DNA of 62,283 nt, the filler included, from Basidiobolus ranarum (taxonomy: Eukaryota), in NCBI GenBank assembly GCA_040143965.1. It is 29 parts of 29 records of this genome, joined end to end, with 100 filler letters (N's around TTAATTAATTAA, not from the genome) between each part and the next. Parts side by side here need not be neighbours in the genome. Positions count along the whole stretch, not along the records: positions 28,047 to 30,097 come from JASJQH010003857.1; 28 more parts are not named here. One strand, 5' to 3'. Numbering within the stretch: position 1 is the first letter of the stretch; the number at the start of each line of letters is the position of its first letter. A program made the translations under genes and the position numbers. Shown here piece after piece: positions 1 to 62,283 of the stretch. Under the pieces are notes generated by a model. It was given only the letters and a program-made list of their open reading frames with translations. It was not told where the DNA came from and did not search any database.

Positions 1-570
1 GGATCTGAGCACAAACCTGCAGTAAAGCAAATATTCAGGTATTTGAAAGGAACTGTAGATCTAGTTCTGGAATACTCTGCCACTCCTGATACACAAAATT
101 TTGAAGGCTACAGTGATGCCAACTGGGGAAGAGATCTTGATGATAGAAGATCAACAACTGGATACACTTTTCTCTACGGTAATGGAGCCATAACTTGGAT
201 TAGTAAGAAGCAACCAACTGTAGCACTTTTCACTACAGAAGCAGAGTATATGGCTGCCTCTGCTACTACACAAGAAGCTATGTGGTTAAGGAAGTTATTT
301 ACAGACTTAGGTTACATGCAAAAATGTGCTACTGCTGCATTTGAAGATAATCAAAGTTGCATTTCAGTAGCTAAAAATCCTACATTTCATGCTAGAACAA
401 AACATATAGATATTAGCATCATTTTGTTAGAGAAGCAATAGAGAATGATTTAACTGTACTTGTCTATTGCCCTACTGAAGAAATGATAGCTGATATCCTA
501 ACCAAACCTTTAGCTAAAGCACAATTTGAATTATTAAGATATAAGTCAGGTTTAAGAGAAATACAAAATA
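1..570 (+). mobile_element. Ty1/copia retrotransposon RT end and RNase H, degenerate
   Basis: GYSDANWGRDLDDRRSTTGY, WISKKQPTVA, EAEY, FHARTKHID; after a frameshift continues ...MIADILTKPL; followed by polypurine tract AGTTGAGTGGGAA and an LTR. Confidence 0.93.
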
Positions 571-586
571 ATTAGTTGAGTGGGAA

Positions 587-916
587 TGTTGAAATTAGGT
601 AAATAGCAGCTCATTATTTAGTAGTTAGTTTATTCATATTCTGATTATCTAGTACTCAATTCTGTCATTCAAAAACATGTGTTTATTGCTCTAATTGATA
701 GAAATATCAATTAGATCACTTTTACCAATTTTCACTATTTTCCCAAAACTTCTCCAAATCACCTCAAATTTTTACCCATGCTTAACAAGCATATTTGTTA
801 TGATCTAAGCACATCCAATAGTCCTATTTCATAGTAAACTATCAAAAGGACACATTCAATTCAACAAAACTTAAGTGTCTAATTCACAAATCCAAATCTT
901 GTCCAAAACACTTCCT
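587..916 (+). repeat. Copia 3' LTR, family A
   Basis: Begins TGTTGAAATTAG right after the PPT; related copies near 1938-2063, 6488-6592, 8158-8480 (minus) and 55147-55498. Confidence 0.85.
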
Positions 917-2063
917 TTATTGTGACTGTTATGAGTTGAATAATGCTTCCCATTAACAAATAGTCCTCAACAAAAGCATTGTCTTCTTCTTTATCTACTG
1001 CTATACTACCATCAGTACTGGAATAACTGAAGTAAACATCTAGTAGCATGTCCTCAAAGTTTCTGGACTTACTGGTTTGACCTATGTGATACTTCTACCT
1101 ATGTCATTCTGGTCATATAACTGGGATAACTCCATGGTATCTTGAATTTTGGCAGTGTTCCCAAAACCTTAAGGCAAGGTACAGACAGTGGATGCAGTGA
1201 GCAAGACTAAAGTCATTTTGTGCACAGATTACTGTTGATATTCACCAGGCCTTGTGAAGCTGGTGGCTTTGTAAAGTGACTGTACGTGTGATTATTTGTT
1301 CTTCAAAGCCACCAGCATTCATGGCATGAGAATTGGCACCAATAATAGCTGGGCTGCTTTAAACATTTGTGATACAGCATAAAGGGTTATTGTGGAAACA
1401 GAACACCTCCAACATAAAGGTAGTTTTGTAGTTACAGCCTATCTATATCATCAGCTGATTCTGAGACAGTGTTACTGATGGGTCTTCAGGAGATGAACAA
1501 GATATTTCTGATACTGGTTGGCAATTTTGGTGTATTATAAGCTGCTTCTAAGAAATTCTATTACAAGTATACCACAGAAAATTTGAAAGCCAATCATGAA
1601 GCATTCAAAATCTGAATCAAAATTGGCTTCCAAACAAGGGCCCACTGGCACAAGAGGAAAAAAACCAGCCAGAACAGAGGACTTATTGGTTGAGCAGTCT
1701 AGCAATGCACCATCCACTTTAGAAGGCATTTACATGCTAGAAACTAACTGAAATAATGATGAAGCATAAATCTATTTACAGATGTGTTCCTTTGTAGCAA
1801 TAGGGCTGGTGAAGCAATTGAATTCCCCAATTAAGTAGTAAATCAATAGTAGGGCAAAGTTCCACAGAAACACCATCTGGACCACAACTTTCTCAATGGC
1901 TACTTTGCCACCTACTGAACAACCCTCTCTAGAAAATTGTTCAAATTAGGTAAATAGCAACTCATTATTTAGTAGTTAGTTTATTCAAATTTCTGATTAG
2001 TTAGTACACAATTCTGTCATTCAAAAACGTGTGTTTATTGCTCTAATTGATAGAAATATCAAT

Positions 2064-2163
2064 NNNNNNNNNNNNNNNNNNNNNNNNNNNNNNNNNNNNN
2101 NNNNNNNTTAATTAATTAANNNNNNNNNNNNNNNNNNNNNNNNNNNNNNNNNNNNNNNNNNNN
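2064..2163. other. Artificial contig linker (first of 28)
   Basis: N44-TTAATTAATTAA-N44 (stops in all six frames) recurs about every 2.15 kb; the last one is at 60142-60241. Confidence 0.99.
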
Positions 2164-2357
2164 TAGTTCTCTGAGATTTTAGCCAATCATTTGCAACTAT
2201 TTTGCAAGATCTTGAAATTTCACTCCTGAAACTGAAAAAATTGATTAAAATCAAATCTAACTTGATGATTTTATGATGGTAAGTAAACGGTCAATCCCAA
2301 ATGGATTAAAATTGTGATGGTTTTCCTACAATAACAATCCTCAAATTTCTGTTAGGG
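2164..2357 (-). repeat. Dispersed repeat with CCCTAACAGAAATTTGAGG terminus (probable DNA transposon end)
   Basis: Same sequence at about 4490-4986, 15124-15263, 20966-21420, 43086-43584 and 44863-45131, all stopping at the same end. Confidence 0.8.
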
Positions 2358-3636
2358 AATACTCTGAGTCAACCTGATTAGTGACTTACTATCTTCTCCT
2401 ATCTTCATACTTGAGTTAAGAATATCCCTTTGTAGAAGCATTTTTAATGTAGTAGAACTTGTATGGTAGGTGACTTCCAAGGTTCTATATTCCTTTTTGG
2501 CAGTTTTGGCTCTTGAATAGTGCATTTTCAAATTGACTTGAACATTATTACAAACTGTTTTTAAGGTACTTTCTACTGTGTTAGCCTGGAGCACAACTTT
2601 GGTTTCAGACTGTTTTGCATTGTTATCCTCTCCTAAAAAAGTATCCCAAGGTGCTTTTTTTGCAGCACAACTTTTATTTTAATTTACCAAACTTAATAGT
2701 TGGCTCTATCCATATTTCAGAAGGAAAATCTGCAGAAGTTGTGAAAATGGATATTACACAGAATGCAAACTTGGGGCTTATAGCCTGTTATGATTCCTTT
2801 AGAAAATCTTTCCACTCTATATTTTGCTCATTTTCCACAGTGAAAATACTGCTGTTGAGTTTAAAACTTACTCATATTATCTGCAAAAACTGGTCAATTG
2901 TTTGGTAAAGTTTGCGATATTGATATGAATCTATAATGGCACTTGATTCATGAGGATTGCAAGAGCCTCCAATCCTTGTTTCACTTTTTACAGAAATAAA
3001 AGGCTGAATAGTAGTCATTGTGGGCTTGCTCATGCTATTGGAATGACTCATTTTTATTCAATAACTTCAAAGATCAATTCCAACTACATGGTTAGATTGC
3101 AGTTCATGGAGGCCATTTATATTGCAACCAGATCTCCAATATGGGACTCTACACAATGACAGTTGTTTGTGAATGCAGGCTTATTTATTTGATGCTCTTC
3201 CAGGCAACATCAATCACTTTTCTTTACCAAGGTGACTTGAAATAATTTGAAGTTTGGATTTATAGAGTCATGTAGGGCTTTATTTGATATGTTCAAGTAT
3301 TTTGGGAGCCTGTAGGAGGTGATTTAGCCAAATAAAGATATTGGTGGTTTTCACATATTGCTTTATTGAGTAGAAAGTGGACATTTACACTTTTTTTCAG
3401 AATATCACTAAACTAACATGTTAAATGTGTTGAGAAAGGTCTCAGGAGCATGTGTGCAAAGTGAGGTACTTTTAGCATAAGTTAGAACAAATTATGTATC
3501 TGAGCACTTCAATATAGGGGTCAAAATTCTAAGCAAACTCCAATTGAGAACGGTTATTATTTTTTAGTAAGACATAGGATAACTAAATACTAAGCTATAT
3601 ATGACTACACAAGTGCTTAGAAATTGCTAGTTTCTG

Positions 3637-4226
3637 TTAAAGTATATAGGAGCCTGTTGGTAGTGTTTTGGAGAATTAGAGTAACAGGTGATTTTCACTT
3701 ATTGATTTATTGAGTTGAAGATTGACATTTATACATTTGTTGAGATGTAAACAAACCAACATCTAGAATGTGTCAAGAAAGGTCCCAGGAGCATGTGTGT
3801 GAAGTTTGGGGCTTCTTTGAAAAATCTATATATCTGAGAACTTATAAGTTGGTAAAAATATTCTAAGTAAATTCCGATTGAGAATAATTGATAACATCTT
3901 AGTGAATTATAACATAACTAAGTACTAAGCTATATATGACTATATAGGTGTTTAGGCAATGCTAATTTCAACACTCTCCCTCAACTAAATAGTCATACAA
4001 GCTACTCCTAATAAAGGTCTAAATTTCTCAAATTTCTGTCTTGCTAATGGTCTGGTTAATATATCAGCAATCATGTCTTCTGTAGAACAATAAGTTAAGT
4101 CAATAAACTTATTGTCTATAGTCTCTCTAATGAAGTGATGCTTAATATATATGTGTTTGCTTCTATTATGAAATGTGGGATTTTTAGCTAGTTTGATACA
4201 ACTTTGATTATCTTGAAATATTGTAG
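3637..4226 (-). mobile_element. Copia RNase H end, PPT and 3' LTR (family C)
   Basis: Minus strand reads NPTFHNRSKHIYIKHHF...MIADILTRPL, then PPT and TGTTGAAATTAGC from 3972; a diverged second LTR copy lies at about 3290-3630. Confidence 0.85.
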
Positions 4227-4989
4227 NNNNNNNNNNNNNNNNNNNNNNNNNNNNNNNNNNNNNNNNNNNNTTAATTAATTAANNNNNNNNNNNNNNNNNN
4301 NNNNNNNNNNNNNNNNNNNNNNNNNNTGGCTCTCCAACTTCAACTGATACTTTTCAAAGTGTTGAAATTAGTCCCAAAGATAGATGCAAGCAAAAAGCCA
4401 CACAAACACCGCAAATCACCCTCAGTAGTGTCACACTATAAGGACGTACAAAAATAGTCAAAGTGCTTGAGGAGTATTTTCACTTGACTTTCAGTCTGGT
4501 GTTGACCATGCAGATATCTGGGAAGAACTTAATACAGAGTGGTGGAATATTGCTGGGTATATGCCAGATTGCTGAAAGAATGTTGATTCAGCAATGTTGA
4601 TACAATGGTGTGCTTTGATGGCAATAATGATGTAAACTCATGTAGGATATGAGTAAAACCTTGGGTTTGAAGCACTCTATAAAGAAATTTAGGAGAATAT
4701 AAAAAGAAACAAAGAAATTTGAAGGGGACAAATTAGGATTCAAGTGGTAAATGTGTAGAACTTGAGTTAATTTTTTTACACATGTGTTGATTTATATTTC
4801 TCTGAGATTGTAGCCAATCAAGTGCAACTATTTTGCAAGATCTTGAAATATTACTCCTGATATCAAAAAATTAATTAAAATTAATTCCAACTTGATTATT
4901 TTAAGGCAGTAAGTAAATGGTCAATCCAAACTGGATAAAAATTGTGATGGTTTTCCTACAATAAAAGTCCTCAAGTTTCTGTTAGGACA

Positions 4990-5497
4990 TAGCTCAAAAT
5001 TTTGAAAGAGTGTGTACCAAAAATCTGGAGAAAGGATTTATCCAACATTGAAAATTTCTAGCAAGCTCTCAAATCTTGCTTGTTAAAAAGAAGGAAGGAT
5101 CCCTCCATCTCTGTTTTGATTATTGAGGCCTAAATAGCATTGAATGCAAACATTGGTACCCCTTGGCATTAATTAACTCACTCTTGGATCAGCTTGCTGC
5201 AGCCAAGGCATTTACAAAGATAGATTTAAGATGGCTTATAATCTTGTGAAACTCAAACCAGGAGTCAAATGGGGAACTGCCTTCCATACATGCTATGGAT
5301 GCCATTTGGACTTACCAATGCTCCTGCAATCTTCCAACACAGGATATATGAAATCTTCCAAGAGTATCTCAACCCATTTGTTGTAATCTACCTGGATGAT
5401 ATCATGATCTTCTCAAACTCACAAGAGGAAGATAAAGTTCATGTTTCCCAAGTCCTGGAAAAGCTGAAAACCTCTGGTGTCTATGCTAGACTTGAGA
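4990..5497 (+). mobile_element. Ty3/gypsy reverse transcriptase fragment
   Basis: MPFGLTNAPAIFQ and VVIYLDDIMIFS; close relative of the 32349-34398 element; cut by an LTR. Confidence 0.9.
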
Positions 5498-6387
5498 AAT
5501 ATATTTTCTATATATGTGAATAATGTGAGAATTAGCAATTCCATATTGGAAATTTCAAACTCATCCAAATTGCTGTAAAGATAGCCTATTTAACTCCCAC
5601 AGATGTTCTGAACACAACCTAGTTTTAGTTTTCTGTATCTCCATCCAATGTATAAATGCTTTATTTCTGGAAAATAGATAATTATCTCACAAAGCAACTC
5701 ACAACTTCACTTTTCTAAAGTTCCTGCAATCAGCCCATATTTTTGTAATAGGTTATGAGCCCCATGTTCTACCCATTACAGCATGACAGAAATCACTGCT
5801 ATCACTTTTATTAACTCAAGTGTTGAAAAACTTGATGGAGAAAATTACAATTTCTTTAAGATCAAGATGCAAATCATGCTGGAAGACAGGGAGCTTTGGG
5901 TTGTAGTCTCTGGAGATGAAAAGGAACCTTCTGACCCTTCTTTATTGCAAGCTTACAATGAAAGAGTCAAAAAGGCCTTTAATGTCATTTGTCAAAGTTT
6001 GAAAGATTCACAACTTGTGAATATTCAATATTGAAAGACTTCCCATCAAACTTGGACTATATTGGAAGAGTTTTATGAAGTAAAGAGTCTTGCTAATAGA
6101 CTCTTTCTTAGACAAAAATTCTTCAATATAAAGATGAAAAGTCTGAAAGCATGCTTGCTTATATTGCATATATGGGATCTTTGTCAAAACAACTGGAAAA
6201 TATTGGTGCAACTTTACAGGAAGAGGTTGTTATTATCACTCTTCTAAGTAGTCTACCAGAACAGTTTTCAAACTTAGTCACAGCTTTGGAAGCAAGATCT
6301 GACAAGTTGTCTTTGGAGTTTGTGGTGGCAAGGCTAATGGATCAACATCTCAGAAGTAAGAATTTGGAAAAAGAATCTGAGGAAGTG
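5498..6387 (+). mobile_element. Copia 5' LTR end (family D), PBS and gag, degenerate
   Basis: LTR end, then GGTTATGAGCCC at 5751-5762, then VEKLDGENY...LEDRELW...LLSSLPEQFSNLVTALE (copia gag/UBN2), frameshifted. Confidence 0.88.
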
Positions 6388-6939
6388 NNNNNNNNNNNNN
6401 NNNNNNNNNNNNNNNNNNNNNNNNNNNNNNNTTAATTAATTAANNNNNNNNNNNNNNNNNNNNNNNNNNNNNNNNNNNNNNNNNNNNAGTAAACTATAAA
6501 TAGGACATATTCAATTCAATAAAACTTAAGTGTCTAATTCACAAATCCAAATCTTGTCCAAAACACTTCCAAATCCCCTAAACACTTTTATCATTGTTTA
6601 CTCATTGCACATAGTTAAGGCTTCAAATTTTGATGTAAAAATGAATACTTACGTAATTCTTGTTTTGACATCAATAAGGTTTACAAAGCACCTTTGACAC
6701 CTAGTTGGAAGGGTTTTGTGGGCCCACATAGTTCAGAAAGAATCAGGGCAAATTCTGCATGGATTCAGTGTCCCTGGAGCTTAAAAATGGCTGTTTGCGA
6801 TGTTTACCATATATGCAACCTTCACACAGATCCAATTTGTGGATATTTTCAATTCCTAAACCTGAAGCAAGCTAATTTTGTATCATTGGGGTCAATTTTT
6901 GCTCCTAAATGTGGACTGGTCTTCTATGCCATGTTTGAC

Positions 6940-8480
6940 AGCTTATTTTAATGCTTTTAGCCAAGTTTGTATACTCAGAATGCACTTTGTTGATTTCTAG
7001 CTCATGTAGGTTAACAGATTTGATCCCAGTAGCTAATTTGGTTTTATTCTGATTTGTGATAGTGCATCCAGCCCTGCTGAACCCTAAGTTTAGTCCTTGA
7101 GCTTTTGCTTAGCTCACTGAGAGTAGATTCATGCCTATTTTTGGTACATTGAGTATTTTATCCCATTTTACAGAAGGTGTAGTTCAATTTGAGTTAAACA
7201 TGTGCTCAACTGTGCCCTTACCAACTGCATTTAGTGCATGGTGATATTGTAAGTAAACTTCCCTTTTTTGAATGATTTTACCCTGGAAAACCAATCTTTC
7301 TTGTTGGACATATGCTGGGAAGCTCCTGAATTATTATTCCACAGTTCTGAGTCTGTCTTAGTGGTTACTAATAGGGCAGACACAAATAAAGCATCCCTGT
7401 CAGTGCTTACTTGATTAGCTTGTTCCAATTCTAGCTTTTTAGCAAAATCCATGATGAGCAATCTTTGATTAAATGGCTAGGTTTCTTGCATGACTTGCAG
7501 ATAATTGATTCTGTACTAGGGGGTTCTTTATTATAGCCTGTTAGATGTTTTACAACTCTAAAGAATGCCTGATTAGCATTATTTTGCTGAGAATTAGATC
7601 TGCTTAATTCCTCAGTTAAAAGCCTGGAACCAAAATATTCCATTGCAAATGGCTCTGATCTTGATTTTAGGAGAATCAGGAGGTTCACAAACCTGTCTGG
7701 CAGGCACCAAAGTAGTGTCATGACTGAGCCATCTTCATTGAGAGGTGCTCCAATGAATGAGAGCTGATCTGCCATAACTTTCATTCAATTAACCTAATTA
7801 GCCATATAATCATCAGATTTCTTCAAAATTGAGATTAATTTTTGTCTAAGCTATAGCCTATTAGCCAGACTTTTGGTGTCATATAGTCTCACAAGAGTAT
7901 CACAAGCAGTTTAGACATTTTTGTATATGTGTGTGTGTTTGATTTGAGAGTCTCTGAGATATAGACAAAGTATAGCAATTGCTTTCCTTGGCTTCTTGCC
8001 TAAGAAAACCCTAAATGTTGTTGTCTTCTAGCACCATTTGCATCTTGAACTTTTAAAGGTGAAGGTCTTCACCATGAAGCTTCTCTGTGGATGCTGAACC
8101 ATTTTCAATAGTACTAGCAGGCATTTCTTTATCAGCTAGCTTGGTGCTCTTAAGCTAATAAAAGTGCTCAGGGGATGTTTAAGTATGTTGGACAAGATCT
8201 GGATGTGTGAATAAGACATCTGTGTGTTTTTGAATTGATATGTACTATTTATAGTTTACTATGAAATAGGACTATTGGATGTGCTTAGGTCATAACAAAC
8301 ATGCCTGTAAAGTGTAGGTGAGAGTTTGAGATGATTTGGAGAAGTTTTGCAAAAATAGTGAAAACTATTTAAAGCAATCTAATTGATTTGTGTATCAAGT
8401 AGAGCAATAGAAAAGTTTTTGAATGGCAGAATTGAGTGATAAATATTGAGAATGTGAGTAAACTAACTACTAAGTAATAA
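6940..8480 (-). mobile_element. Copia 5' LTR (family A), gag and protease, degenerate
   Basis: gag with knuckle CKSCKKPSHLIKDC and protease-like WNNNSGASQHM; LTR at about 8158-8480. Confidence 0.85.
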
Positions 8481-8648
8481 GTATGATCAAGATTTACCAA
8501 AACAATTCTGGGCTGACTTGGTTGCAACTGCAGTATATATCAGGAATANNNNNNNNNNNNNNNNNNNNNNNNNNNNNNNNNNNNNNNNNNNNTTAATTAA
8601 TTAANNNNNNNNNNNNNNNNNNNNNNNNNNNNNNNNNNNNNNNNNNNN

Positions 8649-9605
8649 TGATAAACTTGATCAGAAAAGACTAGGGCCTTTTAAGATTATTAAGCAAATC
8701 AATTCAGTAACCTTCTGCCTTGAACTCCCAGCCCATTTCAAAGTCCACATTGTATTCCATGTATCTCTCTAAGAGCCACATGCCAGAAACACCTTCCAGG
8801 GCTGATCCATTGACCTATGCCCAGCAATCCAAGTGGAAGAACACCCTGAATATGAAGTTAGCAAAATCCTAGATTCCAGAGTATATCAACATAAGTGGCA
8901 ATCTTTAGTGGACTGGAAGGGATATTCAACAAATGATCAATCATGACAGGCAGCAACAAATCTTTCCAATTCCAAGGAACTTTGCTAGGTGTTTCATGAA
9001 GCTTACCCAGAAAAATCTGGCCTATGATGTTTAGAAGCCACAACTAAAGAAGGGGATACTGTCATGATTCTGATCTCAGCTTATTGATCCTCTACACATA
9101 GAACCGCTCTATTATTAGATTATGACATCATATCTGCTATGCCATCTCTTCTCAGCAATCTTGTGTTAGATTGTCCAGATTACCTTATATGAAAGTCTTG
9201 TTCTTTGGAACATTTAATGAAACATAACTAATCATGTCATGCCACACATAGTGTGTTTCTGCTAAGACCTTCCATGCAAGGTCACCTGATCATCCTTACA
9301 TCATCCTTACATTATCCCTCTTTGTATTGGTCCTTGTAGCCCCCAACACCCTGACTCTTGAACTTGCCACAATATATTCCCAATTAAATATATTATGTTA
9401 CACCTTGCAATATCTATATATGCCCCATGTATTCCTTGATTGGACCTCAGTCTGATCAACACCAGTTATCAATAAAGATCCTTGCCTATGTATCTTCCCT
9501 GTCCAGTCTTGTCTTGTCTTGTCTTGTAGTCTACACCCAAGTACTCTCCTGCCTTCTAGCCTCTTGTTGTTGTTTCCAGTCTGTGTCCAGTTCCTTATTG
9601 TGACA
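8649..9605 (+). mobile_element. Gypsy chromovirus 3' end: integrase C-terminus, chromodomain, PPT, LTR
   Basis: [13 protein letters not shown]...[36 protein letters not shown]; probable LTR 9060-9605 bounded by TGTCA...TGACA; its 3' part recurs at 34499-34697 and 53812-53955. Confidence 0.8.
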
Positions 9606-10290
9606 GGTAGTAAATCAGAAGTTGAAGAAGAAGAAAATAGTCTTTTTACAGACTCATGGTTACTGGCAAGCATTAGTCCACTCACAACACTCACAGTAAA
9701 GGAAGCAGATTTGATTATTGAGAAATGGAGAGTTCAATCCAATCTTAGCAAACAGGTGTTTGTTGGTTTTTGTAAACTTTTACCACAACTGTTGCTTGCT
9801 ACAGACCTGGTACAAGTGGAAAACACTTGTCAATCACATGATTTATAATCTTTCAGTAATTAAACTACCTTCATGTCCAAATGTTTGTTTGGCTTTCACC
9901 AGTGATCTGAAAAACCTGAAGTCATGAATTGTTTGCACACAACCAGCAATCACTGAGTCAGGTATGTATTGTTAGTATTTGGCTTACATCCATTGATTCC
10001 CCATCTTAAAGTTTTGATGAAATCACCCAAATATAGATCATTGATCCAATACCCTAGTACTCACCATAAAGCTGATGCCATTACTAATATAGTTGATGTG
10101 TATCACTACCAGAATCTGAAAAGTCAAGGTTTCTTTTAGAACCCATATGATCATGCATTTGCATTTGCTCTGGATGGTTTTCCACTGAACAAGTATACTA
10201 TTGGAAAGGCTGGCTGGTCACTAATTTTAATTTGTTTAAATCGTCCTCCTTCTGAACAGTTTAAGAGTCATGTTATTTTGATACTAAGTA
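9606..10290 (+). mobile_element. CACTA/EnSpm-type transposase N-terminal remnant
   Basis: CPNVCLAF, DHAFAFALDGFPLNKYTIGKAGW; matches the copies at 19435-20965, 43585-44862 and 53956-55552. Confidence 0.8.
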
Positions 10291-10810
10291 CCTCTATAAT
10301 TTGGCCTAATTTGTTTGTGTGATTTTCTGATGGTATTTCTAGGAAAATTGCAAGACAGACTTATTGGTGAGATAGATCAAGATCTATGGTACTTTCATCT
10401 TAGCCATGGGATGATCTATTTGAATAATGACACATCTACTTGTGGCAGGACATTTGTTAACTACAAGTTGGGGATATTTTGGCTGAATTCTTAATGCAAA
10501 TTTGCCAAAATCCAAGAGCTTGTTCTCTTTGTGAGCAGTAACAAGAGTCAGTGCTATTCAAAATTTCAGATGATTAGCAATTTTTTCATGCTTAATTTGC
10601 TGATAAGCATATTGATGTTGTTACTTTATGTCTCATCAGTCAAGTATGTGCATATGTAGAGACTAAACATAAGGAGATTCTTGTATTTTTTGATTCTCAT
10701 TATGGCTGNNNNNNNNNNNNNNNNNNNNNNNNNNNNNNNNNNNNNNNNNNNNTTAATTAATTAANNNNNNNNNNNNNNNNNNNNNNNNNNNNNNNNNNNN
10801 NNNNNNNNCC

Positions 10811-11554
10811 CGGCGGCTGACCCGGCCGATACCAGCAGACGACGAATCGGGCAACCATCTGGCGGGAATTATCAGAAACGGAGAATATGGCTCTGGGGCC
10901 GGCGATGGCATCTATTTGAATGGCAATACCAGTTACATCTTCCTGACCGTACCTTCTCAAACCTCGGCCAGACAACTGACAGTAAGCTGGTGGATGAAGA
11001 CGTCCAGCAAGTTGGAGGGCAGAATGGCGATGGTGGCGCATACAGACAGCGGCAGAGTATGCGTAACCACACATCTACTCCAAAAGAAAGAATTGTCATT
11101 GAAGGTCAACACATTAATTAGAGGTGATGACTGGGCCTGGAAGAGTGAAGAAAGGCTGCAGGTTAGACCCTCACCCTACGTTATAGACGAAGACTATCAT
11201 CACTATGCTCTTGTCATTGATCAAAGAGAGACAGCACAGAAAAGGGGCGAGCCACCCATCACTCTTTACATGGATGGACGCATTGCTTCCAGTAACTCTG
11301 ATTGGGATTTCCCCAATAAGTTGGGATCAACTCTGCGCGGTGTCTGGTTTGGATCTGTTGAACCACTCAATAGCCACTACCAAAACCCTTGGGACAATAG
11401 CGTCAATCTTGAAGGCCATTATCGTGACATTCGCATATGGGACAAAGGTCTGAGCGCTCGAGATATATTTGAGATGTTTAAAAAATCAAGAACATCAGCA
11501 ATGCGCACAGAGAAGGTTGAGAGCAAAAAGAAAGAGGCTACAAAGATCAAATAA
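10811..11554 (+). CDS. Concanavalin A-like lectin/LamG domain protein, 5' partial
   Basis: Frame is open from the contig edge: DESGNHLAG...GIYLNGNTSYI...TVSWWMK...YHHYALV...LYMDG...GHYRDIRIWDKGLS, typical LamG_3 motifs; CpG-retaining and intact. Confidence 0.8.
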   Translation, partial: RRLTRPIPADDESGNHLAGIIRNGEYGSGAGDGIYLNGNTSYIFLTVPSQTSARQLTVSWWMKTSSKLEGRMAMVAHTDSGRVCVTTHLLQKKELSLKVNTLIRGDDWAWKSEERLQVRPSPYVIDEDYHHYALVIDQRETAQKRGEPPITLYMDGRIASSNSDWDFPNKLGSTLRGVWFGSVEPLNSHYQNPWDNSVNLEGHYRDIRIWDKGLSARDIFEMFKKSRTSAMRTEKVESKKKEATKIK

Positions 11555-12604
11555 TTCAATAATGACCAAAACGAGGAAACAAAGCATGGCGCTACGAATT
11601 TAGACAGAGAAAGACAAGAAGACAATGAAGATGGATTAAACTCTTGACTTATTTTGCTAATTCTTCCCTCTTTCTTTCTCATTTCTACCATATTAGATTT
11701 TGAGCAAAGTTTCCTCACATAGATAAAACACCAAGTATTCCAACAGTTTTCCAATAACTGCTTGTCTTTTCTCTATTTCTAATCCTGAAATTTTTGATAT
11801 TCAACATCGCACTCAACATCACTTGTAGGTATATAGGTTTAGATATATCTTGCACTAGCAAGTAGTCTGGTCAGTCAAAACGAAAGCTAACAGATATTAT
11901 TTCGCCGCAATTCAAAATTCAAGTAAAAACCAATAAAAAAGAACTATGGTTGAAATTCACCATCGCGGAGATCCTAATTCGTAAGTAAAAGACTTCGGAT
12001 AACTCTGGCAGTTACTTAGGGTTAGCTAACTATAGCTAGGGCAAAAGGAATGACATAAATATCTATAATATTTAAATATACCCAAAACCTAGCAAAAAGC
12101 GAAAATGTAGTTTAGAGTAAAGTTCTATTTGCAAGCAGTAGCCATCAAAAAAATCCGGGTAATAGTTTCAAAGTTAGAGTAATAGGATATGGGCTGAAAG
12201 AAAAGGAATGCATGCATAGTCAGATGATATCCGATTGAACTTCTAAAGTTGGTACAAAGCTTGAAATGTATTCAATCGAACTTCTAAACCAGGCACATAA
12301 CACTACCTTAGTGAGTAATCTTTTCTTGTCACATGTGATAATCACTAGATTTGATTTGTATGGTGCTAAAAAACCAATCAGATGTGAAATAACTAGGAAT
12401 TCCATATCAGCGCTAATATGCCACAACTACGCCTTAAAATAGTTTTTATATCTAATCCTGCCCCTGTACTACGGTTACAAGACAGATTCAATCCTGTTCT
12501 GGCAAATAACTGAAATAGTATAACAAATTGAGATGAAGTTTACAGTAAGCTGCAATGTTTGGAGAAGGCTGGTTAATTAAGAATAGCACAAAAGTGTGTT
12601 TAAT

Positions 12605-12865
12605 TTATACAAAATGTGCGAAATCCAAGGCCATGCATTCTATGCTAGGCTTGGGTCTAAAACAATGGGTACAGAACTTTGACACATCTTTTTTGACGAC
12701 ATCTTTCCACGTGTAGTAAATGCTTCTATCCACGGATTTCATATGTGCTATCAATTCATCAATGGTAGAGAAGTCTCGCATATTGATAAAGCTGTTGTTT
12801 GGTACATAGGAGTCTATATCAGAGGCACCGTAATAAACCGGAATGGCACCGCTGCTGAGAGCATC
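12605..12865 (-). CDS. Alpha-1,3/4-fucosyltransferase (GT10) C-terminus, 5' partial
   Basis: Hand translation, missing from the ORF track: DALSSGAIPVYYGASDIDSYVPNNSFINMRDFSTIDELIAHMKSVD...FV*, matching the GT10 GDP-fucose-binding region. Confidence 0.85.
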   Translation of the reverse strand, partial: DALSSGAIPVYYGASDIDSYVPNNSFINMRDFSTIDELIAHMKSVDRSIYYTWKDVVKKDVSKFCTHCFRPKPSIECMALDFAHFV

Positions 12866-13173
12866 ANNNNNNNNNNNNNNNNNNNNNNNNNNNNNNNNNN
12901 NNNNNNNNNNTTAATTAATTAANNNNNNNNNNNNNNNNNNNNNNNNNNNNNNNNNNNNNNNNNNNNGCACAATTTGGCACTATCCATCACCCTCTGGCAT
13001 GATCAATTTCAATCACATTTACTCTAATATATTGATCCAAGGTCCGATAAATCTTGGCACAATGGAACAAGTCCACTAACAAAACCACTCAAACCTTCAA
13101 GCTTTGAGAAGTTAACAGCAGGAATAGGCATTAGTGAATATAAGCACAATGCTGAATAAGAATTAAGGGAGGG

Positions 13174-13489
13174 TGTTAGAAAATTAGTACATGTTCAATA
13201 TCAGAGTTGACTTTAGTTATAATACATATATTAGAAACAGAAAGAAACATATCTATAGCCCCTATATTCTAAATAGAAATATCTCTATATCTATATAACA
13301 AGTGTGCCTTATAATCCCCACTTATCTATTATATCTTATTACACAAACTCCTGAATATCTCAAACAACTGATTCACTTTTCACTATGTAAGTCACCATAT
13401 ACTCTTAAGAATCAAGTAACTAAAACACACTATCCTAAGTTGCTTCTAATACCCAAAGTCTACCCCCATTGTATCAAGATCCTCCAACA
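13174..13489 (+). repeat. Copia 3' LTR, family B
   Basis: TGTTAG...CCAACA after PPT AAGGGAGGG and the RNase H tail LTKPLKPSSFEKL; related copies at 15310-15623, 49316-49421 and 50283-50550. Confidence 0.85.
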
Positions 13490-13596
13490 AAATAGCTCTT
13501 GACTGAAATGTAGCACAAGTTTTTGGAATGGATCTGAGTTGCTCAGAAGTAAGTGCTGTATTCAGTGATAAAGATCACCAAAAGTAATCTCAGGAC

Positions 13597-14850
13597 TGTT
13601 GAAACTAACATTGTCTAAACACCTATATAGTCATATATAGCTTAGTACTTAGTTATCTTATAATTCACTAAGATATTATCCATTATTCTCATCAAGAATT
13701 TACTTAGAATATTTTACCAACTTAGAAGTTCTCAGATATAGAGATTTTTCAAACTTGTGCTAGAAGCCTCAAACTTTGTATACATGTTCCTGAGACCTGC
13801 TTTAAAACATTCTACATGTTAGTTTGCTTATATCTTAACAAAACTACAAATGTCAACTTTCTATTCAATAAATCAATAAGTGAAAACCACCAATTCCTCT
13901 GATTTTCCACACCACTTCCAACAAGCTTCCAAATACTTTAACATACTATGAGCCCCAAGCTTGCACTCTCTGTAATGTCTACTTCTCAAATCTATGGAAC
14001 TTTTCCCTTGTCTGGAAAATTGGATGGAACAAATTTGACCTTAAATTAAGTATTTGACAGACTTCTGGATGAAGATTTATGCAAATTGGGATCCAACTAA
14101 AAGAATAAAGAAAATGCTATAATAGGCTATGGGAGACCTTCCTTTAAAGGTCAAAAGTACTTTGAGAAGAAAAGTAACACAATATGTGATTACTGTAAAA
14201 GAACTGGCCATTTAAGCAAAAATTGCTTTAAAAGAATTACAAAAGAAGAAAAGCATACTGAATTTGTGAATGTGGTAACAACAAAAGATCACTTGTGTAT
14301 ATCTGCTCTATCTATGACTACCAATAAGGAATCCCTGACATGGTATATTGATTCTGGAGCCTCTCTATACCTAAGAAATCTCCTACTCTCAATTTGGCGG
14401 ATATTGGATGCAATCAATTGTTGGAAGTATTCAATCAATCCCAACAAGTATTCAATCAATCACAAAATTCAGGCAATCAGGTCTCAGAAATCCTACTAAG
14501 TGGAAATCAGAAATATCCTGTAAGTGAAACATCTGACCATTCTACCAAGAACTTTGGATGCCTTGAATTAGAGCCCAAAATCAACCGATTCAATTCAGAA
14601 AAAGGGTGGAATATATCTGCACATATAGCATTTTATCAACCAGAAAATTTGACACAAGCTCTGAAATCTGATGAAGCAACAGAATGAAGAAAAGCCACTG
14701 ATGATGAAATTCACTCCCTAATCAAGAATAACACATGGATCCTTGTGGACTTAATTACTGGAAGAAAAACTATTGGTAATAGATGGGTGCTGAAATTGAA
14801 ACTTAACTCAAATGGATCAATCAACTGGTACAAAGCAAGATTAGTAGTAA
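13597..14850 (+). mobile_element. Internally deleted copia element with family C 5' LTR
   Basis: LTR 13597-13942, decayed PBS (CTATGAGCCC), knuckle CDYCKRTGHLSKNC, WYIDSGAS, RT start IGNRWVLKLK...YKARLVV. Confidence 0.85.
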
Positions 14851-15309
14851 ATGTTAAAGTATTTGAGAGCCTGTTGGAAGTGGTTTGGAGAATAAGAAGA
14901 ATTGGTAGTTTTCACTTGTTGATGTATTGAGTAGAAAATTGACACTTATAGTCTTTTCAAGATGTAAGCAAACATACATGTAGAATGTGCTAAGGAAGGT
15001 CCCAGGAGTATGCATGCAAAGTTNNNNNNNNNNNNNNNNNNNNNNNNNNNNNNNNNNNNNNNNNNNNTTAATTAATTAANNNNNNNNNNNNNNNNNNNNN
15101 NNNNNNNNNNNNNNNNNNNNNNNTTTCACTCCTGAAACTGAAAAAATTGATTAAAATCAAATCTAACTTGACGATTTTATGACGGTAAGTAAACGGTCAA
15201 TCCCAAATGGATTAAAATTGTGATGGTTTTCCTATGATAACAATCCTCAAATTTCTGTTAGGGTTTTAGTGGATGAAATATAATGCATTGGACTACCTAC
15301 TACTGATCA

Positions 15310-15623
15310 TGTTGGATAATTAGTCTTTATTCAACATCATAGTTAACTTTAGTTCTGATACATATATCAGAAACAGAAAGCAACATATCTATAGCCCCTA
15401 TATTCTAAATAGGAATATCTCTATATCTATATAACAAGTATGTCTTATTACTGCCACTTATCTATTATATCTTATTACACAAACTCTTGAATATCACAAA
15501 CAATTGACTTCTCTACTATACAAGTCACTATATACTCTTAGAAATAAAGTAACTAAGACACACTATGATAAGTTGTTTCTAATACTCAAAGTCTACCCCC
15601 CATTATGTCAAGATCCTCCAACA
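15310..15623 (+). repeat. Solo LTR family B with 5-bp TSD GATCA
   Basis: GATCA|TGTTGG...CCAACA|GATCA. Confidence 0.92.
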
Positions 15624-16690
15624 GATCAATATATCATAGTTACAGTCCTGAATAGCATGCCATATGAGTTTCAGAGCCTAGTAATGGCTCTAGAATCAAG
15701 AACTGAGAATTTGACCTTAAATTATATATTTGGCAGACTTCTGGATGATGATTTATGCAAATTAGGATCCAACCAAAAGAATGAAGAAAATGCTTAAATA
15801 GGCTATGGGAAACCTTCCTATAAAGGTCAAAAGCACTGTAGGAAGAAAAGTAACACATTCTGTGATTACTGTCAAAGAACTGGCCATTTAAGTAAAGATT
15901 GCTTTAAAAGAATTGCAGAAGAAGAAAAACATACTGAGTCTGGAAATGTGGTTGCAACAGAAGATCACTTGTTCATATTTGCTCTATTGATGACTACCAA
16001 CAAGGATTCTCAGACATGGCATATTGATTCTGGAGCCTCCCAACATTTCGCAAATGTAAAACATTGGCTTGTGAATTATGAAAAAATCTCAAGTAGAACA
16101 GTTTTCATGGGAGATGACTGCTTATTGGATGATATTGGAATGGGAACAATTCAAGTCAATTTCACTGGAGCTTCTGAAAAGAAAGTGTATACTTTTAAGA
16201 ATGTATTACAAGTTCCAGATATTGCCAAGAATTTAATATCTGTATGAAAGGCCACCTAAGAAGGGCTAAAATTCAGTTTTGATAGGTCAGGATATACCAT
16301 CACTGATCAAAATGTGAACTATTCAGCTTTGCAAGAAAAGGATCAGTACTTGTGCAAACTTACATATAATCCAAGATGTTTATATGTGAATATAAGTTAT
16401 TCCAGTCAAGAAACTATTGAATTATGGCATAAGTGAAGTAGCTATATTGGATTTGAATATTTGAGCAAATGATAAAAAATTGCCTAATTTCAGGAATTCA
16501 AATGAACCTCTCAACCAAAATGAAAATTTGCAAGGGTGGTATATATGGAAAACAAGCCAGGCAACCATTAAGAGCTCTGGTTTAATCAAATCTGTCAAAA
16601 AATTGGATCTAATTCTTTTAGATTTGTGTGGACCTATGCAAATTTATCTTTAGGTGGAAAAAGATATTTATTCACATTTATTGATGATTA

Positions 16691-17068
16691 TGTTGGGAAA
16701 ATATGGGCTGTTTGGAGGCACTTTAAAGAGTGGAGTTGTGAACAGCTTTTTGTGAGATAATTATTTATTGTCCAGAAGTGAAGCATTGACACATTCTGGT
16801 GGAAATATGAAAAACTAACACTGGGGTTGTGTTCAGAACATCTGTGGGAGTAAAATGAGCTATTTTTGGTGCAATTTGGACAACTTTGAAATTTTCAATA
16901 TGGAATTGCTAATTCACACATTATTCACATACATATATAATATATGTTCTGATTTGCAGTTAAGTGATATGTGACTAATAATCTTAGCTACCTTATATGT
17001 GATATATCAAAAAGTTAGGTGTATCAAGATAGAGATTATAAATATGATAAAGACAATGAACTTCAACA
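16691..17068 (-). repeat. Solo LTR family D with 5-bp TSD GATTA
   Basis: GATTA|TGTTGG...TTCAACA|GATTA, inserted in the integrase DDY codons. Confidence 0.92.
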
Positions 17069-17569
17069 GATTATACAAGATACACTGGGGTCTACTTTAT
17101 AGAAAGAAAAGGGGAAGCTCTCTCTATCTTTAGAGATTTTAAAGCACTTGTGGAGACTGAAACTGGAACTAAAATCAAGNNNNNNNNNNNNNNNNNNNNN
17201 NNNNNNNNNNNNNNNNNNNNNNNTTAATTAATTAANNNNNNNNNNNNNNNNNNNNNNNNNNNNNNNNNNNNNNNNNNNNAACTTCGTACGGGCTGGCACG
17301 ATATCTCCAAAAAAATCATTGTGTCCAATTGTGGTGTGATAGTGCCATATTGTTCCGTATAGTGTCCGATCAAGTGTTATAGGACCCAGCCATGGTAATT
17401 GACAGATCATGCCAGATGGTGTACTAGCAGGCTGGATTGAGCAGCACAATCTGACCTGGTCCAATGGAACAATTCTTATGTTACTGTTATTGCAAACCAG
17501 GCCATCATATAAAGGATTGCAAATCAAGGAATAATAAGAAGAATAAGCAGTTAGAGTTTGCACAAAGAT

Positions 17570-19200
17570 ATAGGTGCCTGGGATAGCAAAAAATTGTTGT
17601 TAGTAAGTAAAGCTACATCCAAGGGATGCAGCCTTAATTGTGTTCTATATGACTGTACAACTGGAGATCAAAAAGGTAGTAACATAGCTTCTGGAGCTTA
17701 GCAAGTAATTTTGTATAATTCTCTTTATAGTAGGCCATCCAAATACCCAGCCACTACTGTCACAGCTGATGAGATAGACTAGAAAATCTGTTATACAAGA
17801 TTGGGTCATCTAGGAAATAAAAAAAGGAGCAATTTAACAAAAAACAAGATGGTTTTGTGACTTAACTTTGTAGTTTGGCCAGATATGGAGCTATATGATG
17901 GTTGCCTATACAGTAGGCAACACAGACATCCATTTGTGTGCTGTGGAATGAAGAACATGGTTCAAAAATTGGGCCTTGTACACTCAGCTTTATAGGGGCA
18001 TGATGCAGACAAAATCCTTACACAGAAAAAGGTACTTAATGACCATTATTGATAAAGAATAAAGTATATTTGGGTTTACTTGCTGGCCAGTAATGACAAA
18101 GTCTAAGCAGGTCTAAAGATTGAGAGTATCCATACCAATAAAGCAGGGCTATATACTTCAAGCTCTTCTCTAACTTCTGTTCAACACATGGAACAAAGCA
18201 GCACACTACAGTTCAATAGTCCTAACATCAAAATCTAGTAGTCAAACATGCAAACAGATCAATAATGGAAAAGGCAATATTAATGTTTCATGATAAATCA
18301 TTTCTGGACCCAACAAAACATGGAGTTTGGTTGAGTTACCAAATGATTGAAACTCAATTGAATGCAAATTGTTGTTCAAAGTTTAGCAGCAAGTTAATGG
18401 ATATACAGAGAGAAATAAATCCAGACTTATTGCAAGAGGACACCCTCAAGCAGAAGGAGTGGAATACTATAAGACATTTGCTTTAGTAGCAAAGTCCAAC
18501 TTCATCAGAACCATACCGGCAGTAGTAATCAATCACAACCTAAAAATCTGACATATTGATGTTAAAAAAGCCTTATTCAAAGGGAACTTTAAAAAGCATA
18601 TATTTAGGGTTCAACCAAATGAATCTGCAGATCCAGAGCATCCCAAGGATATGTTAAGCTGCAGAACTCATTATTAGGACTTAGGTAATCACCCAGGTCC
18701 TGGTATAGAAAGATAGACACTTTGCAAAATCATTTGACTTTCACAAGAGTGAAGTGGATCTTGGTATCTGTTGAAAGACAGATAGGGTCACTGAAGAAGA
18801 ACCATTGGTTGAATTCAAGATGACAGATTAAGGCAAACTTTTATCCTTTTTGAGCCTGGATGTTGAGAGATATATATTAAGCCAATCTATTACTCTGAAT
18901 CAATTAGATGCCATTCCAGAAAATCCTCAGATGTTACAGGATGGTGAATTGTAAGCCAAAAGCAACTCTCAAAGATCTAGGTTTGAAATTAGTCACAAAT
19001 TGCATCAAACATGAAGCAAATTGCCCAAATATGTCATTATAATGCCCATTTTCCCTTTTTACTACATGGTAGTAAGTGTGATATATGCATGACTGCAAGA
19101 TAGACAGAGATCCTTTTTGCAGTGGAGGTAGTCAGCCAACATATGCAGACTCAGGTTCTCAGCATTGTGCAACATATCAAATTTGGATCCAGAATATGTG
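17570..19200 (+). mobile_element. Highly decayed copia pol
   Basis: Scattered motifs VPGIAK-NLL-VSKA, HIDVKKALF, RSWYRKID, with many frameshifts. Confidence 0.65.
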
Positions 19201-19434
19201 CATTTATAGTAGAGATCAACAGTAACTTTCAAGTATCTGAAAGCCCAGTCAACTGCTATGATTTAATATGATCCACAATTTTGTAGATATTGGTACTCAA
19301 CTCCCACAGAATATGAAATATCTGGCCATAATCCNNNNNNNNNNNNNNNNNNNNNNNNNNNNNNNNNNNNNNNNNNNNTTAATTAATTAANNNNNNNNNN
19401 NNNNNNNNNNNNNNNNNNNNNNNNNNNNNNNNNN

Positions 19435-20965
19435 TTTGTTGCTGTTATTGTGATCAAACAATGCAAAAACCTGTGAGCACATTGAAAAGAGCCCTTTGTC
19501 AAACAGTTAATAACTCTGGAGCCTCTTCAACCCATTGATTACCAACTCACTTATTTTGCTAATACATTGTTAATCAGATTAGCATATGGTAATAGTGACA
19601 ATTTCACCCGGAGGATCATTTCACTGATTGTGAGCTCCATTGGGAACTCCCAGAATGTAAAGCAAGGGCCTATAAGCTCTAAGTAATGTGAAGAATGCAG
19701 CAGGGAATGTATTGAATACCAGCATAGATTAACTCTATCTTCTTTAAACCTGTAACTCAGTTTTCATATCCAATTCCAACATCTTTACACAGTCACTGAG
19801 TCTGCCAAGATCTGCCAATGTGAGTTGATGCTGTAAGAAGATATTAACATATCAACAAACACCTCCCAATGTTGCCAATACATATCTGGAAAAATCTTCT
19901 CATGGCTCCACTTGAATATATACAAATCCAGTACTTCCAGTCTTTGCATTTGAATGAATGCCCAGATGAGTAGATATTGATGGGAATCCTGGTAAAATAT
20001 GATGGTATCTTCACATTTTCAAGCATTTTCCCAATTGATTCAAACTTTGATCCTATCTCAATTGGCTCATTCATGCTGGATTTTCCACTATATAGCTGAG
20101 TAAGAAGTTTTGAAATGTTGTTGATTAGTAAGTGCCCAGAGCCTAATGGGAAGCTCTGGCTCCAGCTGATCCTCTTTAACAACACAATCTTAGGCTTATG
20201 GCTAATACCAAGTTAATGTTAGACTGACTATTTGGTGAATTGATATCAGTGATCATGTGGAAATCTGACCAGGCCCTTGATGGTAAAATCATGGAGTTTA
20301 GTGTTGTATATGATAGTAATAAGTCATATGCCTGTCAAAGTAAACTCCATGGATTTGACAAAATCTACAGCAAGATAGTGCATGGTGCCGATGCAAACCT
20401 CCAAGTTTACTGATGGCAGGAGTGTTACCAATGCATACAATGATTTAAGATTTAGTCAAATATTCACCCATCTGAACACCATTAGATAGCTTTTTAAATT
20501 CCATAATTAAAGGCTGCAAGAAGCAATCCATAAGCACTGGTGATTTAGGTCCTGATATGATCAATAGTATCAACATATCATGACTGTTATACCAATCAGA
20601 AGGAGCAAGATTTAAGTTGATTAAATTTATTGGCCAGCAAGCCTTTCTAACTGTGTATAGGGGCAGTGACAAACCAGCCAGAGCCAATGCAAATGCATGA
20701 TCATATGTGTTCTCAAACAAACCTTGACTTCTCAGCTTCTGGTAGTGATATTCATCAAAAATATCAGTAATACCATCAGCCTTATGATGAGTACTTTGGT
20801 ATAGGATCAATGATCTATATTTGGGTGATGGGAAATTAATGGTATATAAGCCAAATTTGAACAATATATACATGCTTCAGTGATTCCCAATTGTGCAAGA
20901 ACAGTACATGACTGTAGGTTTTTCAGATCACCAGAGAAAGCCAAACAACCATTTGGACATACAGA
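19435..20965 (-). mobile_element. CACTA/EnSpm (Transposase_21-like) transposase pseudogene
   Basis: DIFDEYHYQKL...CWPINLINLNLAPS...ISGPKSPVLMDCFLQPLIMEF; FKCKDWKYW; GPCFTFWEFPME. Confidence 0.88.
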
Positions 20966-21614
20966 CCCTAACAGAAATTTGAGGATTGTTATTGTAGGAA
21001 AACTGTCACAATTTTAATCCATTTGGGATTGACCATTTACTTACAATCTTAAAAATGTCAAGTTAGAGTTGATTTTAATCAATTTTTTCAGTTTCAGGAG
21101 AGAAATTTCAAGATCTTGCAAAATAGTTGCAAATGATTGGCTAAAATCTCAGTGAACTATGGATCAACACATGTGCAAAAAACATAACTCAAATTACCAC
21201 AATTACCACTAGAATGCTAATTTGTCACCTTCAAATTCCTATTCTCTTTGATCTATTCTCCTGAATATTATTATAGAGTTCTTAATACCCAAGGTTTAGC
21301 TCATACCCAACACAAGTTTGTGTCAATATCTCCATCAAAGCCCACCATTGTATCAATGTTGCTGAATCAACATTGTTCCAGCTATTTGGTGGATACCCTG
21401 CAATATTGTGCCACTCCATATCTTCTTTTGCAACAACAGCACAGTCAAAGGATGCTGTGTTAAGTACTAGTGTTGTCTTCTATGTTTGNNNNNNNNNNNN
21501 NNNNNNNNNNNNNNNNNNNNNNNNNNNNNNNNTTAATTAATTAANNNNNNNNNNNNNNNNNNNNNNNNNNNNNNNNNNNNNNNNNNNNTTTTTAGATAAT
21601 ATAATGAAGCCAAC

Positions 21615-21902
21615 TTTATATAGATCTAAAGAATTCTCAATCCAACGTCTCAAACTCAAATAACTGTCTCCATAAGCGTCAGGATTTCCTTGTTCTGCCT
21701 CGTTGTAAAATAATAGATAATCTGGTACCGAGGCTTCGTCTTGAGAAGTAAAATCGGTGGCTACCAATTCATTCAGTGACTGGACCTTTGCTTCGTGTCG
21801 AAGCATGGTTTCCGTCTGTCGGTAACCTTTTTTACTAAGATAGCTAAGAACTACTTTATCAGCATCTGGGGAGTTTGTCATCGAGGAGTTGGGTACACTC
21901 AT
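21615..21902 (-). CDS. TAF5: TFIID subunit TAF5, first exon (3' partial)
   Basis: LisH-like DKVVLSYLSKKGYRQTETMLRHE and NTD2 start YGDSYLSLRRWIENSLDLYK, followed by a GT donor at 21614. Confidence 0.9.
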
Positions 21903-22401
21903 TTGCCGTTCGAAATGTGTTTGCTAACGATAGGCAATGAAAAGACAAGCAATACGAATACAGACAATAATGAACTCACTCTCTTGATCAAAATATAACT
22001 TGACTCTTGATAAATATAGATTTATCAATGTCGCGTATTTAGGTCTTTTATGCATATTGATTTTTTTGCGACAAAAATCAATGAAAATGGCTGAGTAATT
22101 TTATCAATTGAGTTTAGATAATTTTAAAACATTTATTAAATTTACAGTTTATCTACATTATTTACACAATCTTCCTATATATATATATAAATATTAAGGT
22201 TAGACAATATAATACTAAAAGCAAATTTAATGATATCTGTACGCTCAGATTTAAGGCCCGCTCAATTTTATCTTCTTCGTCTCAATAATCGAAAAACTGG
22301 TATTGACCAGACAAATCAATTATTTTGACTCTTAGAACAAGGATGAGTTTTATCATCACAGCGCGTAGATACTTGATCAAATGGAATTACATTTTACCTG
22401 T

Positions 22402-23073
22402 TTAAAATCTAAGTGGTAATACAGGCCATAGACTAGGTGCTTTCTGACCATTCTCCGAGCATCCTTTTTCGTATTCATAATTCAAAGTAGCTTCTAACGT
22501 TGCGATTGTGGATCCAGAAGACCCATAGAGCATGATATATTCTTCTGGAGTAATATGATTGGAAGTCATTGTAGGTAAAGAGTTTAGGGCAACAGCAAGG
22601 GCTTCTCCTTCTTCTTTACGTTGAGCTTCAGCCTCCAGAGATTTTTCCGCATCACCTGTTTAGTTCAATTATTTAGGATATAAAATTCAACATTATGCGA
22701 GAATAATAATATACTTACGTTCTAATCGATGCTTTTCGGAGAAGGCGAACATTGCGATAGTTTCCTCGCTTAACTGGAAGTTTACTTCTTCAACATCTTC
22801 AGTTTCTTCCTGAGCAGCCAATTCCTCGTACTGTTCACTGTCAATATTATTCTGTGGATATGAGTATGTATCCACATGGTGTGTGTACTGCGAAGGTGAA
22901 GAATACTGAGGATAGAATCCTCCGCGTTGAGGATTTATGAGGTTTCTGAAAAAAGGGAGATGAGAGGGGAAATGACCAGCGTGAAATTCTGCAAAGCCCA
23001 GCGTCCGAGGACGGCCGGGCTTGTGATTAGGGAATAAATGATGAGCTGAGTTTTGGTCAAGCAAGGAATGCAT
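22402..23073 (-). CDS. GEMIN8: Gemin8-like SMN complex subunit, two exons (intron 22656-22718)
   Basis: Spliced product has FQLSEETIAMFAFSEKHRLER and ends LYGSSGSTIATLEATLNYEYEKGC...WPVLPLRF*, paralleling the Gemin8 C-terminus LYG...WPVIPLKF; GTAAGT...CAG intron; start codon uncertain. Confidence 0.8.
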
Positions 23074-23580
23074 TTATGAACCAGAGCTACTAAATTCCTC
23101 TTATTTTTACGTTCCAGATGACGTAAACCTAGATACCTCAGGGGTGTCAATGTTTTGAACTATTACCCTGGAAAATGATATGATCATCTATCTGCAATAA
23201 CTTTAATATAATAAAAATATAATGGCTAAACCAATGGTAGAAATCAATACTATGTATTGGAAGTGTCAAGCTACACGCTGACAACATAAAGCCCAAGGTT
23301 AAGCTAACACACACAAGGTCAAGTTAAAATAAGAATTTTGTTTTACTATCAATAAATAATTTTATTCATAGTATGAAGGTATTATTAATAGAAATCAACA
23401 ATGTTTGATGATTCATATCAATACATGAAATAAGCAATTGCCAGTATATCCAAGGAATTGAATCTGTACTAGTAAAAAAAATTAGTATACGGCAGGTGGA
23501 ATAAATATCTGCTTATACTTACTCTTCTATGAAGAAATATAGAAACCGAGGTGAAGAGGCCAAGGTAATCAACAAGAAAT

Positions 23581-23640
23581 TTATTTCTTCTTGGAGACAC
23601 CAACGGTTCTTCCTCTTCTGCCAGTAGTCTTGGTATGTTG
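23581..23640 (-). CDS. RPS18: 40S ribosomal protein S18 (uS13) C-terminus, 5' partial
   Basis: Hand translation QHTKTTGRRGRTVGVSKKK*, the canonical eukaryotic uS13 tail. Confidence 0.92.
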   Translation of the reverse strand, partial: QHTKTTGRRGRTVGVSKKK

Positions 23641-23741
23641 ANNNNNNNNNNNNNNNNNNNNNNNNNNNNNNNNNNNNNNNNNNNNTTAATTAATTAANNN
23701 NNNNNNNNNNNNNNNNNNNNNNNNNNNNNNNNNNNNNNNNN

Positions 23742-25794
23742 ATTCCAGAACTTGATCTCCAGTTCCTCTCTTATACCTGAATATTTGCTTTACTGCAGTT
23801 TTGCGGTCAGATCCTGCATTTGTGAGATATTTGCCAACAGTTGACACTGCCACAGCAATGTCTGGACATGTTCCAACCATTTGATACATCAACTATGCTC
23901 CATGAGTTAATAAGAGAACTCCTAGCTTTGATTTGGTTCATTTTGGGCCAAATTAGATAAAATGTTGATTAATTTCACATTGGGTTCCATTGGTGTTAAT
24001 ACAGGCTTGTGATTCTACATGTGAAAGTGCTTTAGGATGTTAAGGATACATCTAGACTGTTTCATCATAATTTCCCAATTGGGTTTCTCTCACTTGCTTT
24101 GGATTCAAAGAAAATAACAACATTTACTCAAAGAAGTCATCTGAAATTGATTTGATATGATGCTTTTTGTCTGATTAAGTGATTCTAGATCATTTGTAGC
24201 CATGATCACATCATCCACATGTAGTGTCAAGCTAATGATCCTATTTCATGTTGTTATGATGAAAATACTGTGATCTGCTGTGCAATTTTGGAATGCTAGT
24301 TTTTCCAAATAGGTATCTATCTAGTTGTGCCATGACCTGGGTACTTGCTTGTGTCCTAATAGTGTCTTTTGCAGCTTACAGACCATATCAGGTGTTTTGG
24401 CTTAACCAATCTATCTGGTTGCTCCATATAGATCTCTTCTAGAAGTCCATTCAGAAAGAGTGTTTTTACATACATTTGATATATATCAAGGTTATGGACA
24501 GCTGAGAGTGACAGTAATCATTTAATAGAGCTAAACTTAGCTACAGGAGCAAAAGTATCAATCAGATCAACTCCTGGAGCCTGGTAATAACTTCTTGCAA
24601 CTGATCATGCTTCGTGACTTTCTATAGTTCCATGAGCTTGGTTTTAATCTTTGTAGACACATTTACAACCAATTGACTTTGTTGTTGATAGTACATGACT
24701 TAAAACCCGAGTTTTGTTGTTCTGAAGTGAGGAAAACCAATTGAAATTGCTTTCTCCCATACTTTTGTTGCTGGACACTCCAGGGCTTGATCTTGAGTCT
24801 GTGGCTTGTCACCAAAAGCTGCATAAGTTTATACATCATCATTGGAAGTGTTCCACCAGTTGTAAGGGTTATTCCCCCTACCAGATGATCTCTTTGGTAC
24901 TAAATCATCCTCTAATGTAGTTAGGGCCAATATTTTGGTTCACTGGGGCTCAGATACTGCTTTAGTGTTGTCAGGCACTTTGTGAATAGCACTCATTGTG
25001 TTGTGTAGATCAAGAAATATGATCTGATGTGAAAATTTTGCTTTTCCCCTAAAAATCACATCTCTACATATGATCAACTTCCAGTTCTCTACATCTAATA
25101 GTCTATAGGCCTTAAATACTGCAAAGTAACCAAGATATATGCATTTTATGCTTTTGGGTTTCAATCTGGAGTGTTTTTGAGCTGGAAGTAGGCCATGTAC
25201 TGTGTAACCAAAGATCCCAATATGATCTACATTTGGTTTTGATCTATATAGGGCTTCATATGGAGTTGAATTTTGTAGCAATCTTATTAGGCATTAGTTT
25301 TTGATTTCAACTGTAGCAGATACAGATTCAACCCAATATTGGTAAACTATCTTTTGATCATGTAACATTGATCTTGCTATCTCCAATAGGTTCCTATTAG
25401 CATGTTCTGCAACTCCATTTTGCTCTGTAATATAAGGTACAAGGTACATCAGTTTCTTGCTTAATTCCATTTTTATGAAAAAAACTAACAAAGTCTCTAG
25501 AGCAGTATTATGCCCCATTATTACTTCTTAGTATCCTTTTTTTTGTGGTGGTTCTCTTTACTGTTGCATTATGGTACTTCAATCTAGCTAATGCTTCAGA
25601 CTTGGATTTAAGAGAGAATATCTAAGTAAATCTTGTTTTGTCATCAATAAGGTGATAAAGTGCCTTTTGACACACAGTGACATGTTTTTCATTGGCCACA
25701 TAGGTCAAAATGAAGCAGGGAAATATTCTGAGTGGATTCAATTACTCCAAAGCTTGCAAACAGCCTTCTGTGATGCTTTCAACATAGGTAAACT
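23742..25794 (-). mobile_element. Copia integrase-RT, degenerate
   Basis: EQNGVAEHANRNL, TPYEALY, KCIYLGY, TFAPVAK, PDIAVAVS. Confidence 0.92.
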
Positions 25795-28270
25795 NNNNNN
25801 NNNNNNNNNNNNNNNNNNNNNNNNNNNNNNNNNNNNNNTTAATTAATTAANNNNNNNNNNNNNNNNNNNNNNNNNNNNNNNNNNNNNNNNNNNNATAAGG
25901 AGCTGTTTGGCAAGGACTCAAGGCAGAGATAATGCAGTGGTAAGAACTGCTTGCAAACTATAAAATATATGATGTAAAAAGTTAATGGGTTTGAAGCCAC
26001 TGAAATATACTCTATCCAGTGATAACACTGGCTGGCATTGAACAGAAGATAGGATACTAGGTACCTGATGGTATGGGATGCACCAAAGAGAGAGTTTAAG
26101 CAGCAAAAACACTGCTGCCAAATAACAGAAGATATGGTGTTAGGTGAACAAGTATGCAGGAGATACCCAATGGATCACCTAATGTTTCCTAAAGATCACT
26201 GATAGGTGTTGAAAGGTATGATCACAAAAAAGAATGATTTGGGAAATATTTGCATGAGAATCTTTTCAATAGGAAAAGTACTACTGTGAAGCATGTTTGG
26301 TATGATGCTTAGTAATTGTAGGTATATGACTAGCTAAAAATAGATTGTATTCAGTGCCAAATACCCCCAGGATGAGCCATTGGTATGCAGCCAAGAAACA
26401 TTGATTATTGCAAACTTTAAAAGCAGAGACTCAAAAGTCATGAAGTAAGGTAAAAAATGATAGGGCTATGCTTTCAATATGCAGTTTGTGAGTCTAATAT
26501 GGTTATTCATCTCAATATAAAATTTGGTACATTCACCATTAGGGAAGTCAATACAGATATGTTCTCAATAGTTGTGTAAGCAACATAAAGAAAGCAACAG
26601 TTGCTAATTAGTCCAGAGTTGATCATTAGTTCTTAGTAGATCCTCTATGTGAAGCTTTTACATTATTTTGGGCAAGGGGTGAAACTCCAATTAGCAGTGG
26701 TAAACCAGAACCTGATGGATTTTGCTTTGTTGACAATACTAATATGTAACCTGTAAACACTTGGAGGAGAGTTGCTTGAGAGTTGTTCAGGGTATGTGGA
26801 CAAGAAACAATTAGTATGTAAGATGCTTGAAATGCAATATTAAATTTTAAAATTGTTAGGCATAGTAGTTAGCTAATTCATATACTGTTTAGATTGTACT
26901 GAGTTTTCACACTCTACATGAGTGTTTATTTTTCTAATTAATAGATATGGTAATGAGATCATCTCAACTAACTTTCACCATAGGAATACATCCTCCTGAT
27001 ATAATCTTGAAGGTTCATAAATGGTTTATATATTGGAATATACTTAGGTAGTTAATGAGATTGCTATTTTTGTTAGTATTAATGCTCATCACAGCTTATT
27101 AGAAGGATCAACCAATCACCAAGATCTTAACTGGTGCTATACTTAGGTATGATTTCAACATATGTCTTAGGAAGTGATGAGTCATTATTTTGAGTCTCAG
27201 CCGCAGTTGCTTTGTGCTGTATGAACTGGTGATCAGATGATGGGTCATCTGCTCATCAGCCCATCTGTTCACTGGATGAAAGAATATTAGTATATACAGG
27301 GCTTCTCACACCTTTAGAGCAAATATTTTATCCACAGTAAAATTCCATTACTACACTATCATTCCATTACCACTGTTCATCCACCCTTATCCAATATTAA
27401 AGGTATGATTGTTATTATCTAAATTCATCTATTAATCTTATTTCCTATTAAACCATAGGTTAGTGATGTTCAGTGGAATGAATTTAAAGTCTGTGATTCA
27501 AGATTCTAATTCATGCCCAAAAACTCACAAGCTCCAAACAGTTTTATCTTTACCTTGAAAATAATATACTTTCAGAGAAAACATGTATACTGAAATGAAG
27601 ATTTACGTGCTGATATGTGACATTGCCAAACTTCTTGATAAATGATAGACCTGAAGTTAGAATATAAGATAGAAGATAATTGCAGAAGCACTTCAGAAGT
27701 ACCTAAGAACAGAGTTAAGTAAGACCTGAAAACTACCTGCCAAAGCCAAAGTAGGTGATGCTATGAAGCCTCCAGTGTGGCAATCACTTAATACAAAGTC
27801 TTTGAAGTGTAAAGCATCACTGGTGAGAAATGAGAGGTATAATACCAAGGAGCAATCAATATGGGTGATACATAATGCAAAGTCAACAAATGAGAAAGAC
27901 TAATCAACAACTACATTTGCTACAAATTGTGCAGATAGGGAACAACNNNNNNNNNNNNNNNNNNNNNNNNNNNNNNNNNNNNNNNNNNNNTTAATTAATT
28001 AANNNNNNNNNNNNNNNNNNNNNNNNNNNNNNNNNNNNNNNNNNNNAGTTCTTACCTCATCATTCAGATTATGTAAAATAGCATCTTTAGGTAGTTTGGT
28101 ATGTCTTAGATTAGATATCCCAGATCAGACGATCAACAAGTATGTCGAGAAAATTATAGTTTGTAATAGGGATATGCGATCATGTAAAACTTGACGCGTT
28201 GATCATTCATGCATAACACATCTCCAAAACCATTCCTCGATCGTGGATATCGAGATTTAGGATGTGTGCA

Positions 28271-28300
28271 GGTGCGGGTGCGGGTGTGAGTATATTTATT
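28271..28300 (+). promoter_or_regulatory. Putative TATA-like box with upstream GGTGCG repeat
   Basis: GGTGCGGGTGCGGGTGTGAG then TATATTTATT (28291-28300), about 150 nt before the ATG and followed by a pyrimidine-rich leader. Confidence 0.45.
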
Positions 28301-28449
28301 CAGCCCTTCTCACTCAAGCATCCGACAACTACTACCTTTTCTTTATCCTACGGTTAGAACTCACTTGACTCTGTTGACCCTCTTGTACAAGCCATTTTCA
28401 CCAACCACACTTGTCATTAACCACTGCGCTTATTGACCATTCTACCACC

Positions 28450-29604
28450 ATGGAACACCTTCAGGAAAGAGTAAGCCATTATTTTGAAACTCGAACTGAG
28501 GGTGGAAACGGAATCTTTAGAGATTACATCCACGCCGAGAGCTCGTCAGTGAAGATCTTTGTGTTTGATAATGACTACTTTAACATTTCAAACCACAAAC
28601 ATGCCATAGACAGTCAAATCCATGACTTGCAGCAGTATTCTAATGACTTGATTGCTTCATCTGCCTATATGTCTGAAGATAATGTACATGCTCAGTTGGA
28701 GGCTGATTTTGCCTCTCATTTCGGGAAAGAATGCGTGCTAACACAATCAGGCTACGCTGCGAATACTGGACTAATACAGGCCATATGCTCACATGAAACA
28801 CATGTGTATATTGACAAGCTCACTCATGCGTCATTTTGGGATGGTCTTTACTCCAGAGGCACTCAAACTCATGTCTTTGCACATAATGACATGGTGGATC
28901 TGGAAAACAAAATCATCAAACACGGCCCAGGCATAATAATCGTTGATAGCTTGTACAGTGGCCATGGCTCATTTTCTCCAATCAAAGCCCTGGTTCAACT
29001 CAAGTTAAAGCACAAATGTATCCTTGTTGTCGATGAATCACATACACTGGGAGTGTACAGCAAGACTGGCCTCGTGGACTTGATGGGATATAACGAGACT
29101 GTTGACTATATAACAGCTAGTCTAGCAAAGGCATATTGCACAAGGGCTGGGGTTATCATGGGTCCACACTCACAATTTATCAAAGAGAAGTCCATGCATT
29201 ATGTGTTTAGTTCTGCTCTCATGAGAAACGACATTATCAAACTACGTGCAATGTTTGAAGTCATCAAAGGAGCAGATCAGAAGAGGAATAGATTAATGCG
29301 AGCATCCAACGCGTTAAGAAAGGCTCTGTTGAAAATTGTAGATGTCGAAGACACTCCAATACCATCACCAATTATATGCATTCCTACTAAATCCGAGGCT
29401 GAGATGGTAAAACTTCACCATCATTTTGTATCCAAAGGGATATTTGCGGCACCATTTTTCTTTCCCGCAACACCCAGAAAATCACCTAACCTGAGAGTGA
29501 CACTTCACTCTGAGATTACAGTAAACGATATACGAACCATTACAAACGCAACCGCTTCTTTTTTTCAGCGTTCAAATTCTGTTGTATTCTCTTCCAAACT
29601 TTAA
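28450..29604 (+). CDS. CqsA/LqsA-like PLP-dependent acyl-CoA aminotransferase (alpha-oxoamine synthase family), 384 aa, with C-terminal PTS1 -SKL
   Basis: Motifs NDYF, QSGYAANTGLIQAIC, VYIDKLTHASFWDG, FAHND, HGPGIIIVDSLYS, VDESHTLG, TASLAK (PLP Lys), RAG, FSSAL, PAT follow V. cholerae CqsA as I recall it; ATG in ACCACCATGG context (the ORF track TTG start is unlikely); no introns. Confidence 0.88.
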   Translation: MEHLQERVSHYFETRTEGGNGIFRDYIHAESSSVKIFVFDNDYFNISNHKHAIDSQIHDLQQYSNDLIASSAYMSEDNVHAQLEADFASHFGKECVLTQSGYAANTGLIQAICSHETHVYIDKLTHASFWDGLYSRGTQTHVFAHNDMVDLENKIIKHGPGIIIVDSLYSGHGSFSPIKALVQLKLKHKCILVVDESHTLGVYSKTGLVDLMGYNETVDYITASLAKAYCTRAGVIMGPHSQFIKEKSMHYVFSSALMRNDIIKLRAMFEVIKGADQKRNRLMRASNALRKALLKIVDVEDTPIPSPIICIPTKSEAEMVKLHHHFVSKGIFAAPFFFPATPRKSPNLRVTLHSEITVNDIRTITNATASFFQRSNSVVFSSKL

Positions 29605-30197
29605 GTCTAACATTTACCTTATCCTCTATAACCTACCCAAAGCTATATAAATCACAATAGCGAAGATTTGTTCACTTACCAGTTATGTAATCTGAATTTA
29701 AACTGAATTAGTTACAATTGAGGGGATTTGGTGTGAGATTCACTGTATCACCCTGCTAATAATCTACTAGTTGGCATACGAACTATTCTTCTTTTATTAG
29801 CGTTCAACTTGGGAAGCGGGCTGTACTTCTACCACAGCATATATACTTTAAATGCCCTTTTAGACTTGCGGTTACAAAACATATTTGGATTGGAGATGAG
29901 GAAAATATTTTGACACTTGGCATTACCTGGTTATTTATCACATTAATATGGGTGTAGAAGATACATCCTTTTATTCATCGTTTTTTATAGTTGAGATATT
30001 TCCAAGATCCTGCTGTGGCTTAGTTAAAGAACTTAAGTGGATCCTTGAAAAACTCTTTGCTTGCAATTTCAAGCTTTTGGTATGCTTCTGAAGCTCTNNN
30101 NNNNNNNNNNNNNNNNNNNNNNNNNNNNNNNNNNNNNNNNNTTAATTAATTAANNNNNNNNNNNNNNNNNNNNNNNNNNNNNNNNNNNNNNNNNNNN

Positions 30198-30974
30198 AGC
30201 ACTGTTGAAAGAACGGGTACGAACATTGAACAATATTTCATTGATACCACCGAATTGGTAGGAGTAGAACCAGTTGGAGGAGATAAACAATGGGAGGAGT
30301 AGCAACATATTCTTGCTTGTGAAGAGCTTGAGTATACCAACGATTTCGCCGCCGACATTCTTGAATTTGACTACCTCAACACGAGATCCATCATTACGAA
30401 CAACCTTCTCAGGAGGAACAATACCCAGGCCAAGAAGGGCGCCGATGATCATAAGAACTATGAGGACATAGTATGTGGCAGTACTGACGCTACCCTTGTC
30501 AGAGGAAAAGTTGAAACTGAAAGGAATGAACGAGCCAAGGATGGAACCCATATTGAAGATGATACAGAAAATACCAACAGCACGACCTTTCTGATTTTCA
30601 GATGGATAGGACATCATCACAGTACCTTGTGCAGTCCAAAAGATACCAGCTCCAATACCGAGAATAGCACTCGCAATGATAACGAAGGTTGGTTTCTTGG
30701 TACTGCTGTAGTATACGAGGGAGCCAGAGTAAAGAGCGTATGTAAGGCCACCGCAGACCATGGTCAAACGAGCGCCTAGAATATTGAAGCTAGCACCACC
30801 GAATATACTGAAAATAGCGAAACAAGCATAAAGAGAAAGGTTAGCATTTTTAGCGGTGCTGTCATCCATCTGACCACCAGCACCGAGAGCGGTAATAACG
30901 TTAAACATACCCGGGCAGCAGAGACAAACAAAGCTCACCAGGATAACCTGAACCATTGAGGAGTTAAGTCGCAT
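30198..30974 (-). CDS. UNC-93-like MFS membrane protein, 3' partial
   Basis: QVILVSFVCLCCPGMFN, GAGG, GIGAGIFWTAQG, MSYPSENQKGRA, SNWFYSYQF; first ATG at 30974. Confidence 0.92.
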
Positions 30975-31920
30975 CACGGTAATAAAGCTTGATGTAAGAG
31001 AAGAAAACCAGTTCAAGAAATCTAGGAGTAGAGCGAATTTGACTGAGAACCTTGCTTATTATTTTGTGTGGAATTTTGTGATGGGGGTTTGAGTATACTG
31101 AATTTTCTAGCTATTAAAGAAGAGCAGTTGTATGAAGTGGAAAAAACTCCCCATTTCGAAGTTGTGAGGATATTTATAGTAGCTACTTGTCTTTGGTATA
31201 TTATGTTACTATTATATACTAATTGACAATGAATAATGATGTTTTGTAGAACTCAGATGAACTTGTGTTACAATTATCAGCGACCATATGATATCTCTGG
31301 CAAATTGGAGATGATTTTGTACACTTTGTAATGGAGACGGTTGAAAACAACTTCCCGTAATCGGTTTCAGAATTGCCCTGACTGAACTACAGATGCATAT
31401 TTGCGTTAACGCGTCTGGTGCCAGGCCAATATTTAGTATTGTTCTTAGACAGAGCATTTTAGAAGGATGGTACAGAACGAATTCGAACCATAAATTTGAA
31501 CCTACTTACATAAACCTGATTCAATAGATGATTATCGTCCTTCCCGTCACAGCAGAGTTTCCCCATCCGATGAGAATCCGAAAACCAGACATAAGTGTGA
31601 CTTTGATCAAACAGTGGCCACTGTAATTGGTTGAGATCTTCCGCAATGAATGATGAATATATATTAATGCAATAAACCAAATGAATATGCGTTCAGCTTT
31701 AATATATTGAGCAAGATCAATCAATACTGTGGGGACCAACTGTAGCAATAGAAACGATTATATTAAATCCTTCAGTCGGAGTTGATATCATTTATTAATA
31801 GTTAAGATATTATGATTTACAGATTTAATAAGCAAATCCGTTGATGATCACGATATATTCAAAATCAGGCAACAATAGAGTTACAGAGCACTGCTCGTAA
31901 AACGGGTACTAAAATAGGCT

Positions 31921-32247
31921 TTAAGCTTCGACAACACTCTTCTCATGTTCAACTTCAGAAGTATCCTTAACACCTTTAGCAACAATGAAGGAGAAAGGAA
32001 GAGAAGCAGTCAACAATACCCAGTTAATAATGAATTGGGTCATCAATGGGTTGCGCTTGGCATCAATATCCCAGGCGATGGCTGCACCAGCTGATTGAAC
32101 TCCCTTGTAAAATCCAGCATAACGGGCAAGAACATGCGAGTCGTTGGATAGGGCACCCATCAACCAGTAGGCATATGTTTGCAAAACGGCATCACAGAGA
32201 CCATAGGATAAGAATAAGACAACGAGAGGTCCGTAACCAGGACCATT
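31921..32247 (-). CDS. UNC-93-like MFS protein C-terminus (upstream tandem paralog), 5' partial
   Basis: YGLCDAVLQTYAYWLMGALSND...ARYAGFYKGVQSAGAAIAW. Confidence 0.9.
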   Translation of the reverse strand, partial: NGPGYGPLVVLFLSYGLCDAVLQTYAYWLMGALSNDSHVLARYAGFYKGVQSAGAAIAWDIDAKRNPLMTQFIINWVLLTASLPFSFIVAKGVKDTSEVEHEKSVVEA

Positions 32248-32348
32248 GNNNNNNNNNNNNNNNNNNNNNNNNNNNNNNNNNNNNNNNNNNNNTTAATTAA
32301 TTAANNNNNNNNNNNNNNNNNNNNNNNNNNNNNNNNNNNNNNNNNNNN

Positions 32349-34398
32349 CATCTATGAAGCCAATATCCACTGATATTATTGTTGATGAGCAGAAACCAAC
32401 AAAACCATGGTTCATCAGCTCTCACCAAATACCAAGCCTTTGCTGATGTCATTGACAAGAAGCAATCTGATATACTCCCAGCTCACCACCCATATGATTG
32501 CCCTATAGATCTACAGCAAGGAAAACAAATACCATTTGACCTATATATGGGCTGACCCAGACAGAGCTCAACATTCTGAAGGAGTACATTGCAGAATAAC
32601 TAGAGAAAGGATTCACCCACCGTTCAAAGTCCCCAGCAGGCTCTCCAATCTTATTTGTTAAGAAAAAAGATGGATCCCTCTGTCTCTGTGTAGATTACCA
32701 AGGCCTAAATAGCATTACAGTCAAAAATTGGTACCCCTTGCCATTAATCAACTCACTCTTGGATCCGCTTGCTTCAGCCAAGGTGTTTACAAAGATTGAT
32801 CTAGGAGGTGCTTACAATCTTGTAAGAATCAAACCGGGAGACCAATGAAAAACTGCCTTACAAACTTGCTATGGACACTTTGAATACAAAGTCATGCCAT
32901 TTGGACTTAACAATGCCCCTGCAGTTTTTCAATGCATGATGAATGACATCTTGAGAGAGTATCTTGATCAGTTTGTGGTAATCTATCTTGACGCTATTTT
33001 GGTCTTCTCAAGCTCTCAAGAAGAACATGATATTCATGTTTCCAAAGCCCAAGAAAAGTTGAAAACCTCTGGGCTCTATGCTAAACTTGAGAAATGTGAA
33101 TTTGATCAAGCTCAAGTTGAATTCCTTGGATATAATATCAGCACATCAGGCATCTCCATGGACCCTAAGAAGGTTGAATCTGTTTTGTCTTGGGATATTC
33201 CCAAGAATGTGAAGGATGTCCAATCTTTCCTTGGATTTGCAAACTTTTACCGATGGTTTGTCAAGAACTACTCCAAAATATCTGCTCCATTAACAAACCT
33301 CACAAAGAAAGAACTCCCATTTGACTGGAACCAATCTTGCCAACAAGCATTTGTAACTTTAAAGAGTGCTTTTACCTCAGCACTAATCCTGGTGCATCCC
33401 AAACTAGACAAACCATTTATTGTTGAAACTGATGCATCAAACCTTGCTCTAGGAGCAGTGCTTTCACAGTTTGATGATGACAACTTACTGCACCCTGTTG
33501 CCTTTTACTTGAGAAAATTCTCTGCTGCAGAAATCAACCATGACATCTATGACAAGGAACTATAAGCAATCATTGCAACATTTGACCAATGGCAACAGTA
33601 CTTGAATGGAGCAAATCACAAAATCAAAGTTTATTGTGATCACAAGATTCTTCACTATTTTAGTACAACCAAAGTTCTCAACCATTGTCAAGTAAGATGG
33701 TCATTATTTCTTGCCAGTTTTGATTTTGTGATTACATATTGATCTGGTAGCCAGCAAGGAAAACCTGATGCCTTATCACATAGAGCAGAATATCAGCCAA
33801 AAGAAGGGGATGAGGCCTTTGGCCAACAAAATACTTCCTTACTGAAGCCCCACCAACTTCAAATTAGTTCAACTGCCCTTTCTCTACCTAGTTCAAGCAC
33901 ATTCCATGTAGATATCCACAAACCTCAATCTGAAGACCCATGTGTAATATCAATCAAGAAAGCCCAGGAAACACCCAAAGACCTCCCAAGCTTGAACTTG
34001 TACTGCCATTTCTCTATCATCAATGATCTCTTGTTTTATACAAAGCACCTTTATATTCCAGACCACACTTCTAGCCTCAAAATCATGCAGGAAAGACATG
34101 ACTCACCACTAGCTGGACACTTTGGTGTTGCCAAATCATATATGTTTGCATCCAGGGATTATTGGTGGCACAAAATGTTTGGATTTGTTAAGACTTATGT
34201 TTCCACCTGTGATACTTGTACTCAAGTGAAGACTCTAAGACATCAGCCCTATGGCCTCCTACAGCTACTTCCAATTCATGATCAGCGGTGGAAATCCATA
34301 TCCCTGGATTTCATAACTGATTTACCCATGTCTGCCAAATATGATTCAATTCTGGTAATTGTTGACCATCTAACAAAGATGGCCCACTTTGTGCCCTG
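32349..34398 (+). mobile_element. Ty3/gypsy pol (RT-RNase H-integrase), degenerate
   Basis: [22 protein letters not shown] (mutated YLDD), ETDAS, YDKEL, HDSPLAGHFG, ISLDFITDLP. Confidence 0.95.
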
Positions 34399-34697
34399 NN
34401 NNNNNNNNNNNNNNNNNNNNNNNNNNNNNNNNNNNNNNNNNNTTAATTAATTAANNNNNNNNNNNNNNNNNNNNNNNNNNNNNNNNNNNNNNNNNNNNTG
34501 TTTCACCTTGCAATATCTATACAACCCCCATGTATTCCTTGATCAGACCTCATTCTGATCAACACCAGTTTTCAATAAAGTTTCTTGCCTAAGTATCTTC
34601 CCTCTCCAGTATTGTCTTGTGGTCTACACCCAAGTACTCTCCTGCCTTCTAGCCTCTTGTCATTGTTTCCGGTCCTTGTCCAGTTACTTGTGTGACA

Positions 34698-36430
34698 AGG
34701 AAAGCACTCTCTACACTTTGTTTACATCTTAGAGACTCTTAATTGAGGTGCTTACACTCAGCTAAAACCATGCAAACTGCTTGGGAAGCACTTGAGTGAC
34801 TTGGTGAGACTAAAAGTCTGGCTGACAGGCTCTATCTTAAGCCGAATTGTTCTCTATCATGGTGATCCCATTGCAAAATATTTAAATGGGATAAAGCTAT
34901 GGCAGATCAGCTCTCATCCTTTTGAGCACCTCTAAATGAATATGACTTTGTCATGGCACTGCTTAGGAGCCTGCCAGAGAAGTTTGGGAACCTCATAATT
35001 GTCCTAGGGCTCATTGACCTGTATCTGCTCTATTGGTACCCACTAAGGAAGACTCAGAAATATGGAGCATTGAATCAGGAGCTTCCCAGCATATGTCATA
35101 CAAGAAAGATTGGTTTAACAGCTTAAAACCCATCCTAACAAGGAAAGTCTACTCAGGTGATGACTAAGCACTGGATGCAGTTGGTGAGAGCACATTTGTG
35201 CTCAATTTTGACCTAAATTCATTGGCACCATGAGCAAAATTGGATGATATACTCTATGTATCAAATATAGCCAAGAATCTACTCTCAGTAAGCCAAGGAG
35301 CAACTCAAGGACTAAATTTTGAGATCTGCAAGGCTGGATCTACTATCACAGATCAGTATAATACCAAATTAGCTACTGGGATCAAAACTCAAAATTTGTA
35401 CAAGCTAGGAATCAACTAATTGCATTCTGATTAGGTAAACTTGGCTAAAACTGGTGAAATAAGCTGTCAAATGTTACATCAAAGATTAGGCCACATTGGG
35501 AGTAAAGCTGACCTATGTTATCCAAACTCAGCTTGCTTAGGCTTGGAAAGTGAAAATGTCACCAAATTGGATCTGTGTGAAAGTTGTATATGTAGAAAAC
35601 ATCACAGAAAGCTGTTTTCAATCCTTAGGGATATTAAATCCACTCAGAATGTGGCCTGGATTCATTCCAATCTTTGTAGGAAAATGAAATTGTCTTGCTA
35701 TGTTGAAGAGCTACTTATGACTTTAATTAATGACATAGCAAGAAATACTTGTTTATTCTTTCTCAGAGCAAAAACTGAAATTGTAGCTATGTTCAAGCAC
35801 TACAAAGCAGTGGTAGGGACTAAAACAGTACAAAAATAAGGGTACCAAGGAGTGATATTGGTTGAGAATACTGCTCTAAAGACTTTGCTAGTTTTTGCTT
35901 CAAACATGGAATAAAGCAACAAGCTATTGTTCCTTATACTCCTTAGTAAAATGGAGTTGCAGAACATGCTAACACAACTATAGTGCAGATTGCAAGATCC
36001 ATTTTGCATGAACAAAAGTTAGATTACCAATATTGGGCTGAATCTGTCTCAACTGCAGTCTACATCAAAACAGATGCCCAACAAGATTTCTATGAATTTC
36101 TATTCCATTTGAAGCCCTGTATGGATCAAAACCAAGTGTGTATCATCTCAGGAACTTTCGTTGCACAGCATATTGCTTTTTTCCAGCTCAAAAACATTCT
36201 AAATTGGAATTCAAAAGCAGAAGATGTATAAATCTTGGTGACTTTGACAGTATCATAGAGTCTGTAGGCTTTAGTTTGAGTACAATAACCCTAGAAATAT
36301 GCATTTCTTACTTTTTGGATCAAATTTAGAACAATTTTTGGTCATAATTTTGACATAAGCAATGCATCCAAAGATCGTCAAATGTTTTACATCAGGTTGA
36401 ACTCCAAACCAAGCTTGATATGGTGTAGAG
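34698..36430 (+). mobile_element. Copia gag-integrase, degenerate
   Basis: HQRLGH, CESCICRKHHR, NGVAEH, YWAESVSTAVY. Confidence 0.88.
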
Positions 36431-37160
36431 TTTATTGGGAAAATATGGGCTGTTTGGAGGAACTTTAGAACAGTGGAGTTGTGAATAGCTTTGTGAGATA
36501 ATTATTTATTGACCAGAAATTAAGCATTTATACATTTTGGTGGAAANNNNNNNNNNNNNNNNNNNNNNNNNNNNNNNNNNNNNNNNNNNNTTAATTAATT
36601 AANNNNNNNNNNNNNNNNNNNNNNNNNNNNNNNNNNNNNNNNNNNNTCTGTGTTGATTTAGCTTATATACTTGTTAGACAATGTATGGGGGATGAACGGT
36701 TATTTAAATCCTTACAATACAAGAATTATTGAAATCATCCACAGGTTGGTCATTGTTACACCGAAGGTTCACAATTTGGGGTTTTGAAAGACACGGATTT
36801 CAGCCACTGGATTTATTAATGATGTATAACATAAACATGGTTATATCTTTGGGGAGGCGGAGCGTAGGCAGAATACATCAATTTTATAGTTGTCAAGGAA
36901 CTCGCTGATGGTTGAATTGAAATGATTGATATGGTGTCGGTGAATTACTACTATGTAATAGTACCACACCTTCGATCGGCATACTTGCACAATGATATAC
37001 GTTTAAACAGATCATTGCTTATTCTTCACCTATCCTTCCTCACCTATCCTTCTTCACATATCCTTCTAGTGAACCATGGTATGCCGAGGGACTAGAGTGT
37101 GTTATTATAATATACTATCCTATTATTATCTGCACTAATTATTATCTGCACTAATACAGA

Positions 37161-37250
37161 GCGCTTTTATTACCAATTATCGTAGAGTGTTAGCCAATAC
37201 CACTTTTATTACCAATTGCTGTAGAGTGTTTGCCAATATCACTTTTATTA
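37161..37250. repeat. Short tandem repeat, about 39-bp unit
   Basis: CTTTTATTACCAATT...GTAGAGTGTT.GCCAATA.CA repeated a little over twice; preceded by ATTATTATCTGCACTA x2. Confidence 0.7.
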
Positions 37251-38186
37251 CTAACCGATTTCGTTGTAAGAATAGTTATTTGTACCATTGACTTCACCTC
37301 ATTGGTCTCTCTTTGATATCTCCTAAGTTCAGATTTGAGATCCAATCGCTCCTCTTTTAAGCACACCACTCAAGCATGTGACAGATTACTGCTCAGGCTG
37401 AATGGTTGAGATATGGAGAAAAGAAAACTTGACCGATGGAACCGAAGGAACCGAAAGAACCGAAACCACCAAAAGAACAATCCGCCACCACTACCGGGAT
37501 TCCTTAAAGGTCGATTATTTTATCCAAGAATCATATCATTTATGGTAAAGATCGAATACTAGAAAATGAAATTTAATATCGGTCTGGGCTAGTTCTTCGG
37601 AGTTTGAATTCAAGTGTAGTCGAAGTGCACCGGGAAACTCTAGAGATATATAAAAGGTGGCTAATGGATATTCAAGTAATTTACAATCACAATAGAAAGC
37701 TACTCACTAAATCGTTTTACTTACTCCTCCCTTCTCATTGCCTGTCAACTACTTCCATTGGTACTTATGGGAAACAAAGTACACAGTATGAAGACCGTAA
37801 CGTTCTCTCGATTCGTAAAGATATGTGAAACTCATGGCAGAGAAGCCTATGACCGCACTCCTATTTTGCCCACTGGACGAGTTTGCCGTTTAATCAAAAA
37901 GTACACATTTTCAAATCCTCCACAGAAAATGTTAGAGTCAAAACGTCTGAGTCTAGAACCATTACTTATATAGAGTGTATAAGATTTGTATTTGATTTCT
38001 GTAAATAATTGCTTGTATGTACTTTAGGGTTAGATTTGTAAACACAAATAAATGAAATCCATTCCTTAACTTAACAGTTTGGTGGTGAATATGTGTATCC
38101 TCTGATAATAATATCCAGGGCTACCTTTCCTTTACATTATGTTCAGGACTGAGGTGATTGAAGCTCTTTCACAATCTAACCCACCC

Positions 38187-38300
38187 TTGAATAGTATACA
38201 TTCTTGAATAGCATACACCCTTGAATAGTATACATTCTTGAATAGCATACACCTTTGAATAGTATACATTCTTGAATAGCATACACCTTTGAATAGTATA
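38187..38300. repeat. Minisatellite, 34-bp unit made of two 17-bp subunits
   Basis: TTGAATAGTATACATTC-TTGAATAGCATACACC(C/T); units start at 38187, 38221, 38255 and 38289 (partial). Confidence 0.92.
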
Positions 38301-40735
38301 GCTGCCAAGTGCCATGTGATATCATCCTGAATTCCTGAGTCCCTGAATCCACCCTGAATCATTACTTGTAATTCTCTATTTCCACACAAGATGTGGTGTT
38401 GGCTTGGCATATTAATATCATTCTTCCATTTCATGGTTACCAGATGTACCCATTTTTACTCGATTGTATGTCGAGTCATTACATATCAATTGTTAATTCG
38501 GCATTAAGATAAAATTCGTGTAACATTCTTGTTTCAGCCTTTCGCCGGTCTTCAAATATAGGTTACATTGACGTTGTGCAAAGTATACTGTACATGAGAT
38601 AGCCACTAGATAATCGTAACACCGCTAACATCCGACTCGCCCCATTGAGCACTAAGATGTCACTCGGGCTATTCTTTAACCTAAACAGCTGCTNNNNNNN
38701 NNNNNNNNNNNNNNNNNNNNNNNNNNNNNNNNNNNNNTTAATTAATTAANNNNNNNNNNNNNNNNNNNNNNNNNNNNNNNNNNNNNNNNNNNNCTTTGAA
38801 TATTATATTCTATCTTGGCTTATTTATTTATTGACTTTGTTTAAATTGATAAATAAATATTACACCTTCTGGTGATTATCATCCCCTTCTCCCACAGATG
38901 CTCTGAACACAACCCCAGTGTTAGTCTTCTGTATTTCCACCAAAAAGTGTAAATGCTTTATTTCTGGACAATAAACAATTATCTCACAAAGCTATTCACA
39001 ACTCCACTTTTCTAAAGTTCCTCCAAACAGCCCATATTTTCCCAATACATTTCTCACAGGGTTAGTGTTCTGAACGTCACTCTCTTTAGATTAGTATATT
39101 TATTAAATATAGTTCCATCAATTGGATCACCCTGAAATATGTACCTAAAAAGCTTGCCAAAGCATATTTATCATAACTTTTAATATCAAATTCATATGTA
39201 TTTGATTAATATCAACTATGTATATTTATTGCTTAGAGATGTTATTGACCTGTGCTGCATTATCCTAATGCTGGTTGAGGTTGCAATAAATTTGACTTCA
39301 ATGTGGTTTCATTTGAAAATGAAGCAGAGAAAACATTGAATACACTGATATTATGGCAATGAGAGCATTTGCAACATATATCAATCAAGGTTATATGCTT
39401 CACTTTGCTAGTGCTAGCATTACTTTGATCCCCACTTTTCCTAAGCAAATAAACTACTTATTTCATTCCCCCAGTTTAAATTTATGATTTTATGCTTGAG
39501 ATAACAGTAATTGCACTCAGTCAATCAAAAAATTAAACACCTACAATTATTTTCTATTGAATTGAATTGGATGCTTATTTTCAATTCCACAAGGGTTATC
39601 TTTCATAGTGCTTTGCTGCAACTACAAGTGTATCAATGCATTCATTAAGATAGAAATTAGATGTAATATATTGCAACACAATAAAATATGCATTTGTTAG
39701 TTTGCCAAATATGTATTCAGTATCAAGACTGATATTTTCACTACTTGGATAAGACTAAAGCAGGCTTGGAAAGAGGTTTCTTGTTACTATAAATATAAAC
39801 TGCTATATTAAACATTAACACAATACAAGCAAGCTCAATACTTTCAATATACATACTATACACAGTGAGTTCAAGAAGAACTATATTTCCCAACATCATT
39901 GGTCTCATCTTTAAATCTGGGATTGAATCATAAATACACTGACTTTCTTCTTATGGGAAGAAGAGTATGTCCCTTAAATCCTTCCCTTTCTCTTCCAGGA
40001 ATATCTAAATCCTTTATGGTATCTACTAAGTCAAAGAAGTATCAAATGAGAAGGATTGTGTACCCTTTCCACCAAACTGAAGATAACAACTGGAAACTTG
40101 GCATCAGTACTCGTACAAGAATAAAACTGCAAAATATGTATATCTGAAGGAAATATCCAAATTTACCTACTCATCATCCAGCTACTCTCACTAGATTTGT
40201 TGTATATTATGTCTTCTACATAGCACTTTTTTTTAAATCCAACTATTGATAGACTGAGAAAACCTCGTCAATAATTGAAATTCTGATTAAACAGGAAATA
40301 GTAATAAGCAACTGAATTCAGCCCTATTGTGGGCAGCACCAGCCTAATCCGCATTCTAGTAATTTACACGATCTAACAAAATAATTGCCGATTCCAATTA
40401 GAAGCCTGAAATAAGATTTAGTAAAGTTAGTAAAATGACATCACTGGAAAAACCAAATATGTAATAGTGCTTTGTAATGTCCAAATTCATAAAATCGACA
40501 ATCTTATATTTTAAGTATTTATGGAGAATATATTTACCACATGACCAGATCAAGAAAATTAGCGGGAGGTCAGAAACATCACAAATTGGCAAGTATAGAT
40601 ATGCTTACTAAAGATATTGGCAAATCGCTAGCTCCGGACATTCTTACCCCAAGAAAATCTTTTTGCCAAAAGCAACGATTATGTATATAATCACAGTCTT
40701 GTGAAGAATCTTGAATTCAAAATAAAGAAATAACA

Positions 40736-40839
40736 ATGTTCACGCCCGTAGAAGCACTTTCTGGTGGTTTATTACTAAGTACACCGGCTTATCAGCTTCT
40801 GGCTTGTAACGGCCGCATCATGGGAGCGAGCGGTATCTT
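40736..40839 (+). CDS. YeeE/YedE family (sulfur transport) membrane protein N-terminus, 3' partial
   Basis: Hand translation MFTPVEALSGGLLLSTPAYQLLACNGRIMGASGI matches the FTP...GG...NGRI.G.SGI start of this family; TATATAA at 40684. Confidence 0.75.
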
Positions 40840-41099
40840 NNNNNNNNNNNNNNNNNNNNNNNNNNNNNNNNNNNNNNNNNNNNTTAATTAATTAANNNNN
40901 NNNNNNNNNNNNNNNNNNNNNNNNNNNNNNNNNNNNNNNCTCCCACCGATGTTCTGAACACAACCCCAGTGTTAGTTTTCTGTATTTCCACCAAAAAAGT
41001 GTAAATGCTTTATTTCTGGACAATAAACAATTATCTCACAAAGCTATTCACTACTCCACTTTTCTAAAGTTCCTCCAAACAGCCCATATTTTCCCAAAC

Positions 41100-41842
41100 C
41101 ATAGCACTTTCAACAACTGAAGCAGAATACATGGCAGCATCACATACAACAAAGGAGGCTATGTGGCTAAGGAAACTATTTAAAGACTTGGGCATTTTTA
41201 AAGTTCACCTACCATAATTTTCAAGGATAATCAAAGTTGCATTTCTATAGCTAAAAATCCCAAATTTCATGCTAGAAGTAAGCACATTGATATTCAACAT
41301 CACTTTGTTAGGGAAGCTATTGAGAATAAGCACATCCAACTGGAGTACTGTCCAACTGAGGACATGATTGCTGACATCCTTACCAAACCATTACTCAAGC
41401 CAAAATTTGAAGAATTAAGATTTAAGTTAGGATTAAGATATATGAATATTTAGTTGAGCGGGAGTGTTGAAGTTTATTGTCTTTATTATTCTTGTTATCT
41501 CTATCTTTATACACCCAACTACTTCATATATCACATATAAGTTAGTTAACATTACCTAGTCAAATATCACTTAGTTGAAAATTGGAACATATATTATATA
41601 TACATGTGATTAGTGTGAGAATTAGCTATTCCATATTGGAAATTTTAAACTTGTCCAAATTGCCCTAAAGATAGCTTATTTTACTCCCACAGATGTTCTG
41701 AGCACAACCCCAGTGTTAGCTTTCTGTACTTCCACCAAAATGTACAAATATTTTATTTCTGGACAGTAAACAATTATCTCAGAAAGCTATTCACAACTGC
41801 ACTTTTCTAAAGTTCCTCCTAACAGCCTATATTTTCCCAATA
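41100..41842 (+). mobile_element. Copia RNase H end, PPT and 3' LTR family D (41465-41842)
   Basis: ALSTTEAEYMAAS, FHARSKHIDIQHHFVRE, MIADILTKPL; PPT AGTTGAGCGGGAG. Confidence 0.9.
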
Positions 41843-42879
41843 GCAAACACTTGCTCCCAATGGATACTGACATACACTTGAATATGCATGATGCCAATAC
41901 TGGAGTCTCTTCACTTTTAGGGGTCATTCAAGTGTTTTCCATCAACATACAAGGAGTAGGGCACACTATACCTGTCTTGATCTGTCAAAAAGCAAATTTC
42001 AACCTACTACTTGGAGGACCTTGGGAGACAAAAACAAGAGCAATGGTTATGAATTACCCTGGTGGATCTCTTTAGTATACCATTGATGGAAGCAACCCAG
42101 GACTATTTGCCAGCTTTTTTGGAGTGCCAGCTACTGACCATAGAACTCAAACTGAGTGCAGAAGCACCATCAAGGAAGACACTTACTACCAAATACATTA
42201 TACATCAAACTCAAACTTAGCTTGGGGAGCTGATTTAGGACCTAAAGTACAAGAAGCCATTGTTAGGACCAAGTACAAGACAGTTGCTACTGAAGTAAAA
42301 CCTTCCCTCCAACCACTCACTGATGGAACCAGACCAGCCAACCTAGAATGGAAGCCACTAGACAATAACACTAGCATCAGACTAACTCCAGAGTGACTAG
42401 CTACGGTCAAGATTGGCAAAGGCAACCACAGCCCTCAGGAAATTAACTCCTCAGAGATATGATTATTAGGTATGACAGAGTCTTTGAATATTATGACCAA
42501 GAGCTGAGACTACAATTGCCCTTAGTTGAGAAACTGATAAAAATTCACACTGTACAGCACATACCATGGTCTAATAAACCTTACTTATTACTAAGAGACC
42601 AATAACCAGATATGCATGCTCTTCTGAGTAGTAAGATTAAAGCTGGAATTCTAAAACCATGTTGTGGACCTTATGCCAGCCACTGGTTTGTCAAAAAGAA
42701 GAAGAATGGCAAACTGTGATTATACAAGTCATGCACTCAGCCAATGCAGTTACAATCAGAGATACTGCACTACCCCTTTGATTGATGAATTTGCTGAGAG
42801 CTTTGCAGGAGCTTCTCTACATTTGACCTATGATCTATACTCAGGAGATGACCAGGTACCTATTGATGAAACCCCAAGA
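41843..42879 (+). mobile_element. Gypsy protease and RT start, degenerate (second lineage)
   Basis: FNLLLGGPWE, PCCGPYASHWFVKKKKNGKL, YDLYSGDDQ. Confidence 0.75.
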
Positions 42880-43584
42880 TATTGGGAAAATATGGGCTGT
42901 TTGGAGGAACTTTAGAAAAGTGGAGTTGTGAATAGCTTTGTGAGATAATTATTTATTGACCAGAAATTAAGCATTTATACATTTTNNNNNNNNNNNNNNN
43001 NNNNNNNNNNNNNNNNNNNNNNNNNNNNNTTAATTAATTAANNNNNNNNNNNNNNNNNNNNNNNNNNNNNNNNNNNNNNNNNNNNCAGTCCAGTGTTGAC
43101 TGTGCAGATATCTGGGAAGAACTTAATGCAGAGTGGCACAATATTGCAGAGTATCTGCAATATTGTTGGAAGAATGTTGATTCAGCAATGTTAGTACAAT
43201 GGTGGGCTTTGATGGATATATTGATACAAACTTGTGTTGGGCATGAGCTAAACCATGGGTATGAAGGACTCTATAAAAATATTCAGGAGAATATATCAGA
43301 GAGACAAGGGATTTTCAAGGTGACAAATTAGCATTCAAGAAGAAAATTGTGTAAAATTTGAGTTGTGTTTTTTGCACATATGATGATCCATAGTTCTCTG
43401 ATATTGCAGCCAATCATGTGAAACTATTTTGCCAGAACTTGAAATTTCACTCCTGAAACTGAAAAAATTGCTTAAAATCAAATCTAACTTGACAATTTTA
43501 GGATGGTAAGTAAACAGTCAATCCCAAATGGATTAAAATTGTGATGGTTTTCCCATGATAACAATCCTCAAATTTCTGTTAGGG

Positions 43585-44862
43585 TGGATGGTTTTTCACT
43601 AAACAAATATACAGTTGGAAAGGCTTACTGGCCAATAAAATTAATTACCTTAAATCATTCTCCTTCTGAAAGGTATAAGAGTCATAATATTTTGATACTA
43701 TCCATCCTATCTGGACCTGAATCACCAGTGCTAATAGATAGCTTCTTGGAGCCTTTGATTGCCAAATTTGAATGGTTACCCAATGGGGTTTAGATGGGTG
43801 AATATTTTATTAAAGCTGATATCAGTGTATATATTGGTGGCACTCCTGCCATCAGTAAACTTGGAGGTTTTTGTGGGCACAATTTACTATCTTGCTGTAG
43901 ATTTTGTCAAATCAAAGGAGTTTACTCTACCCAGCATATGCATTACTACTATCTAAAAACAAAACTAAACTTTATAATTTTACCATCAGGAGCCTGGAAA
44001 GATTTCAACATGATCACTGATATCAATTTGGCAAATGGTGAGTTTTACATCAAACTTGGTTTTAGCCATAAGCCTAAGATTATATTGCTGAAGGGGATCA
44101 GCTGGAGCCAGAGCTTCCTATTAGGCATTATGCACTTAGTATTCAACAACATTCTGATACTACTTACTCAGCTATATAGTGGAAAATTCAATACAAATGA
44201 GCCATTTAAGATATGATCAAAGTTTGAATTGATTGGGAAAATGTTTGAAAATGTTAAGACACCATCATATTTTACCAGGACTCCCATCAATATCCACTCA
44301 TCTAGGTGTTTATTCAAATGCAAAGACTAGAAGTATTGGATTTGTATTTATTCAAGTGGAGTTTTGAAAAGATTTCTGCCTGATAAGTATTGGCACCATT
44401 GGGAGTTGTTTGTTTATATTTTTAATATATCCTTATGGCATCAACTCACATTGTCAGATCTCAGGCAGATACAGCAACTGTGCAAAGATTTTGTAATTGG
44501 AAATGAAAAACTTTATTACAGTTTTAAAGAAGATAACCTGAATCTATGCTGGTATTCAATACATTCCCTGCGGCATCTTTTACAATGCTTAGAGATTATA
44601 GGCCCTTGCTATACATTCTGGGAGTTCCCAATGGAGTGCACCTGTGGTGAAATGATGCTCTGTGTGAAATTGTTGGTATTACCATATGCTAATCTGATTA
44701 ACAATGTATCTGCAAAATCAGTGATGGATGTAATGCAATAGGCTAAGGAGACTCCAGAGTACATTAACCTTCTAACAAAGGGCTCTTTTCAATGTGCTCA
44801 CAGGTTTTTGCATTGTTTGATCACAATAACAGCAACAAAGCCCAATCCATGGACATAGAATA
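43585..44862 (+). mobile_element. CACTA/EnSpm transposase core remnant
   Basis: DGF...WPIKLITLN...SGPESP...FLEPL; TPAISKLGGFCGHN...CRFC; IMHLVFNN; HSLRHL...GPCYTFWEFPME. Confidence 0.9.
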
Positions 44863-45231
44863 CCCTAACAGAAATTTGAGGATTGTTATTGTAGGAAAAC
44901 CGTCACAATTTTAATCCATTTGGGATTGACCGTTCACTTACCGTCATAAAATCGTCAAGTTAGATTTGATTTTAATCAATTTTTTCAGTTTCAGGAGTGA
45001 AATTTCAAGATCTTGCAAAATAGTTGCGAATGATTGGCTAAAATCTCAGAGAACTATGGATCAACACATGTGCAAAAAACGTAACTCAAATTTTACACAA
45101 TTACCACTTGAACGCTAATTTGTCACCTTCGNNNNNNNNNNNNNNNNNNNNNNNNNNNNNNNNNNNNNNNNNNNNTTAATTAATTAANNNNNNNNNNNNN
45201 NNNNNNNNNNNNNNNNNNNNNNNNNNNNNNN

Positions 45232-46092
45232 AATTTAGTCTTGGGAACAAGATTGGTAGCCTTTTCTCCTGGGATTGGGTTCAATGACGCTGATGTGGTG
45301 AAACTAACAGTCAAGGTACCATTGTTGATATAGTACACTGGAGTATTTGTGCCACGGACAGCCAATGGCTTTTGTGCAAGATAGGCTTTGAACCAGTCCT
45401 GGCCATTCTGTTGATTCAACCTCATGAATTGATAAAGCACCGCATCATCATCACGAGGATAAGCGTAGATGATCTTACCATCTTTAAACTCGGGCTTCAA
45501 ATAGTCAGCAGTCTCAATAGGTCTCTGAGCCTTAAGAATAATAGTACTAACCAAGTTAGTGAAGTAGTATACGTTAGTGGCTCAGTAATAACCCTGTGGA
45601 GCCTTATATGGAGTGTACGTATGTTTAAAGCCGATAGGCTTTTATCTAGTTACTAAAGAAATTAGAATCATCTAGTCAATGTTATTACTATTAGTAATTC
45701 ACTACCTCATCAATGCACCATCCACTTTCCAACGTGGAAAGTCATGTACTGTTTGCAAATGTGTAACATCTGGCTCCAAGGCATCTCCTCCCATAGCAAG
45801 CTGCTTGTCAATTAACTCATCATGGAATTTGCTAAGATCAACTGTAATACTGAGCTTAGTGTCAGGGAATTTGCTTTCAAATGCTTTAGCTAGACCCGCT
45901 CCTCCATTAGGCAAATCACCTCCCGCAAAGACACTCACTAATCCTCCCTCCTTAAGAGCACTCTTGTATAGCTTCCGGAGTGAAACTTCTTCATGCTTCA
46001 CGTAAGAAGGTACTTGAGGAAAGTGAGTTTACCAAAGTAAATGGTAAAATAGCAGCAGTGGTTGCGAATAGAGCGAAAGAGAAATGAACCAT
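45232..46092 (-). pseudogene. Secreted periplasmic-binding-protein-like II (ABC Fe3+/thiamine SBP-like) gene, apparently disabled
   Basis: LYKSALKEGG...FAGGD...TVDLSKFHD...LQTVHDFPRWK; intron 45646-45705; in-frame TAA 45642-45644 and TGA 45582-45584; signal-peptide ATG at 46092 is out of frame with the body. Confidence 0.8.
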
Positions 46093-47077
46093 GATAAACT
46101 TAAGACCTGGATTCTGAATGGTAAGACTTGAAAATAAACCCATGTTTATATAGCTTTGCAATTGGTACGGAACCTTAGTATATATGGTAATATCTTCATA
46201 TTAACTAATAATTGAAATTTACATTTTTCCTCAACAGTTTTCAGGTGAAATCAAACGGATAATATTTCCTGCTTGATGTTTGCAATATTGGTTGGTGGAT
46301 TCATTGTACTTGGTAATCAACTCTCAGATCTAATACTGCTCTGTTTGTGCATTCAAATGCGAATGCAGTACTATGAAGTAGCATCGAAGCTTAATACTAA
46401 TATGGAATCCTTTAGATATACTTTAACCCATGCCATGGGTTTACTGAGCACCCTTAGATATTCAACTTAAATCAATCACGTCGGAATATACCAATCGTTG
46501 GAGGCGAGTTACCTATAAATATTTTTGCCACATAGTACCTCGTTTTTCAGTGCAGGCGCAGTTGCCATATTTGACGATAGATTAATAACCTAATATAGCT
46601 ACTATTAGATACTGACACTATCAGATAAGACGTGATCGAATGTTTCATACTAATATATTCAACGGTTTTTTTTGGAAAGCACTGACCATTTATTTACTAT
46701 CGTGTCAAAAACATCAGTTGACCTGTTAACTAGCTTCAGCTAGTCAGGTATGTGAAATTACGGGCTCGAGTGCTATTCCAAAAATAAACTAAAAATTTTT
46801 GCCTTGAAATCACTCAACAAACCACATTGTTGCCTTTTACTTCAAACATTTACGCCTATGACGGGATCAGTCTCGAATCTGTATAGCACAGGATGCTAAA
46901 TATACATAAAAAGTAGATTAGAATTTGTATAAATAAATCACCGATTTAAATGGCGAGTCTAATGGTTTTGCTTGCATATTTTTATTAGACGTGTCCAGTA
47001 AGTCTTAAACTAATTTGCAGTGATAGTATTGGTATATTTCCTACGGCAGGAACTTGGATGGGCATTCATAATACAGA

Positions 47078-47275
47078 TTAACTATATCCCAAGTCAAGTG
47101 GAGAAGCCCCTACAACTGGACTAATAAGCTTCTCCATAAATGACTTGTCTTCCTCCACCTTAGTGCGGTTCATCATGTAGTCTCGAAAGCCAAGAGGATC
47201 CGTATTCTTGATCTTCCAGATAGGTTTCAGGCCAGCTGGTGGACGAATGTCTGTTCTTGGGGACCATGTATCAGA
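47078..47275 (-). CDS. C-terminus of a tandem paralog of the same solute-binding-protein family, 5' partial
   Basis: Hand translation SDTWSPRTDIRPPAGLKPIWKIKNTDPLGFRDYMMNRTKVE...VGASPLDLGYS*. Confidence 0.7.
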   Translation of the reverse strand, partial: SDTWSPRTDIRPPAGLKPIWKIKNTDPLGFRDYMMNRTKVEEDKSFMEKLISPVVGASPLDLGYS

Positions 47276-47376
47276 CNNNNNNNNNNNNNNNNNNNNNNNN
47301 NNNNNNNNNNNNNNNNNNNNTTAATTAATTAANNNNNNNNNNNNNNNNNNNNNNNNNNNNNNNNNNNNNNNNNNNN

Positions 47377-48687
47377 GATGCTGGGCAAGATGGCCTTTAC
47401 CATCGCAGATTATTGTACTGCAGAAAAGTTAGTTTTATCATCACCGAGATAGATGCGCAAGCTCCTTACTTGCAATCAAGACAATAGATGAGATTCCACC
47501 GAACTCCACATACAACACATTTGGGGTTTCTTATTTTTCTAATATCCATACAGCTGATTGAGAACATATGGTTAATCATGGAGTCGCAGTTGACCTACAT
47601 TGGACTGCTTACCGATGAAAATAATCTCGAAGCTTCTTGGAATAGATCCCTGCCTTTTCGGATTGTTGACTGCATGCAGTACTTTCTTCGTGAGGAAAAG
47701 TGGTACAATGTGTAGGAAGATGTCCAAGTTTTTTACATTTCCAGCTAATAAAAAGCGTCAGTTGCACCTCTCTCAAACGATAACCTGTCTTTTGAAACAT
47801 ACCAAACACTCCCGCCGAGTTGATTTTCTGGGTCTTTGTACTTCACAGCTCTGGCGTCCCAAACATCCCTCTGAGGTTTTGAATGAGCCGAAACCCTCGA
47901 GTTGCTAGGGATCTCGTTAGCTACCGCATCCTCTACTATCTCTTCCTGACGATATCGAGCTTTTTGAGTAAAATCGTCTTCGTCACTATCATCCGAGTAT
48001 AAAGCCGCGATAGAATTAATCCCATCGTAAGGATTGACAGAGTGTTCATGATCTGTCTCTTTTTCTTCTTCCGATAAAGAGGTTGGTTCATCGTCACTTT
48101 TGTCACTTAAAAGACCGAAAAAGTCCGTCTTAGCTTTCTTTCTGGTATGAGTGGCACTAAGTTGCTCATGTTCATCGTCACTTTTTCCATTGGAAGTACT
48201 TTCATATACTTGATAACCAGGAAAAAATGACATATCTTTTTGGGTGTTTCCCAGAGTAGAACTGGTAGTCTTCTTTGGTAATGGTAAAGGTTCGTCTAGG
48301 GCATTTGAAGAATATTCGACATGGCCGGGGTAGCCTTTTGAAATAGGTTTCGGATCTTTTAAGTAATAAGTAACTCCAGTGTGTTCATCTTGAACCAAGG
48401 GATTACCTCTATCTACAAGTCAAAACGATTAGGCACAATCCTCATATTCAGAACAACCAATAACTGCCAATTTCTACACCTTGCTTTTGATAGAATCTGT
48501 TAGCAACCTTTTTTCTCGCATTATCGTGCAATACTGTTCCAATAATTTCTCCTTGATCAAGTTGCTCTAATGGTTGTTCTCCATGAGTTTCTCCATATAA
48601 TTGATTTGGATCTACTTCACCTGTGAGTATTTTATAACTTTGCAAGTTTTTCAAAAGATTCTTGGCTTTGGTATCCCAGCGACGCAT
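47377..48687 (-). CDS. Uncharacterised multi-exon protein with acidic region, CCHC zinc knuckle and zf-UBP-like finger, 3' partial
   Basis: Removing GT-AG introns 47745-47802, 47554-47612 and 47418-47469 gives CWKCKKLGHLPTHC then CVVCGVRWNLIYCLDCNTIICDGKGHLAQH; first intron acceptor at 48413, donor uncertain. Confidence 0.75.
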
Positions 48688-49521
48688 GACTCAACTGAAG
48701 CAATTATACTAACGCTCACATTTATTTGAAGGGGATTGATTTGAATGGATTTTAGTTATTCAATCCAACCAAAATTTAGGAATCTCTCCAATTTCTTGGT
48801 TCTTGTACATTCCAGAATGTGAATTTGATGTTAAATATTTTACGCATCACCATTTACCAAAGTAACGAGAATGGTTTTGTGTGATTGGATCAATTATATT
48901 GACTGTTAGTATCGCTAGTTAAATAATTGTTGATTGGATATGAGGCAACGAAGTTGTATCAAATAAAATTTAAAGTATAAAAAAGATGTTATTGCTACGC
49001 TGTCCGTAATCTCCTATAGAATGAGATTTAAAGCTTGTGTTGCTAACAGGTTTGAATGTATATTTGCCCTACACAATCAAAGAAAATAGTGCTGATGACA
49101 CCTCTGTTTAATAAAGGAATTTCGAGTTAAGTTGAGCAATATTTATGCCATAGTGCAAATTAGTAATACATTCTGTCAATATCTCTAATTGATTTGTTAA
49201 GGATGTACATGATTTTCTACTGAGATATCCTTACTTTGAGAGTATGAAGGCGTGTTGCTAAGCTATAGATTCGCAATGTTACTTTTACTATATAGAGCTT
49301 AGAAACAAACATATTTGTTGGATAATTAATCTTTATTCAACATCATAGTTAACTTTAGTTATGATACATATATCAGAAACAGAAAGCAACGTATCTATAG
49401 CCCCTATATTCTAAATAGGAANNNNNNNNNNNNNNNNNNNNNNNNNNNNNNNNNNNNNNNNNNNNTTAATTAATTAANNNNNNNNNNNNNNNNNNNNNNN
49501 NNNNNNNNNNNNNNNNNNNNN

Positions 49522-51143
49522 ACCAAGATTGCTGCACTTCATGGATCCACTCCATTCTCACTTATGTTTGGAAGAATATACAACCAACTACGGAACTATC
49601 AAGATGTTCTACTCAAGCAAATTAACACTGGAGACTTAGTCAAATGCCTTCAATTTCTAACAGATATAGTCTACCCTGGAATCAACTCAAGAAGCAAAAG
49701 TAGTCAACAGAAGATGATATCCAAGCACACTTCTAGGCACAAGACCACTAGTTTTCCTGAAGGTTCTTTTGTCATGACTTTAGATCCCATCTGCCAATCC
49801 AAACTTGATCCCAAGTATGAAGGTCCCTTCAAGATTATCAGAAGAACCACTGGAGGATCTTATGTACTTCAAGACAACACTGGAGCCTTACTACCCAAGA
49901 ACTTTCCACTGTCTTCCCTTAAACTTATTTTACAAGATCCAATATCTACAGAATCATATGAAGTAGAAGCCATAGTCAATCATGATGGTGAAGAACTCAA
50001 CTGCCTTTACTTAGTGAAGTGGAAAGGTTATGATGCCAAAAACAATACCTGGGAGCCCTATAGCCACTTTGATGATATCTCTATCATTGACCAATATTGA
50101 AAACACAGAGGATCACCTGCTAAGAATAGTCCTCATCCAGGGAGGGAATGATGTTGTGCATCAACATATAAAGTTGTTTAACCTACACCATATCTATACA
50201 ACTTGCTTGAATATCTATTTAGTTTATCATCATTGCTAACTAATCATCTGACCTGATCCAGTGACCCTATCATTTGACTTATTGTTGGATAATTAATCTT
50301 TATTCAACATCATAGTTAACTTTAGTTATGATACATATATGAGAAACAGAAAGCAATGTATCTATAGCCCCTATATTCTAAATAGGAATATCTCTATATC
50401 TATATAACAAGTATGTCTATTACCCCCACTTATCTATTATATCTTATTACACAAACCATATACTCTTGAGAATAAAGTAACTAAAACACACTATCATAAG
50501 TTGCTTCTAATACTCAAAGTCTACCCCCATTATGTCAAGATCCTCCAACACTTATCACATGACTTACTATATATTCTGTTATCCCTTCTATCAGATCATA
50601 TGACCAATCACATGATCATTATCCAATGAGTATTAACCTCTGAGTCATCTGCCTAGACACAAGTCAATATAAGTCACAAGATTTGTAACCAATGATCTTT
50701 CACTGCCAAGACTTCAGCTGATGCATGACTCACTTCTCTATCTATCCATCAATCCAATCACATTATCTTTTATCAGAATTAGTCATCTAATATCTTGGCA
50801 TTGACTAATTCACTTTGCTATCAAAAAGTATAAATAAAGCCAACTGAACCTTTTGGTATAGTGTATATCTTGACAAATATAGGATCTCAACATTTCTCAG
50901 TATTCCTCTCATTTCTATCCAAGCCTAGTATCCACTAGCATCTACAGAGCACTAAGCCTAGCTGCCTAGCAAACCTACTCTCTACTGTAACACAGCACCC
51001 CACTGCTATTCCCATGACATATATTAGTTAGATCTGCTCTGCTGATATATCCTGCCTAAACAGTTATCAGATGCTCCACTTAACTGTTTCTTTGATTCAG
51101 TAAAGTTCAAGACTTTTTATCCATTTTTCTCTTGGACACAACA
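49522..51143 (+). mobile_element. Chromovirus gypsy 3' end: integrase GPF, chromodomain, PPT and LTR (50152-51143)
   Basis: KLDPKYEGPFKI; YEVEAIVNH...YLVKWKGY...TWEP; PPT GGGAGGGAATGA; LTR ends TGTTGTG...CACAACA. Confidence 0.9.
50283..50550 (+). repeat. Solo LTR family B with TSD CTTAT, inside the gypsy LTR
   Basis: CTTAT|TGTTGG...CCAACA|CTTAT. Confidence 0.93.
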
Positions 51144-51566
51144 GGGAGCCTGTTGGAAGTGGTTTGGAGAATTAGAGGAATTGGTGGTTTTCACTTGTTG
51201 ACTTCTTGAGTAGAAAGATGACATTTATGGTTCTGTCAAGATGTAAACAAACTAACATGTAGAATGTGTTAAGGAAGGTCCCAGGTGTGAAAGTATTTGG
51301 GAGCCTGTTGGAAGAGGTTTGGAAAATTTGAGGAATTGGTGGTTTTCACTTGTTGACTTATTGAGTAGAAAGTTGACATTTATGGTTTTGTCAAGAGGTA
51401 AGCAAACTAATGTGTAGAATGTGTTAAGGAAGGTCCCAGGAACATTTGTGCAAAGTTTGGGGCTTCTAGCACAAGTTTGAAAAATCTATATATCTTAGAA
51501 CTTGTAAGTTGGTAAAAATATTCTAAGTAAATTTTGTTTGAGAGTAATGGATAATATCTTAGTGAA
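51144..51566 (-). repeat. Two nested or tandem family C LTR pieces
   Basis: GGGAGCCTGTTGGAAG...GGTCCCAGG occurs twice (from 51144 and about 51299). Confidence 0.8.
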
Positions 51567-51710
51567 NNNNNNNNNNNNNNNNNNNNNNNNNNNNNNNNNN
51601 NNNNNNNNNNTTAATTAATTAANNNNNNNNNNNNNNNNNNNNNNNNNNNNNNNNNNNNNNNNNNNNATTTGAGCCAATTGTGGAAATATCAAAAACCAGG
51701 CCTTACTCAA

Positions 51711-53711
51711 GGTGCTAAAGTATTTGCAAGCCTGTTGGAAGTGGTTTGTAGAATAAAAGAAATTGGTGGTCATCACTCAATAATTTATTGAGTACAAAGT
51801 TAACATATAGAGTATTATCAAAATGTAAACAAACTAACATGCAGAATACTTTAAGGAAGGTCCCAGGATCATGTGTGCAAAGTTTGGGGCATCTAGCATA
51901 AGTTTGAAAAATCTATATATCTGAGAACTTCTAAGTTGGTAAAAATATTCTATATAAATACTGATTGATAATAATGGATAATATCTTACTAAATTATAAG
52001 CTAACTAAGTACTAAACTCTATATGACTATATAGATGTTTAGGCAATGTTAATTTCAACACTCCTCCTCAACTAAATAGTCATATAAATTAATCCTAATA
52101 CAGGTCTAAATTTCTCAAATTTTTTCCAGCTCATGACTTGGTTAGTATATCAGCAATTGTTTCTTCTGTAAAACAATAAGTTAAGTCAATAAGCTGATTC
52201 TCTATATTCTCTTGAAGGAAGTGATGCTTAATATTTTCAAGTTTGCTTCTATTATGAAATATGGGATTTTTAGCTAATGTGGTACAGCTACATCATCTTG
52301 AAATATTGTAGTTGGTAAGTTTTGTGAGCAACCTGAATCAGTTTTCTTAACTATATTGCTCAACTATTGCTTTTCAGGCAACCATATATTCTGCTTCTGT
52401 TGTTGAAAGTGCTATGGTAGGTTGTTTTGTTGAGGTCCAAGAAATAGCTCCATTACAGCAAAGAAGTGAGTGTCCTATTGTTGATCTCCTGTCTTCAATA
52501 TCTCCTCCCCAATTTGTATCTGAATATTACATCAGAACAAAATTTGATCCAGTATGTGTGTATTTCAAGTGCAGATCTATAGCACCTTTCAAATATCTTA
52601 AAATCTGCTTTACTGCTATAATTTGATCAGATCCATAATTTTGAGGATATCAGCACATAACTCCCACATAAGAAGAAATATTTGGCCATCTTCCAACCAT
52701 GATATATATCAAACCATCAAGTATCAATTGATAAGCAAATTTCTGGCTTTTGTTTGAATCTAAAAACATCTGGTTTGAGGCTTTTTAGTCAAGTTAAGAT
52801 TTGTTTCCATTGGGGTCAATACTGGATTATATTCTTCTATTTTAAACTTCTTTAACATATCTAGGATATACTTAGACTGGTTTAAGTTATTATTTTGGTA
52901 GTTCTATCTATCTTTTTTTGGATTCTAAGATAGCACATCAGTTCACCAAGTTCAGTCATTTTGAATTTGGCAGATAAGCTGGATTTGGTGTCCTCCTAAG
53001 TCTTCAAGTCATTGGTTGCTATAATAAGATCACCAACATATAAGGCTAATTAAACTGGGCTTGTCTTATCTGGCCTGAAGTGGATACTACAGTCAGCAAG
53101 ATTCATTTGGCATTGGTGTGTTTCTAAAAAAGCATCTAACTTGCTAATCACAGCTCTTGAAGATTGTTTTAAACCATAGAGTGTTTCCTGGAGTTTGGAA
53201 ACTTTTTTAGGGTTTTCTGGGTCCAAATATTTATGTAGATTAACCGGATATTTAGCTAAAATTGCAAAAATCAATCTAACTGAATTTAACTTTACTACAG
53301 AAGCTAAAGTTTTTATATTATCTTTGCCTGCTGTTTAGGAATAGCCTTTGGCTACTTGTCTAGTCTTGTACCTCTTATAATGCCATCAGAGTTGTGCTTA
53401 AATTTAAACACCCATTGGCAGCAATTGATTTTCTCACATCAGTTAAGTTGGTTAAAATCCAATCTTGATTATCAATAAAAGCCTGGTATTTATAGCCATT
53501 GCAGTACTCCAAAATAGTGTGTGAGGGCCATTCAGGGCTTCTTTTATAGTCTGGGGCTCATGTATTTGAGATGTGCTAGCATGGGCCCATCTTTGGGACT
53601 CATTGATATAGTAATCAGGGCTATTTGTGATCCAATTTGATCTGCTGGTTTGGAATAATGGTATTACAACTTCTGGCATTGTATTGGGCACTTCAGTAGG
53701 CAGAATTTTTT
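51711..53711 (-). mobile_element. Copia RT-RNase H, PPT and 3' LTR (family C), degenerate
   Basis: EPQTIKEAL, LYGLKQSSR, WTSTKQPTIALSTTEAEY; LTR begins at 52060. Confidence 0.9.
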
Positions 53712-53955
53712 NNNNNNNNNNNNNNNNNNNNNNNNNNNNNNNNNNNNNNNNNNNNTTAATTAATTAANNNNNNNNNNNNNNNNNNNNNNNNNNNNNNNNN
53801 NNNNNNNNNNNCCAGTTATCAATAAAGATTCTTGCCAAAGTATCTTCCTTGTCCAGTCTTGTCTTGTCTTGTCTTGTGGTCTACACCCAAGTACTCTCCT
53901 GCCTCCTAGCCTCTTGTCGTTGTTCCCAGTCCTTGTCCAGTTCCTTATTGTGACA

Positions 53956-55552
53956 CATACTCTGTGTTATTGGCAAGCATCAGTCCACTCATAAAACCTA
54001 CAGTAAAGAATGAAGCTTTGATTATTGAGGAGCAGAGACTTCAATCCAATCTTAGCAACCAGGGGTTTATTGGCTTTCTTACACTTTTACCACAGTTGAT
54101 GGCAACTGTGGCTTGCCACAGACCTGGTACAGGTGGAAACTACTTGTCAATTGTATGACTTATAATCCTTCAGCAATTAAACTACCTTGATGTTCAAATG
54201 GTTGTTTAGCTTTCACTGGTGCTCAGAAAAACCTGAAGTCATGTACTTTTTTCACAAAATTGGCAATCACTGAAACAGGTAGTTATCAATAATATTTAGC
54301 ATGTATATCATTGAGTCCTGGTCTCAAAGTTTTGAAGAAATCACTTAAATAGAGATCATTGATCAGGCACCAAAGTACTCACCATAATGCTGATGGTATT
54401 ACTAATGTACTGAATGGATGTCACTATTCAGGATCTGAAAAGTCAAGGTTTCTTTGAGATCACAAATGAGCATGTATTTGCATTGGCTCTTGATGGTTTC
54501 TCACTAAATTAATATATCATTGGAAAGGCTTGTTAGCCAATAATTGTAATGAACTCAAGTTTTCCTCCTTCCAAAAGGTATAAAAGTCATCATATTTTGA
54601 TACTTTTCATCATATCTTGACCTAAATCACCAGTGCATATAGAGAACTTCATGGAGCCTGTGATTGCAGAATTTGAATGGTTATCTAATGGGGTTCAGAT
54701 GTGTGAATATTTTTTAAAGCTAATATAATTGTATGTTGTGGCAACACTGCTGCTATTGGTAAACTTGGAGGTTTTTGCAGGCACAATGCACAATATTGCT
54801 GTAGACTTTGTCTAGTCAATAGAGCTTACTCACTAGGCATATGTATTACCACTACCCAAGTATAACACCTAACTCCACAATTTTACCATCAAGAGCCCAG
54901 TCTGATTTTAGTACGCTTACTGATATCAGTTCACCAATTAATTAGTCTAAAATCAAACTTGGTATTTGGCATAAGCCTAAGATCATAATGCTAAAGGGGA
55001 TCAGCTGGAGCCACAGCTTCCAATCAAATGCTATGCACCTACTACTCAACAACATTCAAGCACTACTTACTCAGCTATAGAGTGGAAAATACATTTTGAA
55101 TGAGCCATTGGAGATGGGATTCAGGTTTGAATTATTGGAAAAATGCTGTTGAAATTAGATTAATAGCAACTCATTATTTAGTAGTTAGTTTATTGATGTT
55201 TTGATTATTTAGCACTCAATTTTGTTGTTGAAAAATGTGTGTTTATTGCACTAATTGATAGAAATATCAATTAGATCACTTTTAACAATTTTCACTACTT
55301 TCTCAAAACTTCTCCCAATCACCTCAAATTTTCACCCATGCTTAACAGGCATGTTTGTTATGATCTAAACATGTCCAATAGTCCTATGTCCTTGTAGACT
55401 ATAAATAGGACATATTCAATTTAATAAAACTTTAGGGTCTAATTCACAAATTCAAATCTTGTCCGAAACACTTCCAAATCCCCTAAACACCTTTATCAAA
55501 GGCTTAAAACATCAAGATAACATCATGTTTTACCAGGACTCCCATCAATATC
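53956..55552 (+). mobile_element. CACTA/EnSpm transposase remnant with a solo LTR insertion
   Basis: Collinear with 9650-10290 and 43585-44295. Confidence 0.85.
55147..55498 (+). repeat. Solo LTR family A, TSD AATGC/AAGGC (one mismatch)
   Basis: TGTTG...TTATCA; the flanks rejoin into the transposase sequence seen uninterrupted at about 44230-44295. Confidence 0.85.
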
Positions 55553-55735
55553 TGTTGAAAGTCTGGTGACTTGTGGTACAAGCAGTAATCCCAAAAGAGG
55601 AAAATATGGAGTATGGTGACTGCATCTGGCCACAAAGTCTAAGGCCAATCAGTTGCTTGTATAGCTGAAATGCCAAACTACCATACATTGACAGACTAGG
55701 TTAAGGTTTCCTAGCAATATAGGCATTGGATACAA

Positions 55736-55785
55736 GGACTGGTAGCTCAGTGGTTAGAGCACCTTACTAGAGTGAAGAAGGTCCC
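55736..55785 (+). other. tRNA 5'-half-like sequence (A box), not a complete tRNA
   Basis: GGACTGGTAGCTCAGTGGTTAGAGCACC with D-stem GCTC/GAGC; no T-arm/B box or acceptor 3' strand found. Confidence 0.5.
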
Positions 55786-56469
55786 ATAAGATAGCTGGGT
55801 TATCTGGTACAGAGCCAACCCAGTGCTTCGCTCTTTATTATCCCCCTCGGTAGAGNNNNNNNNNNNNNNNNNNNNNNNNNNNNNNNNNNNNNNNNNNNNT
55901 TAATTAATTAANNNNNNNNNNNNNNNNNNNNNNNNNNNNNNNNNNNNNNNNNNNNATTGATTTGCTGGTGAAGCATATTGATGTTGTTGAGTTATGTCTG
56001 ATCAGTCAAGTATGTGCATATGTAGAGACAACACACAATGAGATTCTTGTATTTTTCAATTTTCATCATGGCTGGAATACCAAGCCAAAAATATCTAAAC
56101 AAAGGCATGCATATTAATTCAAATTCCCATGGCTGTTAACCCAGTAATTTGCCATTTAAAAATTAGATTTTTGCAAAATTTGCCAGATATTTAGTTATGC
56201 ATGCCAAATAAAAGGATCAATATTGTAACATCTATGAATACTGTCCTAATCCTGTCAAGAAACCACCATTTCACCATCAAGAACCCTGGCAGAATGCAAG
56301 CCACCAAAATTGTGATGGTTCTCTGCTGGGTTTGCAATTCAGGAGGGTGGATCCAATCTGGATCAAAACAATTTTATTTTTGCTAATGATATCCAGTACT
56401 GGACTGATGGTCTTCAATATTATTAGCCCAGTCTGCATTGGCATAGCCTTCCAAAATAAGTGACATGTT

Positions 56470-57840
56470 GTACTGCTAACTAAATTGAATTCCATGATGT
56501 ATTGTTCCTTTCAGATAGAGTATTATCTGTTTCACAGCTATCCAGTGTTCCATTGCAGGATTTTCCATATATCTGCTTACTATGCTTACTGCTGTAGCAA
56601 TATCAGGCCTAGTACCAGTAGTTGCATATATGAGACTTCCAACTACACTACAGTAAGGAATATGTTTCATGATTTCAATTTCTTCAGAGGTCTTTGATTC
56701 CATATCCTTAGTGAGTTTCAGCATACATAATGAATTTAAAGCTGTTTAACATTCTGACATATTGAATCTGTTTAAAACATATCTAATACATTTTTCTTGT
56801 GTTATACAGAGTATTCCAATATTGGAATTTTGATGAATCTGCATACCAAGACAATATGCTAATCATCCAAGATTGTGCATTTCAAACTTGGTAGATGGCC
56901 AGGTCTTAGTTTATTTCATCAGATTTGAGCAATTACTAACTATTATTATCTCATCAACATAGAGAGCAATTATGACTTTGCTGACTTGGTTAGTCTGGAA
57001 GTTTATGCAGTGATCAGCTTTGCTAAAATGGAAACAATGTTTCATGAAGATCTGCTTGATTGTGGTATTCTATGCACAAGGAGCCTGTTTCAGACCATAT
57101 AGACTTAAAAAAAAAGGTTCAGTTTCAGCACCCATCTGTTACCAATAGCTTTTCTTCCAATAGGCAAGTCCACAAGGATACATGTGTAGTTTTTGATTAG
57201 GGAGTGAATTTTATCATCAGTGGATTTTATCTATTCTGTCACTTCATCAGGTTTCAGAGCTTGTGTCAAATTTTCTGATCCAGAAAATGCTATATGTGCA
57301 GTTATATTTCACCCTTTTTCTGAATTGAATCTGTTGATTGCATGCCTTGATTTGAGACATCCAAAGTCCTTGGTAGAATGGTCAGATGTTTCACTTACAG
57401 GATGTTTCTGATTTCCACTGGGTAGGATTTCTCCAACCTGATTGCCCAAATTTTGTGATTGATTGAATACTTGTTGTGATCATATGCATACTTCCAATAA
57501 TTGATTGCATCAAATATCATGTAAATTGAGGGTAGGATACTCCATTGGTATATGATTGGTCAGGAAATTGCTTCCTTGCTTCTGCGCCCAGTTTCCTGAT
57601 TCCTGATTGGCTGGAAAAATGTCCTTTTTCTGATTACCATATTTTTCATTGGCAGAGATAATATGCTGATTTCCAGAAGCTGGTTCAAAGTTATCAGTAC
57701 CCTCAGAGTAATTATGTGGTTTTCTAGTATAAATTGGTGCATTTCTAGTGCTGCCTAATGTTTCACTACTTGTATAGCTGCTTGATTCCAGAATATCATA
57801 CAATAGTATGTTCTCCATGGTTTCAATACTCATAGTGAAG
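56470..57840 (-). mobile_element. Copia RT remnant
   Basis: YGLKQAP, IALYVDE, PYCSVVGSLIY...TRPDIATAV; linker region related to 14380-14700. Confidence 0.85.
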
Positions 57841-58361
57841 TTTGAGGCAGGATTATTGCTTGTTGGATATTAGCAAGCTGGTCAACTATTCCTCATCAAA
57901 ATGGGCAGCTAAGAAAATATTTAGTTACATTACTAATATTAGAAACAATTTTAATAGCAGTATTTGTAGTATTAGATTTATTATTATTCTATATAGCANN
58001 NNNNNNNNNNNNNNNNNNNNNNNNNNNNNNNNNNNNNNNNNNTTAATTAATTAANNNNNNNNNNNNNNNNNNNNNNNNNNNNNNNNNNNNNNNNNNNNGA
58101 AAACTCTTGTCAAGTTCAAGGAAATAACATTCTACCTCTATAAGCTTCTTTGCTCACATGTAAAGATTCGTCATTGATTAAATGAATGCGAAGGTTTTTT
58201 TTCTCCTGATATGGTAATCAGTATGTGTACGTTTAATTTGCTGTTTGGTGTTATGATTTCACCACACTGCTACTGTTTGCTTTACTTCGTTGGAATATTG
58301 TAACCTCCCTTTTTCTTAGTATAGGATTATCTTTTAAATATTCTTCTTTATTCCATCACTT

Positions 58362-60141
58362 ATGACACCACAAAGTTCACCTACTAAGTATCCTCCAAAT
58401 GAAAACCATATAAAAACCAAAAACGTCGATATAACCAAATTCTTTAATCCTTTAAAAGAACCGGTAGAAGTGAGCAAGGAAGAAAATCCACCAACACTTC
58501 CTTTACTCAAGGATGAAAATGAGGGTATTTATTTTCACTGTATTTTTCTAACCTGTAGAGGGTTTATAGTTCATTTTCTTTCCCTTACTCACCATCCATG
58601 TGTTCACACTGTTTTTCTTAACTTAGGAAAGAGCCTTCCTGACCACCAAATAAACAATTCCGTTAAGAATGTCGTTCAGAAATCTGAGAAACCAAAACGA
58701 GGAAGACCTAAACGAATTCCATTGGATTTAGGAAGTGCTCAGGATACAAATTCTACTGGAATTTTAATGGAAAGTGGAGTTGTAGTAGGTGAGCAAACCG
58801 AAGCTAATCAGCGTCGATCAGTCAGGTTAAAGAATAAGCCTGTCAGTCAATACTTTATCCCGTTAAATTTTGAAGTAGAGGAGTATCAACCACTCGCTCC
58901 AAAGGAGAAAACCTCCAAACCAAAGAAATCCACCAAGAAGAATCCAAGTCTATCACAAGATAGTGAAAATTCATTAAACATAGAAGCAAGTACGATTATA
59001 GAGAAATTAGGTACATAATTCACTTTTGTATTTTTAGTTTCCCAATGTTCAATGGAATTCTATCTTGGATTATTTTATGTTCATACCATTTATCTTGTGA
59101 TTTAAGAAACGCCGCAACCTCCTATCCAGATTGTTGAAAACAGGATCGACGTAAGTGTGGAAAATATACCCACATCAAGCAGCAATCTATCAGAAGATTT
59201 CAAGCTAGAGAATGGTCAAATCCATCCATTTTTTCGGAAGAGTAAATCAAAAACTGACGAGGACCCGCAAGAATCAGTAATATTACATGAAGCGACAAAG
59301 TCGGTTCACCCATTCTTTATGAAGCCTCATCAACAGTCAGAATCAACTGTGTCTGTTGATTCTCAAGACGATTCAAGGAAAGATGTGACATACTCTTCTC
59401 AAGAATCAAATCAATCATCGGAGCTCCTGCATAGTTTAACACCTAAAGAATTATTGGCAAATTTTTACAGTGGCCGCGAAGCACATCCATTCTTACAACC
59501 ACGCATCTCATCCAGATCCTCACATATAGCATGCAAGGCTGAAGTACCTAAACCATCTCAATATCCAGCTCTGTATCCACAAGCCCACCCACATCAACAT
59601 GGGCATGTGCGCCAACTTCATCCAGAACCTTTCATCGAAATGGAATGTAATTTAGTCAAAAGAAAAATCCCGATTTATGATAAAACTGAGATTACCCAAC
59701 AGGCAAACCGATTCTTTCAACGTTACCGAAATAGCTCTGCTGATCCACCAAAATGCAAGGATACCTCATCAAGTTCAACCCTGCATCTATCTTCTGAACA
59801 ACTTAAGGATATCTTGGAAAGTGTATATACCGAAACTCACTTAAAATCATCCTCATGTTCCCCGCTTTATCAACAACTTTTCCATACCAAAAGGACAACT
59901 TCAGATGTAACCCTACCTTGGTTTGAAAAGTATAGGCCTCGCAAGACTACCGACATTTTGGGCAACCAGTTTAATGTGGATTACCTGTTAGAATGGTTGA
60001 ATATGTTAAAGGTGAATCCTGTAGTAAGTAAATTCGAGGAAGAACAACCGCAACCAGCACGGAAAAACGGAAATAGAGGTAGACGTGTTTTATCTAGTGA
60101 CGAGGAAGAGTTTGACCCAGAAAAAGGATATTCTTCTTCAG
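58362..60141 (+). CDS. ELG1: ELG1/ATAD5-like alternative RFC large subunit, 3' partial
   Basis: Long disordered N-terminus with HPFF repeats, then RFC box II-like LPWFEKYRP...DILGN...LLEWL; intron 59011-59106 joins the two ORFs in frame; probable intron 58525-58626; AAA+ core not in the contig. Confidence 0.75.
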
Positions 60142-60241
60142 NNNNNNNNNNNNNNNNNNNNNNNNNNNNNNNNNNNNNNNNNNNNTTAATTAATTAANNN
60201 NNNNNNNNNNNNNNNNNNNNNNNNNNNNNNNNNNNNNNNNN

Positions 60242-62283
60242 TAGATACTGGATTACATTCTTCCATTTTAAGCTTCTTTAGTATATCTAGAATATACTTA
60301 GACTGGTTTAAAGTTATTGTTTTGGTAGTTCTATCTATCTTAATTTGGATTCTAAAATAGTATATCAGTGCGCCATGATCAGTCATTTTGAATTCAGCAG
60401 ATAAGCTGGATTTGCTTTTCTCCAAAGTCTTCAAGTCATTTATTGCTATAATGAGGTCATGTACATATAAGGTTAGTAGAACTGGGTTTGTATTATCTGG
60501 CCTGAAGTAGATACTATAGTCAGCACTACTCTTTTGGAATTTTAGTGTTTCCAAAAAAGCATCTGTCTTGCAACTCCAAGCTCTTTGAGATTGTTTCAGC
60601 CATAGAGTGTGTTCTGGAGTTTGCAAGCTTTTTTAGGGCTTTATGGGTCCACAAATTCATCTGGCTGGTCTATATAGATTTCCTCAGCAAGCTCATCATT
60701 CAAAAAAGCAGCTTTAACATTCATTTAATGTACAATAAATTGAAATTTAGCTGAAATTGTTTGAATTAATCTAATTGAATTAAACTTTGCTACAGGAGCA
60801 AAAGTTTCTGTATAATCTATTCCTGGTGTTTGGGAATAGCCTTTGACTACTAGTCTAGCCTTGTACCTTTCTATATTACCATCAGAGTTATATTTAACTT
60901 TAAACACCCATTGCAGCCAATTGATTTACTTTTATCATGTAAGTTGGTTAAAGTCCAAGTTTGATTTTCAATCAAAGCCTGGTACTTGTCAGCCATTGCA
61001 GATCTCCAAAATCTTGTGTGAGGGCCATTCAGGGCCTCTTTTACAGCCTGGGGCTTATGTGTTTCAGCTGTGCAGACATAGGCCCAATTTTGGGACTCAT
61101 TAATAAAGTAATCAGAGCTATTTCTTATCCAATTTGATCTCCTGGTATATGATTAAGATTTTACAACTTCTAGCATTGTATTGGGCTCTTCAGTAGGCAA
61201 GATCTCAGTTGAAGGGTCCACAGGAATGCTATGATCTTGCTTGTTTATGTTTGAATTAATTTGAATGGCAGGATCAGAAGAAAATTGATTTTCATTATCA
61301 TCTGAGATCATTTTTGGTGAAGGTTTTTTGTTTTCATTAAACACAACATCCCTGGACTTGATTAACTTGCAAATTTTGGTATCACAGAGGCTGTAGACCT
61401 TAGCTTGAGTATAATAACCCAGAAGTATGCATTTCTTACTTTTTGATCATATTTAGACCAATTTTTGTTTGTAATTTCAACATAAGCAATGCATCTATAG
61501 ATCCTCAAATGTTGTACATCTGTTTATACTACAAACTAATCTAGATATGGTATAAAGTTAGACAGAATTCTAGTAAAACTCCTATTCTTCAGATATACAG
61601 CTGAAGCAATAAATTCCACCCAAAAGTTATGAGATACATTTTGTGCATTTATCATAGTTCTTGCCATTTCTACTATAGTCCTGTTAGCTCATTCTCATTG
61701 GGGCAGTGGTGTATTGCTTAAATCAGTGAACTTTGCAAAAGTGCTTAAAGAGTGTTGAAGTATATTCTCCACCAGTATCAGTGTGTATTTTCTTGATTTT
61801 AGTTCCAGTTTCAGTCTCCACATGTGTTTTAAATCTCTTAAGATAGAGAGAGCATCTTCTTTTCTTTCCATGAAGTAGACCCAAGTATATCTTGTATAAT
61901 CATCAATAAATGTGATTAAATATCTTTTTCCACCCAATGATAAATATTACATAAGTCCACACAAATCTGAATGAATTAGATCCAATTTTTTGACTGATTT
62001 GATTAAACCAGAGCTCTTGTATGGCTGCCCAGCTTGTCTTCCATATATATAGTGCTCACAAATTTGCATTTTGGTTGGGGGGTTAATTTGAATTCCAGAA
62101 ATTAGGCAATTTCTGATTGTTTTGCTGAAATAATGAGATCTAATATGGCAAAATCTCTTATGCCATAATTGAATAGTTTCTTGCTTGAAATAACTTATAT
62201 TTATATATAAACTCTTGGCTTATATATAAGTTTGTATAAGTTCTGATCCTTTTCTCCCAAAGCAAAATTATTCTCACTTTGAT
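60242..62283 (-). mobile_element. Copia integrase-RT, degenerate
   Basis: [52 protein letters not shown]. Confidence 0.93.

Follow-up and report, generated by a model that had tools for sequence, protein, structure and literature searches.

Is a gene that resembles the bacterial synthases of quorum-sensing autoinducers a native part of the genome of the fungus Basidiobolus ranarum, and if so, what might it do there? The alpha-hydroxyketone signals CAI-1 and LAI-1 are regarded as a means of communication among bacteria only (PMC3376566), and our literature search found no paper on eukaryotic CqsA/LqsA homologues; a look-up by term in studies of horizontal gene transfer to early-diverging fungal lineages gave no mention, although their supplements might list the gene. 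The window, that is the whole stretch of DNA analysed (62,283 nucleotides), consists of 29 unlinked contigs of ~2 kb each with N44-TTAATTAATTAA-N44 linkers between them. A fungal host, supposed in an earlier note on this DNA, is borne out by an UNC-93 protein on a neighbouring contig, which is 100% identical to a named B. ranarum protein, itself encoded on a contig of 2051 bp; elsewhere among the contigs of the window lie retroelements of the gypsy and copia kinds as well as a TAF5 domain.

The open reading frame and its contig

The reading frame (Table 1) is intact and intronless, as described before, running on the plus strand from ATG 28450 to TAA 29602-29604 without a single internal stop and encoding 384 amino acids; the translation contains all the motifs on which the earlier note had relied, namely QSGYAANTGLIQAIC, VYIDKLTHASFWDG, HGPGIIIVDSLYS, VDESH, TASLAKAYCTRAG and FFPAT. 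TTG 28411, a formal start by bacterial rules only, was considered and rejected because the starts of the fungal relatives align with ATG 28450. No Shine-Dalgarno-like purine run precedes this ATG when the 5' flank is read directly, and sigma-70-like sites in this flank are not in excess (6, against a mean of 6.1 in shuffles). The nearest terminator-like site on the plus strand begins at 29950, 345 nt past the stop codon; a TATATAAAT stretch lying about 50 nt past the stop is noted descriptively. Neither flank contains a cqsS/lqsS/lqsR-like frame, the longest stop-to-stop frame being at most 64 aa, in agreement with the earlier reading, an absence which carries little weight because the contig comprises just 2051 bp. 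The composition of this contig is typical of the assembly: its GC content is 39.5% (range over the 29 contigs 32.3-40.4%) and its trinucleotide profile correlates with that of the other 28 at r 0.956, rank 15 of 29 counted from lowest to highest.

Table 1. Features of the CqsA-like locus of B. ranarum (positions along the window)
Feature	Position	Strand	Evidence or remark
Contig with the CqsA-like gene alone	28047..30097	.	2051 bp, N44-TTAATTAATTAA-N44 linker at each side
5' flank, non-coding, 403 bp	28047..28449	+	ACCATGG start context; sequence read ttctaccaccATGg
CDS, CqsA-lineage PLP-dependent alpha-oxoamine synthase (by sequence and model), 384 aa + TAA	28450..29604	+	profiles, structures, tree
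QSGYAAN (Q99-N105), CqsA-lineage signature	28744..28764	+	Q99, S100, G101 and N105 invariant in alignments A1 and A2
VDESH (V194-H198), putative catalytic Asp195 and His198, lineage-specific Ser197	29029..29043	+	D195, E196, S197 and H198 invariant
Lys227 codon, putative PLP Schiff-base lysine (TASLAK)	29128..29130	+	aligned with CqsA Lys236; invariant in A1 and A2
Ser-Lys-Leu C-terminus, canonical PTS1 import signal (predicted)	29593..29601	+	sequence; clade enrichment
3' flank, non-coding, 493 bp, GC 34.9%	29605..30097	+	frame scan, composition

Family, lineage and fold

The assignment of the protein to a CqsA/LqsA-like type, rather than to BioF, Kbl, ALAS or SPT, which had been read from motifs, is upheld by profiles, PDB match, Foldseek, tree and signature columns, ALAS and SPT having been compared through HMM and PDB scores only. 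Besides Pfam PF00155 (82.3 bits against a gathering cut-off of 19.7, E 5e-23), the protein matches the autoinducer synthase family NF005526 of NCBIfam with 324 bits (E 1e-96), the best-scoring family by 128 bits, the competing profiles reaching 196 (BioF), 155 (SPT), 146 (Kbl) and 128 bits (ALAS). As this score lies under the equivalog cut-off of NF005526 (428 bits), it gives no warrant for assigning the protein the function of CqsA; the BioF cut-off (TIGR00858, 426 bits) is not reached either. Two alignments of relatives were used, A1 with 15 and A2 with 27 sequences, and for all 27 members of A2 it was again NF005526 which gave the best family E-value (1e-133 vs 5.7e-65 for bioF).

K227 as the PLP lysine, H126, D195 and H198 as the putative catalytic residues and R349 as the arginine expected to bind the carboxylate show no variation in either alignment; A104 does not vary in A1 and hardly varies in A2. 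General roles of the His, Asp and Arg residues in alpha-oxoamine synthases (AOS) have been described (PMC6148460), and Lys236 of CqsA has been named as the PLP-binding lysine (PMC3376566). Judging by these intact residues, the product is a catalytically complete PLP-dependent AOS of the CqsA/LqsA lineage. We further defined a lineage signature of 17 columns, whose residue is shared by 85% or more of 60 bacterial rows of CqsA type and occurs in no more than 20% of 14 rows of BioF/Kbl type. The query matches 14 of them, including Q99, Y120, S197 (in DESH), T222 and S224 (in TASLAK), R232, F336 and A340/T341 (in PAT), the three exceptions being conservative (A125T, F220Y, F229Y), and it keeps 26 of the 32 columns conserved family-wide. 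Gln at position 99 is found in 93% of the bacterial CqsA-type and 100% of the eukaryote-type rows, the outgroup having Asn, while position 197 is Ala in 93% of the outgroup rows.

In comparison with the PDB, the best sequence match is V. cholerae CqsA (191 bits; next ALAS, 110 bits), whose chain aligns at residues 9-373 end to end with residues 3-364 of the query, leaving the latter without an N-terminal extension. The AF2 model (pLDDT 93.4) retrieves CqsA chains as the top six Foldseek hits (TM 0.86-0.91; next family Kbl, 0.85), with TM 0.91 and an rmsd of ~2 A to 3hqt and 2wk9. The V. cholerae enzyme (2wk7/2wk8/2wk9, 3hqt; the CAI-1 synthase) thus has the same fold at 31-32% identity and shares with the query QSGxxAN, DESH, TASLAK..RAG and F..PAT, with K227 corresponding to K236. 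Unlike it, the query is eukaryotic, ends in -SKL and has no adjacent cqsS visible, and the bacterial C-terminal tail W-x-S-x-x-R seen in alignment A1 is missing.

Relatives and origin of the gene

Maximum-likelihood trees were computed carefully for 61 rows and quickly for 113 (support given as UFBoot/SH-aLRT). With E. coli K-12 BioF standing in for fungal BioF, and without the characterised V. cholerae CqsA and L. pneumophila LqsA, the careful tree separates a CqsA-type clade of 55 rows from E. coli BioF and JGI BioF/Kbl rows at 100/100; the same split has an SH-aLRT of 100 in the quick tree. Within the CqsA type, the query belongs to a eukaryote-type clade of 26 rows (96/85), in which fungal rows from three phyla stand beside those of bdelloid rotifers, and within this to a fungal clade of 12 rows (100/99), where it is sister (94/89) to rows of Umbelopsis, Mortierella, Gongronella and Ascomycota; Neoconidiobolus, together with two further rows, branches off next outside them (99/95). 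The branching order of the eukaryote-type clade is in rough agreement with the species tree of the fungi.

The closest relatives come from fungi (45-51% identity), and so do the top named matches (42-59% over aligned parts). Umbelopsis isabellina KAG2183788.1, Mortierella alpina KAF9958336.1, Gongronella butleri, Neoconidiobolus thromboides KAI9292565.1, Orbilia brochopaga and Aspergillus cavernicola (41-51% to the query) have proteins of similar length ending in -AKL, -SKL, -ARL or the non-canonical -NKL, which are annotated just as PLP-dependent transferase or hypothetical protein and on which our literature search found no study. The Basidiobolus protein forms a separate deep branch among them, none being closer than 51%. 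The Gongronella and Orbilia relatives lie on contigs of 1.15 and 2.67 Mb, and a U. isabellina protein on a 1.68-Mb contig falls in the same 90% cluster as P0002. Homologues of the bdelloids Adineta vaga and A. ricciae belong to the same eukaryote-type clade at 37-39% identity to the query, but reach 448-473 aa, carrying a long extension at the N-terminus as well as an insert within the chain, and end in -LKH, -LKY or -KHS without a PTS1; extension and termini together suggest that they may reside in a different location from the query.

The gene is sparse. Fourteen named fungal species are represented among the matches, only four of them of Aspergillus, and Mucor, Rhizopus and Penicillium are not found among the named fungal relatives. 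Likewise, no B. meristosporus protein occurs among the 123 matches, its proteome being in the database searched; the gene is hence no general feature of Basidiobolus. A metagenome scan with the eukaryote-clade alignment, covering 80 of 285 relatives, returned no fungal-type contig with flanks; all were bacterial-type and 32-38% identical except L086, on which the Adineta-like protein P0031 is encoded. In the ESM Atlas, as a lead only, the nearest large clusters are bacterial autoinducer synthases and no eukaryotic cluster has 50 members or more. Fused forms were also met (MMPL-AOS, fatty-acid-hydroxylase-AOS and a double AOS), none of them close to the query. We considered taking an entire wider clade of 38 rows as eukaryotic and rejected this, P0124 (L001) being probably bacterial: its contig, of 2.6 kb and 32.5% GC, has GGAGGAG ahead of the start codon and, 114 bp downstream, another ORF, and it belongs to a 2.1-Mb MAG, other sampled contigs of which match in GC.

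Bacterial CqsA/LqsA-type synthases (NF005526) share the 100/100 lineage with the query at 32-40% identity, and 40% is also the ceiling among 357 relatives from 185,579 bacterial species genomes. Five of seven bacterial loci examined have a histidine kinase or response regulator within ~2.5 kb (the loci named being those of Paraburkholderia xenovorans, Nitrococcus mobilis and Legionella maioricensis), in agreement with the lqsA-lqsS clusters described (PMC3376566), whereas on its short contig the fungal gene is the only one.

As worded in the earlier note, the proposal of a horizontally acquired gene is not supported: the eukaryote-type clade (96/85) and the fungal identities of 45-51%, vs at most 40% for bacteria, show that it did not enter this fungus alone. 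Since fungi and rotifers form this clade and the fungal relatives are closer than any bacterium, any transfer from bacteria, the presumed direction, must be old. The idea that the fungus recently took over a working CAI-1/LAI-1 synthase from gut bacteria and uses it to mimic or jam their quorum sensing could appeal to the otherwise bacterial family, to the intronless gene and to the 2-5% of bacterial-origin genes reported for Basidiobolus, which lives among gut bacteria (PMC10964425). We nevertheless consider it very improbable: the identities just given and the nesting of the query within the fungal clade (100/99) speak against it, as do the PTS1 and the Kozak-type start, which indicate a long residence in eukaryotes, and a cognate sensor kinase is not seen on the contig, although this contig is too short to judge. 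Contamination of the B. ranarum assembly, be it by a bacterium or by another eukaryote, is suggested by the small size of the contig and its lack of a host gene, but would leave unexplained why no close match exists among the bacterial genomes just mentioned (at most 40%) or among named organisms (at most 51%), the composition being mid-range for the assembly, the start context and PTS1 eukaryotic, the flanks non-coding over 400-500 bp and the tree place, between Neoconidiobolus and Mucoromycota, one that suits a zoopagomycete; of the explanations considered here we give it the least credence. With fungal nearest relatives, some on megabase contigs, and bacteria at most 40% identical, the gene is, by sequence comparison, neither a recent bacterial import nor a contaminant.

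The C-terminus and the peroxisome

The -SKL at the C-terminus of the protein had not been remarked on in the earlier note. PTS1 import signals belong to the consensus class (S/A/C)-(K/R/H)-(L/M). Of the 38 rows of the wider eukaryote-type clade, 16 carry a strict [SAC][KRH][LM] terminus, vs none of 61 other CqsA-type rows and none of the 14 rows of the outgroup (Fisher p 2e-9); among the 22 clade rows without a PTS1 some are partial gene models, but the seven rotifer-group rows have genuinely different ends. P0124, on its bacterial-looking contig, ends in -SRL, a member of the PTS1 class, so such a terminus can arise outside eukaryotes. In the AF2 model of the query the residues 379-384 have a pLDDT below 50, the tail thus being modelled as flexible and exposed. 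The -SKL end points to a peroxisomal metabolic setting. A precedent is offered by the BioF of fungi and plants, also an AOS, which is imported by a PTS1 and uses peroxisomal acyl-CoA (PMC3713238).

Proposed function and its alternatives

We think it fairly probable that the protein is a native, anciently acquired and peroxisome-targeted enzyme, condensing acyl-CoAs from beta-oxidation with an amino donor. The gene would then be a native nuclear gene of B. ranarum and a member of an old, sparsely retained eukaryotic branch of the otherwise bacterial CqsA/LqsA lineage, ranging over Zoopagomycota, Mucoromycota and Ascomycota as well as bdelloid rotifers, in which the bacterial C-terminal tail would have been lost and a PTS1 (-SKL, -AKL or -ARL) gained. 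Folded in the cytosol as a PLP enzyme, presumably a dimer by analogy with the family, the protein would be imported into peroxisomes by Pex5 via its -SKL. There, Lys227-PLP may form an external aldimine with SAM or (S)-2-aminobutyrate, as in CqsA, or with another small amino acid, and a Claisen-type condensation with a medium-chain acyl-CoA from peroxisomal beta-oxidation would release an alpha-aminoketone or enaminone, convertible to a diketone or alpha-hydroxyketone. CqsA itself joins SAM or (S)-2-aminobutyrate to C8-C12 acyl-CoA, yielding the precursors of CAI-1 and LAI-1 (PMC3376566).

The fungal and plant BioF just mentioned, which shares superfamily and logic with the query, being a PTS1-bearing AOS where beta-oxidation supplies acyl-CoA (PMC3713238), raises the question whether the protein is simply the biotin enzyme of the fungus, a peroxisomal KAPA synthase using pimeloyl-CoA and alanine. 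The functional PTS1 of such enzymes (PMC3713238) and the rank of BioF as second-best HMM (196 bits) would fit, yet this score is far under the BioF cut-off, E. coli BioF, the stand-in for this comparison, is set apart at 100/100 in the tree, and 14 of 17 CqsA-specific residues lacking in BioF/Kbl rows are kept. BioF moreover is widespread in fungi, whereas the CqsA-like gene is rare and patchy (14 named species), and in A. fumigatus its protein is strain-variable, the BioF XP_747713.1 (PMC3713238) not being among the four accessions; we therefore hold this identity to be quite unlikely. Somewhat easier to entertain, though still unlikely, is a cytosolic or decaying relic, in which the -SKL goes unused or the gene is silent and without a current role. 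The sparse retention among fungi and several short or partial relatives of 264-336 aa (P0018, P0019, P0021, P0025, P0026) would agree with decay; the full-length frame of the query, its complete set of catalytic residues, the family-wide columns retained and the confident AF2 model would not, and the recurrence of the PTS1 across deep branches argues for selection on the terminus.

Implications

A coherent, evidently old eukaryote-type branch of the family, repeatedly furnished with a predicted peroxisomal import signal, emerges from tree and termini taken together. Beyond the peroxisomal enzyme favoured above, one may imagine that fungi, and secondarily bdelloid rotifers, keep domesticated alpha-hydroxyketone autoinducer synthases, run in peroxisomes on intermediates of beta-oxidation, and that Basidiobolus, together with certain soil fungi, nematode trappers and insect pathogens, releases C11-C15 aminoketones or hydroxyketones resembling CAI-1/LAI-1, which might be perceived by the releasing fungus or, through receptors of the CqsS/LqsS type, by bacteria in its surroundings; we regard this as a speculative and rather doubtful proposition. 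The idea of cross-kingdom mimicry becomes concretely testable, and this in a culturable fungus living among gut bacteria. If such a release were true, it would reveal a eukaryotic producer side of a signal class so far known only in bacteria. Even if the product were no quorum-sensing signal, the enzyme would be a second AOS, after BioF, wired to peroxisomal beta-oxidation, and the fungal CqsA-like enzyme a candidate source of new aminoketone or hydroxyketone lipids.

Assignment to the CqsA lineage

The 384-residue protein predicted from Basidiobolus ranarum belongs to the CqsA lineage, but does not reach the level of an equivalog, so that the earlier note, which had proposed a bacterial-type autoinducer synthase of the CqsA/LqsA type, was right about the family at the level of lineage only. 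In Pfam it falls into PF00155. Its best NCBIfam model is NF005526 (alpha-hydroxyketone-type quorum-sensing autoinducer synthase) with 324 bits, against 196 for BioF, 155 for serine palmitoyltransferase, 146 for Kbl and 128 for ALAS; the curated cut-off of NF005526, however, is 428 bits, and by NCBI's standard the protein is therefore not an equivalog. Among solved structures, Vibrio cholerae CqsA is the best match by sequence (191 bits, residues 3-364 against 9-373 of the chain) and ALAS the second (110 bits). The structure was modelled with AlphaFold2 from an alignment of 27 relatives (mean pLDDT 93.4), and in a Foldseek search with this model CqsA chains occupied ranks 1-6 (TM 0.86-0.91, rmsd about 2 Å), with Kbl next (TM 0.85).

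All motifs on which the original proposal was based are present in the translation, and the argument also held numerically: the protein keeps 14 of 17 signature columns, which were chosen for conservation of 85% or more among 60 bacterial CqsA-type rows and for a presence of no more than 20% among 14 rows of the BioF/Kbl type. Most of the 17 are kept at 70-100% in the eukaryote-type rows, i.e. the fungal and bdelloid rotifer branch of the family. Lys227 pairs in the alignment with Lys236 of CqsA, described as the PLP lysine (PMC3376566), and His126, Asp195, His198, Lys227 and Arg349 do not vary in either alignment made.

Locus and host

The window consists of 29 separate contigs (2042-2063 bp each, in size order, with N44-TTAATTAATTAA-N44 linkers), which are unlinked, and adjoining genes therefore are not genome neighbours. 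No frame above 64 aa is found in the flanks of the CqsA-like gene (403 and 493 bp), a contig of approximately 2 kb being too short to judge a sensor neighbour. The start codon lies in the context ACCATGG, with no purine-rich Shine-Dalgarno stretch ahead of it. A TTG at 28411 is a formal start only and was rejected, because fungal relatives begin at the position of the ATG.

The assembly is that of B. ranarum, and the CqsA-like contig probably belongs to this fungus. A fungal host genome, as previously presumed, is supported by the UNC-93/MFS frame on the adjoining contig (30198-31016), which is 100% identical to a named B. ranarum protein encoded on a 2051-bp contig and has paralogues of 64-78% identity in B. 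meristosporus, and the indirect evidence on the owner of the gene (this neighbour-contig protein, the retroelements and composition) is consistent. The CqsA-like contig has a GC content of 39.5% (range over the assembly contigs in the window 32.3-40.4%), the open reading frame a GC3 of 0.40 (other frames 0.28-0.49), and the trinucleotide profile correlates with the other 28 contigs at r 0.956 (rank 15 of 29); low-GC bacterial loci gave 0.84-0.90 in the same test, values that the lowest-scoring contigs of the assembly also reach, which renders the trinucleotide evidence weak. Given its separate coding pieces, the UNC-93/MFS gene probably contains at least one intron; at least ten paralogues (50-78% identity) in B. 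meristosporus indicate an expanded family. Another contig of the window carries a TFIID NTD2 fragment.

Features of the window
Feature	Position	Strand	Remarks
CqsA-like contig	28047-30097	.	Sole long frame is the CqsA-like ORF
CqsA-like ORF	28450-29604	+	ATG 28450, TAA 29602-29604, 384 aa
UNC-93/MFS transporter gene	30198-31016 and 31921-32248 (contig 30198-32248)	-	Two or more coding pieces
Ty3/gypsy reverse transcriptase/RNase H frame and second, integrase-like frame	within 32849-34450	+	Integrase assignment of the second frame putative
Ty3/gypsy chromodomain piece, chromovirus type	49474-50100	+	On another contig than the preceding piece
Copia-type Gag/integrase/RT-like frames	14101-14499, 15798-16247, 24940-25293, 35435-35839, 60186-60632		Spread over different contigs; CCHC knuckle, 'YIDSGAS' protease-like motif; first two clearly related copies
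Similar coding repeat, unannotated, on two contigs, probably a DNA-transposon-like family	19844-20876; 43794-44741	-; +	'KDWKYWICIYSSG...' and 'SHKPKI(V/I)LLK(R/G)ISWSQSF'
Laminin_G_3/concanavalin-A-like lectin domain frame	10757-11554	+	E 1.4e-07

Relatives and phylogeny

A word-indexed search among 5.8 billion proteins yielded 123 hits, the best named relatives being fungal: Mortierella spp., Gongronella butleri (on a 1.15-Mb contig), Orbilia brochopaga (on a 2.67-Mb contig), Conoideocrella, four Aspergillus species, Podila and Dactylellina. These are followed by bdelloid rotifers (Adineta, 36-39% identity), below which rank bacterial proteins (31-39%) that bear the name CAI-1 or alpha-hydroxyketone autoinducer synthase. 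A Umbelopsis isabellina protein (1.68-Mb contig) shares the 90% cluster of the best hit (51% identity to the Basidiobolus protein), and cluster look-ups added relatives from Mortierella alpina and Neoconidiobolus thromboides. Scanning one genome per species in 185,579 prokaryote species for the pattern gave 357 relatives, of which 80 were kept (33-40% identity), and an exhaustive search of representatives gave 118 proteins at E <=1e-30.

Four Adineta members (P0027, P0030, P0036, P0043) are extended at the N-terminus by about 50-100 residues; they also contain an internal insert and lack a C-terminal peroxisomal import signal (PTS1). The related locus L086 matches residues 2-373 in a single unbroken block, so that this copy is intronless too. 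Fused forms in bacterial and other records (P0133, P0184, P0122) join an alpha-oxoamine synthase (AOS) to an MMPL transporter (1195 aa), a fatty-acid hydroxylase (655 aa) or a second AOS (802 aa), and two loci of alphaproteobacterial MAGs (L022, L045) contain long CqsA-like frames (561-1212 aa). The A. fumigatus member (P0025) comprises 264 aa and is recorded under four strain accessions only; it therefore seems to be an accessory, possibly decaying gene there.

A quick tree was made from 113 rows picked from 258 proteins, part of which were left out, and 16 locus ORFs (330-520 aa, duplicates removed). It separates CqsA-type from BioF/Kbl-type rows (SH-aLRT 100), with all named eukaryotes in one 38-row clade (SH-aLRT 100). 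In a careful tree (61 rows, 406 columns; bootstrap not fully settled, correlation 0.984), 55 CqsA-type rows part from six outgroup rows, E. coli K-12 BioF from the annotated bio operon included (UFBoot/SH-aLRT 100/100), and all eukaryote rows fall into a clade of 30 (100/100). This comprises 26 eukaryote-type rows (96/85) and their nearest non-eukaryotic kin, P0124, P0022, P0024 and P0128 (93/81). Within the fungal group (15 rows, 99/95), a subgroup of 12 (100/99) holds the Basidiobolus protein as sister (94/89) to Umbelopsis, Mortierella and Gongronella, then Ascomycota rows; the sister of this subgroup is Neoconidiobolus with two further rows.

The branching order is similar to that of the fungal species tree, and we therefore regard the gene as an old one in this kingdom that was lost many times; fungus-to-fungus transfers may have contributed. 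The bacterial rows around the clade (Proteobacteria, Actinomycetota, Bacteroidota, Spirochaetota, Myxococcota) form a poorly resolved base, and a bacterial origin of the eukaryotic branch would be the economical reading, with no donor nameable. Acquisition of a bacterial gene by this fungus, as the earlier note had it, agrees with the CqsA lineage and the fungal host, but not with the nesting of the protein in an old eukaryotic branch; the claim should be changed to membership in a eukaryotic branch of this family that is old, patchy in distribution and peroxisome-tagged.

The best match from a bacterial genome, P0124 (L001, 212-1468), ends in -SRL, a PTS1-type tripeptide. Its contig (2624 bp, GC 32.5%) was considered as misbinned eukaryotic DNA, an explanation dropped in view of GGAGGAG a few bases ahead of the start, a Na+/H+ exchanger ORF 114 bp downstream and the matching GC of the source, a gammaproteobacterial MAG (2.1 Mb, GC about 33%; two other contigs 33-35%). 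P0124 is probably truly bacterial, and its -SRL may be chance, or hint that genes passed, in either direction, between a eukaryote and a bacterium associated with it.

The peroxisomal signal and the BioF alternative

The Basidiobolus protein ends in Ser-Lys-Leu; the last six residues of its model have pLDDT <50, and no N-terminal extension relative to CqsA is present. Strict [SAC][KRH][LM] ends occur in 19 of the 258 proteins. Within the 113-row tree they are confined to the eukaryote-holding clade (16 of 38 rows, i.e. 15 of 33 eukaryote-type rows plus P0124), with none among 61 other CqsA-type and 14 outgroup rows (Fisher p 2e-9). Of the 15 fungal rows of the careful tree, nine end in a strict PTS1 and another two in -NKL; the remaining rows include partial models. 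Bacterial CqsA-type proteins have a conserved C-terminal tail W-x-S-x-x-R, whereas eukaryote-type rows lack this tail.

A precedent exists in BioF, a related AOS with PTS1 in fungi and plants: according to PMC3713238, the signal is required there for import and biotin synthesis, and the acyl-CoA is thought to derive from peroxisomal beta-oxidation. Could the protein simply be fungal BioF? We think not, since its score is far below the BioF cut-off, CqsA-specific residues are retained, E. coli BioF is placed in the outgroup apart from the CqsA-type rows, and the gene is rare among fungi; moreover, none of the four A. fumigatus accessions is the BioF accession listed in PMC3713238. The alternative keeps some weight, because E. 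coli K-12 BioF stood in for the fungal enzyme in the tree.

Proposed chemistry and meaning

CqsA is described as using SAM and, less efficiently, (S)-2-aminobutyrate together with decanoyl- or octanoyl-CoA, its enaminone/aminoketone product being hydrolysed and reduced to CAI-1 (PMC3376566). The Basidiobolus enzyme would by homology catalyse a PLP-dependent Claisen condensation of the same class, which -SKL would place in peroxisomes, where medium-chain acyl-CoAs arise; amino donor, chain length, product and any biological role are matters that we infer. Bacterial synthase genes are usually neighbours of the gene for their sensor: five of seven bacterial loci examined have a histidine kinase or response regulator within about 2.5 kb. 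A signalling role of the fungal protein is hypothetical.

In the literature on CqsA/LqsA, autoinducer synthase and CAI-1 in fungi, Basidiobolus and bdelloids, no report of eukaryotic homologues was found, and the papers examined on horizontal transfer into early-diverging fungi do not contain 'autoinducer', 'quorum' or 'aminotransferase' in their main texts, though supplements may list the gene. Public records label the fungal relatives 'PLP-dependent transferase' or 'hypothetical'; the automatic JGI label of some metagenomic relatives is 'CAI-1 autoinducer synthase'. There are reports that LAI-1 acts on eukaryotic cells, and this would raise the interest of a eukaryotic producer.

Follow-up and report, generated by a model that had tools for sequence, protein, structure and literature searches.

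Locus and gene model

The window, by which we mean the whole stretch of DNA that was analysed (62,283 nucleotides, filler included), consists of 29 unplaced pieces of ~2 kb from the assembly of the fungus Basidiobolus ranarum (GCA_040143965.1). The contig JASJQH010003857.1 carries the gene for a protein that we call P0001 (Table 1), and, as the contigs are only ~2 kb long, this gene stands alone on its piece. Elsewhere the window holds Ty3/gypsy fragments and a UNC-93/MFS gene whose best match is from Coemansia (54% identity). The ATG at 28450 is preferred as the start over a TTG further upstream (28411) because the homologs align from the ATG, and the TTG was dropped. The start context of the ATG, with A at -3 and G at +4, is suited to eukaryotic initiation, and reading the sequence just upstream of it directly revealed no purine-rich stretch resembling a Shine-Dalgarno sequence.

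At its other end the frame closes with TCT GTT GTA TTC TCT TCC AAA CTT TAA, that is S V V F S S K L and a stop. The original prediction of an ORF ending in SKL and a stop codon is thereby borne out, and the interval that it assigned to this end (29575–29604) differs only trivially, as it covers N376 to L384 plus the stop and is one codon short of the string that was quoted with it. As a working definition of a peroxisomal targeting signal of type 1 (PTS1) we used [SAC][KRH][LM] directly before the stop, which in P0001 is SKL followed by TAA (29593–29604). The canonical and relaxed consensus formulas for PTS1 are given in PMC12316961. The earlier description of SKL as a canonical PTS1 holds.

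Table 1. Features of the P0001 locus, with positions counted along the whole window
Feature	Position	Strand	Basis or remark
Contig with the gene, 2051 bp, unplaced	28047..30097	.	GC 0.395; N44-TTAATTAATTAA-N44 linkers on either side
Start context ACCACCATGG	28444..28453	+	A at -3, G at +4
Intronless CDS, 384 codons + TAA, encodes P0001	28450..29604	+	ORF and translation; homologs align end to end from M1
Lys227, AAG codon, in TASLAK	29128..29130	+	Aligns with PLP-binding Lys236 of V. cholerae CqsA (chain numbering by hand)
C-terminal tail, residues 377-384 (SVVFSSKL)	29578..29601	+	Predicted disordered/exposed
TCC AAA CTT = Ser-Lys-Leu, canonical PTS1 tripeptide	29593..29601	+	Sequence, translation; conserved in clade
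TAA stop, directly after SKL	29602..29604	+	Sequence

Family assignment and active site

A domain search identifies P0001 as a PLP-dependent alpha-oxoamine synthase (PF00155, E 5e-23). Its best NCBIfam match is NF005526, the model for alpha-hydroxyketone (AHK)-type autoinducer synthases, at 324 bits, followed by BioF at 196 bits, and NF005526 is likewise best for all 10 further PTS1-bearing clade members tested (283–356 bits vs 151–219 for BioF). None of the eukaryote-type members scored (P0001 and the 10 others) reaches the equivalog cut-off that NCBI sets for NF005526 (428 bits), and functional equivalence to CqsA/LqsA is therefore unsupported by that criterion; P0001 also falls short of the cut-off for BioF (TIGR00858, 426 bits) and is no BioF by that measure. 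The closest solved structures are those of V. cholerae CqsA, including 2wk8 (E 2.4e-55), with 5-aminolevulinate synthase next (1.6e-30) and E. coli BioF behind it (1.3e-20). The structural neighbours in the ESM Atlas, which returned bacterial clusters only, are AHK-synthase clusters (TM 0.93). These matches, together with the position in the tree described below, uphold the original identification of the enzyme as CqsA/LqsA-like. The top match of the profile search, P0121 (802 aa), was rejected as a clade member; it is a tandem double-synthase only 34% identical to P0001.

The lysine of CqsA that aligns with K227 of P0001, K236, forms the Schiff base with PLP, and CqsA uses octanoyl-CoA or decanoyl-CoA (C8/C10) as substrate, both according to PMC3376566; the acyl-CoA use proposed earlier (C8–C12) is supported to the extent of C8 and C10. 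H126, D195, H198 and K227 do not vary among the 20 aligned members and, judged from this alignment, the catalytic residues of P0001 are intact. With the AHK autoinducer synthases CqsA of V. cholerae and LqsA of L. pneumophila the protein shares the PLP-dependent alpha-oxoamine synthase fold and the DESH and TASLAK motifs, they are its best profile and structure matches, and it branches inside the CqsA/LqsA branch, adjoining Legionella-like sequences. Enzymes of that class are characterised by forming 3-amino- or 3-hydroxy-alkan-4-ones, such as CAI-1 or LAI-1, from acyl-CoA with SAM or 2-aminobutyrate, and by pairing with a cognate sensor kinase, CqsS/LqsS, in a quorum-sensing module. Unlike these enzymes, P0001 has a eukaryotic host, is only about one third identical to V. 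cholerae CqsA, scores below the equivalog cut-off, and carries a linker and PTS1 in place of the bacterial C-terminal tail; moreover its 2051-bp contig has no second gene, so that no CqsS/LqsS sensor is in view.

Phylogeny and distribution

Trees of 70 and 84 rows were rooted on BioF/Kbl-type rows and built by a 'quick' search, in which starred branches are less reliable. In both, a eukaryote-type clade is nested within the CqsA/LqsA-type proteins, with the BioF/Kbl-type rows as the outgroup. The 84-row tree unites the eukaryote-type proteins in one clade beside Legionella-like proteins and gathers all 17 rows that end in [SAC][KRH][LM] in a single 36-row clade (SH-aLRT 99). Of these, 16 fall within the eukaryote-type portion of that clade (32 rows; support 93, unstarred), and the other 48 rows of the tree contain no such end. 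Mapped onto this tree by parsimony, the PTS1 ends require at least 11 state changes.

The nearest relatives of P0001 are fungal genes (42–51% identity) that sit on contigs of 0.9–2.7 Mb, and bacterial-type matches are mostly 32–38% identical. Among named fungi the spread is patchy: the gene occurs in several early-diverging fungi and, beyond these, in Orbiliaceae, a single species of Hypocreales and a few of Aspergillus. Assemblies with homologs include those of Gongronella and Aspergillus cavernicola. The P0001 gene is best explained as a fungal gene of bacterial descent, with Legionella-like Gammaproteobacteria as its sister group.

The PTS1 end across homologs

A check named beforehand asked whether a PTS1 is kept in eukaryotic homologs but missing from bacterial ones. 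The family set comprises 368 fetched proteins, 47 eukaryote-type and 321 bacterial-type, the latter divided into 8 Legionella-like basal proteins and 313 others. Ends of the form [SAC][KRH][LM] occur in 21/47 eukaryote-type proteins (SKL, AKL or ARL) but in only 2/321 bacterial-type proteins, 1/8 of the basal and 1/313 of the other proteins (Fisher p 3e-19, a value that overstates independence as the rows are related). Named sources among the PTS1-ended homologs are Umbelopsis, Mortierella, Neoconidiobolus, Orbilia, Drechslerella and Aspergillus. The same ending was found in 0/79 metagenomic ORFs with complete 3′ ends from 80 loci scanned, a control set of ≤38% identity that is nearly all bacterial-type with one rotifer-like locus. 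The predicted difference between eukaryotic and bacterial homologs is thus present, and by these counts the PTS1 ending is beyond chance. For the closest bacterial homologs it holds in 7 of the 8 Legionella-like basal proteins; the exception, P0124, labelled as from a gammaproteobacterial MAG and located on a 3.4-kb contig, ends in SRL. This bears on the refuting condition set at the outset, a like ending in the closest bacterial homologs, but a single such end among eight proteins is no more than chance would be expected to give.

Among the PTS1 bearers the tripeptide shifts within the consensus only (SKL, AKL, ARL), whereas the linker that precedes it differs in sequence and the stretch between the invariant Arg and the C-terminus spans 27–56 residues. 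A constant class of tripeptide on a drifting linker is the pattern that selection on the terminal tripeptide would produce. A canonical PTS1 is absent from 26 of the 47 eukaryote-type proteins, which are 7 rotifer-type proteins, 11 short or flagged partial models and 8 full-length proteins (ending in NKL twice, SSL, ASL, LAQ, MTC, ALI and TSV). The bdelloid rotifer (Adineta) homologs belong to the same eukaryote-type clade, and their sister rows P0130 and P0143 end in SKL and AKL, respectively; the rotifer proteins themselves, unlike P0001, have no PTS1 and show ends such as ...TFLKH, and 4/7 rotifer-type models carry an N-terminal extension of ~45 residues. These differences suggest that the rotifer-type proteins reside in a different compartment.

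In the AF2 model of P0001 the mean pLDDT is 90.6 and falls below 50 for residues 377–384, and the C-terminus is predicted to be exposed and flexible. Acidic residues are not expected just upstream of a PTS1 tripeptide, and the final 12 residues of P0001 (QRSNSVVFSSKL) contain no D or E. The original prediction had placed SKL on a short tail beyond the conserved fold, which the comparison does not sustain. In P0001, 35 residues follow the invariant Arg349, compared with a median of 42 (range 23–74) in bacterial-type and 33 in eukaryote-type proteins, and the CqsA-type profile reaches residue 376 of 384 (profile position 400 of 407). Tails of bacterial proteins match or exceed this length, so SKL is not carried on an added extension; the bacterial tail, often W-x-W-P-x-A-R-R-like, is absent from P0001 and a linker with PTS1 stands in its place.

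Competing explanations

Because the SKL end is kept in eukaryotic relatives and absent, with the exceptions given above, from bacterial ones, P0001 probably works inside peroxisomes, and this targeting, to which we assign a high likelihood, is well supported in silico. A signal that is buried, masked or a neutral relic, leaving P0001 cytosolic, would fit the lack of a canonical tripeptide in the rotifer group and in 8 full-length members of eukaryote type, and the tag is therefore dispensable in some lineages. Such a non-working signal is nevertheless improbable given the skew of canonical ends towards eukaryote-type proteins, the confinement of the tripeptide to the consensus while the linker drifts, and the predicted disorder of the tail; in addition, five non-canonical eukaryote-type ends (NKL twice, SSL, ASL twice) fit the relaxed consensus quoted by PMC12316961. 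We consider it very unlikely that the 2-kb contig is foreign, whether contributed as contamination by another eukaryote or, with still lower likelihood, by a bacterium. Like the other 28 pieces it is unplaced, it has no second gene, and its closest homolog is only 51% identical, so that it is not tied to a near relative. Its composition, however, lies within the ranges of the window (GC 0.395 within 0.323–0.404 for the window pieces; GC3 0.40 for the gene within 0.28–0.51 for other window ORFs), the closest relatives are fungal and located on long contigs, PTS1 is a eukaryotic feature and the bacterial-type tail is missing, all of which agrees with the original argument against bacterial contamination. 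An origin in a different fungus would leave the interpretation of the gene as it is.

The remaining alternatives accept a peroxisomal enzyme and concern its product. P0001 could be a KAPA (7-keto-8-aminopelargonate) synthase, an analogue of BioF serving biotin synthesis and located in the peroxisome since pimeloyl-CoA is made there, rather than the source of a signal-like ketone. BioF belongs to the same superfamily and also consumes acyl-CoA, and PMC3713238 describes fungal and plant BioF as bound for the peroxisome by a conserved, functional C-terminal PTS1, which confirms what had been said of fungal BioF at the outset; BioF is, besides, the second-best NCBIfam match of P0001. But the CqsA/LqsA model beats BioF by 100–160 bits for P0001 and for 10/10 clade members, and both trees place the clade within CqsA/LqsA-type proteins, with BioF/Kbl-type proteins on a separate, outgroup branch. 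Furthermore, P0001-type genes are patchy among named fungi, not general, and a canonical BioF is present in Aspergillus already (PMC3713238 lists the accessions), so the gene appears to be accessory and not part of core biotin synthesis, and we regard the biotin role as unlikely. A modest chance attaches to a different specialised-metabolite pathway, in which a peroxisomal P0001 would supply an aminoketone for, e.g., a sphingoid-like, pyrrole or alkaloid product unrelated to AHK signals. The scores below the CqsA equivalog cut-off and the patchy taxonomic spread, typical of accessory metabolism, are compatible with this, as are the peroxisomal steps of fungal secondary metabolism exemplified by the siderophore enzymes SidI, SidH and SidF (PMC3709128), whereas the phylogeny puts the clade within the AHK-synthase-type proteins.

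Proposed mechanism

The explanation that we favour, and hold to be reasonably probable, is that P0001 is a bacterial-derived fungal synthase of the CqsA/LqsA branch that is imported by its PTS1 and condenses acyl-CoA from peroxisomal beta-oxidation. In the lineage of the eukaryotic proteins, the C-terminal tail of the bacterial enzyme would have given way to a short and variable linker with a PTS1 at its end (SKL here, AKL or ARL in relatives). Pex5 would recognise the folded, PLP-loaded protein via its free and flexible C-terminus, and P0001 would thereby enter the peroxisome matrix. In that compartment it could carry out a Claisen-type condensation between an amino donor, for which an amino acid or, as in CqsA, S-adenosylmethionine are candidates, and an acyl-CoA released by beta-oxidation, and the resulting alpha-aminoketone might be converted further into a small molecule resembling an alpha-hydroxyketone. 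We infer that the product would be an alpha-aminoketone or alpha-hydroxyketone. That P0001 makes an AHK-type or related aminoketone specifically from medium-chain acyl-CoA is a tentative proposal, and its place in an autoinducer-like pathway is likewise conjectural. A broader generalisation, that several fungal phyla and some eukaryote-type sources possess a synthase derived from Legionella-like LqsA/CqsA and retargeted to the peroxisome, where it turns beta-oxidation intermediates into autoinducer-class alpha-aminoketones or alpha-hydroxyketones, with the rotifers using another compartment, is possible but doubtful.

Implications

Alpha-hydroxyketone signals, CAI-1 and LAI-1 among them, are regarded as a language of bacteria, and in the full-text literature (paper supplements and some subscription journals lay outside its scope) we found no description of eukaryotic or peroxisomal CqsA/LqsA-type homologs. 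If the proposed mechanism is true, a transferred bacterial enzyme has been wired into the organelle beside its acyl-CoA supply, the same wiring as is seen in BioF. If the broader generalisation holds as well, a eukaryotic, organelle-based source of AHK-type signals would exist, able to serve fungal self-signalling or interference with bacterial Cqs/Lqs quorum sensing. A conserved, peroxisome-tagged eukaryotic branch of the synthase would also suggest that fungi have a previously undescribed small-molecule pathway in their peroxisomes, by which they may communicate with bacteria or disrupt their quorum sensing.

An intact CqsA/LqsA-type synthase in a fungal assembly

The window (1-62283) consists of 29 pieces of 2042-2063 bp each, arranged in falling order of length, with a GC content of 0.323-0.404 and each of the 28 joins reading N44-TTAATTAATTAA-N44; it is a pseudomolecule of unplaced contigs from one assembly and not a single locus. 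As the pieces are separate unplaced contigs, gene adjacency across the linkers is meaningless and provides no gene context. The piece at 28047-30097 (2051 bp, GC 0.395) bears only the gene for P0001, our query protein, whose stop-to-stop frame exceeds all others in the window in length (408 codons; nine frames reach at least 200 codons). Its start context is ACCACCATGG, and the upstream TTG start that the ORF finder lists can be dispensed with because the homologs align with P0001 from Met1. Among the other sequences in the window, the UNC-93/MFS fragment has fungal proteins as its named top matches, led by Coemansia (54% identity) and followed by Pyronema, Podila and dermatophytes. This identifies the assembly as fungal, and it probably comes from an early-diverging lineage.

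Coordinates of features in the window
Feature	Position (strand)	Details
P0001 CDS	28450-29604 (+)	ATG at 28450, TAA at 29602-29604; 384 codons, intron-free
SKL tripeptide	29593-29601	read from P0001 codons
Ty3/gypsy-type retrotransposon fragments	32849-34450 (+) and 49474-50100 (+)	RT + RNase H, integrase zinc-binding domain, chromodomain with Tf2-like SH3
UNC-93/MFS (DUF895-type) membrane-protein fragment	30198-31016 (-)	cut off by contig end
Open frame, 247 aa	10811-11551 (+)	matches concanavalin A-like / Laminin_G_3 domain, E 1.4e-07

P0001 matches Pfam PF00155, and its top NCBIfam model is NF005526 ('alpha-hydroxyketone-type quorum-sensing autoinducer synthase'), to which residues 4-376 align across positions 25-400 of the 407-position profile with 324 bits, short of the curated cut-off of 428; the BioF model comes second (196 bits). 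The top solved structures are those of Vibrio cholerae CqsA (E 2.4e-55, against 1.6e-30 for the next family), and Lys227 of P0001 (TASLAK) aligns with CqsA Lys236, identified as the PLP lysine in a passage of PMC3376566. An alignment of 20 clade members shows no variation at H126, D195, H198, K227 or R349, AF2 models the protein with high confidence (mean pLDDT 90.6, pTM 0.89), and the nearest Atlas structures are bacterial AHK-synthase clusters (TM 0.93). The enzyme looks intact, and P0001 is a CqsA/LqsA-type alpha-oxoamine synthase within a fungal assembly.

The family is resident in eukaryotes

A word-indexed search with P0001 returned 123 proteins at E ≤0.001 from 2176 candidates. The closest relatives are eukaryotic (42-51% identity) and include a protein that shares a cluster with one from Umbelopsis isabellina, along with proteins from Mortierella, Gongronella, Orbilia, Conoideocrella, Aspergillus cavernicola and other Aspergillus, Podila and Dactylellina; homologs from bdelloid rotifers (Adineta) follow at ∼37%, and most bacterial CqsA/LqsA-type proteins lie at 32-38%. 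Several fungal homologs sit on contigs of 0.9-2.7 Mb, so eukaryotic genomes genuinely house the CqsA/LqsA-like family. Further members, among them proteins from Mortierella alpina and Neoconidiobolus thromboides, came from a profile search against 1.84 billion representatives, and one from Drechslerella dactyloides came from a search that started from the basal protein P0124. The profile search also returned two fused bacterial-type synthases, P0121 (802 aa), a tandem of two alpha-oxoamine synthase domains, and P0139 (1195 aa), an MMPL-transporter-synthase fusion.

With BioF/Kbl-type rows as the root, a 70-row tree places P0001 within a 30-row clade (SH-aLRT 99) nested among bacterial CqsA/LqsA-type rows, and the matching clade of an 84-row tree has 36 rows (support 99); both trees were built by quick search, so their starred branches are less certain. 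Four basal rows of the 36-row clade look bacterial (P0124, P0125, P0022 and P0024), P0125 sharing 69% identity with a protein of Legionella jamestowniensis, and the other 32 form the eukaryote-type part (support 93, unstarred). The picture is one of a putative transfer from Legionella-like Gammaproteobacteria to eukaryotes followed by vertical descent, perhaps with eukaryote-to-eukaryote spread.

A PTS1 specific to the eukaryote-type proteins

The original prediction held that the enzyme ends in a peroxisomal SKL signal, and the terminal codons do read S-V-V-F-S-S-K-L-stop; the interval 29575-29604 to which the signal was assigned spans N376 to the stop. In the AF2 model residues 377-384 have pLDDT <50, consistent with a free, flexible end.

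We grouped 368 family proteins via their best BLAST match to tree rows. A canonical [SAC][KRH][LM] end is carried by 21/47 eukaryote-type proteins (two of the 21 nearly duplicate others, being 95% and 98% identical to them), 1/8 Legionella-like basal proteins (P0124, SRL) and 1/313 other bacterial-type proteins (P0322, AKM), which bears out the expectation that eukaryotic homologs keep a PTS1 and bacterial ones lack it. The bacterial rate of ∼0.6% is the chance expectation. Such an end is confined to the 36-row clade in the 84-row tree: 17 rows there have it, 16 of them in the eukaryote-type part, as against 0/48 elsewhere in the tree. Among 80 metagenome loci, 79 have an ORF that is complete at the 3′ end, and none of the 79 ends this way. 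P0001 carries a canonical PTS1, which is conserved within the clade and specific to eukaryote-type proteins. P0124, the most basal row, is labelled as a Gammaproteobacteria MAG and lies on a 3.4-kb contig; its SRL end fits the PTS1 consensus, either by chance in a bacterium or because the contig is eukaryotic and was mis-binned.

The tripeptide is SKL in Mortierella alpina and Neoconidiobolus thromboides, AKL in Umbelopsis isabellina and Aspergillus cavernicola, and ARL in Orbilia brochopaga and Drechslerella dactyloides. It stays SKL, AKL or ARL among PTS1 bearers despite drift of the preceding linker, which is unalignable, the distance from the invariant Arg to the C-terminus being 27-56 residues; a tripeptide kept within these three forms behind a variable linker is consistent with selection acting directly on the last three residues. 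The description of P0001 as having a short tail beyond the conserved fold was inaccurate, as 35 residues follow the Arg against a bacterial-type median of 42. Bacterial-type tails often finish in a basic W-x-W-P-x-A-R-R-like stretch, and in P0001 the bacterial tail is replaced, not lengthened.

Of the eukaryote-type proteins, 26 have no canonical end: seven rotifer-type proteins, 11 short or flagged partial models and eight full-length proteins ending in NKL (two, one from Gongronella), SSL, ASL, LAQ, MTC, ALI and TSV. Five non-canonical ends (NKL twice, SSL, ASL twice) match the relaxed PTS1 consensus given in part of PMC12316961. Parsimony on the 84-row tree requires at least 11 PTS1 state changes, and the tag has therefore been repeatedly lost or is concealed by faulty gene models. 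The JGI metagenome gene call P0008 has SKL where its relatives end, followed by eight extra residues (VRKRSMTC), which could mean that the stop was lost, that the sequence contains an error or that a prokaryotic gene caller over-read into non-coding sequence. Rotifer-type P0027, P0030, P0036, P0043 and P0157 (the named ones from Adineta) lack a PTS1 within the same clade, ending for example in ...TFLKH. An Arg-rich stretch of ∼45 extra N-terminal residues, for example MFRHVYNRVRFN..., is present in four of the seven rotifer-type models (P0027, P0030, P0036 and P0157); P0043 starts with a different leader, and P0031 and P0039 lack one. The Arg-rich stretch may be a presequence to another compartment.

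A candidate peroxisomal pathway

In the mechanism we propose, Pex5 would bind the C-terminus of P0001 and bring the folded enzyme into the peroxisome, where it would condense a beta-oxidation-derived acyl-CoA with an amino donor, giving an aminoketone or alpha-hydroxyketone. Support for this logic comes from the substrates of CqsA, listed in a section of PMC3376566 as octanoyl- or decanoyl-CoA with SAM or 2-aminobutyrate, and from the related BioF, which, according to the portion of PMC3713238 concerned, is imported by a PTS1 into fungal and plant peroxisomes and requires that location for function. These portions agree with the original premises that CqsA takes medium acyl-CoAs and that fungal BioF is peroxisomal. 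The further proposal, that the enzyme was rerouted to its substrate pool after transfer, is partly supported: peroxisomal targeting of P0001 is well supported in silico, and we infer the surrounding pathway.

A BioF-like part in biotin synthesis is disfavoured, as model scores favour CqsA/LqsA (324 against 196 bits), the tree nests the clade in CqsA/LqsA-type rows with the BioF/Kbl-type rows at the root, and the family is patchy and occurs in genera already having BioF. Service in a different peroxisomal specialised-metabolite pathway is possible. That the SKL tag is non-functional is unlikely given the conservation pattern of the PTS1. Contamination is formally possible, the gene being on a lone 2-kb contig; however, the composition of the contig fits the assembly, and any fungal source would leave the reading of the gene unchanged.

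A search of article full texts found no paper on eukaryotic or peroxisomal CqsA/LqsA homologs; the supplementary tables of a 1,010-genome PTS1 survey (PMC12316961) might list such proteins. Compared with CqsA/LqsA, P0001 belongs to the same synthase branch but scores below the NF005526 cut-off and has its bacterial tail replaced; with BioF it shares the same kind of PTS1 peroxisomal address while lying on a different family branch. P0001 would unite two known things, a synthase of the CqsA/LqsA branch and a BioF-style peroxisomal address.
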